Program-made: the position numbers and the translations under genes
Notes under the pieces: generated by a model
What the model was told of the DNA's origin: nothing
Seen by the model: only the letters and a program-made list of their open reading frames with translations
Databases searched by the model: none
Source: an uncultured Chloroflexia bacterium
Lineage (GTDB): Bacteria; Chloroflexota; Dehalococcoidia; DSTF01; WHTK01
Length of the DNA: 64,000 nucleotides
Direction of reading: 5' to 3'
Assembly (NCBI GenBank): GCA_963732945.1
Contig: CAVTBL010000004.1
Location: 206,894 to 270,893, forward strand
Shown here: positions 1 to 64,000 of the stretch, one piece after another
How positions within the stretch are numbered: position 1 is the stretch's first letter
How the letters are laid out: each line of letters opens with the position of its first letter

Positions 1-71
1 ACCGCTCGTGCTGAGGCTCTCGAATTACGAGCGGGGCCCAGCGTCGAGTGCGTTCCGTCTGTGTCTTGGGC

Positions 72-323
72 TCACGCCTGCTTGCGCGCCTCTGCCGTCG
101 CCTTATCCGGCACCCAGAGCTTGCACCACCACGGGCCGCCGACCACCATGTCGAGCTGCTGGTGGGCGCAGTAGCCGATGCCCTCGCGTAGCTCGCGATA
201 GTAGGCGCAGTTGTCGCAACGGTCGTCGTTCGTGCTCTCGGGCCAGAGGTCTGCTTCTTCGATGCGCTTCTGTAGCTCCTGGGTCGACTGAGCCATCGCG
301 GTCCTCCTTCGTCTGTCAGACAT
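72..323 (-). CDS. hypothetical small Cys-rich protein
   Basis: 83-aa ORF with cysteine pattern C-x2-C...YC...C; GGAGG Shine-Dalgarno ~8 nt upstream of ATG. Confidence 0.45.
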   Translation of the reverse strand: MSDRRRRTAMAQSTQELQKRIEEADLWPESTNDDRCDNCAYYRELREGIGYCAHQQLDMVVGGPWWCKLWVPDKATAEARKQA

Positions 324-423
324 CGCGTCGAGTCTGAGCCTCTCAGCGATCGTAGGCGCGAAGCGATCGCGAAGTCATGGCGGAGGCGGCGTTGGGCTCT
401 CGACCGTCTCGCGGTTTCGGAAG

Positions 424-909
424 TCAGGCGTCCGGGCTGCCGTTCACTGTGATGATGTGGCGGTGTATCTCCTCGGTTAGCCGCTCGACCTCCTGGGTCA
501 GATCGGCAACGTGCTGCGTGATTTCGGTGTTCTGTCGCAGCAGGGTCAGAAGCTGTTGCTGAAGCTCCTCGCGATGCTGCACGTCGGCGTCGGACCAGGC
601 CTTGTCGCGATGGGCCTGCCGCGTCTGTGCCAGGAGGATCAGCGGCGCCGCGTAGGCTGCCTGGGTGCTGAACGCCAGGTTGAGCAAGATGAACGGGTAC
701 GGGTCCCAGCGCAGGCCGGCAGCGACGGCGTTGATGGCAATCCAGGCGATAACAAGGCTTGTCTGGGTTATCAGATAGGTGGGCGTGCCGAAGAAGCGCG
801 CCATGCGCTCCGCCGTTCGCCCGAACTCGTCGGCACCGAACGGCGCCGCCAGGTGCGCTAGGGACTGATGATGCCGCGTCGTGGTCACGCGATCCTCCTT
901 GGCTACCAA
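424..909 (-). CDS. DUF1003-family membrane protein
   Basis: two predicted TM helices followed by a coiled-coil C-terminus, typical of the DUF1003 family. Confidence 0.6.
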   Translation of the reverse strand: MVAKEDRVTTTRHHQSLAHLAAPFGADEFGRTAERMARFFGTPTYLITQTSLVIAWIAINAVAAGLRWDPYPFILLNLAFSTQAAYAAPLILLAQTRQAHRDKAWSDADVQHREELQQQLLTLLRQNTEITQHVADLTQEVERLTEEIHRHIITVNGSPDA

Positions 910-1089
910 GAGCTATCGACGGCCGCAAGCAACGCTACGGTCGCCGTGCTGGATTATCGAACTGCGCGAGGCGAGGCGACAGATACTCAGCAAACTTCGA
1001 CTCACGAACCAGTGCCATCATTGACACCCATTCACTTCGCTGAGGACAATTCGAGCGGGCGGCGTAGTTGCAGCCCGGGAGGTGCCGCC

Positions 1090-1983
1090 GTGGCGTTCAT
1101 ATTCAAGATCGTTCCCGAGTACCAGAGAGTGGTGCGCTTTACACTGGGGCGCTTCGATGGCATTACGCGCGGTCCCGGGTGGGTCTGGGTGATCCCCTTT
1201 GTTCACAGCACCGTCACAGTCGACCTGCGCGAAGAGGTCTTCGACATCGAGCCGCAAACCAGCATCACGAAGGACAACGCGCCGGTGACGGTCGACATGC
1301 TGGTCTTCATGCGAGTTGTCGATCCCGAGATGGCGGTGCTCAAGGTGCAGAGCTACCGTCTGGCGGCGCGAGGCATGGCGGTCACGACTCTGCGCGCCGT
1401 AGTCGGCGACATGAACCTCGACGACGTGCTGTCGAAACGCGAGCAGATGAACGCGATCATGCAGGGCCGTATGGACGAGGTCACGGACCGCTGGGGTGTC
1501 AAGGTCAACGCGGTCGAGATTCGCGAGATCCTGCCGCCGCGTGAGATCCAGGAGGCGATGAGCCGCCAGATGTCGGCCGAGCGCTTCCGCCGCGCCACAG
1601 TCACCGAGGCGGACGGCACGCGCGAAGCCGCGATCCTGAGCGCCGAGGGCTCCAAGCAGGCGGCCATCCTCAACGCCGAGGGCTCCAGGCAGTCCGCGAT
1701 CCTCAACGCCGAGGGTAACCGCCAGTCGGCGATCCTCAACGCAGAAGGCTTCTCGATCGCGCTGGACCGTATCTACCAGACCGCTAACCGCGTCGACGAC
1801 AAAACGATGGCGCTCCAGTACCTGGACATGATGCGCACGCTGGCCGGCAGCCAATCGACGAAGTGGATCATCCCCGCGGAGTTGACCAGCTTCGTGACCG
1901 GATTCGCGCGCAACATGGCCGCGGCTGCCAGCCCCACACAGCCGGCGAGCCAGAACGGCAACAGCAGCAGCGAAGACGTCTAA
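1090..1983 (+). CDS. SPFH/band-7 (stomatin/HflK-like) domain protein
   Basis: SPFH core (FKIVPEYQRVVRFTLGRF...VTVDLRE...). C-terminal 11-aa tandem repeats AILNAEGS(K/R)Q(A/S) x4. The ORF track starts at 868 but overlaps the convergent gene; GTG at 1090 is preceded by GGGAGG. Confidence 0.75.
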   Translation: MAFIFKIVPEYQRVVRFTLGRFDGITRGPGWVWVIPFVHSTVTVDLREEVFDIEPQTSITKDNAPVTVDMLVFMRVVDPEMAVLKVQSYRLAARGMAVTTLRAVVGDMNLDDVLSKREQMNAIMQGRMDEVTDRWGVKVNAVEIREILPPREIQEAMSRQMSAERFRRATVTEADGTREAAILSAEGSKQAAILNAEGSRQSAILNAEGNRQSAILNAEGFSIALDRIYQTANRVDDKTMALQYLDMMRTLAGSQSTKWIIPAELTSFVTGFARNMAAAASPTQPASQNGNSSSEDV

Positions 1984-2041
1984 CTAGGGCAGCAGCGTAT
2001 CCGGGCAACATCGCGGAGTTCCGCGGTCGCTGCATCACCGC

Positions 2042-2251
2042 GAGATTCGACGACCCGACGTGCCTCCCGCGGCAGCTCGATCAAGAAGGTACCGTCGCGC
2101 CCTCGAGAAGGGTCAGGTGATGGCTGACCTCGCGCAGTGCATCGTTAGTGCGGAGGTTCATGGAACCGGACCGTAATGCTCTTCGCACGCCGAGATTAGA
2201 CGACGCAACGTAGACTCTCGCGCCAGCCCGATCAAAAGAGGTTACGATAAG
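2042..2251 (+). repeat. two diverged ~70-nt direct repeats (2042-2117 and 2192-2251) in the 5' region of the SH3b-domain gene
   Basis: GAGATTCGACGACCCGACG...GATCAAGAAGGTACCG...AAGGGTCAGG vs GAGATTAGACGACGCAACG...GATCAAAAGAGGTTACG...AAGGGACGGTAGG. Confidence 0.4.
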
Positions 2252-2294
2252 GGACGGTAGGCGCCGGGGCGGGGCGGCGACCAGAGGTCACTGC

Positions 2295-3074
2295 ATGTAC
2301 GAACCCGAAGAACGTTCCAGTCTAGGCAGCCGCATCCCCTTCGTCCTTGGCGCCATCGTCGCAGCAGCCGCCGTCATCGCGGTTGCCGTGTTCGTGTTCA
2401 AGGTCGGGCGCAGTAGTGGCGGCGACGGTGGCGGCAGCAACCAGACCATCATTCCCACAGTGGCGCCATCGCCCACCCCGGTCGGCTCGACGCCCGAAGA
2501 GGTGGCACTCGGGGCCTACGTGCAGACCAACCTCAAGGCCACCTACGCCGGCGACTGCTCGAAGCCGGCAGCGCCCTCAGCGGCGGGTCAGTCACCGATC
2601 GCTGGCCAGACGCCTGTCGCGGGCGTGAGTGGCGCCAGCGGCGCACCCGCGGCACCGAACGCGGCATCGACGCTGTGCTCGACCAGGAAGGGCGATCGCC
2701 AGGGCGCCGAGGCTTACGTTCTCGGCCCGTCGGCGACGAACTCGACCGAGTGGGCGTTCCTCGCGCAGCAGAACGGCGCCTGGCAGGTGACGCAGATTAC
2801 GCAAATAACGCCCGAGAACAGCATCGTGCCCGGCATCCCGTGGCCCTTGGCGCAGGGCGCCGAGGTCGTCGTGGTCGGCACCGGCGCCTGCCTCAACGTG
2901 CGCACCGAGCCCAAAGTCGACCCCGGAAACGCCGTCGACTGCATCGCCGACGGCACGAAGATCAAGCTCGCCGCCGGCCCCACGGACGCCGACGGCATCC
3001 AGTGGTGGCAGGTCGACGGGCGAGCCGGCTGGGTCGCCGGTACCTACCTGCGCTACGAAGACGCGGCGCAGTAG
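2295..3074 (+). CDS. membrane-anchored protein with C-terminal SH3b-like domain
   Basis: N-terminal TM helix, Pro/Ala/Gly-rich linker, C-terminal W-rich bacterial-SH3-like segment (GIQWWQVDGRAGWVAGTYL). Confidence 0.55.
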   Translation: MYEPEERSSLGSRIPFVLGAIVAAAAVIAVAVFVFKVGRSSGGDGGGSNQTIIPTVAPSPTPVGSTPEEVALGAYVQTNLKATYAGDCSKPAAPSAAGQSPIAGQTPVAGVSGASGAPAAPNAASTLCSTRKGDRQGAEAYVLGPSATNSTEWAFLAQQNGAWQVTQITQITPENSIVPGIPWPLAQGAEVVVVGTGACLNVRTEPKVDPGNAVDCIADGTKIKLAAGPTDADGIQWWQVDGRAGWVAGTYLRYEDAAQ

Positions 3075-3079
3075 AAGCT

Positions 3080-3190
3080 GCAAGCTGAAAGCTACAAGCT
3101 CCTGGTAAAGCAGTAAGGCCGACGAAAACTCAGGACGTCGAACTCAGGACGTCAAATGAGCTTGAAGCTTGAGGCTTTTAGCTTTGAGTT
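3080..3190. repeat. convergent-gene spacer built of heptamer tandem repeats (GCAAGCT/GAAAGCT/ACAAGCT ... AGCTTGA/AGCTTGAG/GCTTTTA) flanking a 13-nt direct repeat AACTCAGGACGTC x2
   Basis: read directly; forms a long imperfect inverted repeat between the stops of two convergent genes. Confidence 0.45.
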
Positions 3191-4385
3191 ACTTCGCCGA
3201 GGTGCGGTAGTGGTGGACGAAGCGCGACATGCGGTGCAGCGCCTCTTCTAGCAGGTCGTACTTCTGGGCGTAGCAGATGCGGATGTGGCCGGCGCCGCCC
3301 TGGCCGAACGCCTGGCCCGGCACGACCGCTACCTTCTCTTCGAGCAGCAGGCGTCCGGCGAACTCTTCGTCGTCGAGGCCGGTGCTGCGAATCGAGGGGA
3401 AGGCGTAGAACGCGCCCTTGGGTTCGTGCAGCTCGAGGCCCATGTCGCGACAGGCTCGAATCACCAGCTCGCGGCGGCGGGCGTACTCGCCGAGCATGCC
3501 CTGTACGTCCTCTTCGCCGGAACGCAGCGCCTCGACGGCGGCGTGCTGCGCTGCCGTGGGCGCAGACATCATCACGTACTGGTGCACGCGCATCATTGCG
3601 TCCGTGATCATCGGCGGGGCGCAGACGTAGCCGAGACGCCAGCCCGTCATCGCGTAGGCCTTCGAGAAGCCGCCGAGCAGGACCGTGCGCTCCTTCATGC
3701 CCGGCAACGACGGCACGCTGACGTGCTCGACGCCGTAGACCAGGCGGTCGTAGATCTCGTCCGAGATTACGAACAGGTCGTGGCGCTTGACCACGTCGAC
3801 TACGGCTTCGAGCGAGCTGCGCTCCATCACAGCGCCCGTCGGGTTGCTGGGGTAGCCGAGCAGCACCGCCTTGGTCTGAGGCGTGATCTTGTCTTCGAGC
3901 GGCCCCGGCTCCAGTTGGAAGCCGTTGGATGCGTGAGTCGGGACTGTAACCCACTTGCCGCCCGCGAACACCACGTTTGGCATATAGGCGACGTAGGACG
4001 GGTCGGTAGAGATGACCTCGTCGCCCTCGTCCAAGAGCGACTGCGTGGCGAGGTTGAGGGCCTCGCTAACGCCGGTCGTGATGATGATCTCGGTGTGAGG
4101 GTCGTAGCGAACGCCGTATAGGCGCTCGAGCTGCGCCGCGATCAGCTCGCGTAGCTCGAGAAGGCCGAAGTTCGAGGTGTAGGCGGTCTCGCCGGCCTCG
4201 ATCGACCGGATGGCGGCCTGGCTGATGTGGTTAGGCGTCACGAAGTCGGGTTCGCCGACTCCCAGTGAGATGACGCCGTCGGTTGTGTCGATCAGCTCGA
4301 AGAAGCGGCGAATGCCCGAAGCCGAGACGAGGTCCAGCTTCGAGGATACGGCTCCACGCCTCGCGGACCTACCGGGGGCAAGCAT
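3189..4385 (-). CDS. PLP-dependent aminotransferase, class I/II (aspartate aminotransferase family)
   Basis: aminotransferase core with SKAYAMTGWRLGY PLP-lysine region. ATG at 4385 preferred over the TTG at 4421 given by the ORF track. Confidence 0.8.
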   Translation of the reverse strand: MLAPGRSARRGAVSSKLDLVSASGIRRFFELIDTTDGVISLGVGEPDFVTPNHISQAAIRSIEAGETAYTSNFGLLELRELIAAQLERLYGVRYDPHTEIIITTGVSEALNLATQSLLDEGDEVISTDPSYVAYMPNVVFAGGKWVTVPTHASNGFQLEPGPLEDKITPQTKAVLLGYPSNPTGAVMERSSLEAVVDVVKRHDLFVISDEIYDRLVYGVEHVSVPSLPGMKERTVLLGGFSKAYAMTGWRLGYVCAPPMITDAMMRVHQYVMMSAPTAAQHAAVEALRSGEEDVQGMLGEYARRRELVIRACRDMGLELHEPKGAFYAFPSIRSTGLDDEEFAGRLLLEEKVAVVPGQAFGQGGAGHIRICYAQKYDLLEEALHRMSRFVHHYRTSAK

Positions 4386-4475
4386 GCACGGAAGTATATG
4401 GCAAGCTACAGCTTCGACCAAGCGCTAGCGAGGCTCGACACGTAACATTCCGGAAATAGCGCCGTAAAGGCCGCG

Positions 4476-4593
4476 TCAGGCGTTTCTCAGGTCTTCTTCA
4501 GTCAGACCAAGGTCCCGCAGGATCGTTCGAAGTGTGCCGACGGCGATTTCTCGACTCTCGTGGCAGTTTGCGAGTTAGCTCGCTATACGTCAT
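4476..4593 (-). pseudogene. hicA: HicA-like toxin remnant (frameshifted or truncated)
   Basis: ATG overlaps the hicB stop (ATGA). The N-terminal MTYSELTRKL reads in one frame; the HicA-like C-terminus REIAVGTLRTILRDLGLTEEDLRNA reads in another. The central GSHH segment is missing. Confidence 0.35.
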
Positions 4594-4841
4594 TCAGGCG
4601 CGGGTACGACGACCTGGGCCTTGACTATCGTGTCGGCGTGCAGCACCTCGAGCCGTGCCGGCGTCGGCAAACCATCTTCTTTGATGAGATCGAGAAGGAC
4701 TCGTGCCACATCCTCTATGTTCTCGATCGCGTCAGCAATCGTGTCGCGCTCTGCGAGGCAGCCCCTGAGGTTGGGCGAGGTCGCAAGGAAGCGACCATCC
4801 TCCAGGCGTTCAACTTGAACGTCGAGTCGATACTTCTTCAC
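4590..4841 (-). CDS. hicB: HicB-family antitoxin
   Basis: HicB-like N-terminal domain (YRLDVQVERLEDGRFLATSPNLRGCLAERDTIADAIENIEDV). Confidence 0.7.
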   Translation of the reverse strand: MKKYRLDVQVERLEDGRFLATSPNLRGCLAERDTIADAIENIEDVARVLLDLIKEDGLPTPARLEVLHADTIVKAQVVVPAPE

Positions 4842-4857
4842 GCAGCCAATGTTGCAC

Positions 4858-6331
<1,474 letters not shown>

Positions 6332-6334
6332 CGG

Positions 6335-6625
6335 CTACTCTTCGAGCACCGCGCGCACGCGCAGGTAGCCATCGTGCTGAGAGGGCGCGATCGCGAGCAC
6401 CTCGCCGGCGCCCAGCGAGGCTTCGGGTACGTCGGGCGCCATCACGCTCTCGAGCGGCAGCGTGTGGGTCGTCGGCTCGACGCCGGTGGTGTCGATCTGC
6501 CGCAGCACGTCGAAGTGCTCGAGGATGGTCGAGAGCTGCTGCTGGAACTTCTCGACGTCGGCGTCGGTCAGGTGCACGCGGGCCAGCCGCGCGACGTGCA
6601 GCACTTCTTCGCGGGTGAGGGACAT
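6335..6625 (-). CDS. gatC: Asp-tRNA(Asn)/Glu-tRNA(Gln) amidotransferase subunit C
   Basis: 96-aa GatC-like protein immediately upstream of gatA, with a 4-nt overlap. Confidence 0.85.
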   Translation of the reverse strand: MSLTREEVLHVARLARVHLTDADVEKFQQQLSTILEHFDVLRQIDTTGVEPTTHTLPLESVMAPDVPEASLGAGEVLAIAPSQHDGYLRVRAVLEE

Positions 6626-6668
6626 GGCGTAAGTCTAGCAGCGCCCCGGGAACAGGCAACGCTCACGG

Positions 6669-7403
6669 GTGGAGCAACGGAGTGGGTATGCCCTGGCCAG
6701 CCTTTATGGACCAATGAATTCAAACCCAACCGGGCCGCCGGTTTGCATCAGTTCTATGAGCTCGATCTCAAACAGAGCTATAAACTCGGGAACCGAGGGA
6801 ACCACCAGCGGGTCCGTTACACTGGTCGATATGACGATTGACCCAGGAGATGACGATTCCTTTCAAACGTTCCACCATCACGACTTCACAATCAGTTACC
6901 CGCTAAATTGGGAAGCCGAGTACAAACAAACCGGTGTCGTACGCTGCTGGCTGGACGATTACTCCGAGCTCTACACCTGGTACGTCGACTCAGAAAGGAG
7001 GTTGGCTAATCCGGGTAGCCTTTCACTGTTCGCTCAATACGCTCTGATGTATTTGCTTCGGCGCCAAGGATTTCATTCCCTAACGTGGTTTGAACTCGGT
7101 GCAAACTACAAGAGGCCGTTCAAAAACGAAGCCATGCTGGATAGTCAATTCGCAATCATGAGGCGATGGATGGGCGCGGGAACCTTCGAAGCCCTTCGGG
7201 GCGCTCTCGCCAACAGCGCCTTGGGGGCATGGAGGGGAGAGCCAGACCTCTTTTGCTGGGAGCCAGCCACAGCACGATGGTTTTTCGCGGAGGCAAAGGG
7301 CCGAGGCGACAAGTTGCGCGCCTCGCAGTTTGAATGGTTCAGTGTCTGCCACACAGCCTGCCCGGATATTGATATCCGGGTTTACTCACTGAAGCCGGAG
7401 TAG
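6669..7403 (+). CDS. VRR-NUC domain nuclease (lower-GC singleton)
   Basis: C-terminal VRR-NUC motifs (GEPDLFCWEP...WFFAEAKGRGDKLRASQFEWF). GC visibly lower than the flanks. Alternative start ATG 6831. Lone plus-strand gene among minus-strand genes. Confidence 0.6.
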   Translation: MEQRSGYALASLYGPMNSNPTGPPVCISSMSSISNRAINSGTEGTTSGSVTLVDMTIDPGDDDSFQTFHHHDFTISYPLNWEAEYKQTGVVRCWLDDYSELYTWYVDSERRLANPGSLSLFAQYALMYLLRRQGFHSLTWFELGANYKRPFKNEAMLDSQFAIMRRWMGAGTFEALRGALANSALGAWRGEPDLFCWEPATARWFFAEAKGRGDKLRASQFEWFSVCHTACPDIDIRVYSLKPE

Positions 7404-7537
7404 GTGCGACGGTAATCGGCCTCATCTGCCGCAGAGTGGCGAAGTCCCCTGCGGTTCGGAGGACTAGCAACCCTCCAGCGTCACCTCTGAGTCTCGCCGT
7501 TTGAGCACTGCCCGGACCTTCTCGCCGAGTGCAAGCC

Positions 7538-7972
7538 CTACGCGGGCTCGGCGACGAAGACCGGGATCTTGCGCGTCGTGCGCTGCTGGTACTCCTCGTA
7601 CGGCGGGTAGGCCTGGACGGCGATAGCCCAGAGGCGCGCTCGTTCGGCGTCGTCCGCTACTTCACGGACCCGCATCGACGTCACCTCGGCGCGGTCGCGG
7701 ATCTCGACCGCGGGGTTGGCGCGCAGGTTGTAGACCCAGGTCGGGTTCTTGGGCGCACCGCCGACGGAGCCGATGAGCACGTAGTTGTCGCCGTCCTTGA
7801 CGCGCATCAGGGGCGTCTTGCGGATGGCGCCGCTCTTGTTGCCCTTGTTCGTCACGATTACGACCGGCAGGCCGGTGTCGCGCAGGGTGTTAGCCTCCGC
7901 GCCGTTCGTGGCCTCGTAGCGCTCGACCTGCTCCCGGACCCAGTCTCGCGGGCTCGGTACGTATTCAGCCAT
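7538..7972 (-). CDS. F420H2-dependent nitroreductase family protein (Ddn/PNPOx-like, DUF385)
   Basis: deazaflavin-dependent nitroreductase-like fold motifs (PVVIVTNKGNKSGAIRKTPLMRV...YVLIGS). Confidence 0.7.
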   Translation of the reverse strand: MAEYVPSPRDWVREQVERYEATNGAEANTLRDTGLPVVIVTNKGNKSGAIRKTPLMRVKDGDNYVLIGSVGGAPKNPTWVYNLRANPAVEIRDRAEVTSMRVREVADDAERARLWAIAVQAYPPYEEYQQRTTRKIPVFVAEPA

Positions 7973-8071
7973 CTCGGTTCCTCACTCTCGGTTCGGTTGG
8001 CAGCGGCGGTGGTAAGTGGGGCAAGCCTATCGAGGAGGGATGAGGGCGTCAAACGAGCCGGGCCGCAATGG

Positions 8072-8695
8072 CTACGGCTGCGCGTCCGCTTCCGTCGCGA
8101 GGCGCCGGAGCTCGCTGACCACGCCTTCTACGGCCATCTGGGCTGCCTCTGATGCCTCATCGTTGCTGAGGTGGTAGACGTCCATCAGTGGCAAGCCGGC
8201 TTCGGCGCTGGCCAAGTGTGCGATCATTGCGGCTGCTCGCTTGGTGGGCGCTTCCGGCGCACCAATACTGGCCAGAACCTCGAAGATTGCCTCCACCCTG
8301 GCGCGCCGTCGCCGCATGCGGACGTCCTGAGCGAAGCCGGCGCCAATACTGAACTGCGCCCGCATCAGGTCGGCCTGCTTGCGAGAGTTCTCGTACAGAA
8401 TGCGCACCAGTTCCTTCAGGTTGTCCGGTGTACGAGGAATATAGGGATTCGGGTGCAGTTCGCCCTCAATGTGTTCGGCCAGGCCTTGCAGGCGCGCTTC
8501 TCGGTCCGGGAAGTAGTGGTAGACCGTACGCACGGAGACGCCCGCCCGCTCAGCCGCCTCGGGCACCGAAATGTCGGAGACGCCAGTGTGGCGGAGTTGC
8601 TCGACGAATGCTCGGAGGATAGCCTCCCGCGTTCGGCTGGCTTGCTCACGCCGCAGCTGGCTCTCGTATGTACGCCCTTGTCTAGCGGAAGTCAC
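8072..8695 (-). CDS. TetR/AcrR family transcriptional regulator
   Basis: N-terminal TetR HTH (REAILRAFVEQLRHTGVSDISVPEAAERAGVSVRTVYHYF). Confidence 0.8.
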   Translation of the reverse strand: MTSARQGRTYESQLRREQASRTREAILRAFVEQLRHTGVSDISVPEAAERAGVSVRTVYHYFPDREARLQGLAEHIEGELHPNPYIPRTPDNLKELVRILYENSRKQADLMRAQFSIGAGFAQDVRMRRRRARVEAIFEVLASIGAPEAPTKRAAAMIAHLASAEAGLPLMDVYHLSNDEASEAAQMAVEGVVSELRRLATEADAQP

Positions 8696-9133
8696 CTAGA
8701 CCGGAAACAGCGGCGATTCGACTCCGTGACGCCTGGCTGCGGCAACCAGTGCCGGCATGTCATCCGCGGACGGAACGCTACGGGAGACGTCCTCGAAGAA
8801 GTCTGCCGCGCTCGCAGGGGACGTGATTGTGTAGAAATGCGCCGTTTCGCTCTTTACCTCGTAACGATGGAGGGTATTGGCGGGAATATGGACACAGTCA
8901 CCGGGCTGAAGTGTCACCACTTCGTCGCCGCGCTGCACGAGCAGTTCGCCTTCAAGCAGGATGTAGGCCTCGTCCCAGGGGTGGTGGTGCGGCGGCGGTC
9001 CCGTTTCACGGGGCCCTCGGACGTCGATGATCTCGAAGGCGGCGCCTCGGACCAGGGGACGCATTTCTTCCCCCACGACCTTGAGGGCCTCGATGCCCGC
9101 GGTATGTGCGACTGGTGCAGCGGTTGTAGTCAC
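8696..9133 (-). CDS. cupin domain protein
   Basis: cupin motifs (GPPPHHHPWDEAYILLEGEL...GDCVHIPANTLH). Start abuts the TetR stop. Confidence 0.7.
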   Translation of the reverse strand: MTTTAAPVAHTAGIEALKVVGEEMRPLVRGAAFEIIDVRGPRETGPPPHHHPWDEAYILLEGELLVQRGDEVVTLQPGDCVHIPANTLHRYEVKSETAHFYTITSPASAADFFEDVSRSVPSADDMPALVAAARRHGVESPLFPV

Positions 9134-9542
9134 TCTACTTCTCCTTTGGCTGCATGCTTATGCATTCACTGCATAACTCTGAAATGAATATAACGAGCCA
9201 ATGATGCATACGCAAGTCGGCGGACGCATCAATTTCTCCTATGCGCAACCTGTGAGCAATCGAAGACACTCAATCGGTTGCCCGACTGGTGGCACGGCTC
9301 CGAGACTCCAACTCCTCTCCAAGCAGCTGGGCACACTCTGTTAATCACTTCTCTCGTTTGAGAAAAGACGACGGCGCGATCCCCGGCACACATGCAGCAA
9401 CCAGGCCGGCAGCCAGCAAGTCAGCGGGAAGGCATTCGTCAAAGATGGGCGATTCAGGTAGGCGAAGGCCTCTGCTTGCGTGATCATGACGCGCTGTGCG
9501 TCGATCACGACGATGCCCACCTGCTACCATGTTTGACGGTGG

Positions 9543-10304
9543 GTGCAGGACGCAGGAGTGACTAACCAAACAAAGACGGCCTCGAGTCTCGACCAGGTCG
9601 TCCTTGGCAACCCAAGCTACGTCTGGCGGTTCGGTCAGGAGCGACGGCTGGAGATGATCCGGCACTACCTCCCGCTCGAAGGCGCGCGCGTGCTCGACAT
9701 CGGCTGCGGGCTCGGCGCCTACCTCAACCGCCTCGGCGCCTTTACCGACAAGGCTTACGGCATCGACATCGACCAGCCTCGAGTTGTCGAAGGCGCGCAG
9801 AACGGCATTCCGGGCATGGCCGTGGCGTTGAGCGAATCGCTGCCATTCGCCGACGGCGTGTTCGACGGCGTGCTGCTCAACGAGGTCATCGAGCACGTCG
9901 GCAACGACCGCGACACGCTGCGCGAGGCGTTGCGCGTCACGCGTCGCGGCGGGCGCATCGTGATCTTCGCGCCGAACCGCTTCTACCCGTTCGAGACGCA
10001 CGGCGTCTACCTCGGCGAGCGCTACGTGTTCGGCAACATCCCGCTGGTGAACTACCTGCCGGACCCACTGCGCAACAGGCTGGTGCCACACGCCCGCGCC
10101 TACACGCGCGCTCGCCTCGAATCGATAACGGCGGGCCTGCCGGCGCGCTGGGTAGCGTGGACCGTGATCTTCCCGGGCTTCGACAACGTGCTGGCGCGCA
10201 AGCCGGCGCTGGGCAAATCGCTGCGAAAAGTCACCTATACGCTGGAGCACAACTGGCTCAAGCGTCTCGGCCTCTCTCATCTCTTGATCCTGGAGCGTCT
10301 CTAA
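9543..10304 (+). CDS. class I SAM-dependent methyltransferase
   Basis: motif I VLDIGCGLGAY and a downstream acidic motif, Methyltransf_11-like. Confidence 0.8.
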   Translation: MQDAGVTNQTKTASSLDQVVLGNPSYVWRFGQERRLEMIRHYLPLEGARVLDIGCGLGAYLNRLGAFTDKAYGIDIDQPRVVEGAQNGIPGMAVALSESLPFADGVFDGVLLNEVIEHVGNDRDTLREALRVTRRGGRIVIFAPNRFYPFETHGVYLGERYVFGNIPLVNYLPDPLRNRLVPHARAYTRARLESITAGLPARWVAWTVIFPGFDNVLARKPALGKSLRKVTYTLEHNWLKRLGLSHLLILERL

Positions 10305-10311
10305 CTACTCG

Positions 10312-11529
10312 ATGGCAAATTCTGCGAACCAAAATGCGCTCGCCGGTTACGGACGACGGCGACGCGCGCTGAAGCGCCACCAGGCGCGTCAGGGAAACGG
10401 TCCCGAGGGCAAGAAGGGCGGCCTGCCGTTCTGGGCCGGAGCGCTGATCATCATCGGCCTTCTTAGCGTCATCGGCGTGGGCGTGGGCGGCGTCGCGGCC
10501 CTGACGATCTACCACAACTACGCCGACAAGCTGGTCGCCCCGGACGAGCTCGCGATCAACCAGCCCTCGTACGGCGCCAAGATCTACGACCGCAACGGCA
10601 CGCTGCTCTACGAGTACGTCGACGACAAGTCTGGCTTGAGACGGCCCGTCAAGATCGCAGACGTTTCGCCGGCCTTCCTCGCCGCGACGATCGCGACCGA
10701 GGACAACAGCTTCTTCACGAACCCCGGCGTCAACATCCCGGGCCTGGCCCGCGCGGTGCTCGAGAACGCCGGGATCGGCGGCTCCGCCGTGTTCGAGGGC
10801 TCCGGCGGCAGCTCGATCACGCAGCAGCTGGTGAAGAACGTCTACATCCCGGAGGACGAGCGGCAGCAGCGCTCGGTCTCGCGCAAGGTCAAAGAGATCG
10901 TCTACTCGCTGGAGCTGACCAAGGATTACTCGAAGTCGCAGATCCTCGAGTGGTACGTCAACCAGATCAGCTACGGCGGCGTCTACAACGGCGTCGAGGC
11001 GGCGTCGGAGGGTTACTTCGGCAAGCCCGCCAAGGACCTCACGCTCGCCGAAGCCGCGACGCTGGCCGGCATCCCGCAGTCGCCCGCCGCCTACGACCCG
11101 GTGAGCCAGCCCGAGGCCTCCAAGCAACGCCGCAGCGAGGTGCTGGACCTGATGGAGCGTCAGGGCCGCATCCAGATCGGCGAGAACGCCTACTACCAGG
11201 TCGATCCCGCCGAGGTGGCCGCCGCGCGCACCGCCGACGTCCAGGTCGGCGAGCACAGCTTCCAGATCCTGGCGCCGCACTTCGTCCTCAACTACATCGA
11301 GCCTCAGCTACGCACGATGCTGGGTTGCCCGCAGATCGCCGACCTCCAGAAAGAGGTCATCGCGGGTACGCACAGCCCGCTGATCGGGCGGCCCGGCGAA
11401 GGCTGCACGGCGCTGTATACCAAGGGCCTCGTCGTGACCACGACGCTGGATCTCAATCTGCAGAACCAGACGCAGCAGATCATGGAGAGCGCAGATCGAG
11501 AAGTAGGAGGCGCAATCGGGCAGCCATAA
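10312..11529 (+). CDS. class A penicillin-binding protein, glycosyltransferase (GT51) part; first fragment of a frameshifted PBP1A
   Basis: N-terminal TM helix plus transglycosylase motifs (EDNSFFTNPGVN, GGSSITQQLVKN). The ORF ends at an in-frame stop where the +2 frame continues (…SHNGSMMIMDPKTGEIL). Confidence 0.8.
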   Translation: MANSANQNALAGYGRRRRALKRHQARQGNGPEGKKGGLPFWAGALIIIGLLSVIGVGVGGVAALTIYHNYADKLVAPDELAINQPSYGAKIYDRNGTLLYEYVDDKSGLRRPVKIADVSPAFLAATIATEDNSFFTNPGVNIPGLARAVLENAGIGGSAVFEGSGGSSITQQLVKNVYIPEDERQQRSVSRKVKEIVYSLELTKDYSKSQILEWYVNQISYGGVYNGVEAASEGYFGKPAKDLTLAEAATLAGIPQSPAAYDPVSQPEASKQRRSEVLDLMERQGRIQIGENAYYQVDPAEVAAARTADVQVGEHSFQILAPHFVLNYIEPQLRTMLGCPQIADLQKEVIAGTHSPLIGRPGEGCTALYTKGLVVTTTLDLNLQNQTQQIMESADREVGGAIGQP

Positions 11530-11536
11530 CGGCTCG

Positions 11537-12660
11537 ATGATGATCATGGACCCGAAGACCGGCGAGATCCTGGTCATGATCGGCAGCCGCGACTACTTCA
11601 ACGCCGACATCCTCGGCAAGAACAACAACGCGACAGCGTGTAACTCGCCCGGATCGTCGTTCAAGCCGTTCGCCTACATCACGGCCTTCCAGGACCTGGG
11701 CTGGGGCCCCGGCACGATGATCCTTGACGCGCCGGTTACCTACCCAGGCGGCCCCGGTGCGCCGCCCTTCGTTCCCTCCAACCCAACGCATGACTTCTCA
11801 GGCCCGGTGACGGTTCGCTTCTCGCTCGGTAACTCGCTGAACATCCCGGCCGACAAGGCCGCGGCGGCGGTCGGACCGCAGAACATCGTGGTCGAGGCGC
11901 GCAAGCTGGGCTTCGTCGACTCGTTCAGGGTGGACGGCTGCGCGGCGGCGGCAAGCGGCTACGGCCCGGCGATCGCGACCGGCGGCGTCGGCGTCACGCT
12001 GGAAGAGATGATGTACGGCTACTCGACGCTGGCTAACGAGGGCCAGATGCGCGGCCAGGAGCCGCTCAAGCCCCACGACGCCGACGAGCGCCAGGTCGAC
12101 CCCGTTTCGATCCTCAAGGTGACGGACAACAAGAACGAGACGCTGTGGGACTACAATCAGAAGAAGAAGCAGGCCCAGGTCATCGACCCCGGCTACACGT
12201 ATCTAATCTGGAGCATCCTCACCGACGGGTCCGCGGAGTGTAAGACGTTCGGCTGCAGCGGCATTCAGATTCCGGGCTACACGGCCGGCGTGAAGACGGG
12301 CACCAGCCAGCCCTACAACGACGACGACCCGAAGTGTGGCGGCAAGATCGGCGAGACGTGGGCCTTCGGCTACTCGCCGGACCTCGTGGTCGGTATCTGG
12401 GCCGGCAACTCGGACAACAGCTGTGTGCATGACCTCTTCTCCAGCGACCTCGCCTATCACGCCATGGCCAATGCCTTCGCTAACGCCGAGAAGACGCTCG
12501 ACATCAAGCCGACGCCGATGGTCAAGCCCGACGACGTAGTCCAGGGCACCGTTTGCGTACCGTCCGGGCTCAAGCCTACTGCGCTGTGCGGCAAGACCTC
12601 GACCGACCTGTTCGTCAAGAAGGACGTGCCGACCAAGGACGACACCTGGTGGCAGCAACG
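11537..12660 (+). CDS. class A PBP, transpeptidase part (second fragment)
   Basis: transpeptidase motifs (SSFKP, KTGT). The reading frame is lost after ...DDTWWQQ near 12657, where there is one extra c. Confidence 0.75.
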
Positions 12661-12661
12661 T

Positions 12662-13254
12662 CTCGATCGACATCCGCAACGGCAAGCTTGCGGCTCCCAA
12701 CACGCCGCCGCAGCTCATCCAGAAGAAGACGATGCTCGTGGTGCCGAAGGACCAGCAGCAAACCGCCGACGAGAAGAAGGCGTGGTCTGACTGGGCCAAG
12801 GCGCTCGGCGTCGATATGGCGCCGACCGAGGTGAGCGATGGGCAGTTTGCGCCCGGCTCGCCGGTAGCGGTCGACCCGAACTCGCCGGCGATCATCTACT
12901 CGCCGCAGCCCAACACGAAGCTGACCGGCGTCACGCCTATTGTCGGACGTGCGTTCTCGGACAGCATCACGGGCTACCGTCTCGAATACGGGATGGGCAA
13001 CAACCCGACGACATGGACGCAGATCCTCACGGCGCCGTTCTCGGTGCAAGGCGGCACGGTCGGCGTCTGGGACGTGACCAACCTCGATCCCGGCATCTAC
13101 ACGCTACGGCTTGTGGTCGCAGGACTCGAAGAAGGGCGAGCTGACCTACCCGGTCGTGGTCTCGGTCAACCAGGACCCGCCCGCGACGACAGCGACACCC
13201 GACGCCCGCGCCGACGTCAGCGCCGGCTACGGTGGGTCCGCACTAGACCATTAG
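12662..13254 (+). CDS. class A PBP C-terminal extension (third and fourth fragments)
   Basis: continues VSIDIRNGKLAAPNTPPQL... in the shifted frame. A further +1 shift lies near 13125 (LRLVV|DSKKGELTYPVVVSVNQ...). Stop at 13252-13254. Confidence 0.5.
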
Positions 13255-13340
13255 CATGGCGGCGGACTGCGCGGTGGCTTCAGAGAATCCAGCGCGCTCC
13301 GCGTAACCGTCCGACAGCCGCCTGCTAAACAGACGGGCAG

Positions 13341-13723
13341 TCAGGGCAGGCGTGCCAGCGCCGCGTCGAGCTCTCGCGCGCTGCTGAGACCGCCGACGAT
13401 GGCAACGAACTGCCTCAGCGAAGTGCTGCGTTTGCGCAGGTCGTCGATCTTGGGGCCGATCGGGTTGACGGCTGCCGGACTGCCGGCCTCGCCCGCGTAG
13501 AGGTTGAGGAAGGCGAAGTACGCCTGGTTGATCTTGCGGATGTAGTAGCCCTTCGACGCGAGCTCCTGGCGTCTCTGCTCCATCAGCGCCTCCGCCTCGT
13601 CGATCTTGCCCGCGGCCAGCAGCTTGTCGACGTCGCCGCGTAGCTGACGCAGCACCGCGCCGGCGTCTACCTGCGGCGCCGCCGGCTGTGCGGGCTGCGC
13701 GGCCTGCGCGGCCTGCGAGGTCA
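13341..13723 (-). CDS. C-terminal continuation of the HExxH protein
   Basis: open frame continues ...LTSQAAQAAQPAQPAAPQVDAGAVLRQLRGDV... to the stop at 13341. Confidence 0.5.
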
Positions 13724-14650
13724 GGGCGGCTCCGGGAGGGCAGGCCAGCGGGCGAGGACGGCCTGCGCCAACTCATGCCCGACGAGATCGGCCGTCGTCT
13801 CGTTCATCGTCTGGAGGTCGTTGTTCTTGTAGTAGTTGAAGCCCAGCGGCCGGAAGAACAGGTAGTTGTGCGTCCACTCGTGCGCGATCAGCGTCAGCGC
13901 GCTCGCGTAGTCGTCCGGGTAATCGATGATCGTCGGATACGCGCCGAGGCCGCCGAGGGGAAACGCCAGCGCTGAGACGTTCTGCTTCTGCTGCGTTTCG
14001 GTCTCGATCTGCTCCACCTTGCTGAGGCTGAGGTCGGGGCGCAGCAGGCTGGTGCCGGTGAGCTTGATCCGGTTTCGCGGCGAGACCGCCAGCGTGCGCG
14101 GCGCGTCGGCGAACTCGAAGTCGACGGGCGGCCAGACGAGCTCGACGCCGAAGTTGCGCGTCAGCCCCTCCTGCTTGATCACGGCCGTGAGCCGACCCTC
14201 GATCGTTGCTTCGACCTCGTTCTCGAGGTTGTCGCGTTGCTTCTGCTTCGCCGCGAGGCCGGCCGCCATAGCCGCGTCAAGTGATTCGCCGCGCTGGGCA
14301 GCGTCGCTGATCTGGTTCTGAAGCGACTCGATATCGCGGTCGAGTGCGAAGAAGCGCTGGATGTCGGCGTCCTGCTGGGCTTCGCTGCGATGGCTGCGCA
14401 ACGGCCGCCCGATGAGGTAGAGCCACTTGCCGGGGAAGTTCTGAGCTTCCCATGTCACGATGCTGTATTGGTTCGGTCCGGGCTTGATCGACAGCGCGGC
14501 GTCGATGCCCCAGGCGCCGAACAGCGCTGCGAGCACCAGCAAGACCACGATGCCTCTGGCGACGGCGCGTCCGTTGGGCAGATGCTCGCGAATCTGTGCG
14601 ACGCGGCTCGTCATACGTCCACGGTACGTTGCGCTGCTTCGAGCCAGCAA
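13721..14650 (-). CDS. putative HExxH zinc metalloprotease-like membrane protein, N-terminal major part
   Basis: N-terminal TM helix and coiled coil; HEWTHNY motif. The in-frame stop at 13721 looks like a +1 frameshift, since the protein continues in another frame. Confidence 0.6.
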   Translation of the reverse strand: MLARSSATYRGRMTSRVAQIREHLPNGRAVARGIVVLLVLAALFGAWGIDAALSIKPGPNQYSIVTWEAQNFPGKWLYLIGRPLRSHRSEAQQDADIQRFFALDRDIESLQNQISDAAQRGESLDAAMAAGLAAKQKQRDNLENEVEATIEGRLTAVIKQEGLTRNFGVELVWPPVDFEFADAPRTLAVSPRNRIKLTGTSLLRPDLSLSKVEQIETETQQKQNVSALAFPLGGLGAYPTIIDYPDDYASALTLIAHEWTHNYLFFRPLGFNYYKNNDLQTMNETTADLVGHELAQAVLARWPALPEPP

Positions 14651-14686
14651 GGACGGCTGGCACCCCGATGCTATAATCGAGGCGCG

Positions 14687-15301
14687 ATGGCGGAGAGGCT
14701 TGCGGCGCCGGGGATCGCGATTAGCTCCGGCGCGGATTCCCGCTACGCCGAAGCCGATGGCAGGGATGCGTTCGGCTCCCGAGTCCTCGCGTACCTGATC
14801 GATACGGCGGTTCTGTTTGGCTTCGCGACGCTGTTTACAGTGTTCGCCGGCCTCGTCATCCTCGTCGGTACCGGCAGCGGCGGTAAAACAATCTCGGACA
14901 CGCAGGAGTGGTTGTTCTCAGCCATCTTGCTCGCGACGTGGCCGGCCTGGCTCCTGTTCAACTTCATAGTGTGCGGTCGACTCGGGCATACCGTCGGTCA
15001 TTACGTCATGGGTTTGCAGATCATCGATGAGACCGGGCAGGCGCCGCGCTATCGACGCGTGCTGGGTTACCTGGTGACGCTGCACCCGCTGATCTTCCAT
15101 CCCATCCTCGCCGGCCCCTGGATGCTCGTCGCCTTCCTGGGCATCGCGCTGGCGGAGAACGAGCTCGTTCTTATCCTGGCGCTGGCCATGACGCTGCTCT
15201 GCCTCGTCGGACCGCTCGCGAGCTTCGTGTTCGCGCTGGTCGATTCGCAGCGCCGCCCCCTGCACGATCGCGTCTCGGGCCTTCGGGTCGTGCGGCTCTA
15301 G
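14687..15301 (+). CDS. RDD family membrane protein
   Basis: RDD motif (RVLAYLIDTAVL) and several TM helices. ATG at 14687 with a TATAAT box 10 nt upstream, so possibly leaderless. Confidence 0.7.
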   Translation: MAERLAAPGIAISSGADSRYAEADGRDAFGSRVLAYLIDTAVLFGFATLFTVFAGLVILVGTGSGGKTISDTQEWLFSAILLATWPAWLLFNFIVCGRLGHTVGHYVMGLQIIDETGQAPRYRRVLGYLVTLHPLIFHPILAGPWMLVAFLGIALAENELVLILALAMTLLCLVGPLASFVFALVDSQRRPLHDRVSGLRVVRL

Positions 15302-15306
15302 GCGCC

Positions 15307-16128
15307 GTGCGAGGATCGTCTGCCGGCCTCATCACCGCCCTGCTCACCGTAGTCACCCTGTTCGCGCTGGCGGGCTACCAGATCACGAGTGCAACGGCCG
15401 GCGTCCGCTTCGAGGGACGGCTCGGATCGGCCCTGATCGAGCTCGACCGCTGGCTGCCGACCCATCGCGAGGACCTCAGCCTGCTGTCGCGTGACCGCCC
15501 CAACACACCGCTGACTCTGCCCGACGTGCCGATCGACGTCACGATCCCGGCAGACCAGATCTCAAACGCGAGCGATCAGCAGCTCGAAGCCACGATCATG
15601 CATGCGATGGGCGCTGTGCTGTATCGCGACGGGTCCGGCGCGGTGCACGACGAGCTGGGCAAATCGCACCTCAGCGTCACCGACCCGGTGCGCTGGGCGA
15701 TCAACCTCACGGGCTCGGGCGCGCACTCCTTCTGGCGCACCGTTCTGTTCATTACCGGGCTGATCCTGCTCGCCGTGTGCGTGGCGCAGCTGTACGCGCG
15801 TCATTCGCCGCTGCCGGGCCTTGCCGTTGGCGGCGGCGTTGCGGCGATTGGGGCGCTGCTGATCTGGATCGCGGCGCACTTCCTCCATGCCTCGCTGAGC
15901 AGCGTCGTGGATAAGGAGATCGCGCTCATCCTGCGCGACGGCGCCTGGCTCGGTCTGCGTAACGCTCTCGCAGTCACCGTGATCGCACTCTCGGCTTTGT
16001 ACCTGACGGGCGTGTTCGCGCGTCGCGAAGAAGAGCCTCATCGAAGCTGGTACGACGACGAGCCGGACTACGACGCCTACGAGCCGTTCGACCCGCGAGA
16101 GCCGCCGCAAGACGCGCCTCATTACTAA
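15307..16128 (+). CDS. hypothetical integral membrane protein
   Basis: 273-aa ORF with 4-5 TM helices and an acidic C-terminus. Confidence 0.5.
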   Translation: MRGSSAGLITALLTVVTLFALAGYQITSATAGVRFEGRLGSALIELDRWLPTHREDLSLLSRDRPNTPLTLPDVPIDVTIPADQISNASDQQLEATIMHAMGAVLYRDGSGAVHDELGKSHLSVTDPVRWAINLTGSGAHSFWRTVLFITGLILLAVCVAQLYARHSPLPGLAVGGGVAAIGALLIWIAAHFLHASLSSVVDKEIALILRDGAWLGLRNALAVTVIALSALYLTGVFARREEEPHRSWYDDEPDYDAYEPFDPREPPQDAPHY

Positions 16129-16141
16129 GCCGTCCTGACTC

Positions 16142-16997
16142 ATGGCACGAACCGGCCGCACCGCCTTTATCCGTGGCTGGATCGGCGCCTGTCACCCGTA
16201 CCCGCTGGCGATGGTGATGGCTCTCACGGCGCTGATCGGGGTGGCATCGGCGGGCGGCAGTCCAGACCTGGGGCGCTTATTGCGTGTCCTGCTCGCCATG
16301 TTCTACTCGCAGCTCGCAATCGGCTGGAGCAACGACTACCTGGACCGCGAGTCCGACGCCGTGTATCAGCCATCGAAGCCCATCCCGTCAGGGCTCGTCG
16401 ATCCGCGTCTGCTCCGAGTTGCGGTCGTCGTAGCGCTGCTCGGTGCAGTTGGCGAGGGCGTTTCTCTGGGGCTCGTGCCGTTCTTGCTGCTGGTCATCGG
16501 TACCGCTGCGGGGCTCGTCTACAACCTGGGGCTCAAGGACACGCGGCTCAGCGCCCTGCCGTTCATCGTCGCCTTTGCGGCGCTGCCACCTTTCGTCTGG
16601 AGCGCCCTCGACGTCTACCGCGGCGACTTCCTGCTGCTGTACCCGATCGGCGGCGCCGCTGGCCGTTGCGGCCCATTTCGCCAACCTGCTGCCGGACCTC
16701 GAGACGGACACGGCGGCGGGCCGGCGCAATGCCGTCGTGGTGCTGGGACGCGGACGGACGCTGGCCGGCATTTTCGTTGCGTTGCTGGCGCCCTTCGTCG
16801 CGCTCGATACGAGCCTGATCTGGCTGCACTACGACACGACGTTGCTGGTCGCCACACTCATCGCCTACGTGACGCTGATCGTCGTCGTAGGCTTCGTTTA
16901 CGCTCGCGCGGGCAGTCGCGCCGCCTATGTGTGGGCGTTTCGCCTGGTCGCGCTGGCGTCGGTGCTGTTCGCGGGCGGCTGGCTGGCAGCGGTGTGA
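16142..16997 (+). CDS. UbiA-family prenyltransferase, interrupted by an apparent +1 frameshift near 16650
   Basis: Asp-rich motif NDYLDRESD. N-terminal frame ends ...YPIGGAA; the C-terminal part (LAVAAHFANLLPDLETD...) continues in the frame of ORF 16443..16997. Confidence 0.7.
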
Positions 16998-17045
16998 CGT
17001 AGAATCGACGACGCAACCCGGGACGAAGCCAGAAAGGAGCGACGC

Positions 17046-18083
17046 GTGGAGATCGGCATCGGACTCGACCCAACCCTGGGTCTCGACTACGAGCAGCAGG
17101 CGCAGATTTCGTCCGAAGCGGCGGGGCTGGGCTACCAGCAGGTCTGGACGCCGGCCGGCTCCGGCGAGGACTCGTTCCATCTCTGTCACCTGCGCTGGGC
17201 GGCAACACGCGACGTCGTCGCCGGCGGCCTGACGACCGGTATCGGCGTCTTCCCGGTCGGCGTGCAGAGCCCGTTCGGCTTCGCCGCCAGCGCCGGTACG
17301 CTGAGCAAGATTACGGGCGGGCGCTTCATCCTCGGCATCGGCAGCGGCCAGGCCGACCTGCCGAACTACCGGCGCACCTGGGGCCTGCGTGGCACCTCAA
17401 CGATCGCCCTGATGCGCGACTACCTGACGACAATTCGCACGCTGCTGCGCGGCGAAGCCGTCGACTACGAGGGCGACAACGTCTCGCTGCACGGCGCCCG
17501 ACTCGGGATCAACCCGCCGCAGCAGACGCCGGTCTACCTGGGCGCGCTGGGGCCGCAGATGCTGCGACTCGGCGGCGAGTGCGCCGACGGCCTCTGCCTC
17601 AACTGGTGCACATCCGAGCAGGTGGCGCGGAGCCGCGAGCTTGTCGCCGAGGGCGCCGCGCGCGCCGGCCGCGACCCCTCCGAGGTGAAGATGGCCGAGT
17701 ACATCCGCGTCTGCGTCGACGAGGACGAGGACGTTGCGCGCCGCGCCTACGCCCGCGCGATGATGTTCTACGCTGTCGGCAACGCACCGCCGGGGACGCC
17801 CGCGCGCAGCTATCGCGCCAACTTCGAGCGCATGGGCTTCGCCGACGACCTGGCGCGCATCGACGACATGCGCCGCCGCAACGCGCCTCAGGACGAGATC
17901 GTCGACGCGATCCCGGCGGCGCTGTGCCTGGCGGTCGGTTACTTCGGCAAACCGGCCGGTGCGGCGGCGCACTTCCGCAAGCTCGCACAGGGCCTCGATA
18001 TCGCGATGGTCCGCGTCGTCAACGCCCGCCCCGGCATCGACTCGACGCGCGCCGTGATGCAGGCCTGCGCTCCGGGCGCTTGA
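17046..18083 (+). CDS. LLM-class F420-dependent oxidoreductase (luciferase-like monooxygenase family)
   Basis: LLM fold motifs; GTG start with AAAGGAG SD. Confidence 0.8.
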   Translation: MEIGIGLDPTLGLDYEQQAQISSEAAGLGYQQVWTPAGSGEDSFHLCHLRWAATRDVVAGGLTTGIGVFPVGVQSPFGFAASAGTLSKITGGRFILGIGSGQADLPNYRRTWGLRGTSTIALMRDYLTTIRTLLRGEAVDYEGDNVSLHGARLGINPPQQTPVYLGALGPQMLRLGGECADGLCLNWCTSEQVARSRELVAEGAARAGRDPSEVKMAEYIRVCVDEDEDVARRAYARAMMFYAVGNAPPGTPARSYRANFERMGFADDLARIDDMRRRNAPQDEIVDAIPAALCLAVGYFGKPAGAAAHFRKLAQGLDIAMVRVVNARPGIDSTRAVMQACAPGA

Positions 18084-18127
18084 GCGCCTTACGCGTCTGC
18101 CTTACCATTGTGTAAGGAGGGTGTGTA

Positions 18128-18370
18128 ATGGAGCGGAAGACGCGCATGAGGGCACACATCACTAGCAAGTGCCAGATCACGATCCCGAAAGAACTGCGCG
18201 AGGAGCTCGGCCTCAAGCCCGGCGACGACATCGAGTTCGTGCGCGAGGATGGTGCGTTCAAAATAGTGCGGCCTGTGACGGAGTCACCGTTCACGAAATA
18301 CAAGGGCTATCTGAAGCACCTTCGTGGCAAAGACGTAGATGAGATGATCGAGGAGATGCGTGGACGGTGA
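18128..18370 (+). CDS. vapB: AbrB/MazE/SpoVT-type antitoxin (VapB-like)
   Basis: swapped-hairpin AbrB-like N-terminus (ITSKCQITIPKELREELGLKPGDDIEF); AAGGAGG SD. Confidence 0.75.
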   Translation: MERKTRMRAHITSKCQITIPKELREELGLKPGDDIEFVREDGAFKIVRPVTESPFTKYKGYLKHLRGKDVDEMIEEMRGR

Positions 18371-18834
18371 TCACCGCCGTCGACACAAACATACTCCTCG
18401 ATCTCGTCACACCCGATGCACCCCACGCCGATGAGTCAGATCGTGCTCTAGCAGAGGCATGGAATCAGGGCAGCATTGTCATTAGCGAGGTGACCTACGC
18501 GGAGCTCGCCGTGCGGTTCGACGCCAAGGAATGGCTCGACGCGTTCCTCGGAGACACTCGAACGGAACTCAGCTTGTCTGACGATGCGACATTGTTCAGC
18601 GCTGGTAAGGCATGGATGACCTACCTTCGACGCCGTCCCGATGGTCTGGTCTGCCCGCAATGTGGTACGGCGAACCCGACCGCCTGCATCAACTGCGGCA
18701 TCAACCTGCGCCCGCGACAGCACGTCCTGGCCGACTTCATGATCGGCGCCCACGCTCTGCATCACGCCGATCAGCTGCTCACGCGCGATCGCGGCTTCTA
18801 CGGCAGCTATTTCCCAGAGCTCAGGCTGGCGTAG
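18367..18834 (+). CDS. vapC: PIN-domain toxin (VapC-like) with a C4 zinc-ribbon insertion
   Basis: PIN motifs (AVDTNILLD...LLTRDRGFY). GTGA start/stop overlap with vapB. Inserted CPQCGTANPTACINCG. Confidence 0.75.
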   Translation: MITAVDTNILLDLVTPDAPHADESDRALAEAWNQGSIVISEVTYAELAVRFDAKEWLDAFLGDTRTELSLSDDATLFSAGKAWMTYLRRRPDGLVCPQCGTANPTACINCGINLRPRQHVLADFMIGAHALHHADQLLTRDRGFYGSYFPELRLA

Positions 18835-21800
18835 CTTCTGCCGCCAGGCGCTGCAGCGCCGCGTCGCGTAACGACGCCGGGTCCGGCATCGCGACCTCCC
18901 GGTCGGCGGAGACGAAGACGTAGGTGACGCGCGAGACGCTGCGGCCGGTCGCGGCCTCGATCCCGAGCACGTAGACGCCGGCCTGCAGCTCGTATTCGCG
19001 CAGGCGGGCCTCGACCGCGTTCGGCGCGATATGGTCCGTCTTCCAGTCGACGATCTCGATGCCGTCGTCGCTCTCGATCAGCAGGTCAACGTAGCCTTCG
19101 AGGATGACGCCGTCGCGCGCCAGGGCGAACGGTACCTCTCGCAGCGCCCGGTTCGCGCCTCGCGCCCGCCGCGCTGCGCCGGTCGAAAGGGCGGCGCGAA
19201 TCAGCTGCGCGGCCTCTTCGGCGCGCTGCGGAACCGCTTCAGCGACGGACTGGGCGTTTGCGACGGCCACGATTGCCGCGTCGTCCGCGTCCCAGGGCAG
19301 GCTCTGCAGCGCTGCGTGCACGGCGCGGCCGAGGTGGGTGCCGGCGCGTCCGCGAGACCACGGCTCCGTCTCGTCCTCGCGCTCCTCCTGCTCCGGCTCC
19401 GCGCCGTGGCGGCCGAGGGCGGTGGCGCTCGTGTAGCGCTGCAGCCTCGCGCTCGTGACCAGGGCGGCGCGCTCGAGCTCGAAGGCGTCTTCGTCGAGGT
19501 CGGAGGCTTCGATGTCGAGTGTGGCGAAGGGGCTCGCGGGCGCCGCGATCGCGAGATCGACTGGCGGCAGCGGTTCGGCGTGCTCGCGGGCGCCGTGCAG
19601 GATCAGCTTCGCGGCGGCACAGTAGGTAGTGCCGTCTTTATGGAACAACGACACGATAAGGTGGTCGCGGGCGCGCGTTGTCGCGACGTAGAGCAGGCGA
19701 TCGCGCTCGGCGTCGGCGTGGAGGCGCTCGTGCTGGTTGACGTCCTCGACCGGTCCGAGGCGGAACACGGCGTTGCGCGACACGGCGCCGACGCGCACCG
19801 CGATGCGGTCGGTGTCGAGGTCGTGCCCGAAGATCGGCGTGTCGGCGCGCGGCGGCGTGCCGAGGCCCATGAGGAAAACGATAGGGAACTCGAGGCCCTT
19901 GGCGGCGTGAATCGTCAGCACGCGCACGGCGTCCTCGTCGTCGTCCAGGCCGGCGCCCTCGTGGTCGAGGATGGCGTCGCCGGCGCGGCGCTCCAGCCAC
20001 TCGACCAGGGCTCGTAGACTCTCGGGGCCGCCGGCTTCGAAGCTGCGGGCCTGCTCGACCAGGAAGCGGGCACGGCGGAAGGCGTTGCGGTTGCCCGAAT
20101 CGACGAGCCCGATCTCGACCAGGCGTCGCGCGGCGATGAAGCGCTCGACCAGCGACGCCAGGGGACGGACGCGGCGCTCGGCGTGCCAGCCGCGCAGGTC
20201 ACGCAGCGCCTCGGCGACGCGACCATGCTCCGCATCGAGCTGGGGCCAGAGGTAGTTGAACGAGCCACCCTCGCGCCGGTAGCGCGCGATCTCGACGTCG
20301 GAGCAGGCGTAGGCCGGGCTGCGCAGCGCCGCGACCACGGCGACGTCGTCGCTGGGGTCGTCGATAGCTGTGAGGCAGTTGATCAGGTCGCGCACTTCCT
20401 GCGTGGCGTAGACCAGGCTGCCGCCCTCGACACGATACGGGATGCCTTCGGCGGCGAGGGCGCGCTCCAGCGGCGGCAGGCTGGTGCGCGCCGGTAGCAG
20501 CACCGCGATGTCGCCGTAGCGCGCCGGGCGCACGCTGCCGTCCCGGCCGGCGACCTGCCAGCCCTGCGCGACGGCATCGCGGCAGTGCGCGGCGATGTGT
20601 CGCGCTTCGAGCTGGCGCACCTGCGACGCGGCGATCGGAAGCGCCTCGCCGATCCACGACACCGCCGGGCCCGCGAGGTCGTCGTGGCGAAACGGCCCGA
20701 TGTCCTTGTACGGCGGCTGCACCTCTTCGTTGAGGCCGGGGCCGATGACGCCGCGAAATACCGCGTTGACCCAGTCGAGCACGCCCGGCTGCGAACGACG
20801 GTTCAGCGACAGGTCGATCTGGCGCGCGCCGGCGTCTTCCAGCGTCTGCTTGGCGCCGGCGTAAAACGCCATGTCGGCGCCACGGAAGCGGTAGATCGAC
20901 TGCTTGGGGTCGCCGACCACGAACAGGCGTCCCGGCTCCGGGAGGCCGTTCTCCGTGTTGGTCGCGAACGCGAGCGCGATGTCGGCCTGCAGCGGGTCCG
21001 TGTCCTGGAACTCGTCGATCAGGATGGTGTCGAATCGCTGACGCAGGTCGATGCGCGCGTCGCGGTCGTTGAGCAGGGCGTCGCGCACGCGCAGGATCAG
21101 GTCGTCGAACACGAGACGGCCCTCGCGCGCCCGCGCCCGCGTCTCCTCGATGACGAAGCTCACGACCAGCGGCAGCACGTCGGCCAGGGCACGAGAGCGC
21201 AACGCGTCCAGCGTTGCCTGCAGGTCGCTGACAATTTTGAGCCCGACCGCCCTCGCATCCTCGAGCCTGTCCTTGCCGCCCCAGTTGGGTTGACGCCCGT
21301 TCTTCATCTGCGGCGCCTTGCTCATCAGCGCGACGAGACGAGCGTCTCGTTCCTCACGCGGCGTCGCGATCAGGTCCTCGAGCATGTCGCGCGCCTGGCG
21401 CAACTGCTTCAGCAGCCGGTCGTCGTCGGGCACGTGCGACATAGGCAACGAAACGAGGTCTTCGCGCAGGGCGTGCAGGTCCGGCCACGCGGCGTCGTCC
21501 GGTGCGGTCAGCGGGTCGGCGCGCAGCTTGTCGGCGAGCTCGGAGTGCGACCACAGGGCGTGCGCCAGCGTCTGCAGGTTGCGTGTGTTCAGCCCGAGGT
21601 CGAGCACGCGCCCGACCGCATCGATGGCGTCGCGGTCGCTGCCGAGGCCGTCGAGATAGCGCCGCCAGCGTTCCTCGAAGCGTCGCTCCGCCGCCACAGC
21701 GTCCTCGACCTCGAACGCGGGGTCGATGCCCGCGCGCACGGCCAGCGAGCGCAGCAGCATCTGCCCGAAGGCGTGGATCGTCGAGATCTGCGCCCGGTCG

Positions 21801-22102
21801 AGGCCGGCCAGCGCCGTCTCGATGCGCTGCCGCTCCTGCGCCGTGCAGTCGTCCTGAAGCTTCGCTTCGAGGCCTTGCCGCACGCGGTCGCGCAGCTCGG
21901 CCGCTGCCTTGTCCGTGAACGTAATCGCCACGATGCGCTCGACGCTGCGTCCTGCGAGCACCAGCGACAGGTAGCGCTGGACCAGCGCTGCCGTCTTGCC
22001 GGTGCCGGCGCCCGCTTCGACGAACAGCGTCTCGTTAAGCAGCGTCGCGATCTGGTCGCGCGCCAGCTTGTCCGCCAGGGCGAAGTCGGGCGTCGAGGTC
22101 AT
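18821..22102 (-). CDS. addA: ATP-dependent helicase/nuclease AddA (UvrD-like helicase + RecB-type PD-(D/E)xK nuclease)
   Basis: Walker A GAGTGKT, UvrD motifs, C-terminal nuclease (GYVDLLIE...IVDWKTD). ATG at 22102 overlaps the addB stop (ATGA); the ORF track uses GTG at 22141. Confidence 0.85.
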   Translation of the reverse strand: MTSTPDFALADKLARDQIATLLNETLFVEAGAGTGKTAALVQRYLSLVLAGRSVERIVAITFTDKAAAELRDRVRQGLEAKLQDDCTAQERQRIETALAGLDRAQISTIHAFGQMLLRSLAVRAGIDPAFEVEDAVAAERRFEERWRRYLDGLGSDRDAIDAVGRVLDLGLNTRNLQTLAHALWSHSELADKLRADPLTAPDDAAWPDLHALREDLVSLPMSHVPDDDRLLKQLRQARDMLEDLIATPREERDARLVALMSKAPQMKNGRQPNWGGKDRLEDARAVGLKIVSDLQATLDALRSRALADVLPLVVSFVIEETRARAREGRLVFDDLILRVRDALLNDRDARIDLRQRFDTILIDEFQDTDPLQADIALAFATNTENGLPEPGRLFVVGDPKQSIYRFRGADMAFYAGAKQTLEDAGARQIDLSLNRRSQPGVLDWVNAVFRGVIGPGLNEEVQPPYKDIGPFRHDDLAGPAVSWIGEALPIAASQVRQLEARHIAAHCRDAVAQGWQVAGRDGSVRPARYGDIAVLLPARTSLPPLERALAAEGIPYRVEGGSLVYATQEVRDLINCLTAIDDPSDDVAVVAALRSPAYACSDVEIARYRREGGSFNYLWPQLDAEHGRVAEALRDLRGWHAERRVRPLASLVERFIAARRLVEIGLVDSGNRNAFRRARFLVEQARSFEAGGPESLRALVEWLERRAGDAILDHEGAGLDDDEDAVRVLTIHAAKGLEFPIVFLMGLGTPPRADTPIFGHDLDTDRIAVRVGAVSRNAVFRLGPVEDVNQHERLHADAERDRLLYVATTRARDHLIVSLFHKDGTTYCAAAKLILHGAREHAEPLPPVDLAIAAPASPFATLDIEASDLDEDAFELERAALVTSARLQRYTSATALGRHGAEPEQEEREDETEPWSRGRAGTHLGRAVHAALQSLPWDADDAAIVAVANAQSVAEAVPQRAEEAAQLIRAALSTGAARRARGANRALREVPFALARDGVILEGYVDLLIESDDGIEIVDWKTDHIAPNAVEARLREYELQAGVYVLGIEAATGRSVSRVTYVFVSADREVAMPDPASLRDAALQRLAAEATPA

Positions 22103-25100
22103 GGCGTCTCTCCGCGCGCCACGTGGCCGACGCGCAACCACGGCTGCAGCGTGACGTCGCTCAGCTTCTCGATCAGCTCATCGTCGCGGCGGCGCGAGCA
22201 GATGCGGTTGAAGTCGCACCATGTACAGTTCTCCCAGCCGCCGTAGTACGTGTTCTCTTCGCCGGGGTTGGCCGGGAAGGCGCCGCGTTGTAGCCCTTCG
22301 AGGATCGCACCCAGGGTCTCGCGATAGCGGCGCAGGTTCTCGTCCGTGGTCTTGAACTCGCGCTGAGCGAACTCGGCGGCGCTGCTGATGAACCAGTAGA
22401 GCGGTGTCGCGTGCTCGACGCCCGGCACAGCTGCGAGGTAGACCGGCAGCTGTAGCCTGGTGCCGCCGGCCAGCGGGTCGTCGTCCTTCATGCCGTCGTA
22501 GCTGCTGGTGCCGCCCGTCTTGTAGTCGATCACCCAGGCGCTACGACCGTCGGGCGACCAGTCGATGCGGTCGACGATGCCGCGCAGGCGCAGGCCGGAC
22601 ACCTCCGTCTCCGGAATGTTGATCTCGAAGCTGCGCGGCACGGCGCCGGTCTCCTGCCGAAACGCCGTGTCCTGATCGAGGAACGCGGAAAGATCGGCGC
22701 GCAGCCGGCGTCGCTCGTGCTCGGAGAACACGTCGAGGCCGGTGCGCCCGCGCTCGTGAGCCTCGTTGAGGCGGCGCTCCAGTATGTTGAGCAAAGTGTC
22801 GCGGTCGCCCTCGTTCCAGGCCTCGTTGACGCGCGGGCGGCCGCTAGCCTGCTGCATCGTGAAGAACTCCTGCAACGCCGCGTGCACGATGGTGCCCTTC
22901 TCCGCCGGGTCGAGCATGTCGCGCTCCTCCGGCTCCTCTGGCGGGCGCAACCGCAGCACGGCGCCGAGGAAGTAGCGCATGCCGCAGGCGGCGTAGTACT
23001 CCAGCGTCGTCGGGGAGACGGTGCCGCGCGGGATCAGGTCTTCGCCGGCCAGCGCCGAGAGGTTGCCGTCGTACTCGCCGAAGCGTCCGCTGCGCCGCGA
23101 CCGCAGTAGCGTCAGCGCCGTCGCAATCGGCCGCGCGTCGAAGCTGCGACCCTCGCGCCGCGCGACGAGGCTGGCGCGGATACGCAGCTCTGTCGCGTCC
23201 AGCACCGGGCCGGTGAGCAGCGCCGCGAGAGGAGAGGCCGGGCGTCGCAGCCACGCGGTGGAGGCGGCGCGCCGCAGCTCGCTGGCGCTGCGTATCTCCT
23301 CGGAGCGCCTTTGAGATGCGCTTAACATAACCTGCGAAGGGTAGTGCTCGCGCCCGGCGCCCGCGGCCTGCAGCGGCGCCGTCCAGACGATGCGCTCCGA
23401 CGCCACGTTGGCGGCCCGAAGCGCCTGCTCGCGCGACCTCTGCGAGCGCAGCTCGGCGTCCTCGAGCATCGCGTGGCCGCGCGACTGCAGCGTCGCCCAG
23501 TGCGAGTCTGCGACCAGCGTTTCGGCCGGCGGACCGGCAGGGAACACGCCCTCATAGGCGCCGCAGACGATAGCGCGCCGGAAGGTCAGACCGGTTGCGA
23601 TGCGGTAGTCGGCGACCAGCACGCCCTCGCCCAGCGAGGCCTCGCGGTGGTAGGCGGCCTCGAGGTTGGCGCGCAGGGCGGCGGCAAAGCTATCGAGGCT
23701 GAAGCTGCCGCCGACCGCGTCGATCGTGCCGAGCTGCTCGATCTGCGCCAGAACCTCTGCCAGCGCCGCCGCATCGGGGTCGAGGTAGGCGTCGACGATC
23801 GCCTTGAACGCCTCGATGAACGTGGCCGCGGGCTGCGGTCGTCGCAGCGGCTCGAGTCGCGCCGTCAGGGCGCCAATCAGTGAACGTAGCTCCTGCACGC
23901 GCGCCAGCTCTGCCGCGTAGCGCTCGCGCCGCTCGTCGTCTTCGTGACGGTCCGCAATCTCGGCCTCGAGGTCCGTGATCAGCGAGCCGAGCCCGCTGTG
24001 CCAGCGCGCCGCGCCCTGCGTGATGCCTGCCTCGCGGGCCAGGCGTCGCCATACGGCCGGCTGCGCGACGACGTTGCCGTCTTCGGAGGGCAGGACGGGC
24101 CGCAGCGGCGCCAGGCTGAGGCAATCGATGGTCAGGGTGCGGGAGTAGTCGTGCACCGGCAGCTCGGCCAGCGCCAACACTCCGCGTCCGGCAGGCGTCT
24201 CGCTCAGCGGCGTGCCCGGCATCGCGGCGATCGGGATGCCGGCGCTCTCGAACGCCGCGTCGAGCAGCGCCCGGTACGACTGGTCGGCACCGTGAAAAAC
24301 CGCGACCTCGTGCAGGCCGCAGCCGTCGCGCAGCGCCTGCAGCACCTCGCGCGCCACCTCCCGCGCCTCACTGGCGGGGTCTGGGGCGAGTACGAAGCCG
24401 GTGTCGGCGTTCGAAGTCGCGTCGTCGACCGTCTTGTAGTGGGACGCGCCAACCGCCCGGCGCAGCGCCGTCAGCAGCCGCTCCGCGCCGGCGCTCAGGG
24501 CGCCCGGCGGCAGCGCATACACGTCGCCGAGCTCGTCGAGCAGGGCGCCGCGGCGCTCGTTGACGGCGTCGGTCGCCGCGTCGAGCAGGTCTTCGTCGTC
24601 GTAGAAGGCGCTCGAGGCGGCGCGGAACAGCCCGTACAGACGCACGACCTCGCCCAGAAGTCCGCTGCCCAGACCAATGGGCACCTCTTCGGCGCGCCGG
24701 AAGCCGCCTCGTCTGATGCGCTGGAACGTCTGGCGCAACACACGCGCGAAACCCGGCAGGTCGCGCACATCCGCCAGGTCGGCGCGCGCCTGACGCGCGA
24801 TCTGCGCGGCGAGGTAGTCGCCAATCGGGCGTGCGAGGGGAGCACGCCCCGCCTGTGCCAGGTCTCCGGCGCCCAGTAGTTCGGCGAGGCGCAGCAGCGT
24901 TTCGAAGCGCACTCCCGCAAACGGCCCGAGCTCGGCCAGACGGCGGCGCAGCTGAATCCCCGCGACGTGCGAGGGCACGATCACGGTTACGGGCGCCAGC
25001 GGGTCGCGCCGGCGCGCTCTGGCGATGTCGTCGAGGAAGGCGGGCAGGGCGGGCATCTGCTCCCGCAGCATAGCCATAATCGTCGCACGCGAAAAGCCGC

Positions 25101-25113
25101 AGTCGAGCCGCAT
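22099..25113 (-). CDS. addB: helicase-nuclease partner subunit AddB (inactive helicase-like N-terminal part, C-terminal RecB-type nuclease with Fe-S cysteines)
   Basis: C-terminal GIVDRIDW...VIDYKTG nuclease motif and a CxxC...C cluster. Start ambiguous: TTG 25206, ATG 25113, or ATG 25077. Confidence 0.8.
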   Translation of the reverse strand: MRLDCGFSRATIMAMLREQMPALPAFLDDIARARRRDPLAPVTVIVPSHVAGIQLRRRLAELGPFAGVRFETLLRLAELLGAGDLAQAGRAPLARPIGDYLAAQIARQARADLADVRDLPGFARVLRQTFQRIRRGGFRRAEEVPIGLGSGLLGEVVRLYGLFRAASSAFYDDEDLLDAATDAVNERRGALLDELGDVYALPPGALSAGAERLLTALRRAVGASHYKTVDDATSNADTGFVLAPDPASEAREVAREVLQALRDGCGLHEVAVFHGADQSYRALLDAAFESAGIPIAAMPGTPLSETPAGRGVLALAELPVHDYSRTLTIDCLSLAPLRPVLPSEDGNVVAQPAVWRRLAREAGITQGAARWHSGLGSLITDLEAEIADRHEDDERRERYAAELARVQELRSLIGALTARLEPLRRPQPAATFIEAFKAIVDAYLDPDAAALAEVLAQIEQLGTIDAVGGSFSLDSFAAALRANLEAAYHREASLGEGVLVADYRIATGLTFRRAIVCGAYEGVFPAGPPAETLVADSHWATLQSRGHAMLEDAELRSQRSREQALRAANVASERIVWTAPLQAAGAGREHYPSQVMLSASQRRSEEIRSASELRRAASTAWLRRPASPLAALLTGPVLDATELRIRASLVARREGRSFDARPIATALTLLRSRRSGRFGEYDGNLSALAGEDLIPRGTVSPTTLEYYAACGMRYFLGAVLRLRPPEEPEERDMLDPAEKGTIVHAALQEFFTMQQASGRPRVNEAWNEGDRDTLLNILERRLNEAHERGRTGLDVFSEHERRRLRADLSAFLDQDTAFRQETGAVPRSFEINIPETEVSGLRLRGIVDRIDWSPDGRSAWVIDYKTGGTSSYDGMKDDDPLAGGTRLQLPVYLAAVPGVEHATPLYWFISSAAEFAQREFKTTDENLRRYRETLGAILEGLQRGAFPANPGEENTYYGGWENCTWCDFNRICSRRRDDELIEKLSDVTLQPWLRVGHVARGETP

Positions 25114-25147
25114 TGACACGCAACCGGCGTCCGGCTTGAATCGAACC

Positions 25148-25732
25148 GTGGCAAGCGTCGACGACCGCCCGTTACGCGCCCGCCGGGGAGACCTCGCTGC
25201 CTTCAACGAGCTGGTCGTTGAGCACGAGTCGCAGGTCTATAACCTCTGCTACCGCATTCTCGGCGGCGCGCAGTCGGCGGAAGACGCCGCCCAGGAGGCC
25301 TTCATCTCCGCCTGGCGCAACATCGAGAGCTTCCGCGGCGAGTCGTTCAAGCCCTGGCTGCTGCGGATCGCCGCCAACCAGTGCCGCGATGAGCTGCGAC
25401 GCCGCGTCCGCCGCCCGGCCTCGTCTCTCGACAGTGCTCTCGAGGCCGGTGTGCCGGAACCTCCCGCCGCAGACCCATCACCGGAAGCGATGGCGCTCAA
25501 CGCGGAGCTGAGCCGTTCGCTGCAGACCGCGCTCGACCTGCTGCCGGAGGACCAGCGCACCGCCGTCGTGCTGTGTGACGTCGAGGGCCTCGATTACTCG
25601 GAGATCGCCGTCGCGATGAATACGTCGCTCGGTACCGTGAAGTCGCGCATCTCGCGCGCCAGACTCAAGCTCCGGGAGCTCATGCAGCGCGAACCGGAAC
25701 TTTTACCGGGACGATTTCGTCCTGAACAGTGA
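25148..25732 (+). CDS. ECF (sigma-70 family) RNA polymerase sigma factor
   Basis: region 2 (FNELVVEHESQVYNLCYRILGGAQSAEDAAQEAFISAWRN) and region 4 HTH. GTG at 25148 avoids overlap with divergent addB. Confidence 0.85.
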   Translation: MASVDDRPLRARRGDLAAFNELVVEHESQVYNLCYRILGGAQSAEDAAQEAFISAWRNIESFRGESFKPWLLRIAANQCRDELRRRVRRPASSLDSALEAGVPEPPAADPSPEAMALNAELSRSLQTALDLLPEDQRTAVVLCDVEGLDYSEIAVAMNTSLGTVKSRISRARLKLRELMQREPELLPGRFRPEQ

Positions 25733-25738
25733 GGAAGC

Positions 25739-26584
25739 ATGGGCTGGTTTAGACGCAGCGATCACCCGGAGGAACAGCTCTCCGCCTATCTGGACGGCGA
25801 GCTGAACGCGCGACAGGCAAGCGCCGTCGAGCGTCATCTGGCCGGCTGCGTGGCATGCTCGGCGCTGCTTGAGGATCTGCGCTCTGCCAAGTCGATGCTC
25901 GCTGCGATGCCGCGCGAGACGCCCCGACGCTCCTTCGTTCTTGGACCGGAGCATGCGCGCGAACGCATCCCGGCGCAGCCGCCACGGCGGTTCGCCCTGA
26001 CGTTTGCGCCCGCGATCGCTCTTACTGTGTTCGTGGCGCTGCTCGTCGTGGATCTCGGTAGCTTCACCTCCAACTCGGCCTCGTCTACTCACAACGAGTC
26101 GGCGGGAGCGCTGAAGACGACTGCCGACCGCCAGGCGGTGGCGACCGATTCGGCGGTGACTGCGCCGGCCGTTCAGGGCTTTACGCCGGAGACGCCCAGC
26201 GCGGGCGCCGGCGCGGCCCAGGCTCCGGCGCCCGGCACTCAGGGTTCGGCGCCTGCGGACGCTACGCCGCTAACGACGTTCGCAGCGCCGATTGCACCGA
26301 ACGCGAGCTCGCCCAACGGCGCCGTTCCGCCGCCCACGTCGGGCGTTACATCGGCCGGATCCGCTGCTTCCGCGTCGGGCTCCGCCGACTCGGGAGCGTC
26401 CGGGCCGAACGTGTTCGGCGCCGCCGAGACGCCTGCCGTTCAGCCGGTGGCGCAGCCCGCAAACGGCACTGGCTCCGGTCCATCCACGTTGCGCATTCTT
26501 GAAATATTCGCCGGCGCGGCCTTCCTGAGCTCGACTTTCTTCGTGTTCTTCTGGCCGCGTCTCAAGCTCAGGGGAGACAGCTGA
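25739..26584 (+). CDS. anti-sigma factor (zf-HC2 type) with Ala/Pro/Ser-rich extracytoplasmic region
   Basis: LSAYLDGEL...HLAGCVAC zinc-finger anti-sigma motif; one TM helix; lies directly after the ECF sigma gene. Confidence 0.75.
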   Translation: MGWFRRSDHPEEQLSAYLDGELNARQASAVERHLAGCVACSALLEDLRSAKSMLAAMPRETPRRSFVLGPEHARERIPAQPPRRFALTFAPAIALTVFVALLVVDLGSFTSNSASSTHNESAGALKTTADRQAVATDSAVTAPAVQGFTPETPSAGAGAAQAPAPGTQGSAPADATPLTTFAAPIAPNASSPNGAVPPPTSGVTSAGSAASASGSADSGASGPNVFGAAETPAVQPVAQPANGTGSGPSTLRILEIFAGAAFLSSTFFVFFWPRLKLRGDS

Positions 26585-26586
26585 CA

Positions 26587-27324
26587 ATGAAACGAAAATA
26601 CGTACTACTACCGCTGATCGCCGCCGTTGCGATGCTGGCGCTGGCCTGCAGCGGCAAAGGCGACACCATAGTCCAGACCTCGTCGCAGAACCTGACGGGC
26701 GTCACCGCCACTGGCGAGGGCAAGGTCACCGGCAAGCCGGACGTCGCGGTACTCACGGTGGGCGTGCAGGCAACGCGCACGACCGTCGAAGACGCGCGCT
26801 CTGCCGCCGCGACAGCGCAGACCGGCGTGATCAGTTCGCTGAAGTCGAACGGTGTCGCCGACAAGGACATTCAGACCGTTCAGTTCACGGTCCAGCCGCA
26901 GTACGACTACTCGAAGACCGGCACGCCGACGATTACCGGCTACACGGTGAGCAACGTCGTCACGGCCAAGATTCGTAACCTCGACAAGGCCGGCCCGGCG
27001 ATCGACGACGCGGTCAAGGCCGGTGGTAACGACGCCATCGTCCAGAGCATCGACTTCACGATCGACGACCCGACCGACCTCAAGAACCAGGCGCGCGAGG
27101 CCGCGGTCAAGGCCGCGAAGGCTCAGGCCCAGCAGCTGGCCGACGCAGCCGGTGAGAAGCTCGGTAAGCTGCTCTCGATCTCCGAGACCAGCGCGCCGAC
27201 GCCGATAACCCGCCTCGCGATCCCTCAGGCTGCCGGCGCCGCCGACTCCTCGGCTCAGACGCCGGTGCAGCCGGGTGAGCTCCAGATCACGGTCGACGTC
27301 TCGGTGGTCTACGCGATTCAGTAG
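26587..27324 (+). CDS. SIMPL-domain (DUF541) lipoprotein
   Basis: lipobox LALACSG; SIMPL-like repeats. Confidence 0.75.
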   Translation: MKRKYVLLPLIAAVAMLALACSGKGDTIVQTSSQNLTGVTATGEGKVTGKPDVAVLTVGVQATRTTVEDARSAAATAQTGVISSLKSNGVADKDIQTVQFTVQPQYDYSKTGTPTITGYTVSNVVTAKIRNLDKAGPAIDDAVKAGGNDAIVQSIDFTIDDPTDLKNQAREAAVKAAKAQAQQLADAAGEKLGKLLSISETSAPTPITRLAIPQAAGAADSSAQTPVQPGELQITVDVSVVYAIQ

Positions 27325-27347
27325 GTCGCGTCTTCAGACCGCCAATC

Positions 27348-27385
27348 GCAGGGGCGACCACCCGCACGGTCGCCCCTGCGCCTTT
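27348..27385 (+). terminator. putative intrinsic terminator (12-bp GC stem, 8-nt loop, weak U tract)
   Basis: GCAGGGGCGACC-acccgcac-GGTCGCCCCTGC followed by gcctttgcg, 24 nt after the SIMPL stop. Confidence 0.5.
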
Positions 27386-27482
27386 GCGTCGCGTTGCCCG
27401 TGTCCGGGGCCGCGGTTAGAATCGCTGAAATCGTAGGTGCGCCGCTTGTCGACGCCGGCGCCCGGGGAGCAGTCTCACGTCA

Positions 27483-28082
27483 GTCCTCAGCGACAGCAGC
27501 ATCCGCGAGCAGATCGGCGCCGGCCACCTGGTCATCGAGCCGTGGGAGGAGCGCTTCCTCCAGCCCGCCAGCATCGACCTGCGCCTCGGCCGCGAGTTCC
27601 GCGTCTTCCGCAACTACCGCCTGCCGTACATCGACGTGAAGCAGGAGATGTCGAACCTCACGGAGCTGATCTCGATCGACGAGAGCGCGCCGTTCATGCT
27701 GCATCCCGACGAGTTCGTGCTGGCCGTGACGCTGGAGCGCGTCGAAGTACCGAGCGACCTCGTCGGCCGCCTCGACGGCAAGAGCTCGCTGGGGCGTCTC
27801 GGGCTCATCGTCCACTCGACGGCCGGCTTCGTCGACCCGGGCTTCAAGGGCCGCCTGACGCTCGAGCTGCGCAACATCTCCAACCTGCCGATCACGCTGT
27901 ACTACGCGATGCCGATCTCGCAGATCTCGTTCATGCAGCTCACGACGCCCGCCGAGAAGCCCTACGGCTCCGAGTCGTCCAAATACCAGGGCCAGGAAGG
28001 GCCCGAGGCGAGCCGCTACTACCTCAATTTCCGCCACTCCCTGCCCTCGAGGCCGCACCGGCCGCGTCGCAGCGGTCAGTAG
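27483..28082 (+). CDS. dcd: dCTP deaminase
   Basis: VLSDSSIREQIGAGHLVIEPWEERFLQPASIDLRLG... dCTP deaminase fold. The frame is open from 27429, but no ATG/GTG/TTG precedes the conserved N-terminus, so the start is unresolved. Confidence 0.8.
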   Translation, partial: VLSDSSIREQIGAGHLVIEPWEERFLQPASIDLRLGREFRVFRNYRLPYIDVKQEMSNLTELISIDESAPFMLHPDEFVLAVTLERVEVPSDLVGRLDGKSSLGRLGLIVHSTAGFVDPGFKGRLTLELRNISNLPITLYYAMPISQISFMQLTTPAEKPYGSESSKYQGQEGPEASRYYLNFRHSLPSRPHRPRRSGQ

Positions 28083-28086
28083 TCAG

Positions 28087-29217
28087 ATGCAGCAACGCGG
28101 TCCCTCAGCGGCGATGCGCCAGGCGCTGGAGTTGGCGCGCGCCCAGGACGGCAACACCAGCCCCAACCCGGCCGTCGGCTGCGTCCTGATCAAAGACGGA
28201 ACGATAATCGGCGAGGGCGCCTACCAGGGCCCCGGCTCGCCGCACGCCGAGATCGCGGCCCTGCGGCAGGCCGGCAGCAAAGCCCGTGGCGCCACCGCCT
28301 ACGTGACGCTCGAGCCGTGCAGCCATCGGGTCTCACGTGATGGCACGCCGCGCACGCCCTGCTGCGACGCTCTAATCGACGCCGGCGTTGCGCGCGTCGT
28401 CATGGCGATAGAGGATCCTGATCCGCGCACAGCCGGCAAAGGCCGCGCCCACCTGATCACTGCCGGCATCGACGTCGAGACCGGCGACGGCGGTGCGGAA
28501 TCGTCGCGCCTGCTCGAGGCGTATCTCAAGCAGCGGCGCACCGGCATGCCGTTCGTGGTCGTCAAGTACGCCGCCAGCCTGGATGGTCGCATCGCGGCCG
28601 GCAGCGGCGACTCGCGCTGGGTCAGCGGCCCCGAGACGCTGCGCTGGGCACACGCCAACCGCCCCAGGCTCGACGCGATCATGGTCGGCGCCTCGACCAT
28701 CGCGGTGGACGACTCGCAGCTCACGGCGCGACCCGAGGGAGTATTGGCGCCGCGCCAGCCCCTGCGCGTCGTCGTCGACAGCACGGGGCGCATCCCGGTG
28801 ACGGCGAAGGTGCTGGCCGGCGAGTCGAAGACGCTGGTCGCCACGACTGAGCGCTCGTCCGCAGGCTGGCGCTCGAGCATCGAATCGACGGGCGCCGAGG
28901 TGCTCGTCCTGCCATCGGACGCCGACGGCCTCGTACCGCTGCGAGCCCTGCTCGAGGAGTTGGGGCGTCGCGAGATCCTGCTGCTGCTCTGCGAGGGCGG
29001 CGGCGTGTTGCACGGCTCGCTGTTCGATCAGCGCCTCGTCGACAAGGTGACCGCGGTGATCGCGCCGATGATCGTCGGCGCCGCCGATGCGCCGACGGCC
29101 GTCGCCGGCCGAGGCGCGCGCTACATGCGCGAGGCGCCGCGTCTGCGCGACATGACGGTCGAGCGCCTCGGCGAGGACATCCTCGTAACCGGCTACCCGG
29201 AGTGGCCGGAAGAATAG
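28087..29217 (+). CDS. ribD: bifunctional diaminohydroxyphosphoribosylaminopyrimidine deaminase / 5-amino-6-(5-phosphoribosylamino)uracil reductase
   Basis: deaminase HAEIAAL...LEPCSH zinc motif plus a C-terminal reductase domain. Confidence 0.9.
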   Translation: MQQRGPSAAMRQALELARAQDGNTSPNPAVGCVLIKDGTIIGEGAYQGPGSPHAEIAALRQAGSKARGATAYVTLEPCSHRVSRDGTPRTPCCDALIDAGVARVVMAIEDPDPRTAGKGRAHLITAGIDVETGDGGAESSRLLEAYLKQRRTGMPFVVVKYAASLDGRIAAGSGDSRWVSGPETLRWAHANRPRLDAIMVGASTIAVDDSQLTARPEGVLAPRQPLRVVVDSTGRIPVTAKVLAGESKTLVATTERSSAGWRSSIESTGAEVLVLPSDADGLVPLRALLEELGRREILLLLCEGGGVLHGSLFDQRLVDKVTAVIAPMIVGAADAPTAVAGRGARYMREAPRLRDMTVERLGEDILVTGYPEWPEE

Positions 29218-29333
29218 CAATTCGCCAATCGCAAGATTACGGTTAGCTGCGTGGCACCTCAGATGGCGCCTCGTTCACGCCGCCTCTCCTATCGTCGAAG
29301 CACAACCCGCTGTTCACAGCACGGAGGAGAGAT

Positions 29334-29927
29334 ATGAAAGAAGAACAGGTTCACGAGCTGCTCTATCAGGCCCTCGAGACGGAGCAGGGCGGCCAGAAGA
29401 TCTACAAGACCGCGATTGCCTGCGCTCAGAACGACGATCTGAAGGAGGAGTGGCAAAAGTACCTCGAGCAGACGCGAGAGCACGAGCAGCACGTCCTCGG
29501 CGTCCTGCAGGCGTTCGGCCTCGACCCGAAGCGCGAGACGCCCGGCCGCAAGGTCGTGCATCACCTCGGCGAGTCGCTGCTCAAGGCGATGCAGATGGCG
29601 CAGCAGTCCGGGACACCGGAAGCAGCGCAGCTCGTCGCAGCCGAGTGCGTCGTGCTGGCCGAGACGAAGGACCATCAGAACTGGTCGCTGCTCGCCGACG
29701 TCGGCGAAGTCATGCGAGGCGACAAGGCTCGCGCGATCAAGGATGCCGTCGCCAGGGTCGAAGGCCAGGAGGACGAGCACCTCTACCACACGCGAGGCTG
29801 GGGCCGAGAGCTCTGGATCGAATCGCTGGGTATGCCGGCCGTGCTGCCGCCGCCCGAGGAGGAGAAGCAGGTCAAGACGATGATCGGCGCCGCACGAGCC
29901 GAGCAATCCCGCGCCGATATGCTCTAG
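29334..29927 (+). CDS. ferritin-like/DUF892-like helical protein
   Basis: 197-aa acidic four-helix-bundle-like ORF, lower GC; GGAGGAG upstream of ATG. Confidence 0.55.
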   Translation: MKEEQVHELLYQALETEQGGQKIYKTAIACAQNDDLKEEWQKYLEQTREHEQHVLGVLQAFGLDPKRETPGRKVVHHLGESLLKAMQMAQQSGTPEAAQLVAAECVVLAETKDHQNWSLLADVGEVMRGDKARAIKDAVARVEGQEDEHLYHTRGWGRELWIESLGMPAVLPPPEEEKQVKTMIGAARAEQSRADML

Positions 29928-29957
29928 GACGCTGTCTATTTATTGACGATATGGCAT

Positions 29958-29997
29958 GTACGGATGATCATTAGTTATGCGACCGTATCATCCGTAC
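29958..29997. repeat. perfect 11-bp inverted repeat (GTACGGATGAT-N18-ATCATCCGTAC) in an AT-rich spacer
   Basis: read directly from sequence; lies 30 nt after the stop of the ferritin-like gene. Confidence 0.5.
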
Positions 29998-30364
29998 ACG
30001 CCAGACCAAGCTTTCTTGCTGCCCGCTCACTGGTGTCGGACAGCTCCCTGAAGATCGATCGCTCGATCAAGCTGCCGGTCTATGCTTCGGCTCTCGTTTC
30101 CGAAGTCTGGCTTGTCGACTTCACTGCCGAGGCCATCGAGATTACCGAGAACCGTCGGAGGGCCGCTATACGCAGACGCATGTCGTCGGTCGCGGTGAAA
30201 ACATCGCGCCGCTCGCCTTCTCCGGCGTAGCGATAGCTGTTAACGACATCCTCGGCTGAAGACCACCATCTGTCCTTAAACGGGCCGTTTGTCCGTTTGC
30301 CCGCTGGTCTTGTTGCCCTTAGGATCGCGTACACATAACGGGCGAATTCAGAGGCGGGGCTAAC

Positions 30365-30982
30365 GTGTTCACAGGTATCGTCGAAGAAGTAGGGACCGTC
30401 CGGTCGATTGCGCCGGGGCGTCTCGTAATCAACGCCAAGAAGGTCACCTGGGGCACCAACCTCGGCGACTCCATCGCGGTCAACGGCTGCGACCTCACCG
30501 CGGTCTACTTCGACGAGGACGGCTTCTTCGCCAACGTCATCGAAGAGACCTACAAGCGCACTAACCTTGGCGACCTCAAGGTCGGGGATCCGGTAAACCT
30601 CGAGCGCGCGCTGACGCTGGCCGGTCGCGTCGGCGGGCACCTGGTGCGTGGCGTGATCGAGCACACCGGCACGCTGGATAGCTTCACACCGCAGGAGCAT
30701 TCGGTCGAGGCGCGCTTCAAGGCGCCGCCGGAGATCATGCGCTACGTCATCGTCAAAGGCCCCATCGCGATCAACGGCGCTTCGCTCACCGTGATCGACC
30801 GCGACGACGAGGGTTTCTCGGTCGGGCTGATTCCCTACACTCAAGAACACACAAATCTCATGAACCTGAACCCTAACGATAGGGTAAACTTGGAATCAGA
30901 TATCATCGCTCGCTATGTCGAGCAACTGTTGGACGAACGTTACCTCGATACAGACTCCCGCCCGGCAGAAAGGCCCCTCTAA
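30365..30982 (+). CDS. ribE: riboflavin synthase
   Basis: MFTGIVEEVG... canonical riboflavin synthase alpha-chain N-terminus with duplicated lumazine-binding halves. Confidence 0.9.
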   Translation: MFTGIVEEVGTVRSIAPGRLVINAKKVTWGTNLGDSIAVNGCDLTAVYFDEDGFFANVIEETYKRTNLGDLKVGDPVNLERALTLAGRVGGHLVRGVIEHTGTLDSFTPQEHSVEARFKAPPEIMRYVIVKGPIAINGASLTVIDRDDEGFSVGLIPYTQEHTNLMNLNPNDRVNLESDIIARYVEQLLDERYLDTDSRPAERPL

Positions 30983-32265
30983 TGACCACGGCAGCAGACC
31001 CTGATCGCGCTTCAAAGGCGAAGACGAACGACAAGGCCAAAGACGTCATGGCCACGGTCGAAGAAGCGATCGAGGAGATTCGCGCCGGACGCTTTGTCGT
31101 CGTAATCGATGACGAGGCGCGCGAGAACGAGGGCGACCTCGTCATGGCCGCCGACTTCGTCACCGCCGATCACATCAACTTCATGGCCAGGTACGGCCGC
31201 GGTCTGATCTGCATGCCGATGACCGCTGAGCGCATCGAAGAGCTCGGCATCCCGATGATGGTCAACGCGCAGGACAACAGCTCGATGTTCGGCACGCCGT
31301 TCACCGTCTCGGTCGAGGCGCGCTCCGGCGTCACCACCGGCATTTCGGCTGCCGACCGCGCTCGCACCGTCGAGGTGCTGATCGACTCCGAGTCGACCAA
31401 GCGCGACATCGTCATGCCGGGCCACCTGTTCCCGTTGCGTGCCCGCGAGGGTGGCGTGCTGGTGCGCGCCGGTCAGACCGAGGCGACCGTCGACCTGTGC
31501 AAGCTCGCGGGCCTGTACCCGGCAGGCGTGCTGTGCGAGATCATGCGCAACGACGGCACGATGATGCGCCTGCCCGACCTCAAGCGCTTCGCCGCGCGGC
31601 ACGGGCTCAAGATCCTCAGTGTCGAGCAGCTCATCGCCTACCGTCAGCAGCACGAGAAGCTGGTCGAGCGCGTCACGGAGACCGTGATCCCCACGGCCTA
31701 CGGCTCCTGGAAGGCGATCGCCTATCGCAGCATGACCGACCCCGACGAGCACGTGGCGCTGGTCATGGGCGACGTCAGCGGTGACGAGCCCGTCCTGGTG
31801 CGCATGCACAGCCAGTGCGTCACGGGCGACGTGTTCGGCAGCATGCGCTGCGACTGCGGCGAGCAGCTCGACAAGTCGATGCAGATGATCGGTGAAGAGG
31901 GGCGCGGCGTGATCGTCTACATGCGCCAGGAAGGGCGCGGGATCGGCTTTCACAACAAGCTGCGCGCCTACGCCCTGCAGGACGTCGGCATGGACACGGT
32001 CGAAGCTAACCTCGCGCTGGGCTTCGAGGCCGACCGCCGCGATTACGGTATTGGCATGCAGATACTCGTCGACCTGGGTTTGACCAAGATCCGCTTCCTG
32101 ACCAACAACCCTCGCAAGCGCGCCGGTCTCGAAGGCTTCGGCCTCGAGATGGTCGAGCGCGTCCCGATCATCGCCGAGCCCAACGAGTTCAACGCGCGCT
32201 ACCTCGAGGTGAAGCGCGAGAAGCTCGGTCACCGCTTCGACGACGACCCCATGAACATCGTCTAG
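30982..32265 (+). CDS. ribBA: bifunctional 3,4-dihydroxy-2-butanone-4-phosphate synthase / GTP cyclohydrolase II
   Basis: DHBP synthase motifs (RENEGDLV) and GTP cyclohydrolase II zinc cysteines (CDCGEQ). Confidence 0.9.
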   Translation: MTTAADPDRASKAKTNDKAKDVMATVEEAIEEIRAGRFVVVIDDEARENEGDLVMAADFVTADHINFMARYGRGLICMPMTAERIEELGIPMMVNAQDNSSMFGTPFTVSVEARSGVTTGISAADRARTVEVLIDSESTKRDIVMPGHLFPLRAREGGVLVRAGQTEATVDLCKLAGLYPAGVLCEIMRNDGTMMRLPDLKRFAARHGLKILSVEQLIAYRQQHEKLVERVTETVIPTAYGSWKAIAYRSMTDPDEHVALVMGDVSGDEPVLVRMHSQCVTGDVFGSMRCDCGEQLDKSMQMIGEEGRGVIVYMRQEGRGIGFHNKLRAYALQDVGMDTVEANLALGFEADRRDYGIGMQILVDLGLTKIRFLTNNPRKRAGLEGFGLEMVERVPIIAEPNEFNARYLEVKREKLGHRFDDDPMNIV

Positions 32266-32304
32266 AGACGTGAGCAACAAGCTTCAAGCGACAAGCTACA
32301 AGCA
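32266..32304. repeat. same heptamer family (ACAAGCT TCAAGCG ACAAGCT ACAAGCA) between ribBA and ribH
   Basis: shares GA(A/C)AAGCTACAAGC with the 3080-3110 element. Confidence 0.4.
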
Positions 32305-32346
32305 GTGCGAGCCTTGTTGCCTGTTGCCCGTTGCTGGTTGCCGGGA

Positions 32347-32814
32347 ATGATCGAAATACCGGAAGACCTCGACGGTGCGGACCTGCGCGTGGCGATTGCA
32401 GTGTCGCGGTTCAATACGCTGATTACGGAGCGACTGCTGGCCGGCGCGCTCGAGGGCTTGACGGCGCTCGGCGTCGACGTGTCGCGCGTCACGGTCGCGT
32501 GGGTGCCGGGCAGCTTCGAGCTGCCATTCGCGGCTCAGCGCTTCGCCGAGACGTCGCGCTACGACGCCGTTATCTGCCTTGGCTGCGTGATCAAGGGCGA
32601 GACCGACCACAACGAGTACATCAACCACGCGACCGCGACCGGCCTGCAGGAAGTCGGCGCGCGCACCGGCGTTCCGGCGATCTTCGGGGTCGTGACGGTG
32701 AACAGCCTGGAGCAGGCGCTGGCGCGCGCCGAAGAGGGCTCGACGAACAAGGGCTACGAATGCGCCGTTGCGGCTGTCACCATGGCGAACCTGAGCCGCA
32801 TCATCCCCGAGTAG
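32347..32814 (+). CDS. ribH: 6,7-dimethyl-8-ribityllumazine synthase
   Basis: lumazine synthase fold (RVAIAVSRFN...WVPGSFELP). ATG at 32347 preferred over the upstream start in the ORF track. Confidence 0.9.
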   Translation: MIEIPEDLDGADLRVAIAVSRFNTLITERLLAGALEGLTALGVDVSRVTVAWVPGSFELPFAAQRFAETSRYDAVICLGCVIKGETDHNEYINHATATGLQEVGARTGVPAIFGVVTVNSLEQALARAEEGSTNKGYECAVAAVTMANLSRIIPE

Positions 32815-32822
32815 CGCTGGTC

Positions 32823-33209
32823 TTGCCCGAGCACCAGTTCTTCAAAGTAGCCCAGAAGGCGTTCATCGACCGCGGCGGTCAGGTGCTCGTCGTCTATTTC
32901 CCTGACGGCGGCCTCGACTTCCCCGGCGGCCGTATCGATGAGGGCGAGTCCGATCTCGTCGCGTCGATTCAGCGCGAGGTACGCGAGGAAACGACCCTTG
33001 AGATCGAGGTCGGCGCGCCGTTCACTACCTGGCTCAACGCCGAACGCACCTTGTTCATAGTCGGCTACCGCTGTCGCTACCTGGCAGGCGACGTTGTGCT
33101 CAGTGAGGAACATGGCTCACATCGCTGGGTCGATGCCAGGAGCTATCGTGAAATCGACGACGGCAGCGCTGCGTTCGATATGCTGAGCCGGTACTTCGAT
33201 AGCGCCTGA
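32823..33209 (+). CDS. NUDIX hydrolase
   Basis: Nudix box GGRIDEGESDLVASIQREVREETTL; TTG start 9 nt after the ribH stop. Confidence 0.7.
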   Translation: MPEHQFFKVAQKAFIDRGGQVLVVYFPDGGLDFPGGRIDEGESDLVASIQREVREETTLEIEVGAPFTTWLNAERTLFIVGYRCRYLAGDVVLSEEHGSHRWVDARSYREIDDGSAAFDMLSRYFDSA

Positions 33210-33226
33210 GAAAGGACCACAGCGCC

Positions 33227-33811
33227 ATGTACATCGCGATTCGTCAGTTTACGGTCGATGCGGGCAAGACATCCGACCTCACTGCGGCGGCCGAGACCGC
33301 GCATGCGCTGACGCGCGGCGTCGAGGGCTTTCGCTGGGCGATGCTGTTGCGCTCTACCGACGATGCCACCAAGTTCGCAGCCGCCTCGATGTGGCTCACA
33401 GCGGCGGCCGCAACTGATTGGGCCATCGGCACCATCGGCGCGGCCTACGATTCGGTGATCACTGCGGTCGCGTCTGACTCGTCGTTGCGTGAGTTCGACG
33501 TGGCGACCGCGCGCGGCTCGATGACGCCGGCAGAATACGCGGTGATAGTCGAGTGGGAGGTGCCGCCCGAGAGCGTCCCGGCCTTCAGCAACCGCTGGAA
33601 CGCGCTGTATCACGCCGTCGAGGACGCGATCGGCAGCCGCCTGCTGCGTGACCTCGAGCAGCCGAATCGTTATACGGGCCTGCACGTCGTGATAAAGCAG
33701 GACGCGCTCAAGTCCGAAACGTTCGTCTCCGACGTGGCGACCGCCGAGGGCGCGGCGCTGAAGCCCGCCTCGGTCACGCACTACTCGGTTGTTCTGCTGA
33801 CCGAGGCCTGA
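33227..33811 (+). CDS. hypothetical protein, ABM/Dabb-like tandem ferredoxin-like fold
   Basis: 194-aa ORF; weak ABM-like features. Confidence 0.5.
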   Translation: MYIAIRQFTVDAGKTSDLTAAAETAHALTRGVEGFRWAMLLRSTDDATKFAAASMWLTAAAATDWAIGTIGAAYDSVITAVASDSSLREFDVATARGSMTPAEYAVIVEWEVPPESVPAFSNRWNALYHAVEDAIGSRLLRDLEQPNRYTGLHVVIKQDALKSETFVSDVATAEGAALKPASVTHYSVVLLTEA

Positions 33812-33895
33812 AGCCGGGGCCGCAACTTAACCGCGACGTAACCGGGAGCCGCGAAAGCGTGTGTTAAGATGCCCTGAGCCCCGGAGGATCGCAAA

Positions 33896-34255
33896 ATGAC
33901 CGAGATCGAACCGATCCCTGAATCGGACACGGACGATGTTGAATGGCAGAACGGCCAGGGCGAGACGCCTGACTCCAGCGCCCTGACGTCGCTACAACTG
34001 GCGCACAAGGTCATGGCCAAGTTTCCCGACCTGACCAAGCGCTACCAGAAGTTCATCGGCACGGCGGCCGTGGTGTCGTCGGCGCTGATCGTGCTCACGA
34101 GCATCGCTGTCTCGAAGCGCCTGCACAAGGGCGAGTCGCCGGAGGACATCCTCAACTCGATCACGCCCGAGGAGATCGAGAGCGCCGGCCGGGAGAAGCC
34201 CGCCAAGCCGGAGAAGAACGGCCACAACGGCAGCAAGGCGCAGTTCCTGCACTAG
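33896..34255 (+). CDS. hypothetical small membrane protein
   Basis: GGAGG SD; acidic N-terminus, one TM helix, basic C-terminus. Confidence 0.5.
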   Translation: MTEIEPIPESDTDDVEWQNGQGETPDSSALTSLQLAHKVMAKFPDLTKRYQKFIGTAAVVSSALIVLTSIAVSKRLHKGESPEDILNSITPEEIESAGREKPAKPEKNGHNGSKAQFLH

Positions 34256-34320
34256 GCGAGCATTTGGCCTTTAGCATTTAGCTATTTAGCCAAGGGCCTA
34301 ATGCTAATTGATAGATGCTC
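34256..34320. repeat. AT-rich palindromic spacer with heptamer repeats (CTTTAGC ATTTAGC TATTTAGC) and outer inverted repeat GCGAGCAT...ATGCTCGC upstream of the dinB promoter
   Basis: read directly. Confidence 0.4.
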
Positions 34321-34324
34321 GCCC

Positions 34325-34352
34325 TTGACTTGCAGAACATTTTTGCTAATAT
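34325..34352 (+). promoter_or_regulatory. sigma-70-like promoter for dinB (TTGACT-16 nt-TGcTAATAT)
   Basis: near-consensus -35 and an extended -10 ending 10 nt before GTG 34363, giving an essentially leaderless transcript. Confidence 0.45.
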
Positions 34353-34362
34353 TCGCAGCGGC

Positions 34363-35586
34363 GTGGCGCGGCACATCCTGCACGTAGACCTCGATGCCTT
34401 CTTCGTTGCGGTGGAGCAGGCTCGAGATCCCGCGCTCGCTGGCAAGGCTGTCGTGGTCGGCGGCGACCCGGGCGGGCGCGGCGTTGTCGCGACGGCATCG
34501 TACGAGGCGCGCGTCTTTGGTGTGCACTCGGCGATGCCGCTGCGCACCGCGAAACGCCTGGCGCCGCACGCGATCTTCCTGAGGGGCGACTACAAGGAAT
34601 ACAGCCGCGTCTCGCGCGCCTTCCACGCCATCCTCGCCGACTACACGCCGCTCGTAGAGTCTGGCGGTCTCGACGAGGCCTACCTCGACGTCACGGGCTG
34701 CGAGCCACTGGCGGGCACACCGGAGCAGGCCGCGGCGACGATTCGCGCCCGCATCCACGCCGAGCTGGGCATCGCAGCCTCGGTGGGCATTTCGAGCAGC
34801 AAGCTCGTGTCCAAGGTCGCTTCCGACCGCGCCAAGCCGGACGGCGTCTGCGTCGTGCCCGAGGGCGGCGAGGCCGCATTCCTGGCGCCGCTGCCGCTGC
34901 GCGCCCTGCCGATGCTGGGGCCGAAGCTCGAGGTGAAGCTGGCGCAGATGGGGCTCTCGACCCTCGGTCAGCTGCAGACGCTGCCTGCACCGACGCTCGA
35001 GAGCCTGCTCGGGCGATACGGCAGCGTCATCTCCCAGCGCAGCCGCGGTATCGACCCGACGCCGGTCGGCGGCGAGCACGGCGCCAAGTCGATCAGCCGC
35101 GAGGGCACCTTCGCCAGCGACGTCGCCGACCCCGAGCACCTGCGCTCCCTGCTGCGCGCCTTCAGCGAGAGCGTCGGCTCACAGCTGCGGGCCCAGGGCC
35201 GTCGTGCTCGCACCGTGACGCTGAAGCTGCGCTACGAGGACTTCACGACGTTGAGCCGTAGCAGCACGCTGCCGAGGCCTCTGAACAGCAACGAGGCGAT
35301 CTTCGAAGCTGCTGACGCGCTGCTCAGCCGGCTGCGTCAGGCGGAGCGCCGGCCGGTGCGCCTGATCGGTGTCGGCGCCAGCAACCTGGTCGACGATGCC
35401 GTGCAGCTCAGCCTGGAGCCGTCGCGCGAGATCAAGGACGAGTCACTTAGCGCCGCCTTCGACCGCGTACGTCAGAAGTACGGCACGCGCTCGCTGCAGA
35501 CTGGTCGCACCGCCTTCGACCCGGCGACCAGTCGCGACGAGGTGTTCGATCGCGGTACGGGACTCTCGTCACAGATCGATCATTAG
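34363..35586 (+). CDS. dinB: DNA polymerase IV (Y-family)
   Basis: ILHVDLDAFFVAVEQ... Y-family catalytic motifs. GTG at 34363 chosen because the promoter lies inside the ATG-34315 extension. Confidence 0.85.
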   Translation: MARHILHVDLDAFFVAVEQARDPALAGKAVVVGGDPGGRGVVATASYEARVFGVHSAMPLRTAKRLAPHAIFLRGDYKEYSRVSRAFHAILADYTPLVESGGLDEAYLDVTGCEPLAGTPEQAAATIRARIHAELGIAASVGISSSKLVSKVASDRAKPDGVCVVPEGGEAAFLAPLPLRALPMLGPKLEVKLAQMGLSTLGQLQTLPAPTLESLLGRYGSVISQRSRGIDPTPVGGEHGAKSISREGTFASDVADPEHLRSLLRAFSESVGSQLRAQGRRARTVTLKLRYEDFTTLSRSSTLPRPLNSNEAIFEAADALLSRLRQAERRPVRLIGVGASNLVDDAVQLSLEPSREIKDESLSAAFDRVRQKYGTRSLQTGRTAFDPATSRDEVFDRGTGLSSQIDH

Positions 35587-35664
35587 TCCTCATGCGTAAC
35601 CTTTACGTTAGGGGTATAATGGGCCACGCGTCGCTCACAGGGCGCGCGTCTGGAAAGTCGAAAA

Positions 35665-36330
35665 ATGATAATGGCAGAAGCAATAGAGGGTGCCGCCCCC
35701 CGCGTCGTCTCTGGACGCTGGGTGAGCTTGCGGCGCGCTTGCGACATCCTGGGCGTCGATGAGTCGACGCTACGCCGTTGGGCCGACGGCGGCCGGCTGC
35801 GGGTTTACCGTACGCCCGGCGGTCACCGCCGCTTTGCCCTCAGCGACCTCGAGGGCATGGTGGCGGGCGAGAACCGCCGCGGCTCGGAAGAGGTAGAACG
35901 CATCGCCGTCGCCAAGATCCGGCGCCAGCTGCAGCGGGCGCGTCAGCAGGAGCACGGCTGGTACGTCAGCCTCTCGGAGTCGAACCGCGGCCGCCTGCGC
36001 GACCTCGGCCGTCGCCTGGTGGAAATGGCCGGCGAGTACATGGACAAGCGCACGCGTCACAGCGGGCTGCTCGACGAGGCGCTGGAGATGGGCGAAGCCT
36101 ACGGCCGCATCTTCGTCGAGGCCGGCATGCCGCTGCCGAGCGCGATCGGCGCCTACATCGGCTTCAGCAAGACGGTCGACGAGACGACGCGTCAGACCGC
36201 CCTGCGCGAGTCGATGCCGCTGGATGAGGCCCTGGCGGCCTACGGGCAGGTGCACGCGTTGGGTGACCAGGTGCTGCTCGGCATGACGGCTGCGTACGAG
36301 GCTCTCGCCGGCACAGCCGACGGCAGCTAG
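35665..36330 (+). CDS. MerR/excisionase-family HTH protein with uncharacterised helical C-terminal domain
   Basis: HTH_17-like (ILGVDESTLRRWADGGRLRVYRTPGGHRRF). Confidence 0.6.
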   Translation: MIMAEAIEGAAPRVVSGRWVSLRRACDILGVDESTLRRWADGGRLRVYRTPGGHRRFALSDLEGMVAGENRRGSEEVERIAVAKIRRQLQRARQQEHGWYVSLSESNRGRLRDLGRRLVEMAGEYMDKRTRHSGLLDEALEMGEAYGRIFVEAGMPLPSAIGAYIGFSKTVDETTRQTALRESMPLDEALAAYGQVHALGDQVLLGMTAAYEALAGTADGS

Positions 36331-36485
36331 TCAAACCAACGGAGGGGCCTGCCGGATGGGTGCCCGCAAGGGTTGTATCGCGCGATCGCTGCAGCCGAAG
36401 AACGCAACGTTATCTCAATCTTCTAACGCTGCTGGTGAGGCGTCCGGAGTCGGATCCGTGAGAGCATGGGAAGAGATTGTGAGCA

Positions 36486-36827
36486 TTGCCACAATCTGAA
36501 GACCACGAGGACTCCGGTCACAACGACAATGCTGCGTTGAGCGCCGATAATGACTCGAGGGAATTTATGAGCGAACGACAGAAACCGCGCCGCAGGCGCA
36601 ACGGATTCATGGACGGCCAGGATCAGGTCTTTTCGCTGAGCAGTATCTACCGCACCTCGATCCTGGGCAGCGATCGGTCGGGCGACATGGCGCGCCCCGG
36701 CCACGCTGAGGTCGACCCGATAGCATGGCCGGAGCCCGGCGAGGACCTCGACGACTCCGAGCTGAGCGACTACGAGCGCCGTCAGGCTATCGCGCGGGAG
36801 CGCTGGCGCCGCGAGGGCCGCGCCTGA
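36486..36827 (+). CDS. hypothetical acidic protein upstream of hemA
   Basis: 113-aa ORF ending 2 nt before hemA; low-complexity, weak. Confidence 0.3.
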   Translation: MPQSEDHEDSGHNDNAALSADNDSREFMSERQKPRRRRNGFMDGQDQVFSLSSIYRTSILGSDRSGDMARPGHAEVDPIAWPEPGEDLDDSELSDYERRQAIARERWRREGRA

Positions 36828-36829
36828 CA

Positions 36830-38068
36830 ATGCACGTCTCCGTTACGGGCGTCAGCCACCATGAGACGCCCGTTGAGCTGCGTGAGCGCTTCGCGTTCAA
36901 CGCCGAGCAGCTCGTCCCGGCCCTGAGCCGCCTCCCGGCCGAGCTCGGCGCCTCGATTCTCTCGACCTGCAACCGCACCGAGCTGTACATCGCCTCGGAG
37001 CGCAGCGTCGAGCTCGACGAAGCCGTCGCGGCGCTGGCGACGGCGCATGGCCAGCCTTCGCCCGAGGGCATCGCCTTCTACCACAAGGACGGTCCCGAGG
37101 CCGTGCAGCACCTGTTCCGCGTAGCCGCCGGCATCGAGTCGCTGGTGATCGGCGAGTCGGAAATCCTGGGGCAGGTGCGCGAGGCCTTTTCGGCCGCTAC
37201 GGCCGCGGGCAGCGGCAACGCCGTTCTGGCGCGCCTGTTCCATTCAGCCCTGCGCGTCGGACGTCGCGCCCGCAGCGAGACCGAGATCGGCGCGCACGGG
37301 CTCTCAGTCGCCGCGCTCGCGGTTAGCCTTTCGCGCCGGCTGCTGGGCGACCTGCGCCGCAAGACAGTGCTCGTGGTCGGCGCCGGCGAGGCGGGGCAAC
37401 GCTGTGCCGGCGCTCTGGTGCAGAACGGCGTCGGCCGCCTGCTGGTCACGACGCGTCGATCCGGCCTGGCCGAAGAGATCGCGCGCGAGCTCAACGGCGT
37501 CGCGATTCCCTACGCGGAGCTGAGCAGCGCACTCGCCGAAGCCGACGTGATCATCACCGCCACGGCCGCACCCGAGGCGATCATCAGCGCCGCCGACGTT
37601 GCGGCCGCGATGGCATCTCGTCCCGAGCGGCCGCTGCTCATCGTCGACATCGCCGTGCCGCGCGACGTCGATGCCGCCGCGCGCGACGTGGCCAACGTGC
37701 ACCTGTTCGACATCGACGACCTGGAGGCCGCGGCCGAGGCCAACCTCGAGGCGCGTCGGCGCGAGGTCGGGGCCGTCGAAGCCATCGTCCTCGACGAGTC
37801 GGCGCGGTTTCAGGCCTGGCTCGAAGCGCAGGGCGTCGCGCCGACCATCGCCACGCTGCGCCGGCGCGCCGAAGCGATTCGCGCCGCCGAGCTGCAGCGC
37901 ACGCTATCGCGCCTGCCAGACCTCGACGAGGCGGACCGCAAGCGCATCGAGGCCATGAGCGAGGCGATCGTCAAGCGTCTGCTGCACGAGCCCGTGACGC
38001 GCCTGCGCCAGTCCGGCACCGAGCGCCACGTCGAAGCCCTGCGCGATCTCTTTGGCCTCGACGACTGA
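36830..38068 (+). CDS. hemA: glutamyl-tRNA reductase
   Basis: HemA N-terminal catalytic Cys (STCNRTE), NADP-binding GAGEAG. Confidence 0.9.
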   Translation: MHVSVTGVSHHETPVELRERFAFNAEQLVPALSRLPAELGASILSTCNRTELYIASERSVELDEAVAALATAHGQPSPEGIAFYHKDGPEAVQHLFRVAAGIESLVIGESEILGQVREAFSAATAAGSGNAVLARLFHSALRVGRRARSETEIGAHGLSVAALAVSLSRRLLGDLRRKTVLVVGAGEAGQRCAGALVQNGVGRLLVTTRRSGLAEEIARELNGVAIPYAELSSALAEADVIITATAAPEAIISAADVAAAMASRPERPLLIVDIAVPRDVDAAARDVANVHLFDIDDLEAAAEANLEARRREVGAVEAIVLDESARFQAWLEAQGVAPTIATLRRRAEAIRAAELQRTLSRLPDLDEADRKRIEAMSEAIVKRLLHEPVTRLRQSGTERHVEALRDLFGLDD

Positions 38069-38125
38069 CCTATCTGACACGTCCCCGGCATAGGCCCGGC
38101 CACGCAGCGATGCTAAGCTTCGACT

Positions 38126-38995
38126 GTGGATGCTGAGATTCAGGCCGTTGCCTTCGACTGCTTCGGCACGCTGATCGATTTCAGCGACGAGGCGTTTGCC
38201 ACCGCTTACGGCGTCATCTGCGCCGAGCAGGGCGTCCCGATCGACGGGCAGACCTTTTACGACAAGTGGATGGAGGTCTGGCGACGCCTCGCCAACGCCG
38301 GAAGTTCCGCGACAGGCGCAGGGATCGAGTTCAAAGCTTCGAACGGCAACGGCGTCGAGGCGCTGGTCAACCAGCCGGCCGCCCTCAGCGAGGCCGAGCC
38401 GATGCCGCCGCATCCCGAGCACCACACGCCCTCGGCCGGACGCAACCGCTCGCTCGACGGACCGGTGCCCGAGTTCAGGACGTATCGCGAGGAGTGGACT
38501 GAGCACTTCGCAATCTGCTTCGAGGAGCTCGGCGTCGAGGCCGACGCCGCCGTGGCTCACGAGCGCCTGCGCGAGCTCCTGGCGCAGGGCAGCGCCTTCC
38601 CAGAATCGCGGCGCGTCGTCGAACGGGTCGGGAGGCGTCTGCAGACCGCGATGCTCTCGAACGCCGACGACGACTTCCTGCATCCCGTGCTCGGCCGCAA
38701 CGGGCTCGTCTTCCCGGTCATCGTCTCGTCCGAGTCGGCGCGCGTCTACAAGCCCCACGTCGCGATCTTCCGCACGCTGGCCGACGAACTTGGCTTGCTG
38801 CCGGAATCGATCCTCTACGTCGGCGACAGCCGCCTCGCCGACATCACCGGCGCCAAGAACGCCGGCCTGCGCGCGGCCTGGCTGAATCGGCGACGCAGCA
38901 TGAGCGAGTGGAGCGCCTCGGGGCGTAATCTCATCGAACCCGACTACGAAATCGAGACCTTAGACGCGCTTCTCGGTATCCTCGACATAGCATGA
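38126..38995 (+). CDS. HAD-superfamily hydrolase
   Basis: HAD motif [10 protein letters not shown] and C-terminal motifs (YVGDS...D); large cap insertion. Confidence 0.75.
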
Positions 38996-40278
38996 GTCGC
39001 GTAACCGCACGCTCCCACGCCATCTTCGAGGAGGCGCAGCGCTACCTCCCCGGCGGCGTCAACAGCCCAGTGCGCTCCTTCCGCGGCGTCGGCGGCGACC
39101 CCGTCGTCGTGGCGTCTGGCGCCGGGCCGCGCATCACCGACGTCGATGGCAACGCCTACATCGATTACTGCGGCTCCTGGGGCCCGCTGGTCCTCGGACA
39201 CGCGCACGCCGCCGTCGTCGAAGCCGTGAGCAGCGCCGCCAGCCGCGGTCTGACCTTCGGCGCCGCCACCGAGGCCGAGCTCGAGCTGGCGCGCCTGGTC
39301 TGCGAGGCCGTGCCGTCGATCGAGATGGTGCGCTGCGTCAGCTCCGGCACCGAGGCGACAATGTCGGCGCTCCGTCTGGCTCGCGCCTTCACCGGACGCA
39401 GCAAGATCGTCAAGTTCGAGGGCTGCTACCACGGCCACGCCGACGGGCTGCTGGTGCAGGCCGGCTCCGGCGTCGCGACCCTGTCGCTGCCCGATAGCGC
39501 CGGCGTGCCGCCCTCCTACGCCGCCGAGACGCTGGTCGCGCCCTACAACGACGTTGCGGCGATCGATGCGCTGTTCGAGCAGCGCCGCGACGAGATCGCC
39601 GCCGTGATCGTCGAGCCCGTCGCCGCCAACATGGGGGTCGTGCCGCCCGCACCGGGCTTCCTGCAGCACCTGCGCGATCTTTGCACCGCGTCCGGGGCGC
39701 TGCTGATCTTCGACGAGGTGATCACGGGCTTCCGGGTCGGTCTCGGCGGTTACCAGGCGTCGTGCGGCGTCCTGCCGGACATCACCTGCCTCGGCAAGGT
39801 GATCGGCGGCGGCATGCCGGTCGGTGCCTACGGCGGCCGCCGCGACATCATGCAGCTGATCGCGCCGCTGGGGCCCGTCTACCAGGCCGGTACGCTCTCG
39901 GGCAACCCGCTGGCCATGGCCGCAGGACTCGCGACGCTGCGGGAGCTGTCGCGCCCCGGCGTCTACGAAGCCCTCGAAGCAAAGGGCGCGCGCCTCGAGG
40001 CCGGCCTGCGCGCCGCGCTCAACCGCCACGAGGTCCCGGCGCAGGTCAACCGCGTCGGCTCGCTGATGACGCTGTTCTTCACGGACGCCCCGGTTACGGA
40101 CTACGCCAGCGCGCGCAAGTGCGACACCGAACGCTACGCTCGCTTCTTCCACGCCCTGCTCGACGCCGGCGTCTACTTCCCGCCGTCGCAGTTCGAGGCC
40201 GCCTTCGTCTCGCTGGCGCACAGCGACGCCGACATCGACGCGACAATCGATGCGGTGGACGCGGCGCTGTCTGCCTGA
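38992..40278 (+). CDS. hemL: glutamate-1-semialdehyde 2,1-aminomutase
   Basis: class III aminotransferase, HemL-like throughout. Confidence 0.9.
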
Positions 40279-40284
40279 GTTCCG

Positions 40285-40761
40285 ATGGCGCGCTGGCAGG
40301 ACGTCGTCGATGCTGAACCCGAGTTCGCCGCCGAGGTGCGCAAGCGCTTCGACGCGCACCGGCACAAGACGATGGCGACGATTCGCGCCGACGGCTCGCC
40401 GCGGATTAGCGGCATCGAAGTGACGTTCTCGGACGGCGACGTCTGGATCGGCAGCATGACCGGCGCACGCAAGGCCGCCGACCTGCGCCGCGATCCGCGT
40501 CTCGCCCTGCACTGCGCCTCCGAGGACCCGCCCGAGGACCCGACGGCCTGGACCGGAGACGCCAAGCTCGCGGGTCGCGCCGAGCTGGTCGAAGACCCGC
40601 AGCGCCTGGCATCGATGGGCGAAGGCGGCGACGGTTCCGGCGACCTGTTCCGTATCGATGTCAACGAGGTCGTCCTCACCCGCGTCGGCGCGCCGGCCGA
40701 CCACCTCGTGATCGAGACCTGGCGCGAAGGCCGTGGCCTCAGCCGCATCGAGCGCCGCTAA
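40285..40761 (+). CDS. pyridoxamine 5'-phosphate oxidase family protein (F420-dependent PPOX class likely)
   Basis: split-barrel PPOX-like motifs. Confidence 0.7.
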   Translation: MARWQDVVDAEPEFAAEVRKRFDAHRHKTMATIRADGSPRISGIEVTFSDGDVWIGSMTGARKAADLRRDPRLALHCASEDPPEDPTAWTGDAKLAGRAELVEDPQRLASMGEGGDGSGDLFRIDVNEVVLTRVGAPADHLVIETWREGRGLSRIERR

Positions 40762-40892
40762 CCTCCTGACTCCGTTGGCGGCGCTTCTTCTAGCGTTCGG
40801 CCCTTCCCGAAGCGACGTGACCTTGTTCCGCGTCGGCGCGCGTTCTATACTTCGCTCCAGTACGTTTAATTGATAAACTGGGTGAGCGTCTA

Positions 40893-42023
40893 ATGAAAGT
40901 CACCTGTGCTCAGAACGACCTCGCACGCGGCCTCGGCATCGTAGGGCGCGCGGTAGCTGCCCGTAGCCCGCTGCCGATAACGGCCAACGTGCTCATCGCC
41001 AGCGACGAGGGGCGCCTCAAGCTCTCCGCCACAAATCTGGAGATCACGATCAGCTGCTGGCTCGACGCCGACTTCGAGGAGGACGGCGCCATCACCGTCC
41101 CCGCTCGCCTGCTCAGCGACTTCGTCGGCACGCTGCCCAACGACCGCATTTCGATGACCGTCTCCCCGCGCTCGCGCCAGGTGAAGCTCGAATGCGCCCG
41201 CAACGAGGCCTCGATCGGCGGCCTCGACGCCGACGACTTCCCGCCGCCGCCGGTCGTCAAGGACGGCATCGACGTACAGATCGACGCCAAGGCGCTGCGT
41301 CAGGCGATCGCCCAGACCGTGTTCGCCGCCGCCACCGACGACTCTCGGCCCGTGCTTACCGGCGTCGACACCAAGTTCGACGGCAAGACGCTGACCCTCG
41401 CTGCATCGGACGGCTTCCGCCTCTCGGTCTACAAGCTCACGCTCGACGAGTCGGTCGAAGGCACGGAGATCGTCGTGCCCGCAAAGGCGCTGGCGGAGTT
41501 GAGCCGGCTGCTCGGCGAAGAAGACGGTCCGATTACGCTGCGCACCAACGCCGCGAAGTCGCAGGTCCTGTTCCGGCTGCAGAACGCGGAGATGATAGCC
41601 CAGCTCATCCAGGGCACATTCCCCAACTTCAATCAGCTCATCCCGGCCAGCTACACCAGCAAGGCCGTTGCCGAGGTTGGCGAGTTCCTGCGCGAGACGC
41701 GCACCGCCTCCGTATTCGCCCGCGACGGCTCCGGTATCGTCCGGCTCGTCGTTTCGCCCGGCGAAGGCGCCGCCATGGGCAAGGTCGTAATCTCGGCTCG
41801 CGCCGAAGAGGTTGGCGACAACGAGGGCGAGATCGACGCGGCCGTCGAGGGCGAGGGCGTGAAGATCGCGTTCAACGGCAAGTACCTGCAGGACGTCCTG
41901 CAGGCCCTCGAAGGCGGTCAGCTGGCGATGGAGACGACAGGCCCCAGCAGCCAGGGCGTCTTCAAAACGGTCGGCGACGAGAACTACGTCCACGTCATCA
42001 TGCCGATGTTCGTGCAATGGTGA
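40893..42023 (+). CDS. dnaN: DNA polymerase III beta sliding clamp
   Basis: three-domain clamp; C-terminus ...VIMPMFVQW-stop. Not adjacent to dnaA in this window. Confidence 0.9.
   Translation: MKVTCAQNDLARGLGIVGRAVAARSPLPITANVLIASDEGRLKLSATNLEITISCWLDADFEEDGAITVPARLLSDFVGTLPNDRISMTVSPRSRQVKLECARNEASIGGLDADDFPPPPVVKDGIDVQIDAKALRQAIAQTVFAAATDDSRPVLTGVDTKFDGKTLTLAASDGFRLSVYKLTLDESVEGTEIVVPAKALAELSRLLGEEDGPITLRTNAAKSQVLFRLQNAEMIAQLIQGTFPNFNQLIPASYTSKAVAEVGEFLRETRTASVFARDGSGIVRLVVSPGEGAAMGKVVISARAEEVGDNEGEIDAAVEGEGVKIAFNGKYLQDVLQALEGGQLAMETTGPSSQGVFKTVGDENYVHVIMPMFVQW
42003..42023 (+). repeat. dnaN 3'-end core (copy 1 of 3): CCGATGTTCGTGCAATGGTGA
   Basis: identical 21-nt cores differ only at three synonymous third positions among copies. 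Confidence 0.6.
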
Positions 42024-42618
42024 GTACAGGCGTTCCGTGCCGCTTGGAGCTATCTCTCTTCCGCTAGACAGCACCTTGTCAAATAGAGTTTCATCGACAC
42101 GAGTTGTTTCAATCTCGGGTAGGCAGCCTCCGCCCTGTTCAGGGCTTATCGCGGTTGGTTACCGCTCTTCGCAGAGTGCGGCATGACGTGGCGGCCGCGT
42201 CAGAGCGTTCGAATCGTCCCGCGCCAAAATGGTGCGCCGTCGCCGCGCTACTCGATCTGTGGCGAGGCGACATAAGAGCGGGCGTCTGCCGTTGTTCGCG
42301 GCCAGACGGCTCGTCATTAGTTGGGCTGAGCGCCCAGGGTTGGCGCCGCGTATTTCCGCCGCGCAGGCTCCACCGGCGATGGTTGAGTGTTTCGCTCGCT
42401 AACATCCATCAACATTCTTTTGAGAGCGCCTGTAGGCCCTCATCGACCGCCCAGAGGGTTCATGAATTTCAACAGAAGATACTCGGCGTGTGTTAGGGTA
42501 AGGGTAATGTCGTGAGCATCCACCGCGACGTTTCCACCCTGCCTCTGATGGAGGCAGCGCAAGTTTCGGACTGACTCAGGCCCTTCGGTGCTGCGCTTCC
42601 GGTATCTGTGATTACGCG

Positions 42619-43989
42619 ATGCCGGAGGTACTTTTGCTTTCCCCCTTTAGAGGTCGAGCCCGCAAACCGGCTTCGTTGACTCCTCTCAATTCCCTAGAAC
42701 TGGTTCATAGCGACGCCTCGGTGATTCCGATCCTCCAAACCACAGGCTTGGGGGTAAGGAAGCTCGAATGGCGCGGCCCTGAGCGTTTCGGATCCGAAGA
42801 CAATCGGCGCCTTCGGATCGCAATCGTGAGCCCGGAAGTAGGGGCGGGCGCCGGTGTGCCGCATTACTGGCTGGCACTGGCAAAGGTGCTCTCAATGAAG
42901 CACGAGTTGCATGTCTTCACTGCGAAGACCGATCGCGAAGCTGTCGACGGCGTCAGCTTTCACACGATCCCCATCGTGGCCGCCGGCTGGTTCCTCAGCC
43001 ATATGACCTTCTATCTCGTAGCAAGAGCCCGGTTCCTGTTTCACAGGCTGAGTTTCCAGAAGCCTTTCGACGTGGTGCTCGGAGTGGGTGCGCTGACGCC
43101 CTTTGCGGATGTAACGACTGTTCACTTCGTCCAGGCCCGAGAGATCGAGTTGCAGCGCCAGGGACTGATCCCTCGTCCGCGTCCTCTGGCCGGCCTGGCG
43201 GCATTCGACTACGCGCTGTACAGCCGCACGATGGCCTGGTTAGGCGCACGCTTCTACCGGGATACGAAGGCATCGATCGTCGCGATCTCTCAGTCGGTGA
43301 AGCGGGACATAGCACTGTTCGAAGGCGCGAACCCGGCAGCGATCTCGGTCGTTCCTAATGGCGTCGACGTCGTGCGGTTCAGTCCGGCCAATCGAGAGCG
43401 CTTTCGCCGTGAGACGAGAGAGTCTCTTGGCCTCGCCGATACCGATGTTGCCGTACTCTTCGTCGGCAACTCGTGGGGCCGCAAAGGCTTACGTACTGCC
43501 ATCGAGGCGATTAATGGTCCGGGTCAGAGCAACGTTCGGCTCATCGTGGTAGGCGATGGCGATCCGCCCTCGTTCGTGCAGACGCTACCGGCAGAGCTGG
43601 CTCAGCGCATCATCTTTGTCGGACCGAAGAGTGCCGATGTGGAGCGCTACTACGCCGCGTCTGACATCTTCCTCCTCCCGACGCTGTATGAGCCCTTCGG
43701 CCTCGTGATTCTCGAAGCGCTTGCGAGCGGCTTGCCGTCTATTTTCAGCGCATGTGCAGGCGCCGCCGAATGGCTGGAGGACGGCGTCGATGCATTGTTC
43801 TTACGCGATCCTGCCGACGGCGAGGAGGCCAGGATGGCTTTGCGAAGCGTGATTTCGAGCGCGGAGTTCGCTGCGCGACTCTCTGAGAATGGCCGGCTGG
43901 CCGCCGAAAGCCTCCAATGGGGCAATGTCGGATGGCAGCTCATCGAAACTGCGGCAGCTCGTAAGCGCACGCTCGCGGCCAGCGCGTAG
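42619..43989 (+). CDS. GT4-family glycosyltransferase
   Basis: EPFGLVILEALASGLPSI motif; lower GC; N-terminal start uncertain. Confidence 0.75.
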   Translation: MPEVLLLSPFRGRARKPASLTPLNSLELVHSDASVIPILQTTGLGVRKLEWRGPERFGSEDNRRLRIAIVSPEVGAGAGVPHYWLALAKVLSMKHELHVFTAKTDREAVDGVSFHTIPIVAAGWFLSHMTFYLVARARFLFHRLSFQKPFDVVLGVGALTPFADVTTVHFVQAREIELQRQGLIPRPRPLAGLAAFDYALYSRTMAWLGARFYRDTKASIVAISQSVKRDIALFEGANPAAISVVPNGVDVVRFSPANRERFRRETRESLGLADTDVAVLFVGNSWGRKGLRTAIEAINGPGQSNVRLIVVGDGDPPSFVQTLPAELAQRIIFVGPKSADVERYYAASDIFLLPTLYEPFGLVILEALASGLPSIFSACAGAAEWLEDGVDALFLRDPADGEEARMALRSVISSAEFAARLSENGRLAAESLQWGNVGWQLIETAAARKRTLAASA

Positions 43990-43992
43990 CAT

Positions 43993-46035
43993 ATGCCACG
44001 AGACCTTCCCCTGAGCAACGGCCACCTGTTGGTCACGTTCGACTCAGACTACGCGCTGAGTGACATCTACTTCCCGCACGTGGGAACAGAAAACCACGCC
44101 TATCGAAGGCACTCCAGGCTCGGCGTCTGGGTGGACGGAGAGTTCGCCTGGCTGCGCGATCCCGGTTGGGAGCTTTCGCTTCGTTACGCCGATGATTCTC
44201 TCGTTACAAATGTTGAAGCCACGAATCGGCGCCTCGGCGTAGTCCTTACGATCGAAGACGCCGTTGACTTCGACCAGGATGTATTGCTGAGGCGGTTCAC
44301 CGCGCTTAGCCTGGCGGGCCATTCGGTCGACGTGCGCCTCTACGTTCATCTGGACTTCGCCCTTGGCGGTAATACAGTCGGAGACACCGTGTTCTTCCAC
44401 CCGGAGTACCGGTCGATCGTCGCGTATAAGAACCAGCACTACCTGCTGCTCGGTGGTCGCACTGAAACCCGAGACCACCTCGACGGTTGGACAACAGGAC
44501 AAAAGCAAAGCTGGCGAGACGCCGAAGACGGTGCCCTGGAAGGATTGCCCATAGCCTTCGGCTCTGTCGATTGCGTTGGTGAGCTGAGGCTGGGCCAGGT
44601 TGGCACAGATGCGCCCACAGTTGCGCATGCATGGATCGCTGCCGGAGCCAGCCTTGAGGACGTGGGCAAGCTGAGTCAGATCGTCCTGACCAGGGGACCG
44701 GATAGCCTCATCGACCGCACGTACAAGTACTGGCAGGCATGGGTTAAGAAGGACACAGACGTTCATCCCGGACTGGGCGCTCTGCCCGAACCGATACAGA
44801 AGCTATACCGCCGCAGCCTGCTAATCGCGAATGCCCAAACGGACTACGGCGGAGCGATCATCGCATCACCCGACTCGGAGATTTCGGACGCCTTCAGTCC
44901 CCGAGGCGCTTCAGGCCCACCCATCACCGACATCTTCCAGGGCCACGAAAGCTACGCCTACTCATGGCCGAGAGACGGTTCGCTGGTGGCGATGGCGCTC
45001 GACAACGCCGGCTATGCTTCCGTGGCCCGCGCCTACATCAGCTTCTGCAAGGAAACCGCTATCCACCGCAACAAGGACGGCGAAGAACAGGCCTACATGC
45101 TCCAGAAGTACCTGTCCAACGGTGCTGTCGCGAGCAACGTCATCGCGTGGATCGATGACGATGGCGCGGCGCGCCTCCCTATCCAGGAGGATGAGACAGC
45201 GCTGGTACTGATCGCGATTCGGAACCACTATGCGCAGACCAGCGACTGGGGATTTGTCTCGCCTCTGTATCACCCGATGATCGTCAGCATGGCGAATTTT
45301 CTCGTCGACTTTCGTGACCCAGACACCGGCCTGCCTTGCCCGAGCCAGGACCTCTGGGAGGAGCGACAGGGAATGCACGCCTTCTCAATCGCCACGACCT
45401 GGCGCGCACTCCGAGATACTGCGTATTTCACTGAGCTGTTCGCCGAGCCGGATCAGACCAACAAGTACCTGCAGGCGGCGGCGGACCTCAAAGCGGCAAC
45501 GGAACGGTATCTCTTCGACCCTGAGTCGGGTCGATTCGCGCGCAGCCTGTTCGTCGATCGAGACGGCGTGCTACGCCGAGACATGATTGTAGACGCAAGT
45601 GTCTTTGCACTGTCCTACTTCGGCATGTTCGAGCCAGACGATCCCCGTATAGCTGCCACTATGGAAGCGATCGAGGCGACGCTCGTTTGTCCTGAAGGCC
45701 ATGCCGGGTTGGCGCGTTTCAAGGGCGATACCTATCACCTCAGACAGAGCGGTGCCGACCTGAACGTCCCCGGCAATCCCTGGTTCATCTGCACGCTGTG
45801 GCTGGCGCAGTATCAGTTGCAGCGCGCCAGGGTAGCTGCTGACCTTGAAGCACCCATGGAGATTCTCTGCCAGGTCGAGAGGTCCGCACTCCCCAGCGGT
45901 GTCCTTGCGGAGCAGATCGATGCGGTCTCAGGGGAGCCGGCGGGAGCAACCCCCTTAACGTGGTCGCACGCTACGGTAATCCTGACTGTCCTCGAATATC
46001 TGAAGGCAAAGGAACGAATCTGCGGTTCCGACTAG
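43993..46035 (+). CDS. glycoside hydrolase family 15 (glucoamylase/glucodextranase/trehalase-like)
   Basis: GH15 (alpha/alpha)6 catalytic motifs including SWPRDGS. Confidence 0.8.
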   Translation: MPRDLPLSNGHLLVTFDSDYALSDIYFPHVGTENHAYRRHSRLGVWVDGEFAWLRDPGWELSLRYADDSLVTNVEATNRRLGVVLTIEDAVDFDQDVLLRRFTALSLAGHSVDVRLYVHLDFALGGNTVGDTVFFHPEYRSIVAYKNQHYLLLGGRTETRDHLDGWTTGQKQSWRDAEDGALEGLPIAFGSVDCVGELRLGQVGTDAPTVAHAWIAAGASLEDVGKLSQIVLTRGPDSLIDRTYKYWQAWVKKDTDVHPGLGALPEPIQKLYRRSLLIANAQTDYGGAIIASPDSEISDAFSPRGASGPPITDIFQGHESYAYSWPRDGSLVAMALDNAGYASVARAYISFCKETAIHRNKDGEEQAYMLQKYLSNGAVASNVIAWIDDDGAARLPIQEDETALVLIAIRNHYAQTSDWGFVSPLYHPMIVSMANFLVDFRDPDTGLPCPSQDLWEERQGMHAFSIATTWRALRDTAYFTELFAEPDQTNKYLQAAADLKAATERYLFDPESGRFARSLFVDRDGVLRRDMIVDASVFALSYFGMFEPDDPRIAATMEAIEATLVCPEGHAGLARFKGDTYHLRQSGADLNVPGNPWFICTLWLAQYQLQRARVAADLEAPMEILCQVERSALPSGVLAEQIDAVSGEPAGATPLTWSHATVILTVLEYLKAKERICGSD

Positions 46036-46071
46036 TGCGCAAATCTCGGTACATCGGGCGTTGCAGGAGTC

Positions 46072-47755
46072 ATGGCTAGTCACGCCTCCCCCTGGTGGAA
46101 AGACGCGATCTTCTACGAGATTTTCCCGCGAAGCTTCATGGACGCCGACGGCGATGGAGTTGGCGACCTCCGGGGCATTCTCTCCAGGCTGGATTACCTC
46201 AAGGACCTCGGCGTCGATGCACTGTGGCTCACACCCATCTTCCAATCTCCGTGGAAGGATTCAGGCTACGACGTCGCCGACTATGAACGCATCGATCCTT
46301 CAATGGGAACCATGGCGGACTTTCGAGAACTCCTCAAAGAGGCGCATCGTCGGAATCTGCGGATTATCATCGACCTCGTCATCAACCACACGTCGGACGA
46401 GCACTCCTGGTTCCGCGAGTCGCGCTCGTCCCCGAACAACCCCAAGCGCGACTTCTACATTTGGCGACCGGCCAGAGACGGCGCCCAACCGAACAACTGG
46501 AAATCGCTGGTCAAGGGCTCGGTATGGGAGTGGGATGAGGTCTCCGGCGAGTATTACTTGCATCTCTTTTCGAAGTACCAGCCGGACCTCAATTGGGAGA
46601 ACCCTAAAGTCAAGGCAGCGGTCTTTGAGATGATGCGAGGCTGGCTGGCCATGGGGGTCGATGGCTTCCGGATGGACGTGATCAATTGCCTCATGAAACC
46701 GGCCGGTCTTCCGGATGCTCAGCGCAACCCCGGCGACGATGAGCCGTACGTTCTGGACCGTGCTCTGTACGCCGACAACCCGGGGATGCACGAGTTGCTC
46801 CAAGAAATGCGCCGAGACGTGTTGGAGCCGTTTGGCGCCTGCTCGATCGGCGAGGTCCACTTCAACACGAAGGAGGCGGCCGGCCTCTACGTTGAGCCGG
46901 CTCGGAGGGAGCTGGACCTGATCTTCCAGACCGATCTGCTCTTCAACCGTACCGGCCCCGCGTTTATCGGCAGAAGCATCGCGGCATGGGACATCGCCTT
47001 GCGGGGGCGAGGCTGGAACGCCTTTTGTCTCGGTAATCACGATACACCGCGTCAGGTTTCGGTCCTCGGAGACGATGGCCAATATCGCTCTGAGTCGGCC
47101 AAGGCGCTGGCGACACTGGCTTTGACGGCTCCGGGTTCGCCGTTCATCTTCCAGGGTGACGAACTCGGCATGACCAACGTCTCTTTCGAGCGTCTGGAAG
47201 ATTATCGCGACATCGAGATGAAGAGCTTCTTCGAGGAAAAAGTGGCGGCAGGCGCTGACCCAACCGACGCACTGAATTTTCTGCGACCAAGATCCCGCGA
47301 TAACTCTCGGACACCCATGCAGTGGTCGGCTGCACGAAGTGCAGGATTCACGACAGGCACTCCGTGGATAGAAGCCAATCCCAACTACCGCGGAATCAAC
47401 GTGGAAGAGCAGGAGGGCAACCCGAGTTCAGTCTTGCAGTTCTATCGACGCTTGGTGGCCTTGCGGAAGGAACACGCTTGCCTGTCCCTTGGCGACTACC
47501 GGCCCATTGCCAGCGGCCACGAGGACTTGCTTGCGTATCGGCGCTCTTTACCTGAGGAAACCTTGCTCATTCTCGTGAACCTGTCGCCCCGCTCCATAAG
47601 TTTCAGCACTGACGTGCCGGCAAGCGGGGTCCAGCTTATCGGCAACTATCCCGCGGCGGACGAGATTCAGGATCATGTCCGGCCCGTGGGAGTTGCGCAT
47701 CGTGCGCTGCGCTTGGCCAGAGGACAAGCTCGCCAACACTCCTGGAGTCTACTGA
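46072..47755 (+). CDS. GH13 alpha-glucosidase (oligo-1,6-glucosidase/TreS-like), with an apparent +1 frameshift near 47670
   Basis: WWKDAIFYEIFPRSF...DGDGVGDL...GFRMDV...catalytic motifs. The C-terminus ...MSGPWELRIVR...GVY-stop is in the +1 frame; the ORF-track tail after ~47680 is out-of-frame junk. Confidence 0.8.
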
Positions 47756-48231
47756 TCGCGAGAGGGAGACCGCTGCTAGCCCTGGCAACGTGTGATGATG
47801 GTAGAGCGAGCTGGTCTGCCGCACGACGCTGGCTCATCCCTATCGTGTGTATTCACGACGCCTATCTATTTTGTCTGCGAAGGCTTAGAATAGAGCCACA
47901 AGAACCCCTCAGTTCTCAGACCTGCCAGCTTCACAAAAGCCGTCTCCTCTGTCCTCTTCGGGCAATCTTGATTCGCTACGAATCAGAGGAAGACACGCCG
48001 TCCACGTTCCCACTGCCTCAGTCGCGAACCTCGTGATGCAGACCACGCGTCTGCTTTTCCATGGTTCGTCTCCGCTGTCGCGTTCTCGACAAGGGTGCCG
48101 TTTCTTCCGATGGGACCACCGTTAGGCCATTCGGGTCACACCGCTACTGGTGCCTCGGATGATTCGTCAGTGGCTTAACACCGTTTCGTTGCTGAAACGC
48201 AAAGTGCCAGCGCGACAGAGAGAGGATCGAA

Positions 48232-48480
48232 ATGACTCGAGGTTCCGTAACCAAGCTCGTAACTACCTTCGGCTCGAATTGGGGCCGAATCCGAGGGGAC
48301 TCTGCATCGAAGGACATCTTCTTCAACACCGCGTCCCTTGAAGAGCCCGCCGAATTCTCATCGCTAAAGGTCGGCCTGGCTGTTGATTTCGACGAACTGC
48401 CGGACTTCATCAACGGGAGCCATGCCGAGAACGTGGTCCTGACGTCCTCGGAATCGAGCGACGGCGCGAGTGAGTCATGA
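48232..48480 (+). CDS. divergent cold-shock-domain-like protein
   Basis: CSD-like pattern GSVTKLV...GSNWGRIRGD...KDIFFNTASLE...LKVGLAVDFD...AENVVL; low GC; isolated in a ~1-kb otherwise non-coding stretch. Confidence 0.5.
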   Translation: MTRGSVTKLVTTFGSNWGRIRGDSASKDIFFNTASLEEPAEFSSLKVGLAVDFDELPDFINGSHAENVVLTSSESSDGASES

Positions 48481-48809
48481 TGTCCCCCTTGTGTTATCTG
48501 GGCCTGCATTCCTGGCCGCGACTGCACGGCATCTGGCATGAAGCAGTCATGGAGCCGGCTTCAGCTACCTGCACTCATTGTGGCAAACCACTCGCCAGCG
48601 TCTGGCGGACCGTATATCCGCAAGATGGCAGCAGATGTCGTCGCGGCGCGTGCCAGATTCACGGCTGAATGGAGTCCAGGTGCCCCAATATTCCCGGAGC
48701 CGAATGGCTCCCGAAGCTGGCGACTTTCAGCACTGCTGGGGAACACTTCGCTATGCGTAACGTGATGTTAGTAGTGTGTAGACAAGCTCGTAATCAGAGG
48801 AACTGACTA

Positions 48810-49076
48810 ATGAGCATCATCGCTTGGATCGTCGTAGGTCTTATCTCAGGTGTCATAGCGAAAGCGTTAATGCCCGGCCGCGAACCAGGTGGAATAATCT
48901 TCACCATCGTTCTTGGCATCGCTGGTGCCTTTGTCGGTGGCTTTCTGGCCATTGCCCTCGGTATCAGTGACGGCGTCAACAACTTCGACCTCGGCACGAT
49001 CGTGCTCGCGGTGATCGGGGCGATGCTGCTTCTTGTCGTCTACCGCACGATCACCAGCGGCAGACTGCACGCCTGA
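48810..49076 (+). CDS. GlsB/YeaQ/YmgE-family stress-response membrane protein
   Basis: two-TM Gly-rich small protein; GAGGA SD; followed by a T7 tract. Confidence 0.7.
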   Translation: MSIIAWIVVGLISGVIAKALMPGREPGGIIFTIVLGIAGAFVGGFLAIALGISDGVNNFDLGTIVLAVIGAMLLLVVYRTITSGRLHA

Positions 49077-49612
49077 CAACGCCAGCGATGCAGGGCTTTT
49101 TTTCCTGCCAGAGCTAGCTCGTAGAACGCCCGCAGCGCGGGCGAAAGAAGGACATTTTGAACACGTGCCCATTCCGAACAGAAGCCTGTACTCTTAGCAC
49201 TCCCTGCTCGAAGTGCCGCGAAGTTGCCACCAGAACTGCTCACGTTCTCGTGCGCTTCCAGGCACAGGGTACGCACGGGGCGAGTCACAGCCATCAGGTG
49301 CACACGCGATACCAGCCAAAGCACGGCGGTTACTGGCAGCGGAAAGCAGCCTGAGGTTGCTACCGGTGAGCCCCGATAAGCCGCGCCGCCGCGCCGCAAG
49401 CCTGCCTAGCACAATGCGAGCGTGCGAAATCACGCCGGGGCAAGGTGATCAGGCTGAAGCCAGTCACTGACGCAGGACAGCGCCCCGCGCAATTCAGGTC
49501 GGCCGTACTTCAAGCGAGGACCTATCGAGTCCAGGCCCGCAAAGACGAGTTCACGATTTTATTGCCGCCACCAAGCTAAATGGCACGTTCGCGATTTGGC
49601 TGCCGTTGAAAA

Positions 49613-49639
49613 TATATTCCGATGTTCGTCCAGTGGTGA
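49613..49639 (+). repeat. dnaN 3'-end core copy 2 (TATATTCCGATGTTCGTCCAGTGGTGA), non-coding
   Basis: an in-frame stop lies 3 codons upstream, so it is not a gene; encodes YIPMFVQW-stop. Confidence 0.6.
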
Positions 49640-49941
49640 TAAACTTCGGCACTTCAGCGGGCAAAATCCCCCTGATAGTGGCCCTCTCGCGCGTCGCTTC
49701 AACAGTGATCTGAAGCGCTTCCAGCACCTGCGACCACTCTTCCGCACCTGCGTTTTCAAGCCAGGTTTCGATGTGCTGGGCTATGGCGATGCCGTACCGC
49801 TTGTCTACGCGCGCCCCAGCGCCGGACCATTCCGATAGCCCGCCTCCTCACTTCCCGCAATGGCAAGGGCCAAGGCTGTGGCGGTCGTTGTCATTGCGGC
49901 CGTTATGTAGCGGCAGCGAAACCAGGGGCGTAACGGGGCGG

Positions 49942-50931
49942 TTACCTCGCGAGTACGGACAGCCTCGCGGGTGGTTCGTGCGGGCGCAGCTCTTCGAGGT
50001 GGATGCGCAGGAAGTCCAGCAGGTGGCGCCGTTTCTCCGCGCCGCGCACCCCGTTTGCCGCGCCTTCGCTCTCAGGCGGGGCGAGATGTGGCGCCACGCG
50101 CGAGGCACGCTCGTAGACGCGGCGCCAGGTCTTCTTCACCGCGTCGGGGGAGACACCCAGAGCCTGGGCAATCTCAGCGTCCGATTCGTTGAGCAGCGCC
50201 AGCTCCAGCACCCGTTGCTCTCCGGAGGAGAAGTGAATGCGCGGCTGCATTGGGTAAAAGAGGAACGAAAGCGGGTTCACCGCTGAAGGCTGCACGTCGT
50301 CCTTACGTAACAGCAAGAAGTAGGGCTTGAGCTCAAGGGATGCAACATTCGACGACTCGTCAGAAGCCGCGCCAAAGTAATCGACTATATGAAAGCCACC
50401 AGCCTTCATGTACTCGGCCGCCTGGAGGCCATAGACCTCCTGCATCGCGGTCTTGAGATGATAGCCTCCGTAGAAAAAGAAAAACGCTGTGTTGACTGCA
50501 AACATAACTTCCTGCGTCCGTGGGTGGGAGAGGTCGGGGTCCCTTAGGGCAAAGTGCAGCATGAGAAGGTGTAGGCCGCCGTGCGAGTTAGCTTCGCGAA
50601 TCTCCTTGTAGGACAGGACGGGCGAGTCCTCTGCTAAGGCGTCTTCGTAGAGTTTCGCTGAAAGACCTGGGTAAGGCTGTTTAAGGTAGTTCTCCGCGAA
50701 GTCTTCTCGAAGGAAGACGCTGGCGCCGACCATCTGAATAGCTTCGTGAGTTGGTAAGTCTGGGTCCTCTATTAGCGTGATGCGCATCGAATTGTTGGCC
50801 AGCAACGCTTTCCATAAGTCCACAAGATTGTTTCTCACAAACAAACTCGGCGCGAAGCCAGGGTGGAGCAAGGATCGGAAGGTCTCGAGGTCGGCGGGCG
50901 TAGCGAGGCGATAGCGCATGGTAGTTCTCAT
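49942..50931 (-). CDS. LuxR-family HTH regulator with uncharacterised N-terminal domain
   Basis: LuxR-type HTH (SSGEQRVLELALLNESDAEIAQALGVSPDAVKKTWRRVYER); low GC. Confidence 0.7.
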   Translation of the reverse strand: MRTTMRYRLATPADLETFRSLLHPGFAPSLFVRNNLVDLWKALLANNSMRITLIEDPDLPTHEAIQMVGASVFLREDFAENYLKQPYPGLSAKLYEDALAEDSPVLSYKEIREANSHGGLHLLMLHFALRDPDLSHPRTQEVMFAVNTAFFFFYGGYHLKTAMQEVYGLQAAEYMKAGGFHIVDYFGAASDESSNVASLELKPYFLLLRKDDVQPSAVNPLSFLFYPMQPRIHFSSGEQRVLELALLNESDAEIAQALGVSPDAVKKTWRRVYERASRVAPHLAPPESEGAANGVRGAEKRRHLLDFLRIHLEELRPHEPPARLSVLAR

Positions 50932-51178
50932 AATCCCGCGGAGGAATCAAAGACAGTAGGACTGTCACCTTTTAGGGGATTGTTGCCCGCTGACCGGGAA
51001 ACTAAGTTATCACAAGTATAGGCTTCTAGTTCACAACTTGAACGTTGCCGAATTGCGCAGACAACCGAATGTGACTGGACCGGAACGAATTAATTCCTGT
51101 ACAAGCGGCAGAGATCGTATGCGCGCGGAGCAGCAATGAGAATCTGGAAAGTCTGTGCGGTATCGGAGTTAGGCAAGA

Positions 51179-53377
51179 ATGCGCACTAACAAGGCGGCGA
51201 GCCTGGTCGTCCTGCTTGTCTTTGCCTTGGCTGTTGGCGCGAAAACGCAGATGGTCTTCGGCTCCAGCAGCTTCGGTGGCGAGACCGGAGGCATTGGTGG
51301 CGGGTGTGGTACTGACTTCACAAGTAAGAGTATCCCGAATGTCCAAGCGCTAAGCTGGTCAGATTTCATCGGCTCGCCAGACGGCCTAGCTGGCGGCTCT
51401 GCGGCGATGTCGTTTGTTTGGACCTCTTCCCCAGGACGGCAACTCAAGTTAGACATGACTGCCACGGGAGCTGAAGGCTGCGGAGCCAACGCCGCTTACT
51501 CTGCAAATTTATTTGTCGACCCTGGCACGCAGGTTACACTGGCGGCCACCACTCAGAATGCTCATGTCAGGATCCTGCCGCTCCAAAATCAGGCGAATGT
51601 CGTCCAAGACGTGTGCCCAATTCCACAGTGCGACCACGAAAGCCTTACCCAGACCGTCACCTTGAGCGGCACCTACCGGCTTGAGGCCGTAGAAGCTCCG
51701 GGGTGGGACGAAACTGCCAGCGTGCACTTGGTCCTGTCCCTGGGGAACACCGCACCGCTTGTCTCCATTGGTGATGCCGTGGATTCTGAGGGCGACAGCG
51801 GAAGCAAGTTCTTCGCGTTCCCGGTCATCCTCTCCGCTCCCCTTTCAACAAGCGCCTCCGTCAGCTTCGGGACCCAGGACCTCACCGCTACTGTCGCCGA
51901 CAACGATTACAACGCCGCCTTTGGCAGCGTCAGCTTCGCACCCGGCGAAGTGTCGAAGGTAATCTCAATTGCTGTGATTGGAGACACGAAAAACGAAGCC
52001 AACGAGACTTTTCGCGTAATCCTAGGCGATCCGTCGGCTAATATTCTCATAGGCAGTTCAGCTGCCATGGGAACGATCATCAACGACGATGTCGCTGTCG
52101 ATTTCGACTGGACGGTGCCAGATCGCTTCGGGCTGGACCAGAATGGTGACCAGATCATCGATTACTACCCCCCGGACGGGCACCTGGTTATCTCGCCCGA
52201 CGGTTGGCGAGTAGACTTCACCTTCAGTGTGGGCGGAAGTTGTCCCAGTGGTCTAAGCTCGAAATGGACCGTGAATGGACTCGCCATCGCACCAAGCGAT
52301 CCTGAAATCCTGCTCAGCAATGCCGCGGCTTGTAAGTTTAGCTATCGCTTTCCGAGGGAAGATACGTTCCAAGTTAAGCTTGAGCTCACAGACAGCACCA
52401 ATGCGGTCGTAGGGCAGCAGCAGAAGGCGGTTATAGTCCAGGATTGGCTCATCGTCTCGATAGGCGATTCTGTGGCTTCCGGCGAAGGTAATCCCGACGC
52501 ACCAGGGCCGATCTGGGAGGACCGCCAGTGCCACCGTACATCCGCAGCCGGACCGGCCCAGGCGGCGATGAAAATCGAGCGCGCCGATCCTAAGACGTCT
52601 GTGACCTTCATACACCTTGCGTGCTCCGGCGCCTCGATAAACGAAGGTCTTCTCCGCCGTTACGTGGGCCAAGAACCAGGCAGGCCACTCTTGCCACAGG
52701 TACAAGCTATGGACTTGCTAGTTGGCAATCGGGAGGTCGATGCCGTTCTCATTTCGATCGGTGCCAACGATGTGGAGTTCAGCAATATCGTAAAGAATTG
52801 TTTCCTTCGTACGGACTGTAACGATGCTTCGAAGCCCAACTCAATGGCCGCCTTTTTTGACAGCAAATTGCCTACGCTTCCTGCTGCCTATGACGCATTG
52901 GGTTTAAAGCTCAGGTCTGGTCTGAGGCATCCACTGAAGCCTGGACGGACTTACATCACTGAATATTTCGATCCGACCAGGGACGAGTCCGGCGCTTTCT
53001 GCGATAACAAGATCCTGGAGGAGGCCTTCGACTTTCCCCGTCTGGGCATTACTGCGACAGAGGGACAATGGGCTTCCACTGAGATGCTCGTGCGTTTGAA
53101 CCAGACTGTGGCCGCGGCAGCATCGCGCAACGACTGGCACTTCGTTAACGGAATCTACGACGCATTCCGAACTCATGGCTACTGTGCGATTGACTCTCAG
53201 CGCTGGATCGTCCAGGCAACGGAATCGCTACGGAATCAGCACAACAAGGACGGCACAATACATCCCAATCGTCCTGGGCATGTTGAGTACGGAGCGCGCC
53301 TAACAGCGGCACTTACAGCGGACTTCTATGCCGGCGACGATTTCAGTCGGCCGCGAGCGCCCATCACCGGCCCGTAG
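51179..53377 (+). CDS. secreted Calx-beta domain / SGNH(GDSL) hydrolase protein
   Basis: signal peptide; Calx-beta consensus (VDSEGDSGSKFFAFPV...VSFGTQDLTATVADNDYNAAFGSVSFAPGE...IINDD); GDSL block IVSIGDSVASGEGN. Confidence 0.75.
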   Translation: MRTNKAASLVVLLVFALAVGAKTQMVFGSSSFGGETGGIGGGCGTDFTSKSIPNVQALSWSDFIGSPDGLAGGSAAMSFVWTSSPGRQLKLDMTATGAEGCGANAAYSANLFVDPGTQVTLAATTQNAHVRILPLQNQANVVQDVCPIPQCDHESLTQTVTLSGTYRLEAVEAPGWDETASVHLVLSLGNTAPLVSIGDAVDSEGDSGSKFFAFPVILSAPLSTSASVSFGTQDLTATVADNDYNAAFGSVSFAPGEVSKVISIAVIGDTKNEANETFRVILGDPSANILIGSSAAMGTIINDDVAVDFDWTVPDRFGLDQNGDQIIDYYPPDGHLVISPDGWRVDFTFSVGGSCPSGLSSKWTVNGLAIAPSDPEILLSNAAACKFSYRFPREDTFQVKLELTDSTNAVVGQQQKAVIVQDWLIVSIGDSVASGEGNPDAPGPIWEDRQCHRTSAAGPAQAAMKIERADPKTSVTFIHLACSGASINEGLLRRYVGQEPGRPLLPQVQAMDLLVGNREVDAVLISIGANDVEFSNIVKNCFLRTDCNDASKPNSMAAFFDSKLPTLPAAYDALGLKLRSGLRHPLKPGRTYITEYFDPTRDESGAFCDNKILEEAFDFPRLGITATEGQWASTEMLVRLNQTVAAAASRNDWHFVNGIYDAFRTHGYCAIDSQRWIVQATESLRNQHNKDGTIHPNRPGHVEYGARLTAALTADFYAGDDFSRPRAPITGP

Positions 53378-53533
53378 TCCGCCTGCAGTGCATGGACGGT
53401 TACGATTAAGGTTCAAAAGTCTTTGTTGTCCGATTGGGTGCACCGGCGTTACATGGCTCGGAAATTTTCGAATGCAACGTAGCGGAACTGAGCCGTCCTG
53501 GCGAATGGAATTGAATCAACGTCCTTATTGCAC

Positions 53534-53560
53534 GTATATTCCGATGTTTGTTCAATGGTG
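53534..53560 (+). repeat. dnaN 3'-end core copy 3 (TATATTCCGATGTTTGTTCAATGGTGA)
   Basis: shares TATATTCCGATGTT with copy 2; lies in an AT-rich spacer. Confidence 0.6.
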
Positions 53561-53649
53561 AGACGTTTTGAATCTTATTTTTACGAATCGCCTCATTCTC
53601 GAGTCTACGACCACGTGAACACGCACGGGGTCGTCTTCCTGCGAGACGC

Positions 53650-55110
53650 CTATTCGGACTCGTCCAGGGGCGCTGCGGCCGCGATTCTACGGAGCATTCC
53701 GCTGAAAATCACGGAATGCAGCGGGAATAGACCGAACCAGTAGGCGAGGCCGGCCACGCCCACGGGATCGAAGATCGCGGTCTGCCTGAGGCTGCAGCGA
53801 TTCGCGCCCTGGGGTTCGATCTCGAACTGGAGCCAGGCTCGGCCAGGCAACCGCATCTCGGCGGCGAAGCGGACGAGCCGTGCTGGTTCGATGGCCTCGA
53901 CGCGCCAGAAGTCGACCGTGTCGCCGACGGCGAGGTGTCGAGGATCGCGGCGTCCGCGGCGCATGCCGGCACCGCCGACAGCGAGGTCGAGCAGGCCTCG
54001 GAGGCGCCAGAGCCAGTTACCGTAGTACCAACCGGTGTCGCCACCGATACGCTCGACGACGCCGAACGCGGCATCGGCGGAGCATTCAATCGGGGCGACG
54101 CGCGAGTCCACCAGGCGTGAACCGAAAGCATCGCCGCCCCAGCCGCGAGTTACGCCGGCCGATGCGAGAGCGTCCGACCAGCGCGTCTGGGCGAATTCCC
54201 GATCTTCGTTTCTCAGGGCGCGCGCTACGGCTTCGCGGACGCCCATGGGATGCACGCCGAAGAGCTCCTGTGCTCGTGCGTCGTTTGCTACCGTCTCGTG
54301 CGGCAGGCTCTCGATCAGGATGCGACCAACGCGGGCGTAGAGCGGCGTCACGAGGCCCAACCAGAGGCTGGAGAGCCGTGGCGTGAGCACGGGCACAGGG
54401 ATCATCAGCCGTCGCAGGCCTCGCTGGTTGCCGTACTCCAGCATGAGGTCCTTGAAGGAGACCCGCTCCGCTCCGCCGATCTCGAATATCTCGGAGCCGG
54501 TGATCGGCACGTCGATGGCTCTGCGCAGGTAGGCGATGACGTCCTCGATGGCGATTGGTTGAGTACGAATGCGGACCCAGCGCGGCATCACCATGATCGG
54601 CAGCCGGTCGATAAGCGAGCGGATCATCTCGAAAGAGAGGCTGCCGGATCCCAGAATGACCGAAGCGCGAAACTCGATAGTCGGCACGCCGGAGTCGCGG
54701 AAGATGCGACCGACTTCCTGCCGGCTGGCGAGATGCGGCGAGAGGTTGTCGCCGGTACCGAGACCACCGAGATAAATGAGCCTGCTTACGCCGGCCGCCT
54801 TCGCTGCAGCGGCGAAGTTGGACGCGACTTCGCGATCGCGAGTCACGAAGTCAGCGGTCGCGGCCATGGAGTGAACCAGGTAATAGGCGTGCGTGACCCC
54901 CACCATCGCGGCTGCGAGGTCGTCGGACTTCATGACGTCGCCTTTCACAACCTCGGTCGATGGGCTGAGATTGGTGTGCAGGCGCTTCGGATCGCGCACC
55001 AGGCAGCGAACGCGGCAGCCATCGTCCTGAAGTGCCTGCAACAGGCGCCCGCCGACGTAGCCGGTGGCGCCGGTTAGCAGGACAAGAGGCTGAGACGTTT
55101 CGGGCTGCAT
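53650..55110 (-). CDS. YbjT-like NAD(P)-binding (NmrA/SDR-like) protein with C-terminal DUF2867
   Basis: Rossmann motif LLTGATGYVGG. ATG at 55110 overlaps the heliorhodopsin stop (ATGA). Confidence 0.75.
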   Translation of the reverse strand: MQPETSQPLVLLTGATGYVGGRLLQALQDDGCRVRCLVRDPKRLHTNLSPSTEVVKGDVMKSDDLAAAMVGVTHAYYLVHSMAATADFVTRDREVASNFAAAAKAAGVSRLIYLGGLGTGDNLSPHLASRQEVGRIFRDSGVPTIEFRASVILGSGSLSFEMIRSLIDRLPIMVMPRWVRIRTQPIAIEDVIAYLRRAIDVPITGSEIFEIGGAERVSFKDLMLEYGNQRGLRRLMIPVPVLTPRLSSLWLGLVTPLYARVGRILIESLPHETVANDARAQELFGVHPMGVREAVARALRNEDREFAQTRWSDALASAGVTRGWGGDAFGSRLVDSRVAPIECSADAAFGVVERIGGDTGWYYGNWLWRLRGLLDLAVGGAGMRRGRRDPRHLAVGDTVDFWRVEAIEPARLVRFAAEMRLPGRAWLQFEIEPQGANRCSLRQTAIFDPVGVAGLAYWFGLFPLHSVIFSGMLRRIAAAAPLDESE

Positions 55111-55895
55111 CACTTCATCAAGGTGGGGAAGAAGACCTGCCACGCCAGCGCCGACTTCGCGGTGAGGCTGAGAAGAATGTATACCGATTCGCCGAAGACA
55201 TAATTGCGCCAGGGCCCGATGCGGCGGTACTGCAGCCACATGTTCAGCGCGAAGACGTTGAAGAATAGGAACAGCGAGAAGAAGATGCCGTACACGAACC
55301 CGGGCGGGTTGGCGGACGAGCCGGGGCTGACGAAGTAGACACCGATGGCGATCCAGGGAACCGCGCCGGCGATGCAGCCGAGCCAGAAAGGTAGCAGGCT
55401 CCCGGAGCCCGGCCTGGCGTAGTGCTCCTGAACCAGGCCGAAGAAGATCATCGATGCGTTGACACCGAAGAGCGCGATCAGGGCCGCGACATCGCCGATG
55501 CCGGTGAGCATGGCGATAAGCACGATCATCAGCGAGGCGCTGAGCGAGTATTCGATCCAGCGCGCGTCGTTGCGCTGACGCTGCAGGTTACGCGTGTACC
55601 AGCCGAACACCCCCGGCAGAACGAGGGTGAAGTGAGCCACCGCCGATATGAAGACGAACGCGGCGACCGCGGGTCCGATAGGGAGGTCGAACAGGTGGCG
55701 CAGGGTCGGCGGTTCACTGCCCGGCGCGCCCTGCATGAAAGTGGCGTTTACCGGCAGCGAGAAACCGTTCGAGAGCGTGAGAATCAGCACTCCCTGCGCC
55801 GCGTGCAGCACGCCCATCGCCAGGTTGTACCAGCGCAGGCGTCGAAACGTCGCGCTCTGCGCTGGGTTGTTGGTGTCCGAATCTGGCTGCTTCAC
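55110..55895 (-). CDS. heliorhodopsin
   Basis: 7-TM protein with blocks matching heliorhodopsin 48C12 (RWIEYSLSASLMIVLIA, FGVNASMIFFG, LLPFWLGCIAGAVPWI, PGFVYGIFFSLFLFFN) and the Schiff-base lysine in TM7 (LSLTAKSALAWQ). Confidence 0.85.
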   Translation of the reverse strand: MKQPDSDTNNPAQSATFRRLRWYNLAMGVLHAAQGVLILTLSNGFSLPVNATFMQGAPGSEPPTLRHLFDLPIGPAVAAFVFISAVAHFTLVLPGVFGWYTRNLQRQRNDARWIEYSLSASLMIVLIAMLTGIGDVAALIALFGVNASMIFFGLVQEHYARPGSGSLLPFWLGCIAGAVPWIAIGVYFVSPGSSANPPGFVYGIFFSLFLFFNVFALNMWLQYRRIGPWRNYVFGESVYILLSLTAKSALAWQVFFPTLMK

Positions 55896-55985
55896 GGCTT
55901 CAATCCTCGCTGGCTGCCGATGCAGCCGGTGGGGGCAGAGGAAGACAATTTAGTCCTCCTCTGCCCCGCTCTTTGTTACTACCAG

Positions 55986-56255
55986 TTACCTGCTGGTCAT
56001 CTGCGACTGACCACCGCGGTGACTCTGTGCGCTCGGGAGCTTCATCTGCGCCATCGCCAGACCCGCGAGGCCGACGAAGGCTGAAGCGCCGACGAGGATG
56101 TAAACGATACGCGTAATGGTCGAGGTCTCGCCGAAGTCCTTGCCAAAGATGGCGGCGACGAGGTCGTACTCGAAGAGTCCGACAAGGCCCCAGTTGATGC
56201 CGCCAACGGCGAGAAGTATCAGCGATAGCCAGACGATTGGGTTGATGTTGTTCAT
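55986..56255 (-). CDS. DUF378-family small membrane protein
   Basis: GINWGLVGLFEYDLV motif, two TM helices. Confidence 0.65.
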   Translation of the reverse strand: MNNINPIVWLSLILLAVGGINWGLVGLFEYDLVAAIFGKDFGETSTITRIVYILVGASAFVGLAGLAMAQMKLPSAQSHRGGQSQMTSR

Positions 56256-56314
56256 TGCTGTTTCTCCTTTTTAGTTCGTAGGTTGCGTACGCGATGCCCG
56301 GATCGCGTGTCTGA

Positions 56315-57160
56315 TTAGGCTCGAGCTCGTGAGCGAGCGAAGCGAGCGGCGAACAGCGTGCTCAGCACGACGGCCGTGGCAATCGCGGCCCAGGACACAT
56401 AGGAGGTGCCGTCATCGGCCGATTTGTCAGCCAGGAGGCCGGCGTCGCCGGTGTTTGGCGGCATCATGACCGCGGCCGCGGGGGTGTAGCTGAGAGGCAC
56501 GACGGACAGAGACGGGCTGCCATTGGCCAGACCAGCGGCGACGAAGGTGTACACCGTGCCGGCCTTTAGCTGAACGCCATCGAGGGGCAGAACGACGGTG
56601 CTGGTGCCGGCGGCTCGCACCTCGAGGTTGTAGGTGCCGGCGTCGACCGGCAGCGGGCCCTTTTGCTCACCGAACGCCAGGTTCGAGACGAGGACGGGTC
56701 CGTCCTTGACGGCGATGTCCACGGCCGGCGCGTCCGGCGAAGCGTGGATCACCTGGACGTGGGCCTTGCCCGCGCCGGGCGCAGCGTTGTTGTCGACGAA
56801 CACCTTGGCCTGGATCTGCGCCAGCTTGTTAACGGCGGCAACCGTGTAATCGGTGTCGGCTTTCAGGTCGGCGGTCGCGGACAGGACGGGGGTCGAGGCT
56901 GCGGCGGCGCCGGCAGGCCTTACGTCAAAGGTGTAGGTGCCGGCCGGGACAGCCAGGTAGTCGGACGCCGACTTGAAGGCAACATTGCTGAGAACTTTGG
57001 TGCCGTTAGCGTAGACGTCGACCGCCGGTGCGTCGGGTGAGGCGTGCAAGACGCGCACGCGCGCTTCACCGGCAGCCTGCGCGCCGGCGAACGCCCAGGT
57101 AGCGAGCATGACAGCAGCGAGAGTTGCAAGGATGAATCTGAACACGGTAAGTCCTTTCAC
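56315..57160 (-). CDS. DUF4397 repeat surface protein with signal peptide and C-terminal membrane anchor
   Basis: two DUF4397-like repeats (VRVLHASPDAPAVDVYANG / VQVIHASPDAPAVDIAVKDG); signal peptide. C-terminal PPNTG-like motif, hydrophobic segment and RSRARA tail. AAGGA SD favours GTG at 57135. Confidence 0.7.
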   Translation of the reverse strand: MKGLTVFRFILATLAAVMLATWAFAGAQAAGEARVRVLHASPDAPAVDVYANGTKVLSNVAFKSASDYLAVPAGTYTFDVRPAGAAAASTPVLSATADLKADTDYTVAAVNKLAQIQAKVFVDNNAAPGAGKAHVQVIHASPDAPAVDIAVKDGPVLVSNLAFGEQKGPLPVDAGTYNLEVRAAGTSTVVLPLDGVQLKAGTVYTFVAAGLANGSPSLSVVPLSYTPAAAVMMPPNTGDAGLLADKSADDGTSYVSWAAIATAVVLSTLFAARFARSRARA

Positions 57161-57258
57161 TAGGTCGGTACGCTCCGAGGACTGCTAATTCACTGCGATG
57201 CCTGCATCACATCAATGGCCTCCATCTGCGTCACATCTTGGTCAAGCAACGCAAAGCC

Positions 57259-57288
57259 ATTGTGCAAACCATGTGCACAACTTGTCAA
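57259..57288 (-). promoter_or_regulatory. candidate promoter and operator of the heliorhodopsin operon: -35 TTGACA, 18-nt spacer containing palindrome TTGTGCA-N7-TGCACAA, -10 CACAAT
   Basis: read on the minus strand; MerR-like operator geometry; divergent from the B12-binding MerR regulator gene. Confidence 0.4.
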
Positions 57289-57329
57289 GGTCTGTTGACT
57301 AAGTTTTGCAAAAGCTAGAGAATCGAGCG

Positions 57330-58205
57330 GTGAACTACACGGTCAAGGCTGCTGCGCGTGCAACCGGCGTGTCCGAGAGCAGGCTTCGTACCTGGGAACG
57401 CCGCTATGGCATACCCAAGCCCGCGCGGGCGGCTTCAGGCCGGCGCCTGTACGACGACGACGATCTCGCCGTCATCCGGCGCATGGCGTCTCTGGTGGGT
57501 GCCGGCGTGTCGGCTGCAGAGGCCGCGGAAGCAGCGCGTTTCGGAGCGGCTGAAACGCCTCCCCTCTCAGAGAAGCGCACCGAGCACCCTCTGATCGCGG
57601 CGCTTGTCGCCGCCGCAGAGTCGTTCGACGAGGCGGCTCTGCTCGCGGCGCTGAAAAGCTGCACTGACGCTTGGGGCTGGGCTCAGGCCCTGGACGAAGT
57701 GGTCTTCCCGGCGCTGAAGCAGATTGGCAGGTCATGGGAAGAGGCGGCAATTCCTCCGGCCAAGGAGCACTTCGCCTCGGAGCTGGTGAAGCGAGAGCTC
57801 GAGGCGGCATTGCATGATCTCGGTCCGTCCGTGGACCGCTCGCCACGAATCATGCTTGCGTGTCCGGAGTCAGAGCGTCATGACCTGGGACTGATGGCAC
57901 TGGCGCTGCTGCTCAGACTGGCGCACGTCAACGTCGTCTATCTAGGCGGCGATGTGCCCACGTCCGATCTCATTGCCGCAAATGACGAGCTGCGGCCAGA
58001 CGCGATCTGCCTGTCGGCAACCAGCGCTAACGGGCTTGCTTCTCTCGTGCGCGCATCCAGGACGCTGGTATCGGCAAGAGCCGTGCGGCTGTTCATCGGT
58101 GGACCGGCGGTTAACGGCACGGGCCCCGTCGCGGCTGGTCTCCCGCTGCCCGAATCCCTCGCATCTGCATCGAGGTTAATCGTCGAAAACACTCGCCCGA
58201 AGTAG
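57330..58205 (+). CDS. MerR-family regulator with C-terminal cobalamin (B12)-binding domain (CarH/LitR-like)
   Basis: MerR HTH (YTVKAAARATGVSESRLRTWERRYGI); B12-binding Rossmann with E-x-H-x-x-G (ESERHDLGLMALALLL...VVYLGGDVP). GTG at 57330 preferred over TTG at 57306. Confidence 0.8.
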   Translation: MNYTVKAAARATGVSESRLRTWERRYGIPKPARAASGRRLYDDDDLAVIRRMASLVGAGVSAAEAAEAARFGAAETPPLSEKRTEHPLIAALVAAAESFDEAALLAALKSCTDAWGWAQALDEVVFPALKQIGRSWEEAAIPPAKEHFASELVKRELEAALHDLGPSVDRSPRIMLACPESERHDLGLMALALLLRLAHVNVVYLGGDVPTSDLIAANDELRPDAICLSATSANGLASLVRASRTLVSARAVRLFIGGPAVNGTGPVAAGLPLPESLASASRLIVENTRPK

Positions 58206-58399
58206 GGACCAGTCGAACGAATGTTGCGCGCGTAGACTTGAGTTGGCAGCAGGCGCTGTGTTGGCGATTTGGCCCTGGAAGAATCGACACGGATCAAATA
58301 GATTCAGGCGGCGCAATCGCTCTTTCCTGGTAAGAGCGGACTTAGCGGACGCGAACAGCATTCCCCTTTGGGGGCTTTTGAAGTCGTAAACTTCCAACT

Positions 58400-59998
58400 G
58401 TGAAGACGATGCTGTCGAAGGACTCTCCTTTCGTATACGTCGTCACGATCGCTGCCACCGCTCTGCTAACGGCCGTTCTGGCGCCGTTTCGAACGGAGAT
58501 AGGCCTGCTCAATGAAGGCCTGCTGTTCCTCCTCCTGACGCTGCTCGTGGCGTCGGTCTGGGGCCGAGGGCCGGGGCTGTTCGCGGCCGTAATCACGAAC
58601 CTCGCGTTCAACTTCTTCTTCATTGACCCGCTCTACCGGTTCACGGTACAGGAGCCGCGCAACACGGTCGCGCTGGGCGTGTTCCTGGTCGTGTCCATCG
58701 TCGGTAGCTCGTTGCTTTCGGCAGCGCGTGACGCCGCGTCTCGGGCGCGACTGCGGCAGGCCGAGACGGAGATCGCTTTGGCATTGAGCCGCGAGATGAG
58801 CGGCGAGATCGACCCCGGTGAGGCGCTAAACCGGCTCTGCCTTGAAGCGGTTCGCGACTTTGCGGCACCCGGCGCCGCGGTGCTCAAGAGCTCGGACGGC
58901 CGCTGGGCAGTGCTGGCGCATGCCGGGAGCGTAACTTCGGGCCGTGCGCCGAGCCCAGAGGAGCGCTCGGTGGCCGATCGCGTGGCGACCAGCGGCGAGG
59001 TCGAAGGCCTCGGACGCACCGGCCTCAGCAAGACGCGCGCGCGCGTCGTCTTCCCTCGCGGTCGCGAGGCAGCCTTCGGCGCGGCTCGCAGCGAGACCCT
59101 GGTGCCGTTGAAGGTCGGCGACCAGATTCTGGGGATACTGAGACTCGACGGCCCAATTGGCGATACGCCGTTCAGCGAACACCCAGAAGGGCTGCTGAGC
59201 GCCATCGCTGGCGAAGCGGCGCTCGCGGTTCACCGCTCGGAGCTTGCGCAGGCCGCTGCTCACGCCGAGGCGCTGCGCGAGGCAGACGAACTCAAGAGTG
59301 CGCTGCTCAATGCCGTCTCCCACGACCTGCGCACGCCCCTGGCCTCGATCATCGCCTCCGCCGGCAGCCTGCAGCAAACTGACGTGAAGTGGACCGACGA
59401 AGAGCGCCTCGGTTTCGCAGATGCCATCGAGAGCGAGGCGCAGCGCCTCAACCGGCTGGTCGGCAACTTGCTCGACCTTTCGCGTATCGAGTCCGGTAGC
59501 CTGCGACCCGAGAAGGGCTGGTACGATTTGGGCGCGTTGGTCGACGAAGTTGTGGGCCGGCTCAAACCGATGACGGCGAGGCACAAGGTCTCTTTCGAAA
59601 TGCCGCCCGAGCTACCCCCTGTCGCCCTTGATTACATCGAGATCGACGAAGTGCTGACTAATCTCATCGAGAATGCCACCAAATACACTCCCGAGGGAAC
59701 GGAGATAGCCATAAGCGTGCGTCCTGTGGGAGATGAGGTCGTGGTCGAAGTAGGCGATCGCGGCGGCGGCATTCCGCCCGACGCCTTGCAGAGCGTTTTC
59801 GAGCCGTTCTATCGCGTTGGAGGGTCTAAGGTGCGTGGCACCGGTCTCGGCCTCGCGGTGGCAAAGGGCCTTGTGCAGGCGCACGGGGGACGCATCTGGG
59901 CCCAGAACCGTCTCGACGGTGGTGCGATCTTCGCCTTCTCGTTGCCCGTGAAAGCAAGCGATGGCTCCTTACTGCCGGTGCCAGAGCGCGCTACATGA
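58400..59998 (+). CDS. kdpD: sensor histidine kinase KdpD-like (TM/DUF4118 + GAF + HisKA + HATPase, lacking the N-terminal KdpD/Usp domains)
   Basis: H-box SHDLRTPL, N/G boxes; 532 aa, starts at the membrane segment. Confidence 0.85.
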   Translation: MKTMLSKDSPFVYVVTIAATALLTAVLAPFRTEIGLLNEGLLFLLLTLLVASVWGRGPGLFAAVITNLAFNFFFIDPLYRFTVQEPRNTVALGVFLVVSIVGSSLLSAARDAASRARLRQAETEIALALSREMSGEIDPGEALNRLCLEAVRDFAAPGAAVLKSSDGRWAVLAHAGSVTSGRAPSPEERSVADRVATSGEVEGLGRTGLSKTRARVVFPRGREAAFGAARSETLVPLKVGDQILGILRLDGPIGDTPFSEHPEGLLSAIAGEAALAVHRSELAQAAAHAEALREADELKSALLNAVSHDLRTPLASIIASAGSLQQTDVKWTDEERLGFADAIESEAQRLNRLVGNLLDLSRIESGSLRPEKGWYDLGALVDEVVGRLKPMTARHKVSFEMPPELPPVALDYIEIDEVLTNLIENATKYTPEGTEIAISVRPVGDEVVVEVGDRGGGIPPDALQSVFEPFYRVGGSKVRGTGLGLAVAKGLVQAHGGRIWAQNRLDGGAIFAFSLPVKASDGSLLPVPERAT

Positions 59999-60696
59999 CG
60001 CGCGCTACCGGGCCGCGCGTGCTGGTCGTCGACGATGAGCCGGCGATTCGGCGGGCGCTGGGCACGAATCTCAACCGCCACGGCTTCAATGTCGAAATGG
60101 CAGAGTCAGGCCAGGAAGCGCTCGACCTGTTCGCGTCTTTCCGGCCCGACCTCGTTATCCTCGACCTCAGCCTCCCGGACTTCGACGGCAGCCACGTCAT
60201 CGAAAGGATTCGCGAACGCTCGAGCACGCCGATCATCATCCTCTCGGTACGGGGTGCGGAACGCGACAAGGTCGGCGCCCTGGACATGGGGGCTGACGAC
60301 TACCTGACGAAGCCGTTCAGCGTGAACGAGCTCCTGGCGAGAGTGAGAGTTGCCCTGCGTCACGTTGCCCAGCCTACCCATTCAGGCGTCTTCCGCGCAG
60401 GCGACCTCGAGGTCGATCTGGAGCATCGCCGCGTCCGTAGGGCTGCGAAGGAAGTCGACCTCTCTCCCACAGAATACGACCTGCTGAAGGTCCTCATCGC
60501 CCATCCCGATCGGGTTCTGACGCACGCCATGCTGGTGCACGACGTCTGGGGCCCGGAGTACGGTAACGAGCCCCACTACCTTCACGTCTACGTCGCACGC
60601 CTGCGCAAGAAGCTCGAAGCCGACCCGCAACGGCCTCGACTGATCGTCACCGAACCGGGTGTTGGCTACCGGCTCGTGGCGGACGAGGCAACGTGA
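59995..60696 (+). CDS. kdpE: OmpR-family response regulator KdpE-like
   Basis: receiver domain with LVVDDE, plus a winged-helix domain; ATGA overlap with kdpD. Confidence 0.85.
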   Translation: MTRATGPRVLVVDDEPAIRRALGTNLNRHGFNVEMAESGQEALDLFASFRPDLVILDLSLPDFDGSHVIERIRERSSTPIIILSVRGAERDKVGALDMGADDYLTKPFSVNELLARVRVALRHVAQPTHSGVFRAGDLEVDLEHRRVRRAAKEVDLSPTEYDLLKVLIAHPDRVLTHAMLVHDVWGPEYGNEPHYLHVYVARLRKKLEADPQRPRLIVTEPGVGYRLVADEAT

Positions 60697-60733
60697 GCCT
60701 GACCGGCGAGGTAGCGATGATTTGGGCGCTGGC

Positions 60734-60970
60734 GTGGACGCTCTAACCCTTTTCGGCGCTATCGCAGTGACAACCATGCTGCTGTTCTACGCTCTCGAAG
60801 ATCGCGGCGCGGTCTTCGTACTGGGGTTCGCGATCGCCTGCGTGGCTTCGTCAGCGTACGGCTTCCTGCAGGGCGCCTGGCCGTTCGGCGTCGTCGAGCT
60901 TGTGTGGTCGGCTGTTGCGTTGCGCCGTTGGAGACGGCGGGTGGGCGCTCAGGCTCGAACTGCCCCTTAG
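60734..60970 (+). CDS. hypothetical small membrane protein
   Basis: two TM helices (LFGAIAVTTMLLFYAL... / FVLGFAIACVASSAYGFL); start uncertain. Confidence 0.4.
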   Translation: MDALTLFGAIAVTTMLLFYALEDRGAVFVLGFAIACVASSAYGFLQGAWPFGVVELVWSAVALRRWRRRVGAQARTAP

Positions 60971-61403
60971 TCTCTAGCCTTGCCCAACAGATGTGGCCGC
61001 GCCCTCTCGTCAAGCGTGAGGGCTTCGTTGAGCCGCCCAGGCTCTTCGTTGGCACTGCATTCACGTTCTCGCGCGACCATAAGTCCGTGGACATAGGCTT
61101 CTGGTCCGCAGGGAGGTAGTCGATGAAAGCATGCCGTGGCCACATTGGAGGCGAAGAGGCCCCCGATGCTAGCAAAGATTTACGCGATCCCCGCCGCGAT
61201 GTACACGCGAGTGGCCGTTCTTCGCTCTCGTTCCCTGGCGGCTTACGCGGTTTCTGAATAGACGCTACCTGCGCTTCCGATCGCGTGCCTGCCCATCGCT
61301 GCAAAGGCCGGTGGCCCTCGCGTTATGGCCGGACGGTCGGGCCGGATGGCACTGAGGGCAGCCCAGCAACTCAGTTAGTTTGCTAATAGGCCAACCGTCG
61401 CAA

Positions 61404-61455
61404 ACGTTGAGCGAACGTTGAGGCGCAATGTCGATCCGTTGTGAAGCCATTGAGA
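61404..61455 (+). promoter_or_regulatory. array of four direct repeats (A/C)NGTTG(A/T)GA phased 11-21-11 bp
   Basis: ACGTTGAG at 61404 and 61415, CGTTGTGA at 61437, CATTGAGA at 61448; ~60-110 bp upstream of ORF 61513. Confidence 0.4.
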
Positions 61456-61512
61456 ACGCGAACCTAGACTCGTCCTTGAGCCGAGACAGTGACTCTGCTC
61501 AAGGAGGACACG

Positions 61513-61881
61513 ATGACCCAGGCACGCGTCAACTCAACGAGCGACCCCACTAACCGGGACTGGGCCGATTTGCTACGAACGAACTGCCTGATCCTGACTT
61601 CGAGCAAGGTGACGAACTCTGTGAGTCTTAGCCGGGGCTTCCAGCACGGCATGGAGGCAGAACGAGAGTCGTTCGTCGAACTCGGACAGCGCCTCGCGGA
61701 GGAGTACGGGCTGCAGTCTCAAGTCGAGAGTCACGGCTACTACGTGACGATTCGCTTCTTCCGACCCGAGCCAGAAGCAGACGTCGACACTGCCGACTCC
61801 GGCTCCGTGCTCGGCAAGGCGGGGGCCTGGCTCAAGGCACGCTTCGGCCGAGCCAACGAGGGAAGCGAGTTGCAGTCATGA
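61513..61881 (+). CDS. hypothetical protein
   Basis: ATG at 61513 preceded by AAGGAGG; ATGA-coupled to the downstream response regulator. Confidence 0.45.
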   Translation: MTQARVNSTSDPTNRDWADLLRTNCLILTSSKVTNSVSLSRGFQHGMEAERESFVELGQRLAEEYGLQSQVESHGYYVTIRFFRPEPEADVDTADSGSVLGKAGAWLKARFGRANEGSELQS

Positions 61882-62249
61882 ACATCCTGCTGGTCGAGGA
61901 TGATCGCTCCCTGTCCGACGTGATCGCGCGCAACCTGACTGCTCGCGGTCACTCGGTCACGACCGCAGACACCGCCGAGGGTGGACTGCGCGAATTGGCG
62001 CAGGAGTGGCCGGACACGCTGATTCTCGACGTGAACCTGCCGGATTTCAGCGCCTGGGAGGTTCTGCGGCGAATCGGTCGGGACCCCGGCCGGCGCCCGC
62101 GCATCGTGGTGATGTCGGCATATCCGATCTCGCGCAAGAGGATCGACGAATTTCATCCACAGAGCGCTTTGCAGAAGCCGTTCCCAATTAACGCGCTTAT
62201 GCACGCGGTTGAGGACGGACAGCCTGAGACAGTTGGTGCGGATGGCTAA
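61878..62249 (+). CDS. single-domain (CheY-like) response regulator
   Basis: receiver motifs LLVEDD...D...K. Confidence 0.8.
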   Translation: MNILLVEDDRSLSDVIARNLTARGHSVTTADTAEGGLRELAQEWPDTLILDVNLPDFSAWEVLRRIGRDPGRRPRIVVMSAYPISRKRIDEFHPQSALQKPFPINALMHAVEDGQPETVGADG

Positions 62250-62298
62250 ATTATTCAGAGGCGGATTTTAATCACTCCGTGATGGGAAGAGGAAGCAA

Positions 62299-62382
62299 AT
62301 GAATGATCTTATCTACATCGCCTTGAGCATAGGCATATTCATTCTCGTCGCGGTATCGATTATCGCTTTCGAGAAGGTCTAG
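62299..62382 (+). CDS. KdpF-like small hydrophobic peptide (27 aa)
   Basis: single TM peptide MNDLIYIALSIGIFILVAVSIIAFEKV with an SD. Confidence 0.5.
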   Translation: MNDLIYIALSIGIFILVAVSIIAFEKV

Positions 62383-62384
62383 AG

Positions 62385-62474
62385 ATGAGCTTCGAGAACG
62401 TAGCTTTACTGATCGTATCAACCGTGGTCATGGCCTACCTGATCTTCGCCCTGATCAGGCCCGAGAAATTCTAG
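62385..62474 (+). CDS. kdpF: K+-transporting ATPase subunit F
   Basis: MSFENVALLIVSTVVMAYLIFALIRPEKF matches the KdpF consensus (...YLxYALxRPExF); lies immediately before kdpA. Confidence 0.6.
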   Translation: MSFENVALLIVSTVVMAYLIFALIRPEKF

Positions 62475-62483
62475 GAGCCTGAA

Positions 62484-64000
62484 ATGGAAGTCAGCGGTAT
62501 AGTCCACATTCTGTTTTACTTTCTCGTAATCCTGGCACTGACCAAACCTCTCGGTGCCTACATGGCGATTGTGTTCGAGGGCGAAGGTAGCATCTCGAAG
62601 CGTGTGTTCGCACCCGTTGAGAACGTGATCTTCAAGGTTTTCATGGTCGACGCCAGGAAGGAAATGGACTGGAAGCGCTACGCGTTTGCTGTCGTCTTCT
62701 TCAGCGTCATCGGCATCCTCATCGTCTATGGGCTGCAGAGGCTGCAGGGTAGCCTGCCGCTCAACCCGCAGAATCTTCCAGGGACGACATCTGACCTGGG
62801 ATTCAGTACCGCGTCCAGCTTCACGTCCAACACTAACTGGCAGGCTTACGGAGGCGAGACGACGCTGAGCTACCTCACGCAGATGCTCGGTCTGACGGTG
62901 CAGAACTTCGTCTCTGCCTCAGTGGGCATCGTTGTCGTGATCGTCCTAATCCGTGGCTTCTCGCGTCGCTCGACCAGCGACCTCGGGAACTTCTGGGCCG
63001 ACATCGTCCGCTGCGTGCTCTGGATCATGATGCCCCTGTCCATCGTTTTGACGATTTTCCTCGTTTCGCAGGGCGTGATTCAGAACTTCAGCTCCTATAA
63101 GGAGGTCACGACCCTCGAAGGCGTCAAGCAGGTCCTGGCGATGGGACCGGCTGCGTCGCAGATAGCGATCAAGCAGCTGGGCACGAACGGCGGCGGGTTC
63201 TTCAACTCCAACTCGGCCGTTCCGTTCGAAAACCCAACGCCGTTCACGAACTTCCTCGAGTCAATCTCGATCTTCCTGATACCGGCAGGCCTGACGTACA
63301 CGTTCGGCAAGATGGTGAAGGATACGCGCCAGGGTTGGGCCGTCTTCGCTGCCATGAGCATTCTGTTTCTCGCCGGCATCTTCGTCGTCTACCCGGCAGA
63401 ACAACACGGCAATCCGATCATGGCAAACCTGGGAGTAGATAACTCCTACCAGACCGGTAACCTGGCCAGCTCCGGCGGCAACATGGAGGGCAAGGAGGTC
63501 CGCTTCGGCATTGCGGATTCCGCGATCTGGGCGACCGCAACCACGGACGCCTCCAACGGCTCCGTTAACTCGATGCACGACAGCTACATGCCGCTTGGCG
63601 GCCTCGTCGCATTGTTCAACATGCATTTGGGAGAGGTCGTTTTCGGTGGGACCGGCTCAGGCCTCTATACGATGCTCGGCTTCGCGATCATCGCCGTCTT
63701 CGTTGCCGGGCTGATGATCGGCAGAACGCCGGAGTATTTGGGCAAGAAAATCGGCCCGTACGAAATGAAGATGTCGATCTTCATGTTCCTGGTTCCTTCA
63801 GCGGCAGTCCTGCTCTTAACGGCACTCGGGACCACTACCGGCCTTGGCAAGGCGGGGCCGCTAAACGCCGGGCCTCATGGCTACTCGGAAATTCTTTACG
63901 CCTTCACATCAGCGGGCGAGAACAACGGGTCGGCATTCGCCGGTCTCACCGCTAACACTCCGTTCTACAACACCGCGCAGGGTGTCGAGATGCTGCTCGT
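62484..64000 (+). CDS. kdpA: K+-transporting ATPase subunit A (3' end beyond window)
   Basis: AGGAG SD; KdpA motifs (LGEVVFGGTGSGLY, IGRTPEYLGKKI, NNGSAFAGL); the open frame runs to the window edge. Confidence 0.9.
   Translation, partial: MEVSGIVHILFYFLVILALTKPLGAYMAIVFEGEGSISKRVFAPVENVIFKVFMVDARKEMDWKRYAFAVVFFSVIGILIVYGLQRLQGSLPLNPQNLPGTTSDLGFSTASSFTSNTNWQAYGGETTLSYLTQMLGLTVQNFVSASVGIVVVIVLIRGFSRRSTSDLGNFWADIVRCVLWIMMPLSIVLTIFLVSQGVIQNFSSYKEVTTLEGVKQVLAMGPAASQIAIKQLGTNGGGFFNSNSAVPFENPTPFTNFLESISIFLIPAGLTYTFGKMVKDTRQGWAVFAAMSILFLAGIFVVYPAEQHGNPIMANLGVDNSYQTGNLASSGGNMEGKEVRFGIADSAIWATATTDASNGSVNSMHDSYMPLGGLVALFNMHLGEVVFGGTGSGLYTMLGFAIIAVFVAGLMIGRTPEYLGKKIGPYEMKMSIFMFLVPSAAVLLLTALGTTTGLGKAGPLNAGPHGYSEILYAFTSAGENNGSAFAGLTANTPFYNTAQGVEMLL

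Follow-up and report, generated by a model that had tools for sequence, protein, structure and literature searches.

The last codons of dnaN as a probable integration site of large serine recombinase islands in Chloroflexota

The last seven codons of dnaN occur three times within the 64 kb window (the whole stretch of DNA analysed here), and these repeats are very probably attachment-site junctions left by two successive island integrations, catalysed by a large serine recombinase (LSR), into the end of that gene. Serial integration of elements carrying replacement gene ends had been proposed from the window's letters by a sequence-only reading, and support for it comes from a synteny break at dnaN, a pair of loci (L031 and L044) differing by one repeat-bounded insert, arrays elsewhere, and site polymorphism that begins at a proline wobble position. 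The sliding-clamp gene, universal and essential, would thus be added to the few protein-coding genes known as dedicated docking sites of mobile islands, with one highly conserved attB common to a whole LSR clade (more than 100 members sampled).

Three repeats and the two modules between them

The target gene dnaN (DNA polymerase III beta clamp; 40893-42023, plus strand; three beta-clamp domains by Pfam) closes a conserved hemA-HAD-hemL-(PNPOx)-dnaN block. A pattern search for CCGATGTTYGTNCARTGGTGA returned exactly three matches in the 64 kb window, all on the plus strand, against a chance expectation of 0 and with no match in any of 100 dinucleotide-preserving shuffles; no further copy was found in the window at five or fewer mismatches, including to the right of copy 3. 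The triple repeat reported by the sequence-only reading is thus borne out. Copy 1 (42003-42023) contains the true dnaN stop and forms an attL-type junction. Copy 2 (49619-49639) is a hybrid junction joining the right end of one module, A, to the left end of another, B, and is non-genic on the plus strand. Copy 3 (53541-53561, plus strand) is an attR-type junction and the outermost copy detectable; it lies one base from its earlier placement at 53540-53560, while the positions given for the other two stand.

All three copies encode PMFVQW-stop and differ only in the third bases of the F, V and Q codons. These synonymous differences had been recognised from the sequence, as had the non-genic nature of copies 2 and 3 and the stop three codons upstream of copy 2. 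The same reading held that the flanks share nothing beyond TATATT, which proved incorrect: copies 2 and 3 have 5' flanks that share 82% identity over 34 nt, and this flank is part of a conserved arm present in other genomes too. The codons TTT GTT CAA of copy 3 are atypical of the host (joint frequency 0.0002) and do not fit copy 3 as the original dnaN end; from them, the array may be older or longer than two modules. No recombinase remnant was found after copy 3. The terminal CAA of copy 1 is atypical as well, this codon accounting for 0 of the 14 Gln codons in the rest of dnaN. Because an independent short-read contig (L067) matches window positions 49740-53940 at 99.98% identity, the junction of module B, copy 3 and the right flank is no assembly artefact. 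The contig is colinear with the window and contains no junction indicative of a circular form of module B, a candidate that we rejected.

Composition changes with the repeats. As the earlier reading had claimed, GC is lower between the copies (0.57-0.60, vs. 0.67-0.69 just upstream), and GC3 is 0.64-0.71 in the cargo genes compared to 0.85-0.92 in the hem-dnaN block. Beyond copy 3, GC is back to about 0.64 in the right flank, which carries a DUF2867/NmrA-like gene (53650-55239, minus strand; Pfam). Exact-sequence look-up of the window's DnaN and DUF2867 proteins returned no record. At fine scale, a GC-skew switch appeared near 50 kb; none was evident at 2-kb scale, and it was dropped.

Module A (42024-49618) comprises 7.6 kb of lower-GC cargo (GC 0.59-0.60, GC3 0.69-0.71) with a GT4 gene (42619-43989), GH15 (43993-46035), GH13 (46072-48036), a weak CSD-like gene (48232-48480) and Transgly_assoc (48810-49076). 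Module B (49640-53540) is 3.9 kb long (GC 0.57, GC3 0.64-0.71) and encodes a 329-aa protein with a C-terminal HTH (49942-50931, minus strand) and a Calx-beta/SGNH hydrolase (51179-53377). Pfam confirmed the GT4, GH15, GH13, Transgly_assoc (GlsB) and Calx-beta/SGNH assignments made from the translations alone. Two others were upheld only in part: the divergent cold-shock-like gene is present, but its cold-shock match falls below the Pfam cut-off, and the putative LuxR regulator of module B showed only weak C-terminal HTH matches (E 0.002-0.06). The cargo pair of module B also occurs at another locus (L068, about 72% nucleotide identity), where no repeat, dnaN or LSR lies within 10 kb; this cargo was consequently rejected as a marker of the element.

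Each module lies between repeat copies that have P arms, the element-side halves of the att sites. The arm of module A (49574-49618, plus strand) resembles those of L013, L008 c2, L005, L063 and L066, and its minus-strand reading is a conserved extension of about 22 codons to a recombinase ORF (EYIFNGSQIANVPFSLVAAIKS-stop). The arm of module B (53496-53540) is 82% identical to that of L031.

The modules differ in what is left of a recombinase gene, the LSR being truncated in B and absent in A. An HMM of the LSR family, built from homologs of 500-550 aa, identified a C-terminal remnant of approximately the last 60 residues at 49623-49787 on the minus strand (E 1e-7; model positions 457-515 of 517), the sole LSR-HMM match in the 64 kb window. 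This remnant runs antisense through copy 2 (..FITTGRTS..) in a stop-to-stop ORF at 49554-49847. By BLASTP it matched full-length LSRs over their last ~60 residues (E down to 3.6e-14), and by tblastx it matched dnaN-flanking remnants at three other loci (L006, L008 and L019). The search of the gaps with recombinase HMMs that had been suggested thus succeeded in one form: general Pfam profiles on six-frame translations missed the remnant, which only the family-specific model detected. The earlier statement that no recombinase is recognisable accordingly stands for intact genes, of which the 64 kb window has none, and fails for the ~60-aa LSR remnant after copy 2. No match to Phage_integrase (tyrosine recombinase) was found in the modules, including their non-coding parts in six frames.

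Within module A, neither the LSR HMM nor Pfam on six-frame translations revealed a recombinase or a remnant of one. The segments 42024-42618, 48037-48809 and 49077-49941 gave nothing with six-frame Pfam at E 0.1. No LSR remnant was detected at the left end of module A: compared with other junctions by tblastx and blastn-short, it shared only the repeat, plus about 9 nt with L028. The suggestion that the elements are decayed is therefore supported for module B by its remnant, and plausible for module A, which retains none. Both modules look immobile on their own and, judging from their sequences, could at most be moved in trans by a related recombinase.

The recombinase family and the synteny break in relatives

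In related Chloroflexota/Dehalococcoidia genomes, an intact LSR of ~517 aa is convergent with dnaN and overlaps its stop codon. One such opposite-strand ORF (L003) carries Resolvase (1e-17) and Zn_ribbon_recom domains and is internally deleted; its homologs are ~517-aa proteins with Resolvase, Recombinase and Zn_ribbon domains. LSRs of this Resolvase, Recombinase and zinc ribbon type were found at L003, L011, L012, L013, L050/51 and L066, along with about 120 homologs, and are related to the solved structure 9iu2 (500 aa, named only 'Integrase'), the TP901-1 integrase and SPbeta YokA. At L011 and L012, which share the hem-dnaN synteny of the window, the intact LSR overlaps dnaN by 26 nt. In the commonest architecture, the LSR gene closes with codons (..VTIE[RQ]TSA-stop) that are antisense to the end of dnaN. 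Of the 120 best homologs, 107 have the dnaN end translated out of frame in the LSR C-terminus, counted as an exact 6-aa translation of a PMFVQW-stop 21-mer in another frame within the last 70 residues; in 81 of those 107 the frame is antisense.

Neighbours of the dnaN-linked LSRs include small ORFs, transposases, relaxase or tyrosine recombinases. The Pfam families listed for these neighbourhoods, which cover some of the genes, include no second small resolvase, ParB or Mom. Neither a recombination directionality factor nor a circular junction was identified. A phage origin was considered for an IMG/VR contig (L066), where an intact LSR runs across an attP-like site, and was set aside; the contig is without recognisable phage structural genes.

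Conservation among relatives ends at the dnaN stop. Three loci (L008, L006 and L005) are 89-95% identical over 11.1 kb up to this codon and unrelated beyond it. Every closer relative of the window ceases to align at 42023-42027; the alignment of L014, for example, covers 34363-42023 and ends there. Within a single population, 22 contigs carry at least 17 unrelated sequences downstream of dnaN. L031 equals L044, from the same metagenome, plus a 2,344-bp insert between two repeat copies, and tandem repeat-bounded arrays also occur in L008, L013, L016 and L064. The comparison with relatives proposed earlier thus has a divided outcome: alignment does stop at the dnaN stop, but the window's right flank was seen in no close relative, and with it no empty site for the window genome. 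When both modules and the right flank were compared with 62 loci by tblastx, neither an empty site nor shared cargo emerged, the only matches being the LSR remnant and an unrelated histidine-kinase-like hit.

The same 22 contigs help to place the crossover. They show no polymorphism from -27 to +2; variation starts at repeat position 3 (the Pro wobble position) and continues at positions 9, 12 and 15 and in the stop codon. In a scan of six P-arm-plus-repeat sites, the dyad match between element arm and repeat peaked only at the CC of the Pro codon, with 10.2 of 22 matches (shuffles 7.2 +/- 0.4, maximum 8.7). Because these two independent lines agree, CC (window 42003-42004) is most likely the crossover dinucleotide, as far as sequence comparison can place it, in which case each element would replace the last 19 nt of dnaN.

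Integration model and competing explanations

We infer the order of events, as well as present-day mobility, as follows. The LSR would pair the attP of the element with attB, which comprises about 13 codons at the end of dnaN, and cut at the central dinucleotide, most likely CC, so that everything rightward would then be element-derived. Since this crossover leaves element DNA on the right, the element would have to carry a synonymous GATGTTYGTNCARTGGTGA to keep the clamp C-terminus; in this model the 19 nt to the right of CC in copy 1 would have been supplied by module A. The older dnaN end would be displaced to the far side of the island, and a second integration at either junction would give the order dnaN-copy 1-A-copy 2-B-copy 3. 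In the commonest architecture the LSR gene lies at the left edge of the island, convergent with dnaN. In the window, only ~60 C-terminal codons of this gene are left in module B and none in module A. Weighing against the model are the lack of an intact recombinase in the 64 kb window and of any remnant in module A, the right flank shared with no close relative, the host-atypical codons of copy 3, and the repeat-free occurrence of the module B cargo pair at L068.

Several features of the window could also be read as those of a single composite element that was assembled by accretion in another genome and then arrived, or was inherited, whole; copies 1 and 3 would be its ends and copy 2 a relic within it. 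The two modules are similar in GC (0.57-0.60), copies 2 and 3 have related P arms, and the tandem arrays seen in several genomes could move as blocks. However, the P arm of copy 2 resembles that of L013 and the P arm of copy 3 that of L031, which suggests different lineages, and A and B occur together in none of the 62 loci. Such an element would be indistinguishable from serial integration in place, and its mechanism identical; we consider it improbable. A change of enzyme is far less probable still. A tyrosine recombinase, in the classical manner of integration at the 3' end of tRNA or protein genes, or host XerCD acting at a dif-like site, could have inserted the islands, leaving the serine remnants incidental: a direct repeat of 21 bp is what tyrosine integrase targets typically show, and some dnaN-linked islands do contain tyrosine recombinase genes (L003 11078-13233, L012 8693-9700 and L013 13252-15212). 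Yet the gene overlapping the repeat in relatives is always a serine recombinase (L003, L007, L011, L012, L013, L050/51, L063, L065 and L066), in the great majority of sampled LSRs the repeat forms part of the coding sequence of the protein's own tail, and the six-frame Pfam searches of the window's non-coding parts gave no tyrosine recombinase remnant. The exchange boundary, moreover, falls sharply at one dinucleotide, the behaviour expected of serine recombinases.

Hardly credible, finally, is the view that the repeats arose when the dnaN end was locally duplicated or spread by gene conversion, or that they are a conserved regulatory or RNA motif over the stop codon. The motif is short, and its downstream copies keep the reading frame though non-genic, as this view might allow. 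Against it, synteny with relatives breaks off exactly at the motif, which is flanked by a conserved element arm with dyad symmetry and followed by recombinase remnants. Of the refutations foreseen by the sequence-only reading, a non-coding RNA and extended dnaN homology were looked for and not found. With no Rfam match in 40-56 kb and no tRNA or tmRNA in the window, a structured RNA, tRNA or tmRNA was rejected as the repeat unit; extended duplication of dnaN was likewise rejected, as alignment of the three copies with 100-nt flanks showed nothing dnaN-like upstream of copies 2 and 3.

Serial LSR-catalysed integration, the preferred reading, invites a bolder extension, which we regard as rather unlikely. 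The LSR ORF would span attP, so that integration would rewrite the recombinase itself: an excised or tandem LSR would bear a conserved, P-arm-encoded C-terminal extension of ~22 aa (..F[NRQ]xxQxxx[VI]PFxL..), while a copy integrated beside dnaN would end in ..TSA-stop. This could act as a switch of directionality or expression, and quasi-palindromic half-sites could allow two mirror-image architectures of the element. If true, the dnaN end would be a cassette-accumulating platform in Chloroflexota, with recombinase-less cargo of 2-8 kb shuffled in trans.

Known systems and significance

The literature searched, which is limited in coverage, holds no paper describing dnaN as an integration target, in agreement with the first impression from the sequence. 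Among known systems, the Dehalococcoides ssrA islands (DsiB) and SCCmec come closest. In Staphylococcus, the CcrAB LSRs insert SCCmec cargo into the 3' end of rlmH (orfX). Both SCCmec and the dnaN islands are thus LSR islands in the 3' end of a conserved protein-coding gene, with direct repeats and tandem or composite cassettes. SCCmec differs in its phylum and target and in its recombinases (CcrA and CcrB, or CcrC), which are encoded inside the element and not across the att site.

The comparison with SCCmec and CcrAB is also discussed in the description of the ssrA islands (McMurdie et al., 2011; PMC3146451). These are tandem islands downstream of the single-copy essential gene ssrA, with direct repeats of ~20 bp of its 3' end; beside attL, on the reverse strand, lies DsiB, a serine recombinase of ~520-540 aa whose ORF enters the target/att site (PMC3146451). 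Their integration module has six genes (DsiB, DsiA, RecF-like, ParB, Mom and tRNA-like), and islands without it were interpreted as cis-mobilisable or fixed (PMC3146451). The dnaN islands come from the same phylum and share the tandem arrangement, the 3'-end repeats, the reverse-strand LSR overlapping its target and the existence of islands without an integration module. The six-gene module was, however, not seen beside the dnaN-linked recombinases, whose likeness to DsiB is one of architecture. The ssrA target is also a tmRNA gene, whereas dnaN is protein-coding, and the replacement end is therefore limited to synonymous changes.

The phage LSRs (Bxb1, TP901-1, phiC31 and SPbeta SprA) have the same Resolvase, Recombinase and zinc ribbon set, and their att sites show a comparable imperfect dyad symmetry around a central dinucleotide. 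Bxb1 targets the 3' part of groEL1, an important gene. Unlike in these phages, the dnaN-linked recombinase ORF overlaps the att site and no directionality factor is recognised; the genes on the elements are metabolic, regulatory, defence-like or for a relaxase, with no clear structural module of a phage among them.

Integration at dnaN would explain why the genome and metagenome assemblies of these Chloroflexota break or diverge at this gene, and would make its end the place at which accessory and defence-like genes specific to a strain build up. It would also provide a natural series of related LSRs with predicted attB, attP and crossover, which may serve recombinase engineering. One 21-bp stretch would answer to three constraints, as clamp C-terminus, antisense recombinase C-terminus and predicted recombinase binding site, and this triple overlap offers an unusually clean case for the study of att-site evolution.

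The window modules also have a counterpart in the CIMEs and accretion arrays of streptococci, att-flanked segments without recombination genes that lie in tandem with, or derive from, autonomous elements. Streptococcal integrative systems use tyrosine integrases, in contrast to the LSR at dnaN, where mobilisation in trans is putative. A CIME-like state is seen here in modules A and B and in the 2.3 kb insert of L031.

Repeat copies and a recombinase remnant behind dnaN

The window most likely holds a two-module decayed array of large-serine-recombinase (LSR) islands inserted at the dnaN terminus, one case of a widespread dnaN-specific element family in Chloroflexota. The 21-mer CCGATGTTYGTNCARTGGTGA matched three times, always on the + strand, at 42003-42023, 49619-49639 and 53541-53561 (copies 1 to 3). 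No match arose in any of 100 dinucleotide-preserving shuffles of the window, and no further copy, including a fourth beyond copy 3, was found in the window with up to five mismatches allowed. The sequence-only reading had proposed these three copies; all stand as exact pattern matches, with the third lying one base further right than it had placed it. Copy 1 is the true terminus of a 376-aa protein (40893-42023) carrying all three beta-clamp domains by Pfam. As that reading had also stated, the copies vary at the Phe, Val and Gln wobble positions only, all encode PMFVQW-stop, and an in-frame stop lies three codons 5' of copy 2. The live dnaN end has CAA, a codon used for none of the 14 Gln residues in the body of the gene, which agrees with module A, the segment between copies 1 and 2 (42024-49618), as its supplier. 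The codons of copy 3 (TTT GTT CAA) are very atypical, having a joint frequency of 0.0002 under host core-gene usage. Its junction is not an assembly artefact, since a contig from a separate short-read assembly (L067) is 99.98% identical to window positions 49740-53940.

A hidden Markov model (HMM) built from LSR homologs of 500-550 aa was run on six frames of the 64-kb window. It gave one match, at 49554-49847 (- strand; E 1e-7; model positions 457-515 of 517), and in pairwise comparison with full-length recombinases this remnant aligned to their last ~60 residues, with E down to 3.6e-14. The remnant begins immediately after copy 2, with an antisense reading through that copy (..FITTGRTS..). 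Module B, between copies 2 and 3 (49640-53540), thus represents a decayed element from which ~90% of the recombinase gene is gone. No comparable LSR remnant follows copy 1 or copy 3 in the window, and module A holds no recombinase trace. Module A is a deletion derivative or else a cis-mobilisable segment lacking a recombinase, like the insert in soil contig L031 described below.

The dnaN terminus in related genomes and metagenomes

A one-genome-per-species scan returned ten Chloroflexota/Dehalococcoidia loci, and a metagenome scan added 49. Loci L008, L006 and L005 share 89-95% nucleotide identity over 11.1 kb, through the dnaN stop inclusive, and have nothing in common over the 8-10 kb after it. 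For all closer relatives of the window (75-87% nucleotide identity), the alignment ends at 42023-42027. In one soil metagenome, contig L031 equals contig L044 plus a 2,344-bp insert between two repeat copies; this segment encodes a luciferase-like monooxygenase and a DinB-like protein and no recombinase, and the arm preceding its distal copy is 82% identical to window positions 53507-53561. Given the synteny break at the stop, the LSR remnant and the L031/L044 pair, the serial integration into the dnaN 3' end that had been proposed from sequence is essentially correct. Neither the right flank nor the cargo of the window was found in any relative, and no empty site was seen for this genome.

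Arrays are present at L013, L064 and L008, the last with another PMFVQW-stop copy 7.9 kb beyond the dnaN end. At L005 an inverted, degenerate copy (PMFVPR-stop; 11619-11639, - strand) lies 490 nt after dnaN behind the same arm as the second copy of L008, pointing to an inversion or to an array that was rearranged. About half of the 49 metagenome contigs (L030-L062) start or stop inside dnaN, mostly in its C-terminal half, where assemblies break. Genes after the metagenome dnaN ends are diverse and often defence-like, including a Ser/Thr kinase, DUF3800, Schlafen AlbA_2 and an AAA_16-LuxR STAND protein; a separate look-up found a Z1/DUF4420/methylase set in L063. The latter contig also has a Replic_Relax (relaxase/replication) gene at 7738-9675 in a dnaN-type element with an intact recombinase, and some such elements may be mobilisable by conjugation.

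Recombinase family and putative crossover point

At locus L003, the dnaN stop is overlapped by an opposite-strand ORF, an LSR with an internal deletion that has both a Resolvase domain (1e-17) and a recombinase zinc ribbon. Among its 448 database homologs, the top ones are ~517 aa long with Resolvase, Recombinase and Zn_ribbon_recom domains, come from Chloroflexota wherever the source names an organism, and are related to solved large serine integrases. Most homologs terminate in ..[LF][VA]TIE[RQ]TSA, the antisense reading of ..IMPMFVQW-stop. An exact 6-aa out-of-frame translation of a PMFVQW-stop 21-mer occurs within the last 70 residues of 107 of the 120 best homologs (81 in the ..TIE[RQ]TSA antisense frame, 22 in either shifted frame of the same strand and 4 in other antisense frames). 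At L011 and L012, where the hem-dnaN synteny matches that of the window, intact recombinases of 517 and 516 aa are convergent with dnaN, with a 26-nt overlap.

The one repeat serves two mirror-image architectures, with the recombinase either proximal and convergent with dnaN or distal and co-directional. Recombinase genes are paired tail to tail across one repeat copy in L013 (10001-13047) and L065 (126-3224); the mirror-image arrangement was noted at these loci and at L064 (10001-11551). As the half-sites are quasi-palindromic, the recombinases of both architectures have a similar C-terminal peptide (F-I-T-x-x-x-S/T-S). Tyrosine recombinase genes also occur near the serine recombinase in dnaN-linked islands (L003 11078-13233, - strand; L012 8693-9700; L013 13252-15212), as adjacent pairs in L003 and L013, and may belong to a nested second element.

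A conserved P arm, the element-side att half, precedes the displaced copies in the window (copies 2 and 3), L031, L013, L008, L005, L063 and L066. A dyad-symmetry scan of arm against repeat at six such sites gave a single peak centred on repeat positions 1-2 (CC), with 10.2 of 22 positions complementary, as against 7.2 +/- 0.4 (maximum 8.7) in 500 arm shuffles. One sediment population contributed 22 contigs, and in these the 60 nt of dnaN leading up to the repeat are nearly invariant, with zero polymorphism from -27 to +2. Variation has a sharp onset at the Pro wobble (repeat position 3), coinciding with the dyad peak, and recurs at positions 9, 12 and 15 and in the stop codon; at least 17 unrelated sequences follow dnaN in these contigs. 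Both lines fit a putative crossover by a serine recombinase at the Pro-codon CC. Each incoming element would then supply the 19 nt right of CC, coding for the clamp's last residues, which would explain the synonymous differences between copies. Since the C-terminal residues of the beta-clamp line its protein-binding cleft, the replacement end must keep the peptide.

The recombinase ORF runs across its own att site. Where it adjoins dnaN, the ORF closes with ..TSA-stop; behind a P arm it instead continues for ~22 codons (..F[NRQ]xxQxxx[VI]PFxL..stop), in the window at 49574-49618 and 53496-53540, in L013 at ~2211-2280, in L008 at ~18967-19036, in L063 at 11550-11617 and in L066 at 6814-6920. 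Database proteins P0024, P0045 and P0054 have this long-form C-terminus.

Known islands, cargo and the right flank

Of the systems described so far, the closest are the ssrA-specific genomic islands of Dehalococcoides, which occur in tandem and have a 20-bp repeat of the tmRNA gene 3' end at their boundaries. Their serine recombinase, DsiB (~540 aa), is encoded on the reverse strand beside attL, with an overlap into the target; some of the islands are without integration modules (PMC3146451). The dnaN system has the same architecture, but its target is a protein-coding gene, the recombinase and clamp tails share bases on opposite strands, and no DsiA/ParB/Mom module was seen beside dnaN-linked recombinases. 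Among serine recombinases that target protein-gene 3' ends, the best-known case is SCCmec at rlmH. Full-text searches of the literature outside subscription journals turned up no account of dnaN as a natural integration target, and a 2026 Dehalogenimonas pangenome paper mentions only ssrA. Provisionally, the dnaN-specific family is apparently undescribed.

The modules are lower in GC, as the sequence-only reading had stated, at 0.57-0.60 between copies versus 0.67-0.69 immediately upstream, and GC3 drops too (cargo genes 0.64-0.71; hemA, HAD, hemL, PNPOx and dnaN 0.85-0.92). Pfam bore out the GT4, GH15, GH13, Transgly_assoc and Calx-beta/SGNH assignments. The proposed LuxR regulator gave weak HTH matches only, and the cold-shock-like gene gave a match, but one under threshold. 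The two cargo genes of module B are also paired in contig L068, with no repeat within the 10 kb covered. A 25-nt inverted repeat, 80% complementary (49654-49678 and 50969-50993), brackets a 329-aa HTH gene (49942-50931, - strand) and could represent operators or mark the two ends of a small insertion.

Right of copy 3, GC is ~0.64 and GC3 0.71-0.86. Under a CC crossover the copy-3 bases stay with the DNA on their right, so this flank may be a still older island, its far boundary gone or outside the window. A DUF2867/NmrA-like gene adjoins a repeat copy both here (53650-55239, - strand) and in the unrelated IMG/VR contig L066 (7122-8564). The proteins are 42% identical; their positions relative to the repeat differ, and the shared neighbour may be coincidence. 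Further along, a heliorhodopsin gene (55110-55895, - strand) lies near a MerR-type regulator with a B12-binding domain (57306-58205), a CarH-like light sensor architecture, and the pair possibly forms a light-response cluster.

Follow-up and report, generated by a model that had tools for sequence, protein, structure and literature searches.

CarH/LitR class I proteins of Thermus thermophilus, Bacillus megaterium (LitR) and Myxococcus xanthus combine a MerR DNA-binding domain with B12-binding_2 and B12-binding domains. Those characterised are dark-state repressors, bound as tetramers to tandem direct repeats (for the tetramer/repressor operator design, see PMC8156234). The published CarH operator is made of tandem 11-bp direct repeats nAnnTnnACAn, three in Thermus, four in Bacillus, and spanning about 55 bp in Myxococcus. 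CarA is a B12-independent regulator of the same fold. In Pseudomonas, the class II LitR regulon (PMC9758184) comprises a light-induced short-chain dehydrogenase, an FAD oxidoreductase and a photolyase beside MerR/LitR; these class II proteins are devoid of the Rossmann B12 domain and act via a LOV protein, and their clusters contain no rhodopsin. As for heliorhodopsins (HeR), glutamine synthetase (PMC9529153) and an ABC transporter (PMC11109279) are demonstrated partners, and Cho et al. 2024 (PMC11109279) found MerR family regulators, SDR family oxidoreductases and alpha/beta hydrolases to be frequent HeR operon neighbours. That survey used annotation names, did not recognise B12/CarH/LitR proteins, and included neither operators nor a DUF2867/SRPBCC analysis; according to it, no operons were shared by the MerR and SDR groups.

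We analysed a 64-kb stretch of DNA from a Chloroflexota host (the window), in which a B12-type MerR regulator is divergent from four genes, the last two encoding HeR and an atypical SDR/DUF2867 protein (Table 1). A B12 light switch beside an HeR operon would be a testable lead on the role of this puzzling light receptor. A Pfam profile search established that the five domain assignments of an earlier, sequence-only reading of this DNA were all real.

Table 1. Coordinates of the features of the HeR locus in the window.
Feature	Position	Strand	Remarks
Atypical SDR + DUF2867	53650-55110	-	486 aa; DUF2867 E 9e-33, NAD_binding_10 E 8e-20
Heliorhodopsin (HeR)	55110-55895	-	261 aa; PF18761 E 1e-100
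Hairpin between DUF378 and HeR	55932-55967	-	15-bp perfect stem, 6-nt loop, no U-tract
DUF378 small membrane protein	55986-56255	-	Pfam E 2e-18
DUF4397 x2, secreted/anchored	56315-57160	-	Pfam E 1.5e-57; first operon gene
Operon promoter	57288..57259	-	-35 TTGACA 57288..57283, 18 nt, -10 CACAAT 57264..57259; consensus scan 10/12
Operator, five 11-bp repeats	57260-57314		consensus TnnTGCAnAnn; both promoters covered
Operator repeats 1-5	57260-70, 57271-81, 57282-92, 57293-303, 57304-14		tandem, 11 bp each
Palindrome TTGTGCA-N7-TGCACAA	57260-57280		
Regulator promoter	57295-57323	+	-35 TTGACT 57295-57300, 17 nt, -10 GAGAAT 57318-57323; consensus scan 9/12
CarH/LitR class I-type regulator	57330-58205	+	291 aa from GTG 57330; longest ORF from TTG 57306

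The regulator matches MerR_1 (5e-15), B12-binding (3e-12) and B12-binding_2 (2e-7), arranged as a MerR winged-helix DNA-binding domain, a four-helix bundle and a Rossmann B12 domain. Its closest solved structure is Thermus CarH (5C8D/3WHP), aligned over the full length with an E value of 1e-28, and the Wx9EH motif and ERH-motif His of that protein align with it. Using the motif definitions of PMC8156234 and PMC11796333, the ExHxxG...SxT...GG motifs common to class I were found at canonical spacing (ExHxxG-x41-SxT-x25-GG), together with GxxW, EH and GxxxP. Of the four SignatureFinder elements, one deviates, with SxxH for GxxH, and E or D occupies this place in two related loci, L002 and L003. 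The Wx9EH motif, responsible for capping the adenosyl group and for head-to-tail dimerisation, is preserved in the window protein, as it is in 23 of the 24 other HeR-linked B12 proteins. Pfam domains, Thermus alignment and B12 motifs thus bear out the CarH/LitR assignment made earlier: judged by its sequence, the protein is a full-length class I homologue. By analogy with the known members, we infer that it would bind B12, respond to light and act as a repressor.

As in the known class I systems, the regulator gene adjoins its presumed target operon, and autoregulation is predicted; the Thermus CarH gene is likewise divergent from crtB. The start codon lies 6 bases 3′ of the -10 hexamer in 6/6 loci (window, L002, L003, L082, L083 and L084), which predicts a leaderless regulator mRNA. 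The most probable start of the regulator is GTG 57330 rather than TTG 57306, and the divergent spacer is then 169 bp long instead of the 145 bp given previously. The window differs from described class I systems by its SxxH, its predicted leaderless mRNA, its Chloroflexota host, and its cargo of DUF4397, DUF378, HeR and the atypical SDR/SRPBCC protein, with no carotenoid genes.

The sequence-only reading had proposed a classic MerR operator, a palindrome placed between -35 and -10. Both the TTGACA-18 nt-CACAAT promoter on the minus strand and the palindrome do exist, but what is conserved is a run of five 11-bp repeats, 55 bp in all, that lies over both promoters. This array contains the palindrome as well as a near-palindrome noted previously, with spacing N6, not N7. 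The 75-nt geometry is identical, without indels, in the same six loci (regulator identity 57-71%), and base conservation in the repeats reaches 30/30 for T4, 24/30 for G5, 28/30 for A7 and 27/30 for A9. Three TGTnnA at 11-bp spacing occur once in 64 kb (expected 0). With a position weight matrix (PWM) of the repeat, arrays score 39-42, and matches at 22-22.5 were also obtained 5′ of MerR-B12 genes outside the training set (L014, and L085 and L086 of KSB1), compared to a shuffle maximum of 11.4; no match was found with this matrix in L001. The operon -10 overlaps repeat 1 and its -35, conserved in 6/6 loci, is in repeat 3 (TGTCAA), while the regulator -35 is in repeat 4, with repeat 5 in the spacer and equivalent -10 elements in the six loci. 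A consensus scan of 5.2 kb revealed two strong promoter-like sites only, both in the array. The core TGCAnA is not the published nAnnTnnACAn, and the repeat consensus shares only 3 of the 4 core bases of Thermus (T, A, A of TnnACA). From its sequence, the array is better read as a CarH tetramer/repressor design, a large tandem-repeat operator overlapping sigma-A-type promoter elements, than as the spacer dyad of a classic MerR activator. The idea that the regulator is wired to the operon has thereby gained a conserved operator.

DUF4397 is divergent from the regulator in 6/6 type-A loci and is the constant cargo of the MerR-B12 subfamily found here; read by eye, its product begins with what looks like a signal peptide, and its C-terminus is hydrophobic and carries a basic tail. 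DUF378 comes after DUF4397 in L083 and L084, and is itself divergent from a MerR-B12 gene in L014. Between DUF378 and HeR stands a hairpin that is absent from the earlier account (MFE -49.3 kcal/mol for a 110-nt region, z -4.4). Similar hairpins are found 3′ of DUF378 before HeR in L083, and at the end of the HeR-less operon of L084. The single four-gene operon proposed earlier therefore has to be qualified by this strong hairpin, which is probably a partial terminator or an mRNA-stabilising element.

HeR aligns with 48C12 (6SU3) at E 4e-76, and the solved HeR 9LJJ scores about equally. In the alignment with 9LJJ, the Lys of LSLTAKSALAWQ, at the retinal Schiff-base position known from 48C12, falls opposite the Lys of LSLVAKSALAWQ, and the Glu of RWIEYS likewise pairs with the same residue of the solved HeR; together with the PF18761 match, this confirms the heliorhodopsin call. 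The announced stop/start overlap with the SDR gene is also real, although the junction reads GTGATG and not ATGA: TGA and ATG share 1 nt (4 nt with GTG 55113 as start). This overlap is present in 6/6 close relatives (at least 70% identity) with unrelated flanks. In more distant loci gene order varies and adjacency is kept, SDR being upstream in L007, L010 and L049, and downstream in L005, L009 and L028; in L002 and L003, separate SDR and SRPBCC genes beside HeR replace the fusion. The pairing is thus strongly conserved, and HeR and SDR/DUF2867 form a separate, tightly conserved two-gene cassette.

The SDR domain keeps GxxGxxG and has a family-invariant HLxSR in place of YxxxK. By fold, it comes closest to NDUFA9, a non-catalytic subunit of complex I, followed by sugar-nucleotide epimerases; NmrA/HSCARG-type proteins rank further down. 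A fold search on the predicted model gave an SRPBCC/START fold for DUF2867, so that on this modelling the protein is an NDUFA9/NmrA-like Rossmann domain fused to an SRPBCC/START-fold domain. E. coli YbjT/DUF2867, NDUFA9 and NmrA/HSCARG are likewise Rossmann NAD(P)-binding proteins with a glycine-rich motif and without the YxxxK pair. YbjT, for which we know of no function, has the same two-domain architecture; what distinguishes the window protein is its translational coupling to a photoreceptor and the SRPBCC/START likeness of its modelled DUF2867. A retinal/retinol redox enzyme, as suggested previously, is unsupported given the missing YxxxK, the NDUFA9 likeness, the SRPBCC/START fold, and the abundance of the family in HeR-less phyla.

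Turning to related HeR loci, an HTH-B12 regulator was detected by tblastn at 28 of 80, and this is the commonest neighbour family (24 loci by clustering): about 35-40% of related HeR genes have a similar B12 regulator alongside. HeR shares an operon with DUF4397 in the window, L083, L002 and L003. Most of the loci with such a regulator follow a second, independent design (up to 27, in Chloroflexota and Acidimicrobiia), in which HeR overlaps an HTH_17-B12 gene whose product has all four photoreceptor signatures, behind a conserved promoter with a palindromic operator, TTGACA-N7/8-ATTTAGTnCTAAAT. There, a hairpin precedes HeR and the regulator gene is 3′ of HeR, so that read-through is needed, barring an unseen internal promoter. 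No MerR-B12 gene was found within 6-8 kb of the closest HeR-SDR relatives (L001, L088, L094, L095 and the P0008 contig), meaning that the regulator is an add-on rather than a constant partner of HeR. Contrary to PMC11109279, MerR and SDR co-occur in the window, and B12 regulator and SDR in fasciclin-HeR-HTH_17-B12-hydrolase-SDR/DUF2867 operons. The arrangement is not wholly undescribed as had been thought, since this survey, whose groups also place HeR in operons with soluble proteins, had named MerR and SDR as neighbours; the B12-photoreceptor identity, which it did not recognise, and the operators at HeR loci appear undescribed.

We consider it reasonably likely that the locus is a CarH-type, AdoCbl-dependent light switch whose cargo includes the HeR cassette instead of carotenoid genes. 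The mechanism is modelled on Thermus and Bacillus CarH, and builds on the domains, photoreceptor motifs, periodic operator over promoter-like sites, and synteny observed here. In the dark, the AdoCbl-bound regulator would oligomerise and fill the 55-bp operator, covering -10 and -35 of the operon and -35 and spacer of its own promoter, so that both would be blocked. UV, blue or green light would photolyse the Co-C bond and disassemble the oligomer, and both promoters would fire. The transcript would yield DUF4397 and DUF378 first and then, by presumed read-through of the hairpin, the translationally coupled HeR and SDR/SRPBCC pair.

With the cassette behind a strong hairpin, light control of HeR would hinge on this read-through. 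The hairpin and its HeR-less equivalent in L084, where the operon stops after DUF378, mean that few or no transcripts from the regulated promoter may reach HeR; the regulator would then control DUF4397-DUF378 only, next to an independent cassette, which five close relatives carry on its own amid unrelated genes. We hold this to be rather unlikely: the hairpin lacks a U-tract, the HeR start follows after only some 36 nt, and the consensus scan found no promoter-like site in this gap or in DUF378. Moreover, L083 retains DUF378-hairpin-HeR with a Shine-Dalgarno sequence right after the hairpin, L002 and L003 have DUF4397-SDR-SRPBCC-HeR on one strand (gaps of 35-191 and 6-34 bp, respectively), and the second design itself implies read-through. 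The altered SxxH, with E/D in L002 and L003, and the example of CarA would suit a regulator sensing cobalamin supply or redox, in an operon unrelated to light save for HeR. This is improbable in view of the intact Wx9EH and the light-related company of these genes (HeR; photolyase neighbours in L002 and L003; the photolyase-related DPRP in KSB1). Finally, the supra-optimal 18-nt spacer with a perfect dyad across it would befit a classic activator, a dimer remodelling the promoter upon a B12 or light change. However, 9-13% of such spacers would contain a perfect 7-bp inverted repeat by chance, so that one alone is not significant, and the dyad has decayed in L082 and L083, where the 11-bp repeats are still present. 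The significance of the operator thus comes from conservation and 11-bp periodicity; as it also reaches the regulator's own promoter, and as class I members are repressors on direct repeats, we give an activator hardly any credit.

As for the cargo, the SDR/DUF2867 product could be a general photo-oxidative or lipid-stress protein co-expressed with HeR without being its physical partner. This is a serious possibility, if not the one towards which we lean: the family exceeds 8000 homologues, with 62-67% identity in HeR-less diderm phyla (KSB1, Acidobacteriota), and its members also occur with CarH and a photolyase-related gene, with TspO, and with DUF1295/acyltransferase/DegV. Against it stand the overlap kept amid unrelated flanks, an adjacency to HeR that outlasts changes of gene order, and the split genes of L002 and L003, still beside HeR. 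The likeliest reading of the cassette is that of a photoreceptor paired with a soluble protein that binds NADP(H) and a hydrophobic ligand, and the two may interact. In HeR-less KSB1, SDR/DUF2867 lies in a CarH-divergent, photolyase-related operon: in L085, MerR-B12 is divergent from DPRP, SDR/DUF2867, adh_short and an amino oxidase, which resembles the Pseudomonas LitR cluster.

Profile searches returned the open reading frames and domains that the sequence-only reading had given for the locus, with matches to PF18761, B12-binding, DUF4397, DUF378 and DUF2867. A MerR-B12 regulator is divergent from four genes in the order DUF4397, DUF378, heliorhodopsin (HeR) and SDR/DUF2867, the last encoding an atypical SDR fused to a DUF2867 domain. 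The heliorhodopsin call, including its TM7 lysine, was borne out by the PF18761 match and by a PDB sequence search against the solved HeRs 9LJJ and 48C12 (6SU3), with an E value of 4e-76. The Lys (LSLTAKSALAWQ) and the Glu (RWIEYS) stand opposite identical residues in the alignment to a solved HeR scoring like 48C12, and going by 48C12 we take them to be the Schiff-base Lys (TM7) and the counterion (TM3). For the DUF4397 protein, a PDB sequence search gave no meaningful match, and the literature searched held no functional information on DUF4397, DUF378, DUF2867 or YbjT. The C-terminus of this protein (window 56315-56460) reads ...MPPNTGDAG..., a hydrophobic stretch, then RFARSRARA, similar to a sortase-type sorting signal or C-terminal anchor; its counterpart in the related locus L084 has LPRAGDGG.

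Features of the heliorhodopsin locus (window positions)
Feature	Position	Strand	Remarks
NAD_binding_10/NmrA + DUF2867, 486 aa	53650-55110	-	DUF2867 E 9e-33 (Pfam)
Heliorhodopsin, 261 aa	55110-55895	-	PF18761 E 1e-100
Hairpin, 15-bp stem	55932-55967		between DUF378 and HeR
DUF378, 89 aa	55986-56255	-	E 2e-18 (Pfam)
DUF4397 (two repeats), 281 aa	56315-57160	-	E 1.5e-57 (Pfam)
Palindrome TTGTGCA-N7-TGCACAA	57260-57280
Operator repeats, five 11-bp units	57260-57314		cover two promoters; conserved in six loci
MerR_1 + B12-binding_2 + B12-binding	57306-58205	+	MerR_1 5e-15, B12-binding 3e-12 (Pfam)

The CarH-like nature of the regulator was upheld along its whole length. Among solved structures it is closest to Thermus thermophilus CarH/LitR (5C8D, 3WHP), with a match that spans the full length at an E value of 1e-28. 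The N-terminus is a MerR-type winged-helix DNA-binding domain (Pfam MerR_1, and MerR at 5e-9) that aligns to those of CarH/CarA (5C8D, 2JML). In the C-terminal B12-binding_2 and B12-binding domains, the class motif ExHxxG-x41-SxT/V-x22-27-GG is intact as ERHDLG-x41-SAT-x25-GG, and the His of ERH, the residue that binds cobalt as lower axial ligand in CarH, is also aligned with Thermus CarH. The Wx9EH motif, which forms the adenosyl cap and dimer interface in CarH/LitR class I, is found as WEEAAIPPAKEH, aligned with WHRGEIGVAEEH of Thermus CarH with the Trp and the Glu-His matched. Among the SignatureFinder elements of B12 photoreceptors, GxxW, EH, GxxH and GxxxP (PMC11796333), all are present except that the GxxH position reads SERH (EERH and DERH in L002 and L003). 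We conclude that the regulator is of the CarH/LitR class I type, a putative AdoCbl photoreceptor-repressor.

To this regulator corresponds an operator of the CarH kind. In six loci the regulators are 57-71% identical and each is divergent from a DUF4397 gene; besides the window these are L002 and L003 (GTDB genomes) and L082, L083 and L084 (JGI metagenomes). From the palindrome to the regulator start codon, 75 nt align free of indels across all six, and contain five tandem 11-bp units of consensus TnnTGCAnAnn (T4 in 30/30 units, G5 in 24/30, A7 in 28/30, A9 in 27/30). A reading of the unit as TGTnnA, the reverse complement of TnnACA, was given up after the six-locus comparison, in which T4, G5, (C6), A7 and A9 were conserved on the regulator strand. 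Known CarH operators are tandem 11-bp direct repeats, nAnnTnnACAn, bound by a tetramer that occludes a sigma-A promoter; Thermus has three of them, Bacillus megaterium has four, and the Myxococcus operator spans about 55 bp (PMC8156234). The window array shares this layout, its direct repeats of 11 bp standing in tandem and overlapping the promoter of the target operon. On the operon strand the promoter is TTGACA-18 nt-CACAAT, its -10 overlapped by repeat 1 and its -35 lying inside repeat 3, while the regulator -35 is inside repeat 4 and the spacer of the regulator promoter is filled by repeat 5. A consensus scan of 5.2 kb detected three promoter-like sites, and the two within the operator are the only ones upstream of genes. 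A weight matrix of the repeats gave scores of 33-47 at the six loci from which it was built; shuffled windows reached 11.4 at most. Outside the training set it matched before MerR-B12 genes in L014 (22.5) and in the KSB1 loci L085/L086 (22.0), and no second copy of the array was found within the 64-kb window. The regulator start codon lies six bases past the -10 in 6/6 loci, so that translation most likely starts at GTG 57330 rather than at 57306 as earlier proposed, giving a protein of 291 aa, on an mRNA predicted to be leaderless. Two more units at 11-bp spacing, TGACCAAGATG and TGACGCAGATG, are found in the predicted operon leader (window 57200-57258, minus strand); leaders of L002, L003 and L082 also hold repeat-like arrays, all candidate extra regulator sites.

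The palindrome had been read from the sequence alone as a classic MerR-family operator between -35 and -10, the placement used by MerR-type activators, which act by DNA distortion on a dyad placed within a 19-20-bp spacer. The palindrome is present in the spacer, and a perfect 7-bp inverted repeat has a 9-13% chance of occurring in such a stretch. The activator reading was not retained: the spacer measures 18 nt, conservation covers a periodic 55-bp element that reaches over a second promoter, and the dyad is degraded in L082/L083 though the 11-bp repeats remain. The periodic 55-bp array, together with this decay of the dyad, indicates that the dyad belongs to a larger CarH-type repressor operator. 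The wiring of the regulator to the operon itself was supported, as the operator covers both promoters and is kept in the six loci. The locus is, by prediction, a CarH-type light switch with a heliorhodopsin cargo.

DUF4397 is the first gene of the regulator target in 6/6 loci, and the genes downstream of it differ. L083 has DUF4397, DUF378 and HeR (85% identical) before the contig end, L084 has DUF4397 and DUF378 only, followed by a hairpin and a convergent gene, and in L002/L003 the order is DUF4397, SDR (Epimerase + DUF1731), SRPBCC and HeR. In L082, SDR/DUF2867 is immediately downstream of the regulator. About 1 kb downstream of HeR in L002, on the opposite strand, an ORF (7824-8165, minus) resembles by eye a photolyase N-terminus, and its possible counterpart in L003 is a 473-aa ORF that converges with HeR.

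The proposal of a single operon of four genes held for gene order and regulator wiring, but was incomplete, because it missed a hairpin preceding HeR. In the window, L083 and L084, DUF378 is followed by a strong hairpin that lacks a U-tract. HeR would thus come under light control only through read-through of this structure from the regulated promoter, which is likely: a consensus scan found no promoter-like site between DUF378 and HeR, the gap between hairpin and HeR start is only about 36 nt, and the regulator gene of a second HeR/B12 layout, described below, sits behind a similar hairpin. Passage of transcription past the hairpin into HeR is the main uncertainty of the whole reading.

Tabulating neighbourhoods supported the recurrence of both partners near HeR, and also revealed a wider pattern that the sequence-only reading had not seen. 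Of the best 80 HeR loci in species-representative genomes, there are 28 in which an HTH-B12 gene lies no more than 6 kb from HeR. By clustering, the HTH-B12 regulator is the commonest neighbour family (24 loci), followed by fasciclin (19), SDR/DUF2867 (16), alpha/beta-hydrolase (10), SRPBCC (5) and photolyase-like proteins (5, by eye). The majority of the HTH-B12-bearing loci follow a second design, found in Chloroflexota and Acidimicrobiia, with the order fasciclin, hairpin, HeR, HTH_17-B12, the last two genes overlapping by 1-4 nt in most loci; alpha/beta-hydrolase, then SDR/DUF2867, often come after. The HTH_17-B12 proteins have Wx9EH and, except for one fragment, the full set of four SignatureFinder elements. 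Common to both phyla is the promoter TTGACA-N7/8-ATTTAGTnCTAAAT, with a palindrome over the -10 (TTGACA-N7-ATTTAGTGCTAAAT in the N7-spaced form). Twenty-seven loci each have a single copy of the 12-mer TTTAGTNCTAAA, which is upstream of HeR in all but L071, either directly or about 0.7-1.2 kb off, before the preceding gene. This palindromic element is likely the operator of the in-operon regulator. Loci of this design include L043, L044, L048, L052, L056, L057, L060, L061, L070, L073 and L080 (for example, site L057 5209-5220). In L057 (about 5880-5930), L066, L068, L070, L073 and L080, the stretch that separates the fasciclin stop from the HeR start contains a strong and conserved hairpin, GAGGGTGGGGCC-N15-GGCCCCACCCTC; this hairpin parallels that of the window and may be an attenuator, stabiliser or processing site.

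That a B12 module has been coupled to HeR in two operator designs, with DNA-binding domains that are unrelated, argues for a functional link between the B12 photoreceptor module and HeR. With a B12 photoreceptor-regulator as commonest neighbour, in two architectures having their own operators, the HeRs of the studied clade are probably made only in light.

The fixed partnership proposed between HeR and SDR/DUF2867 proved to be the best-conserved feature of the locus. In all examined loci with an SDR homologue at least 70% identical (L001; L088, L094 and L095 with homologues P0011, P0002 and P0012; and the contig carrying P0008), HeR directly precedes the SDR gene, its stop codon overlapping the SDR start by 1 or 4 nt, amid unrelated flanking genes. 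At more distant loci the adjacency is kept and the gene order changed. The overlap in the window, reported earlier as ATGA, reads GTGATG. On the P0008 contig (JGI 3300056388, 4428-6974), the HeR-SDR/DUF2867 pair overlaps a downstream Pyr_excise gene, which encodes a pyrimidine-dimer DNA glycosylase and is a further UV-repair neighbour.

Pfam confirmed the YbjT-like two-domain architecture (NAD_binding_10/NmrA + DUF2867), and homologues are labelled 'YbjT (DUF2867 family)' at JGI. A classical or extended SDR oxidoreductase, and with it the idea of a retinal-redox enzyme, is not supported by the active site and the fold: the catalytic Ser-Tyr-Lys (YxxxK) is absent, H126-L-x-S129-R130 (HLxSR) being invariant in its place in 47 homologues, and the best fold is NDUFA9, ahead of sugar-nucleotide epimerases, with HSCARG lower. 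G14, G17, G20 and G21 are also invariant, and two nearby arginines are kept. By structure comparison of a predicted model, DUF2867 has the helix-grip fold of the SRPBCC/START/Bet v 1 superfamily, a relationship seen by structure alone; when DUF2867 was compared by hhalign with SRPBCC alignments taken from the loci, there was no signal (probability 0.2%). The separate SDR and SRPBCC genes beside HeR in L002/L003 form an analogous domain pair.

The SDR/DUF2867 family is very large, with 62-67% identical members in HeR-less KSB1 and Acidobacteriota. In one HeR-less context the gene shares a CarH-divergent operon with genes for a photolyase-related protein, a short-chain dehydrogenase and an amino oxidase. 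This operon is found in the diderm candidate division KSB1 (L085 3023-9585, and L086), where MerR-B12 is divergent from DPRP, SDR/DUF2867 (4-nt overlap), adh_short and amino oxidase, and the intergenic region holds an 11-bp-repeat array (matrix score about 22). Elsewhere SDR/DUF2867 directly follows TspO (L087 of Acidobacteriota, L092, L093) or heads a DUF1295, acyltransferase and DegV cluster (L090, L091), contexts that point to a porphyrin- or lipid-related role. In our reading, SDR/DUF2867 would be a putative NADP(H)- and hydrophobic-ligand-binding protein of light/photo-oxidative regulons, which in Chloroflexota appears to have become the standing genomic partner of HeR.

The arrangement had been thought undescribed. 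The adjacency of regulator or SDR to HeR is already on record by annotation name. The novelty appears to lie in the photoreceptor identity of the regulators and in their operators, in the partner being an atypical SDR with an SRPBCC domain, and in the occurrence of two architectures. Bulzu et al. 2021 mention neither MerR nor B12 (PMC8612252), and Cho et al. 2024 treat these HeR neighbours as possible interaction partners with no mention of cobalamin, CarH or LitR (PMC11109279). No paper connecting heliorhodopsin with B12/cobalamin, CarH, LitR or DUF2867 was found in the literature searched. The physiological role of HeR is still open and few partners have been demonstrated, photolyase being one. 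Others are glutamine synthetase (PMC9529153) and an ABC transporter (PMC11109279). The tightest partner found here, an atypical NDUFA9-like SDR with an SRPBCC ligand pocket, is a concrete candidate effector. CarH-type switches would have a cargo far wider than carotenogenesis, and the Chloroflexota operator and regulator are compact, sequence-defined parts, candidate optogenetic tools.

The boldest reading, which we consider rather unlikely, is that HeR is the sensor of a two-photoreceptor circuit in a large Chloroflexota/Actinomycetota clade. A CarH-type or HTH_17-B12 protein would gate transcription by light, and the newly made HeR would control, by light-dependent contact, its constant partner, a non-catalytic NADP(H)-binding SDR. 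An SRPBCC pocket, either fused to this SDR or provided by a separate partner protein, would hold a hydrophobic ligand (for example a retinoid, carotenoid, quinone or lipid). In the end the state of the membrane or envelope would change, alongside the light-induced production of DUF4397 or fasciclin at the cell surface. If true, this circuit would define a main physiological role of the HeRs of the clade.

Elsewhere in the window, no Rfam family reached gathering thresholds in the 64 kb, hence no cobalamin riboswitch, nor an FMN riboswitch at a run of ORFs (28087-32814) resembling by eye a riboflavin operon (ribD, ribE, ribBA, ribH). The earlier statement that crt and blh are missing stood in a non-exhaustive scan (by eye, with Pfam on 15 proteins), which recognised no crt, blh or photolyase gene among the window ORFs. 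A second HTH_17/MerR-like protein (221 aa, 35665-36330, plus strand), with no recognised C-terminal domain, is encoded just upstream of hemA (36725-38068) and hemL (38992-40278). At 58400-60696, directly downstream of the CarH-like gene, a histidine kinase (DUF4118 + GAF + HisKA + HATPase) overlaps by 4 nt a response-regulator-like gene; the pair is KdpD/KdpE-like by eye, and the ORF at 62484-63998 KdpA-like. A large secreted Calx-beta + GDSL-lipase protein (51179-53377, plus strand) is convergent with SDR/DUF2867. Finally, genes in about 42-53 kb have a GC3 of 0.62-0.71, against 0.8-0.9 elsewhere in the window.
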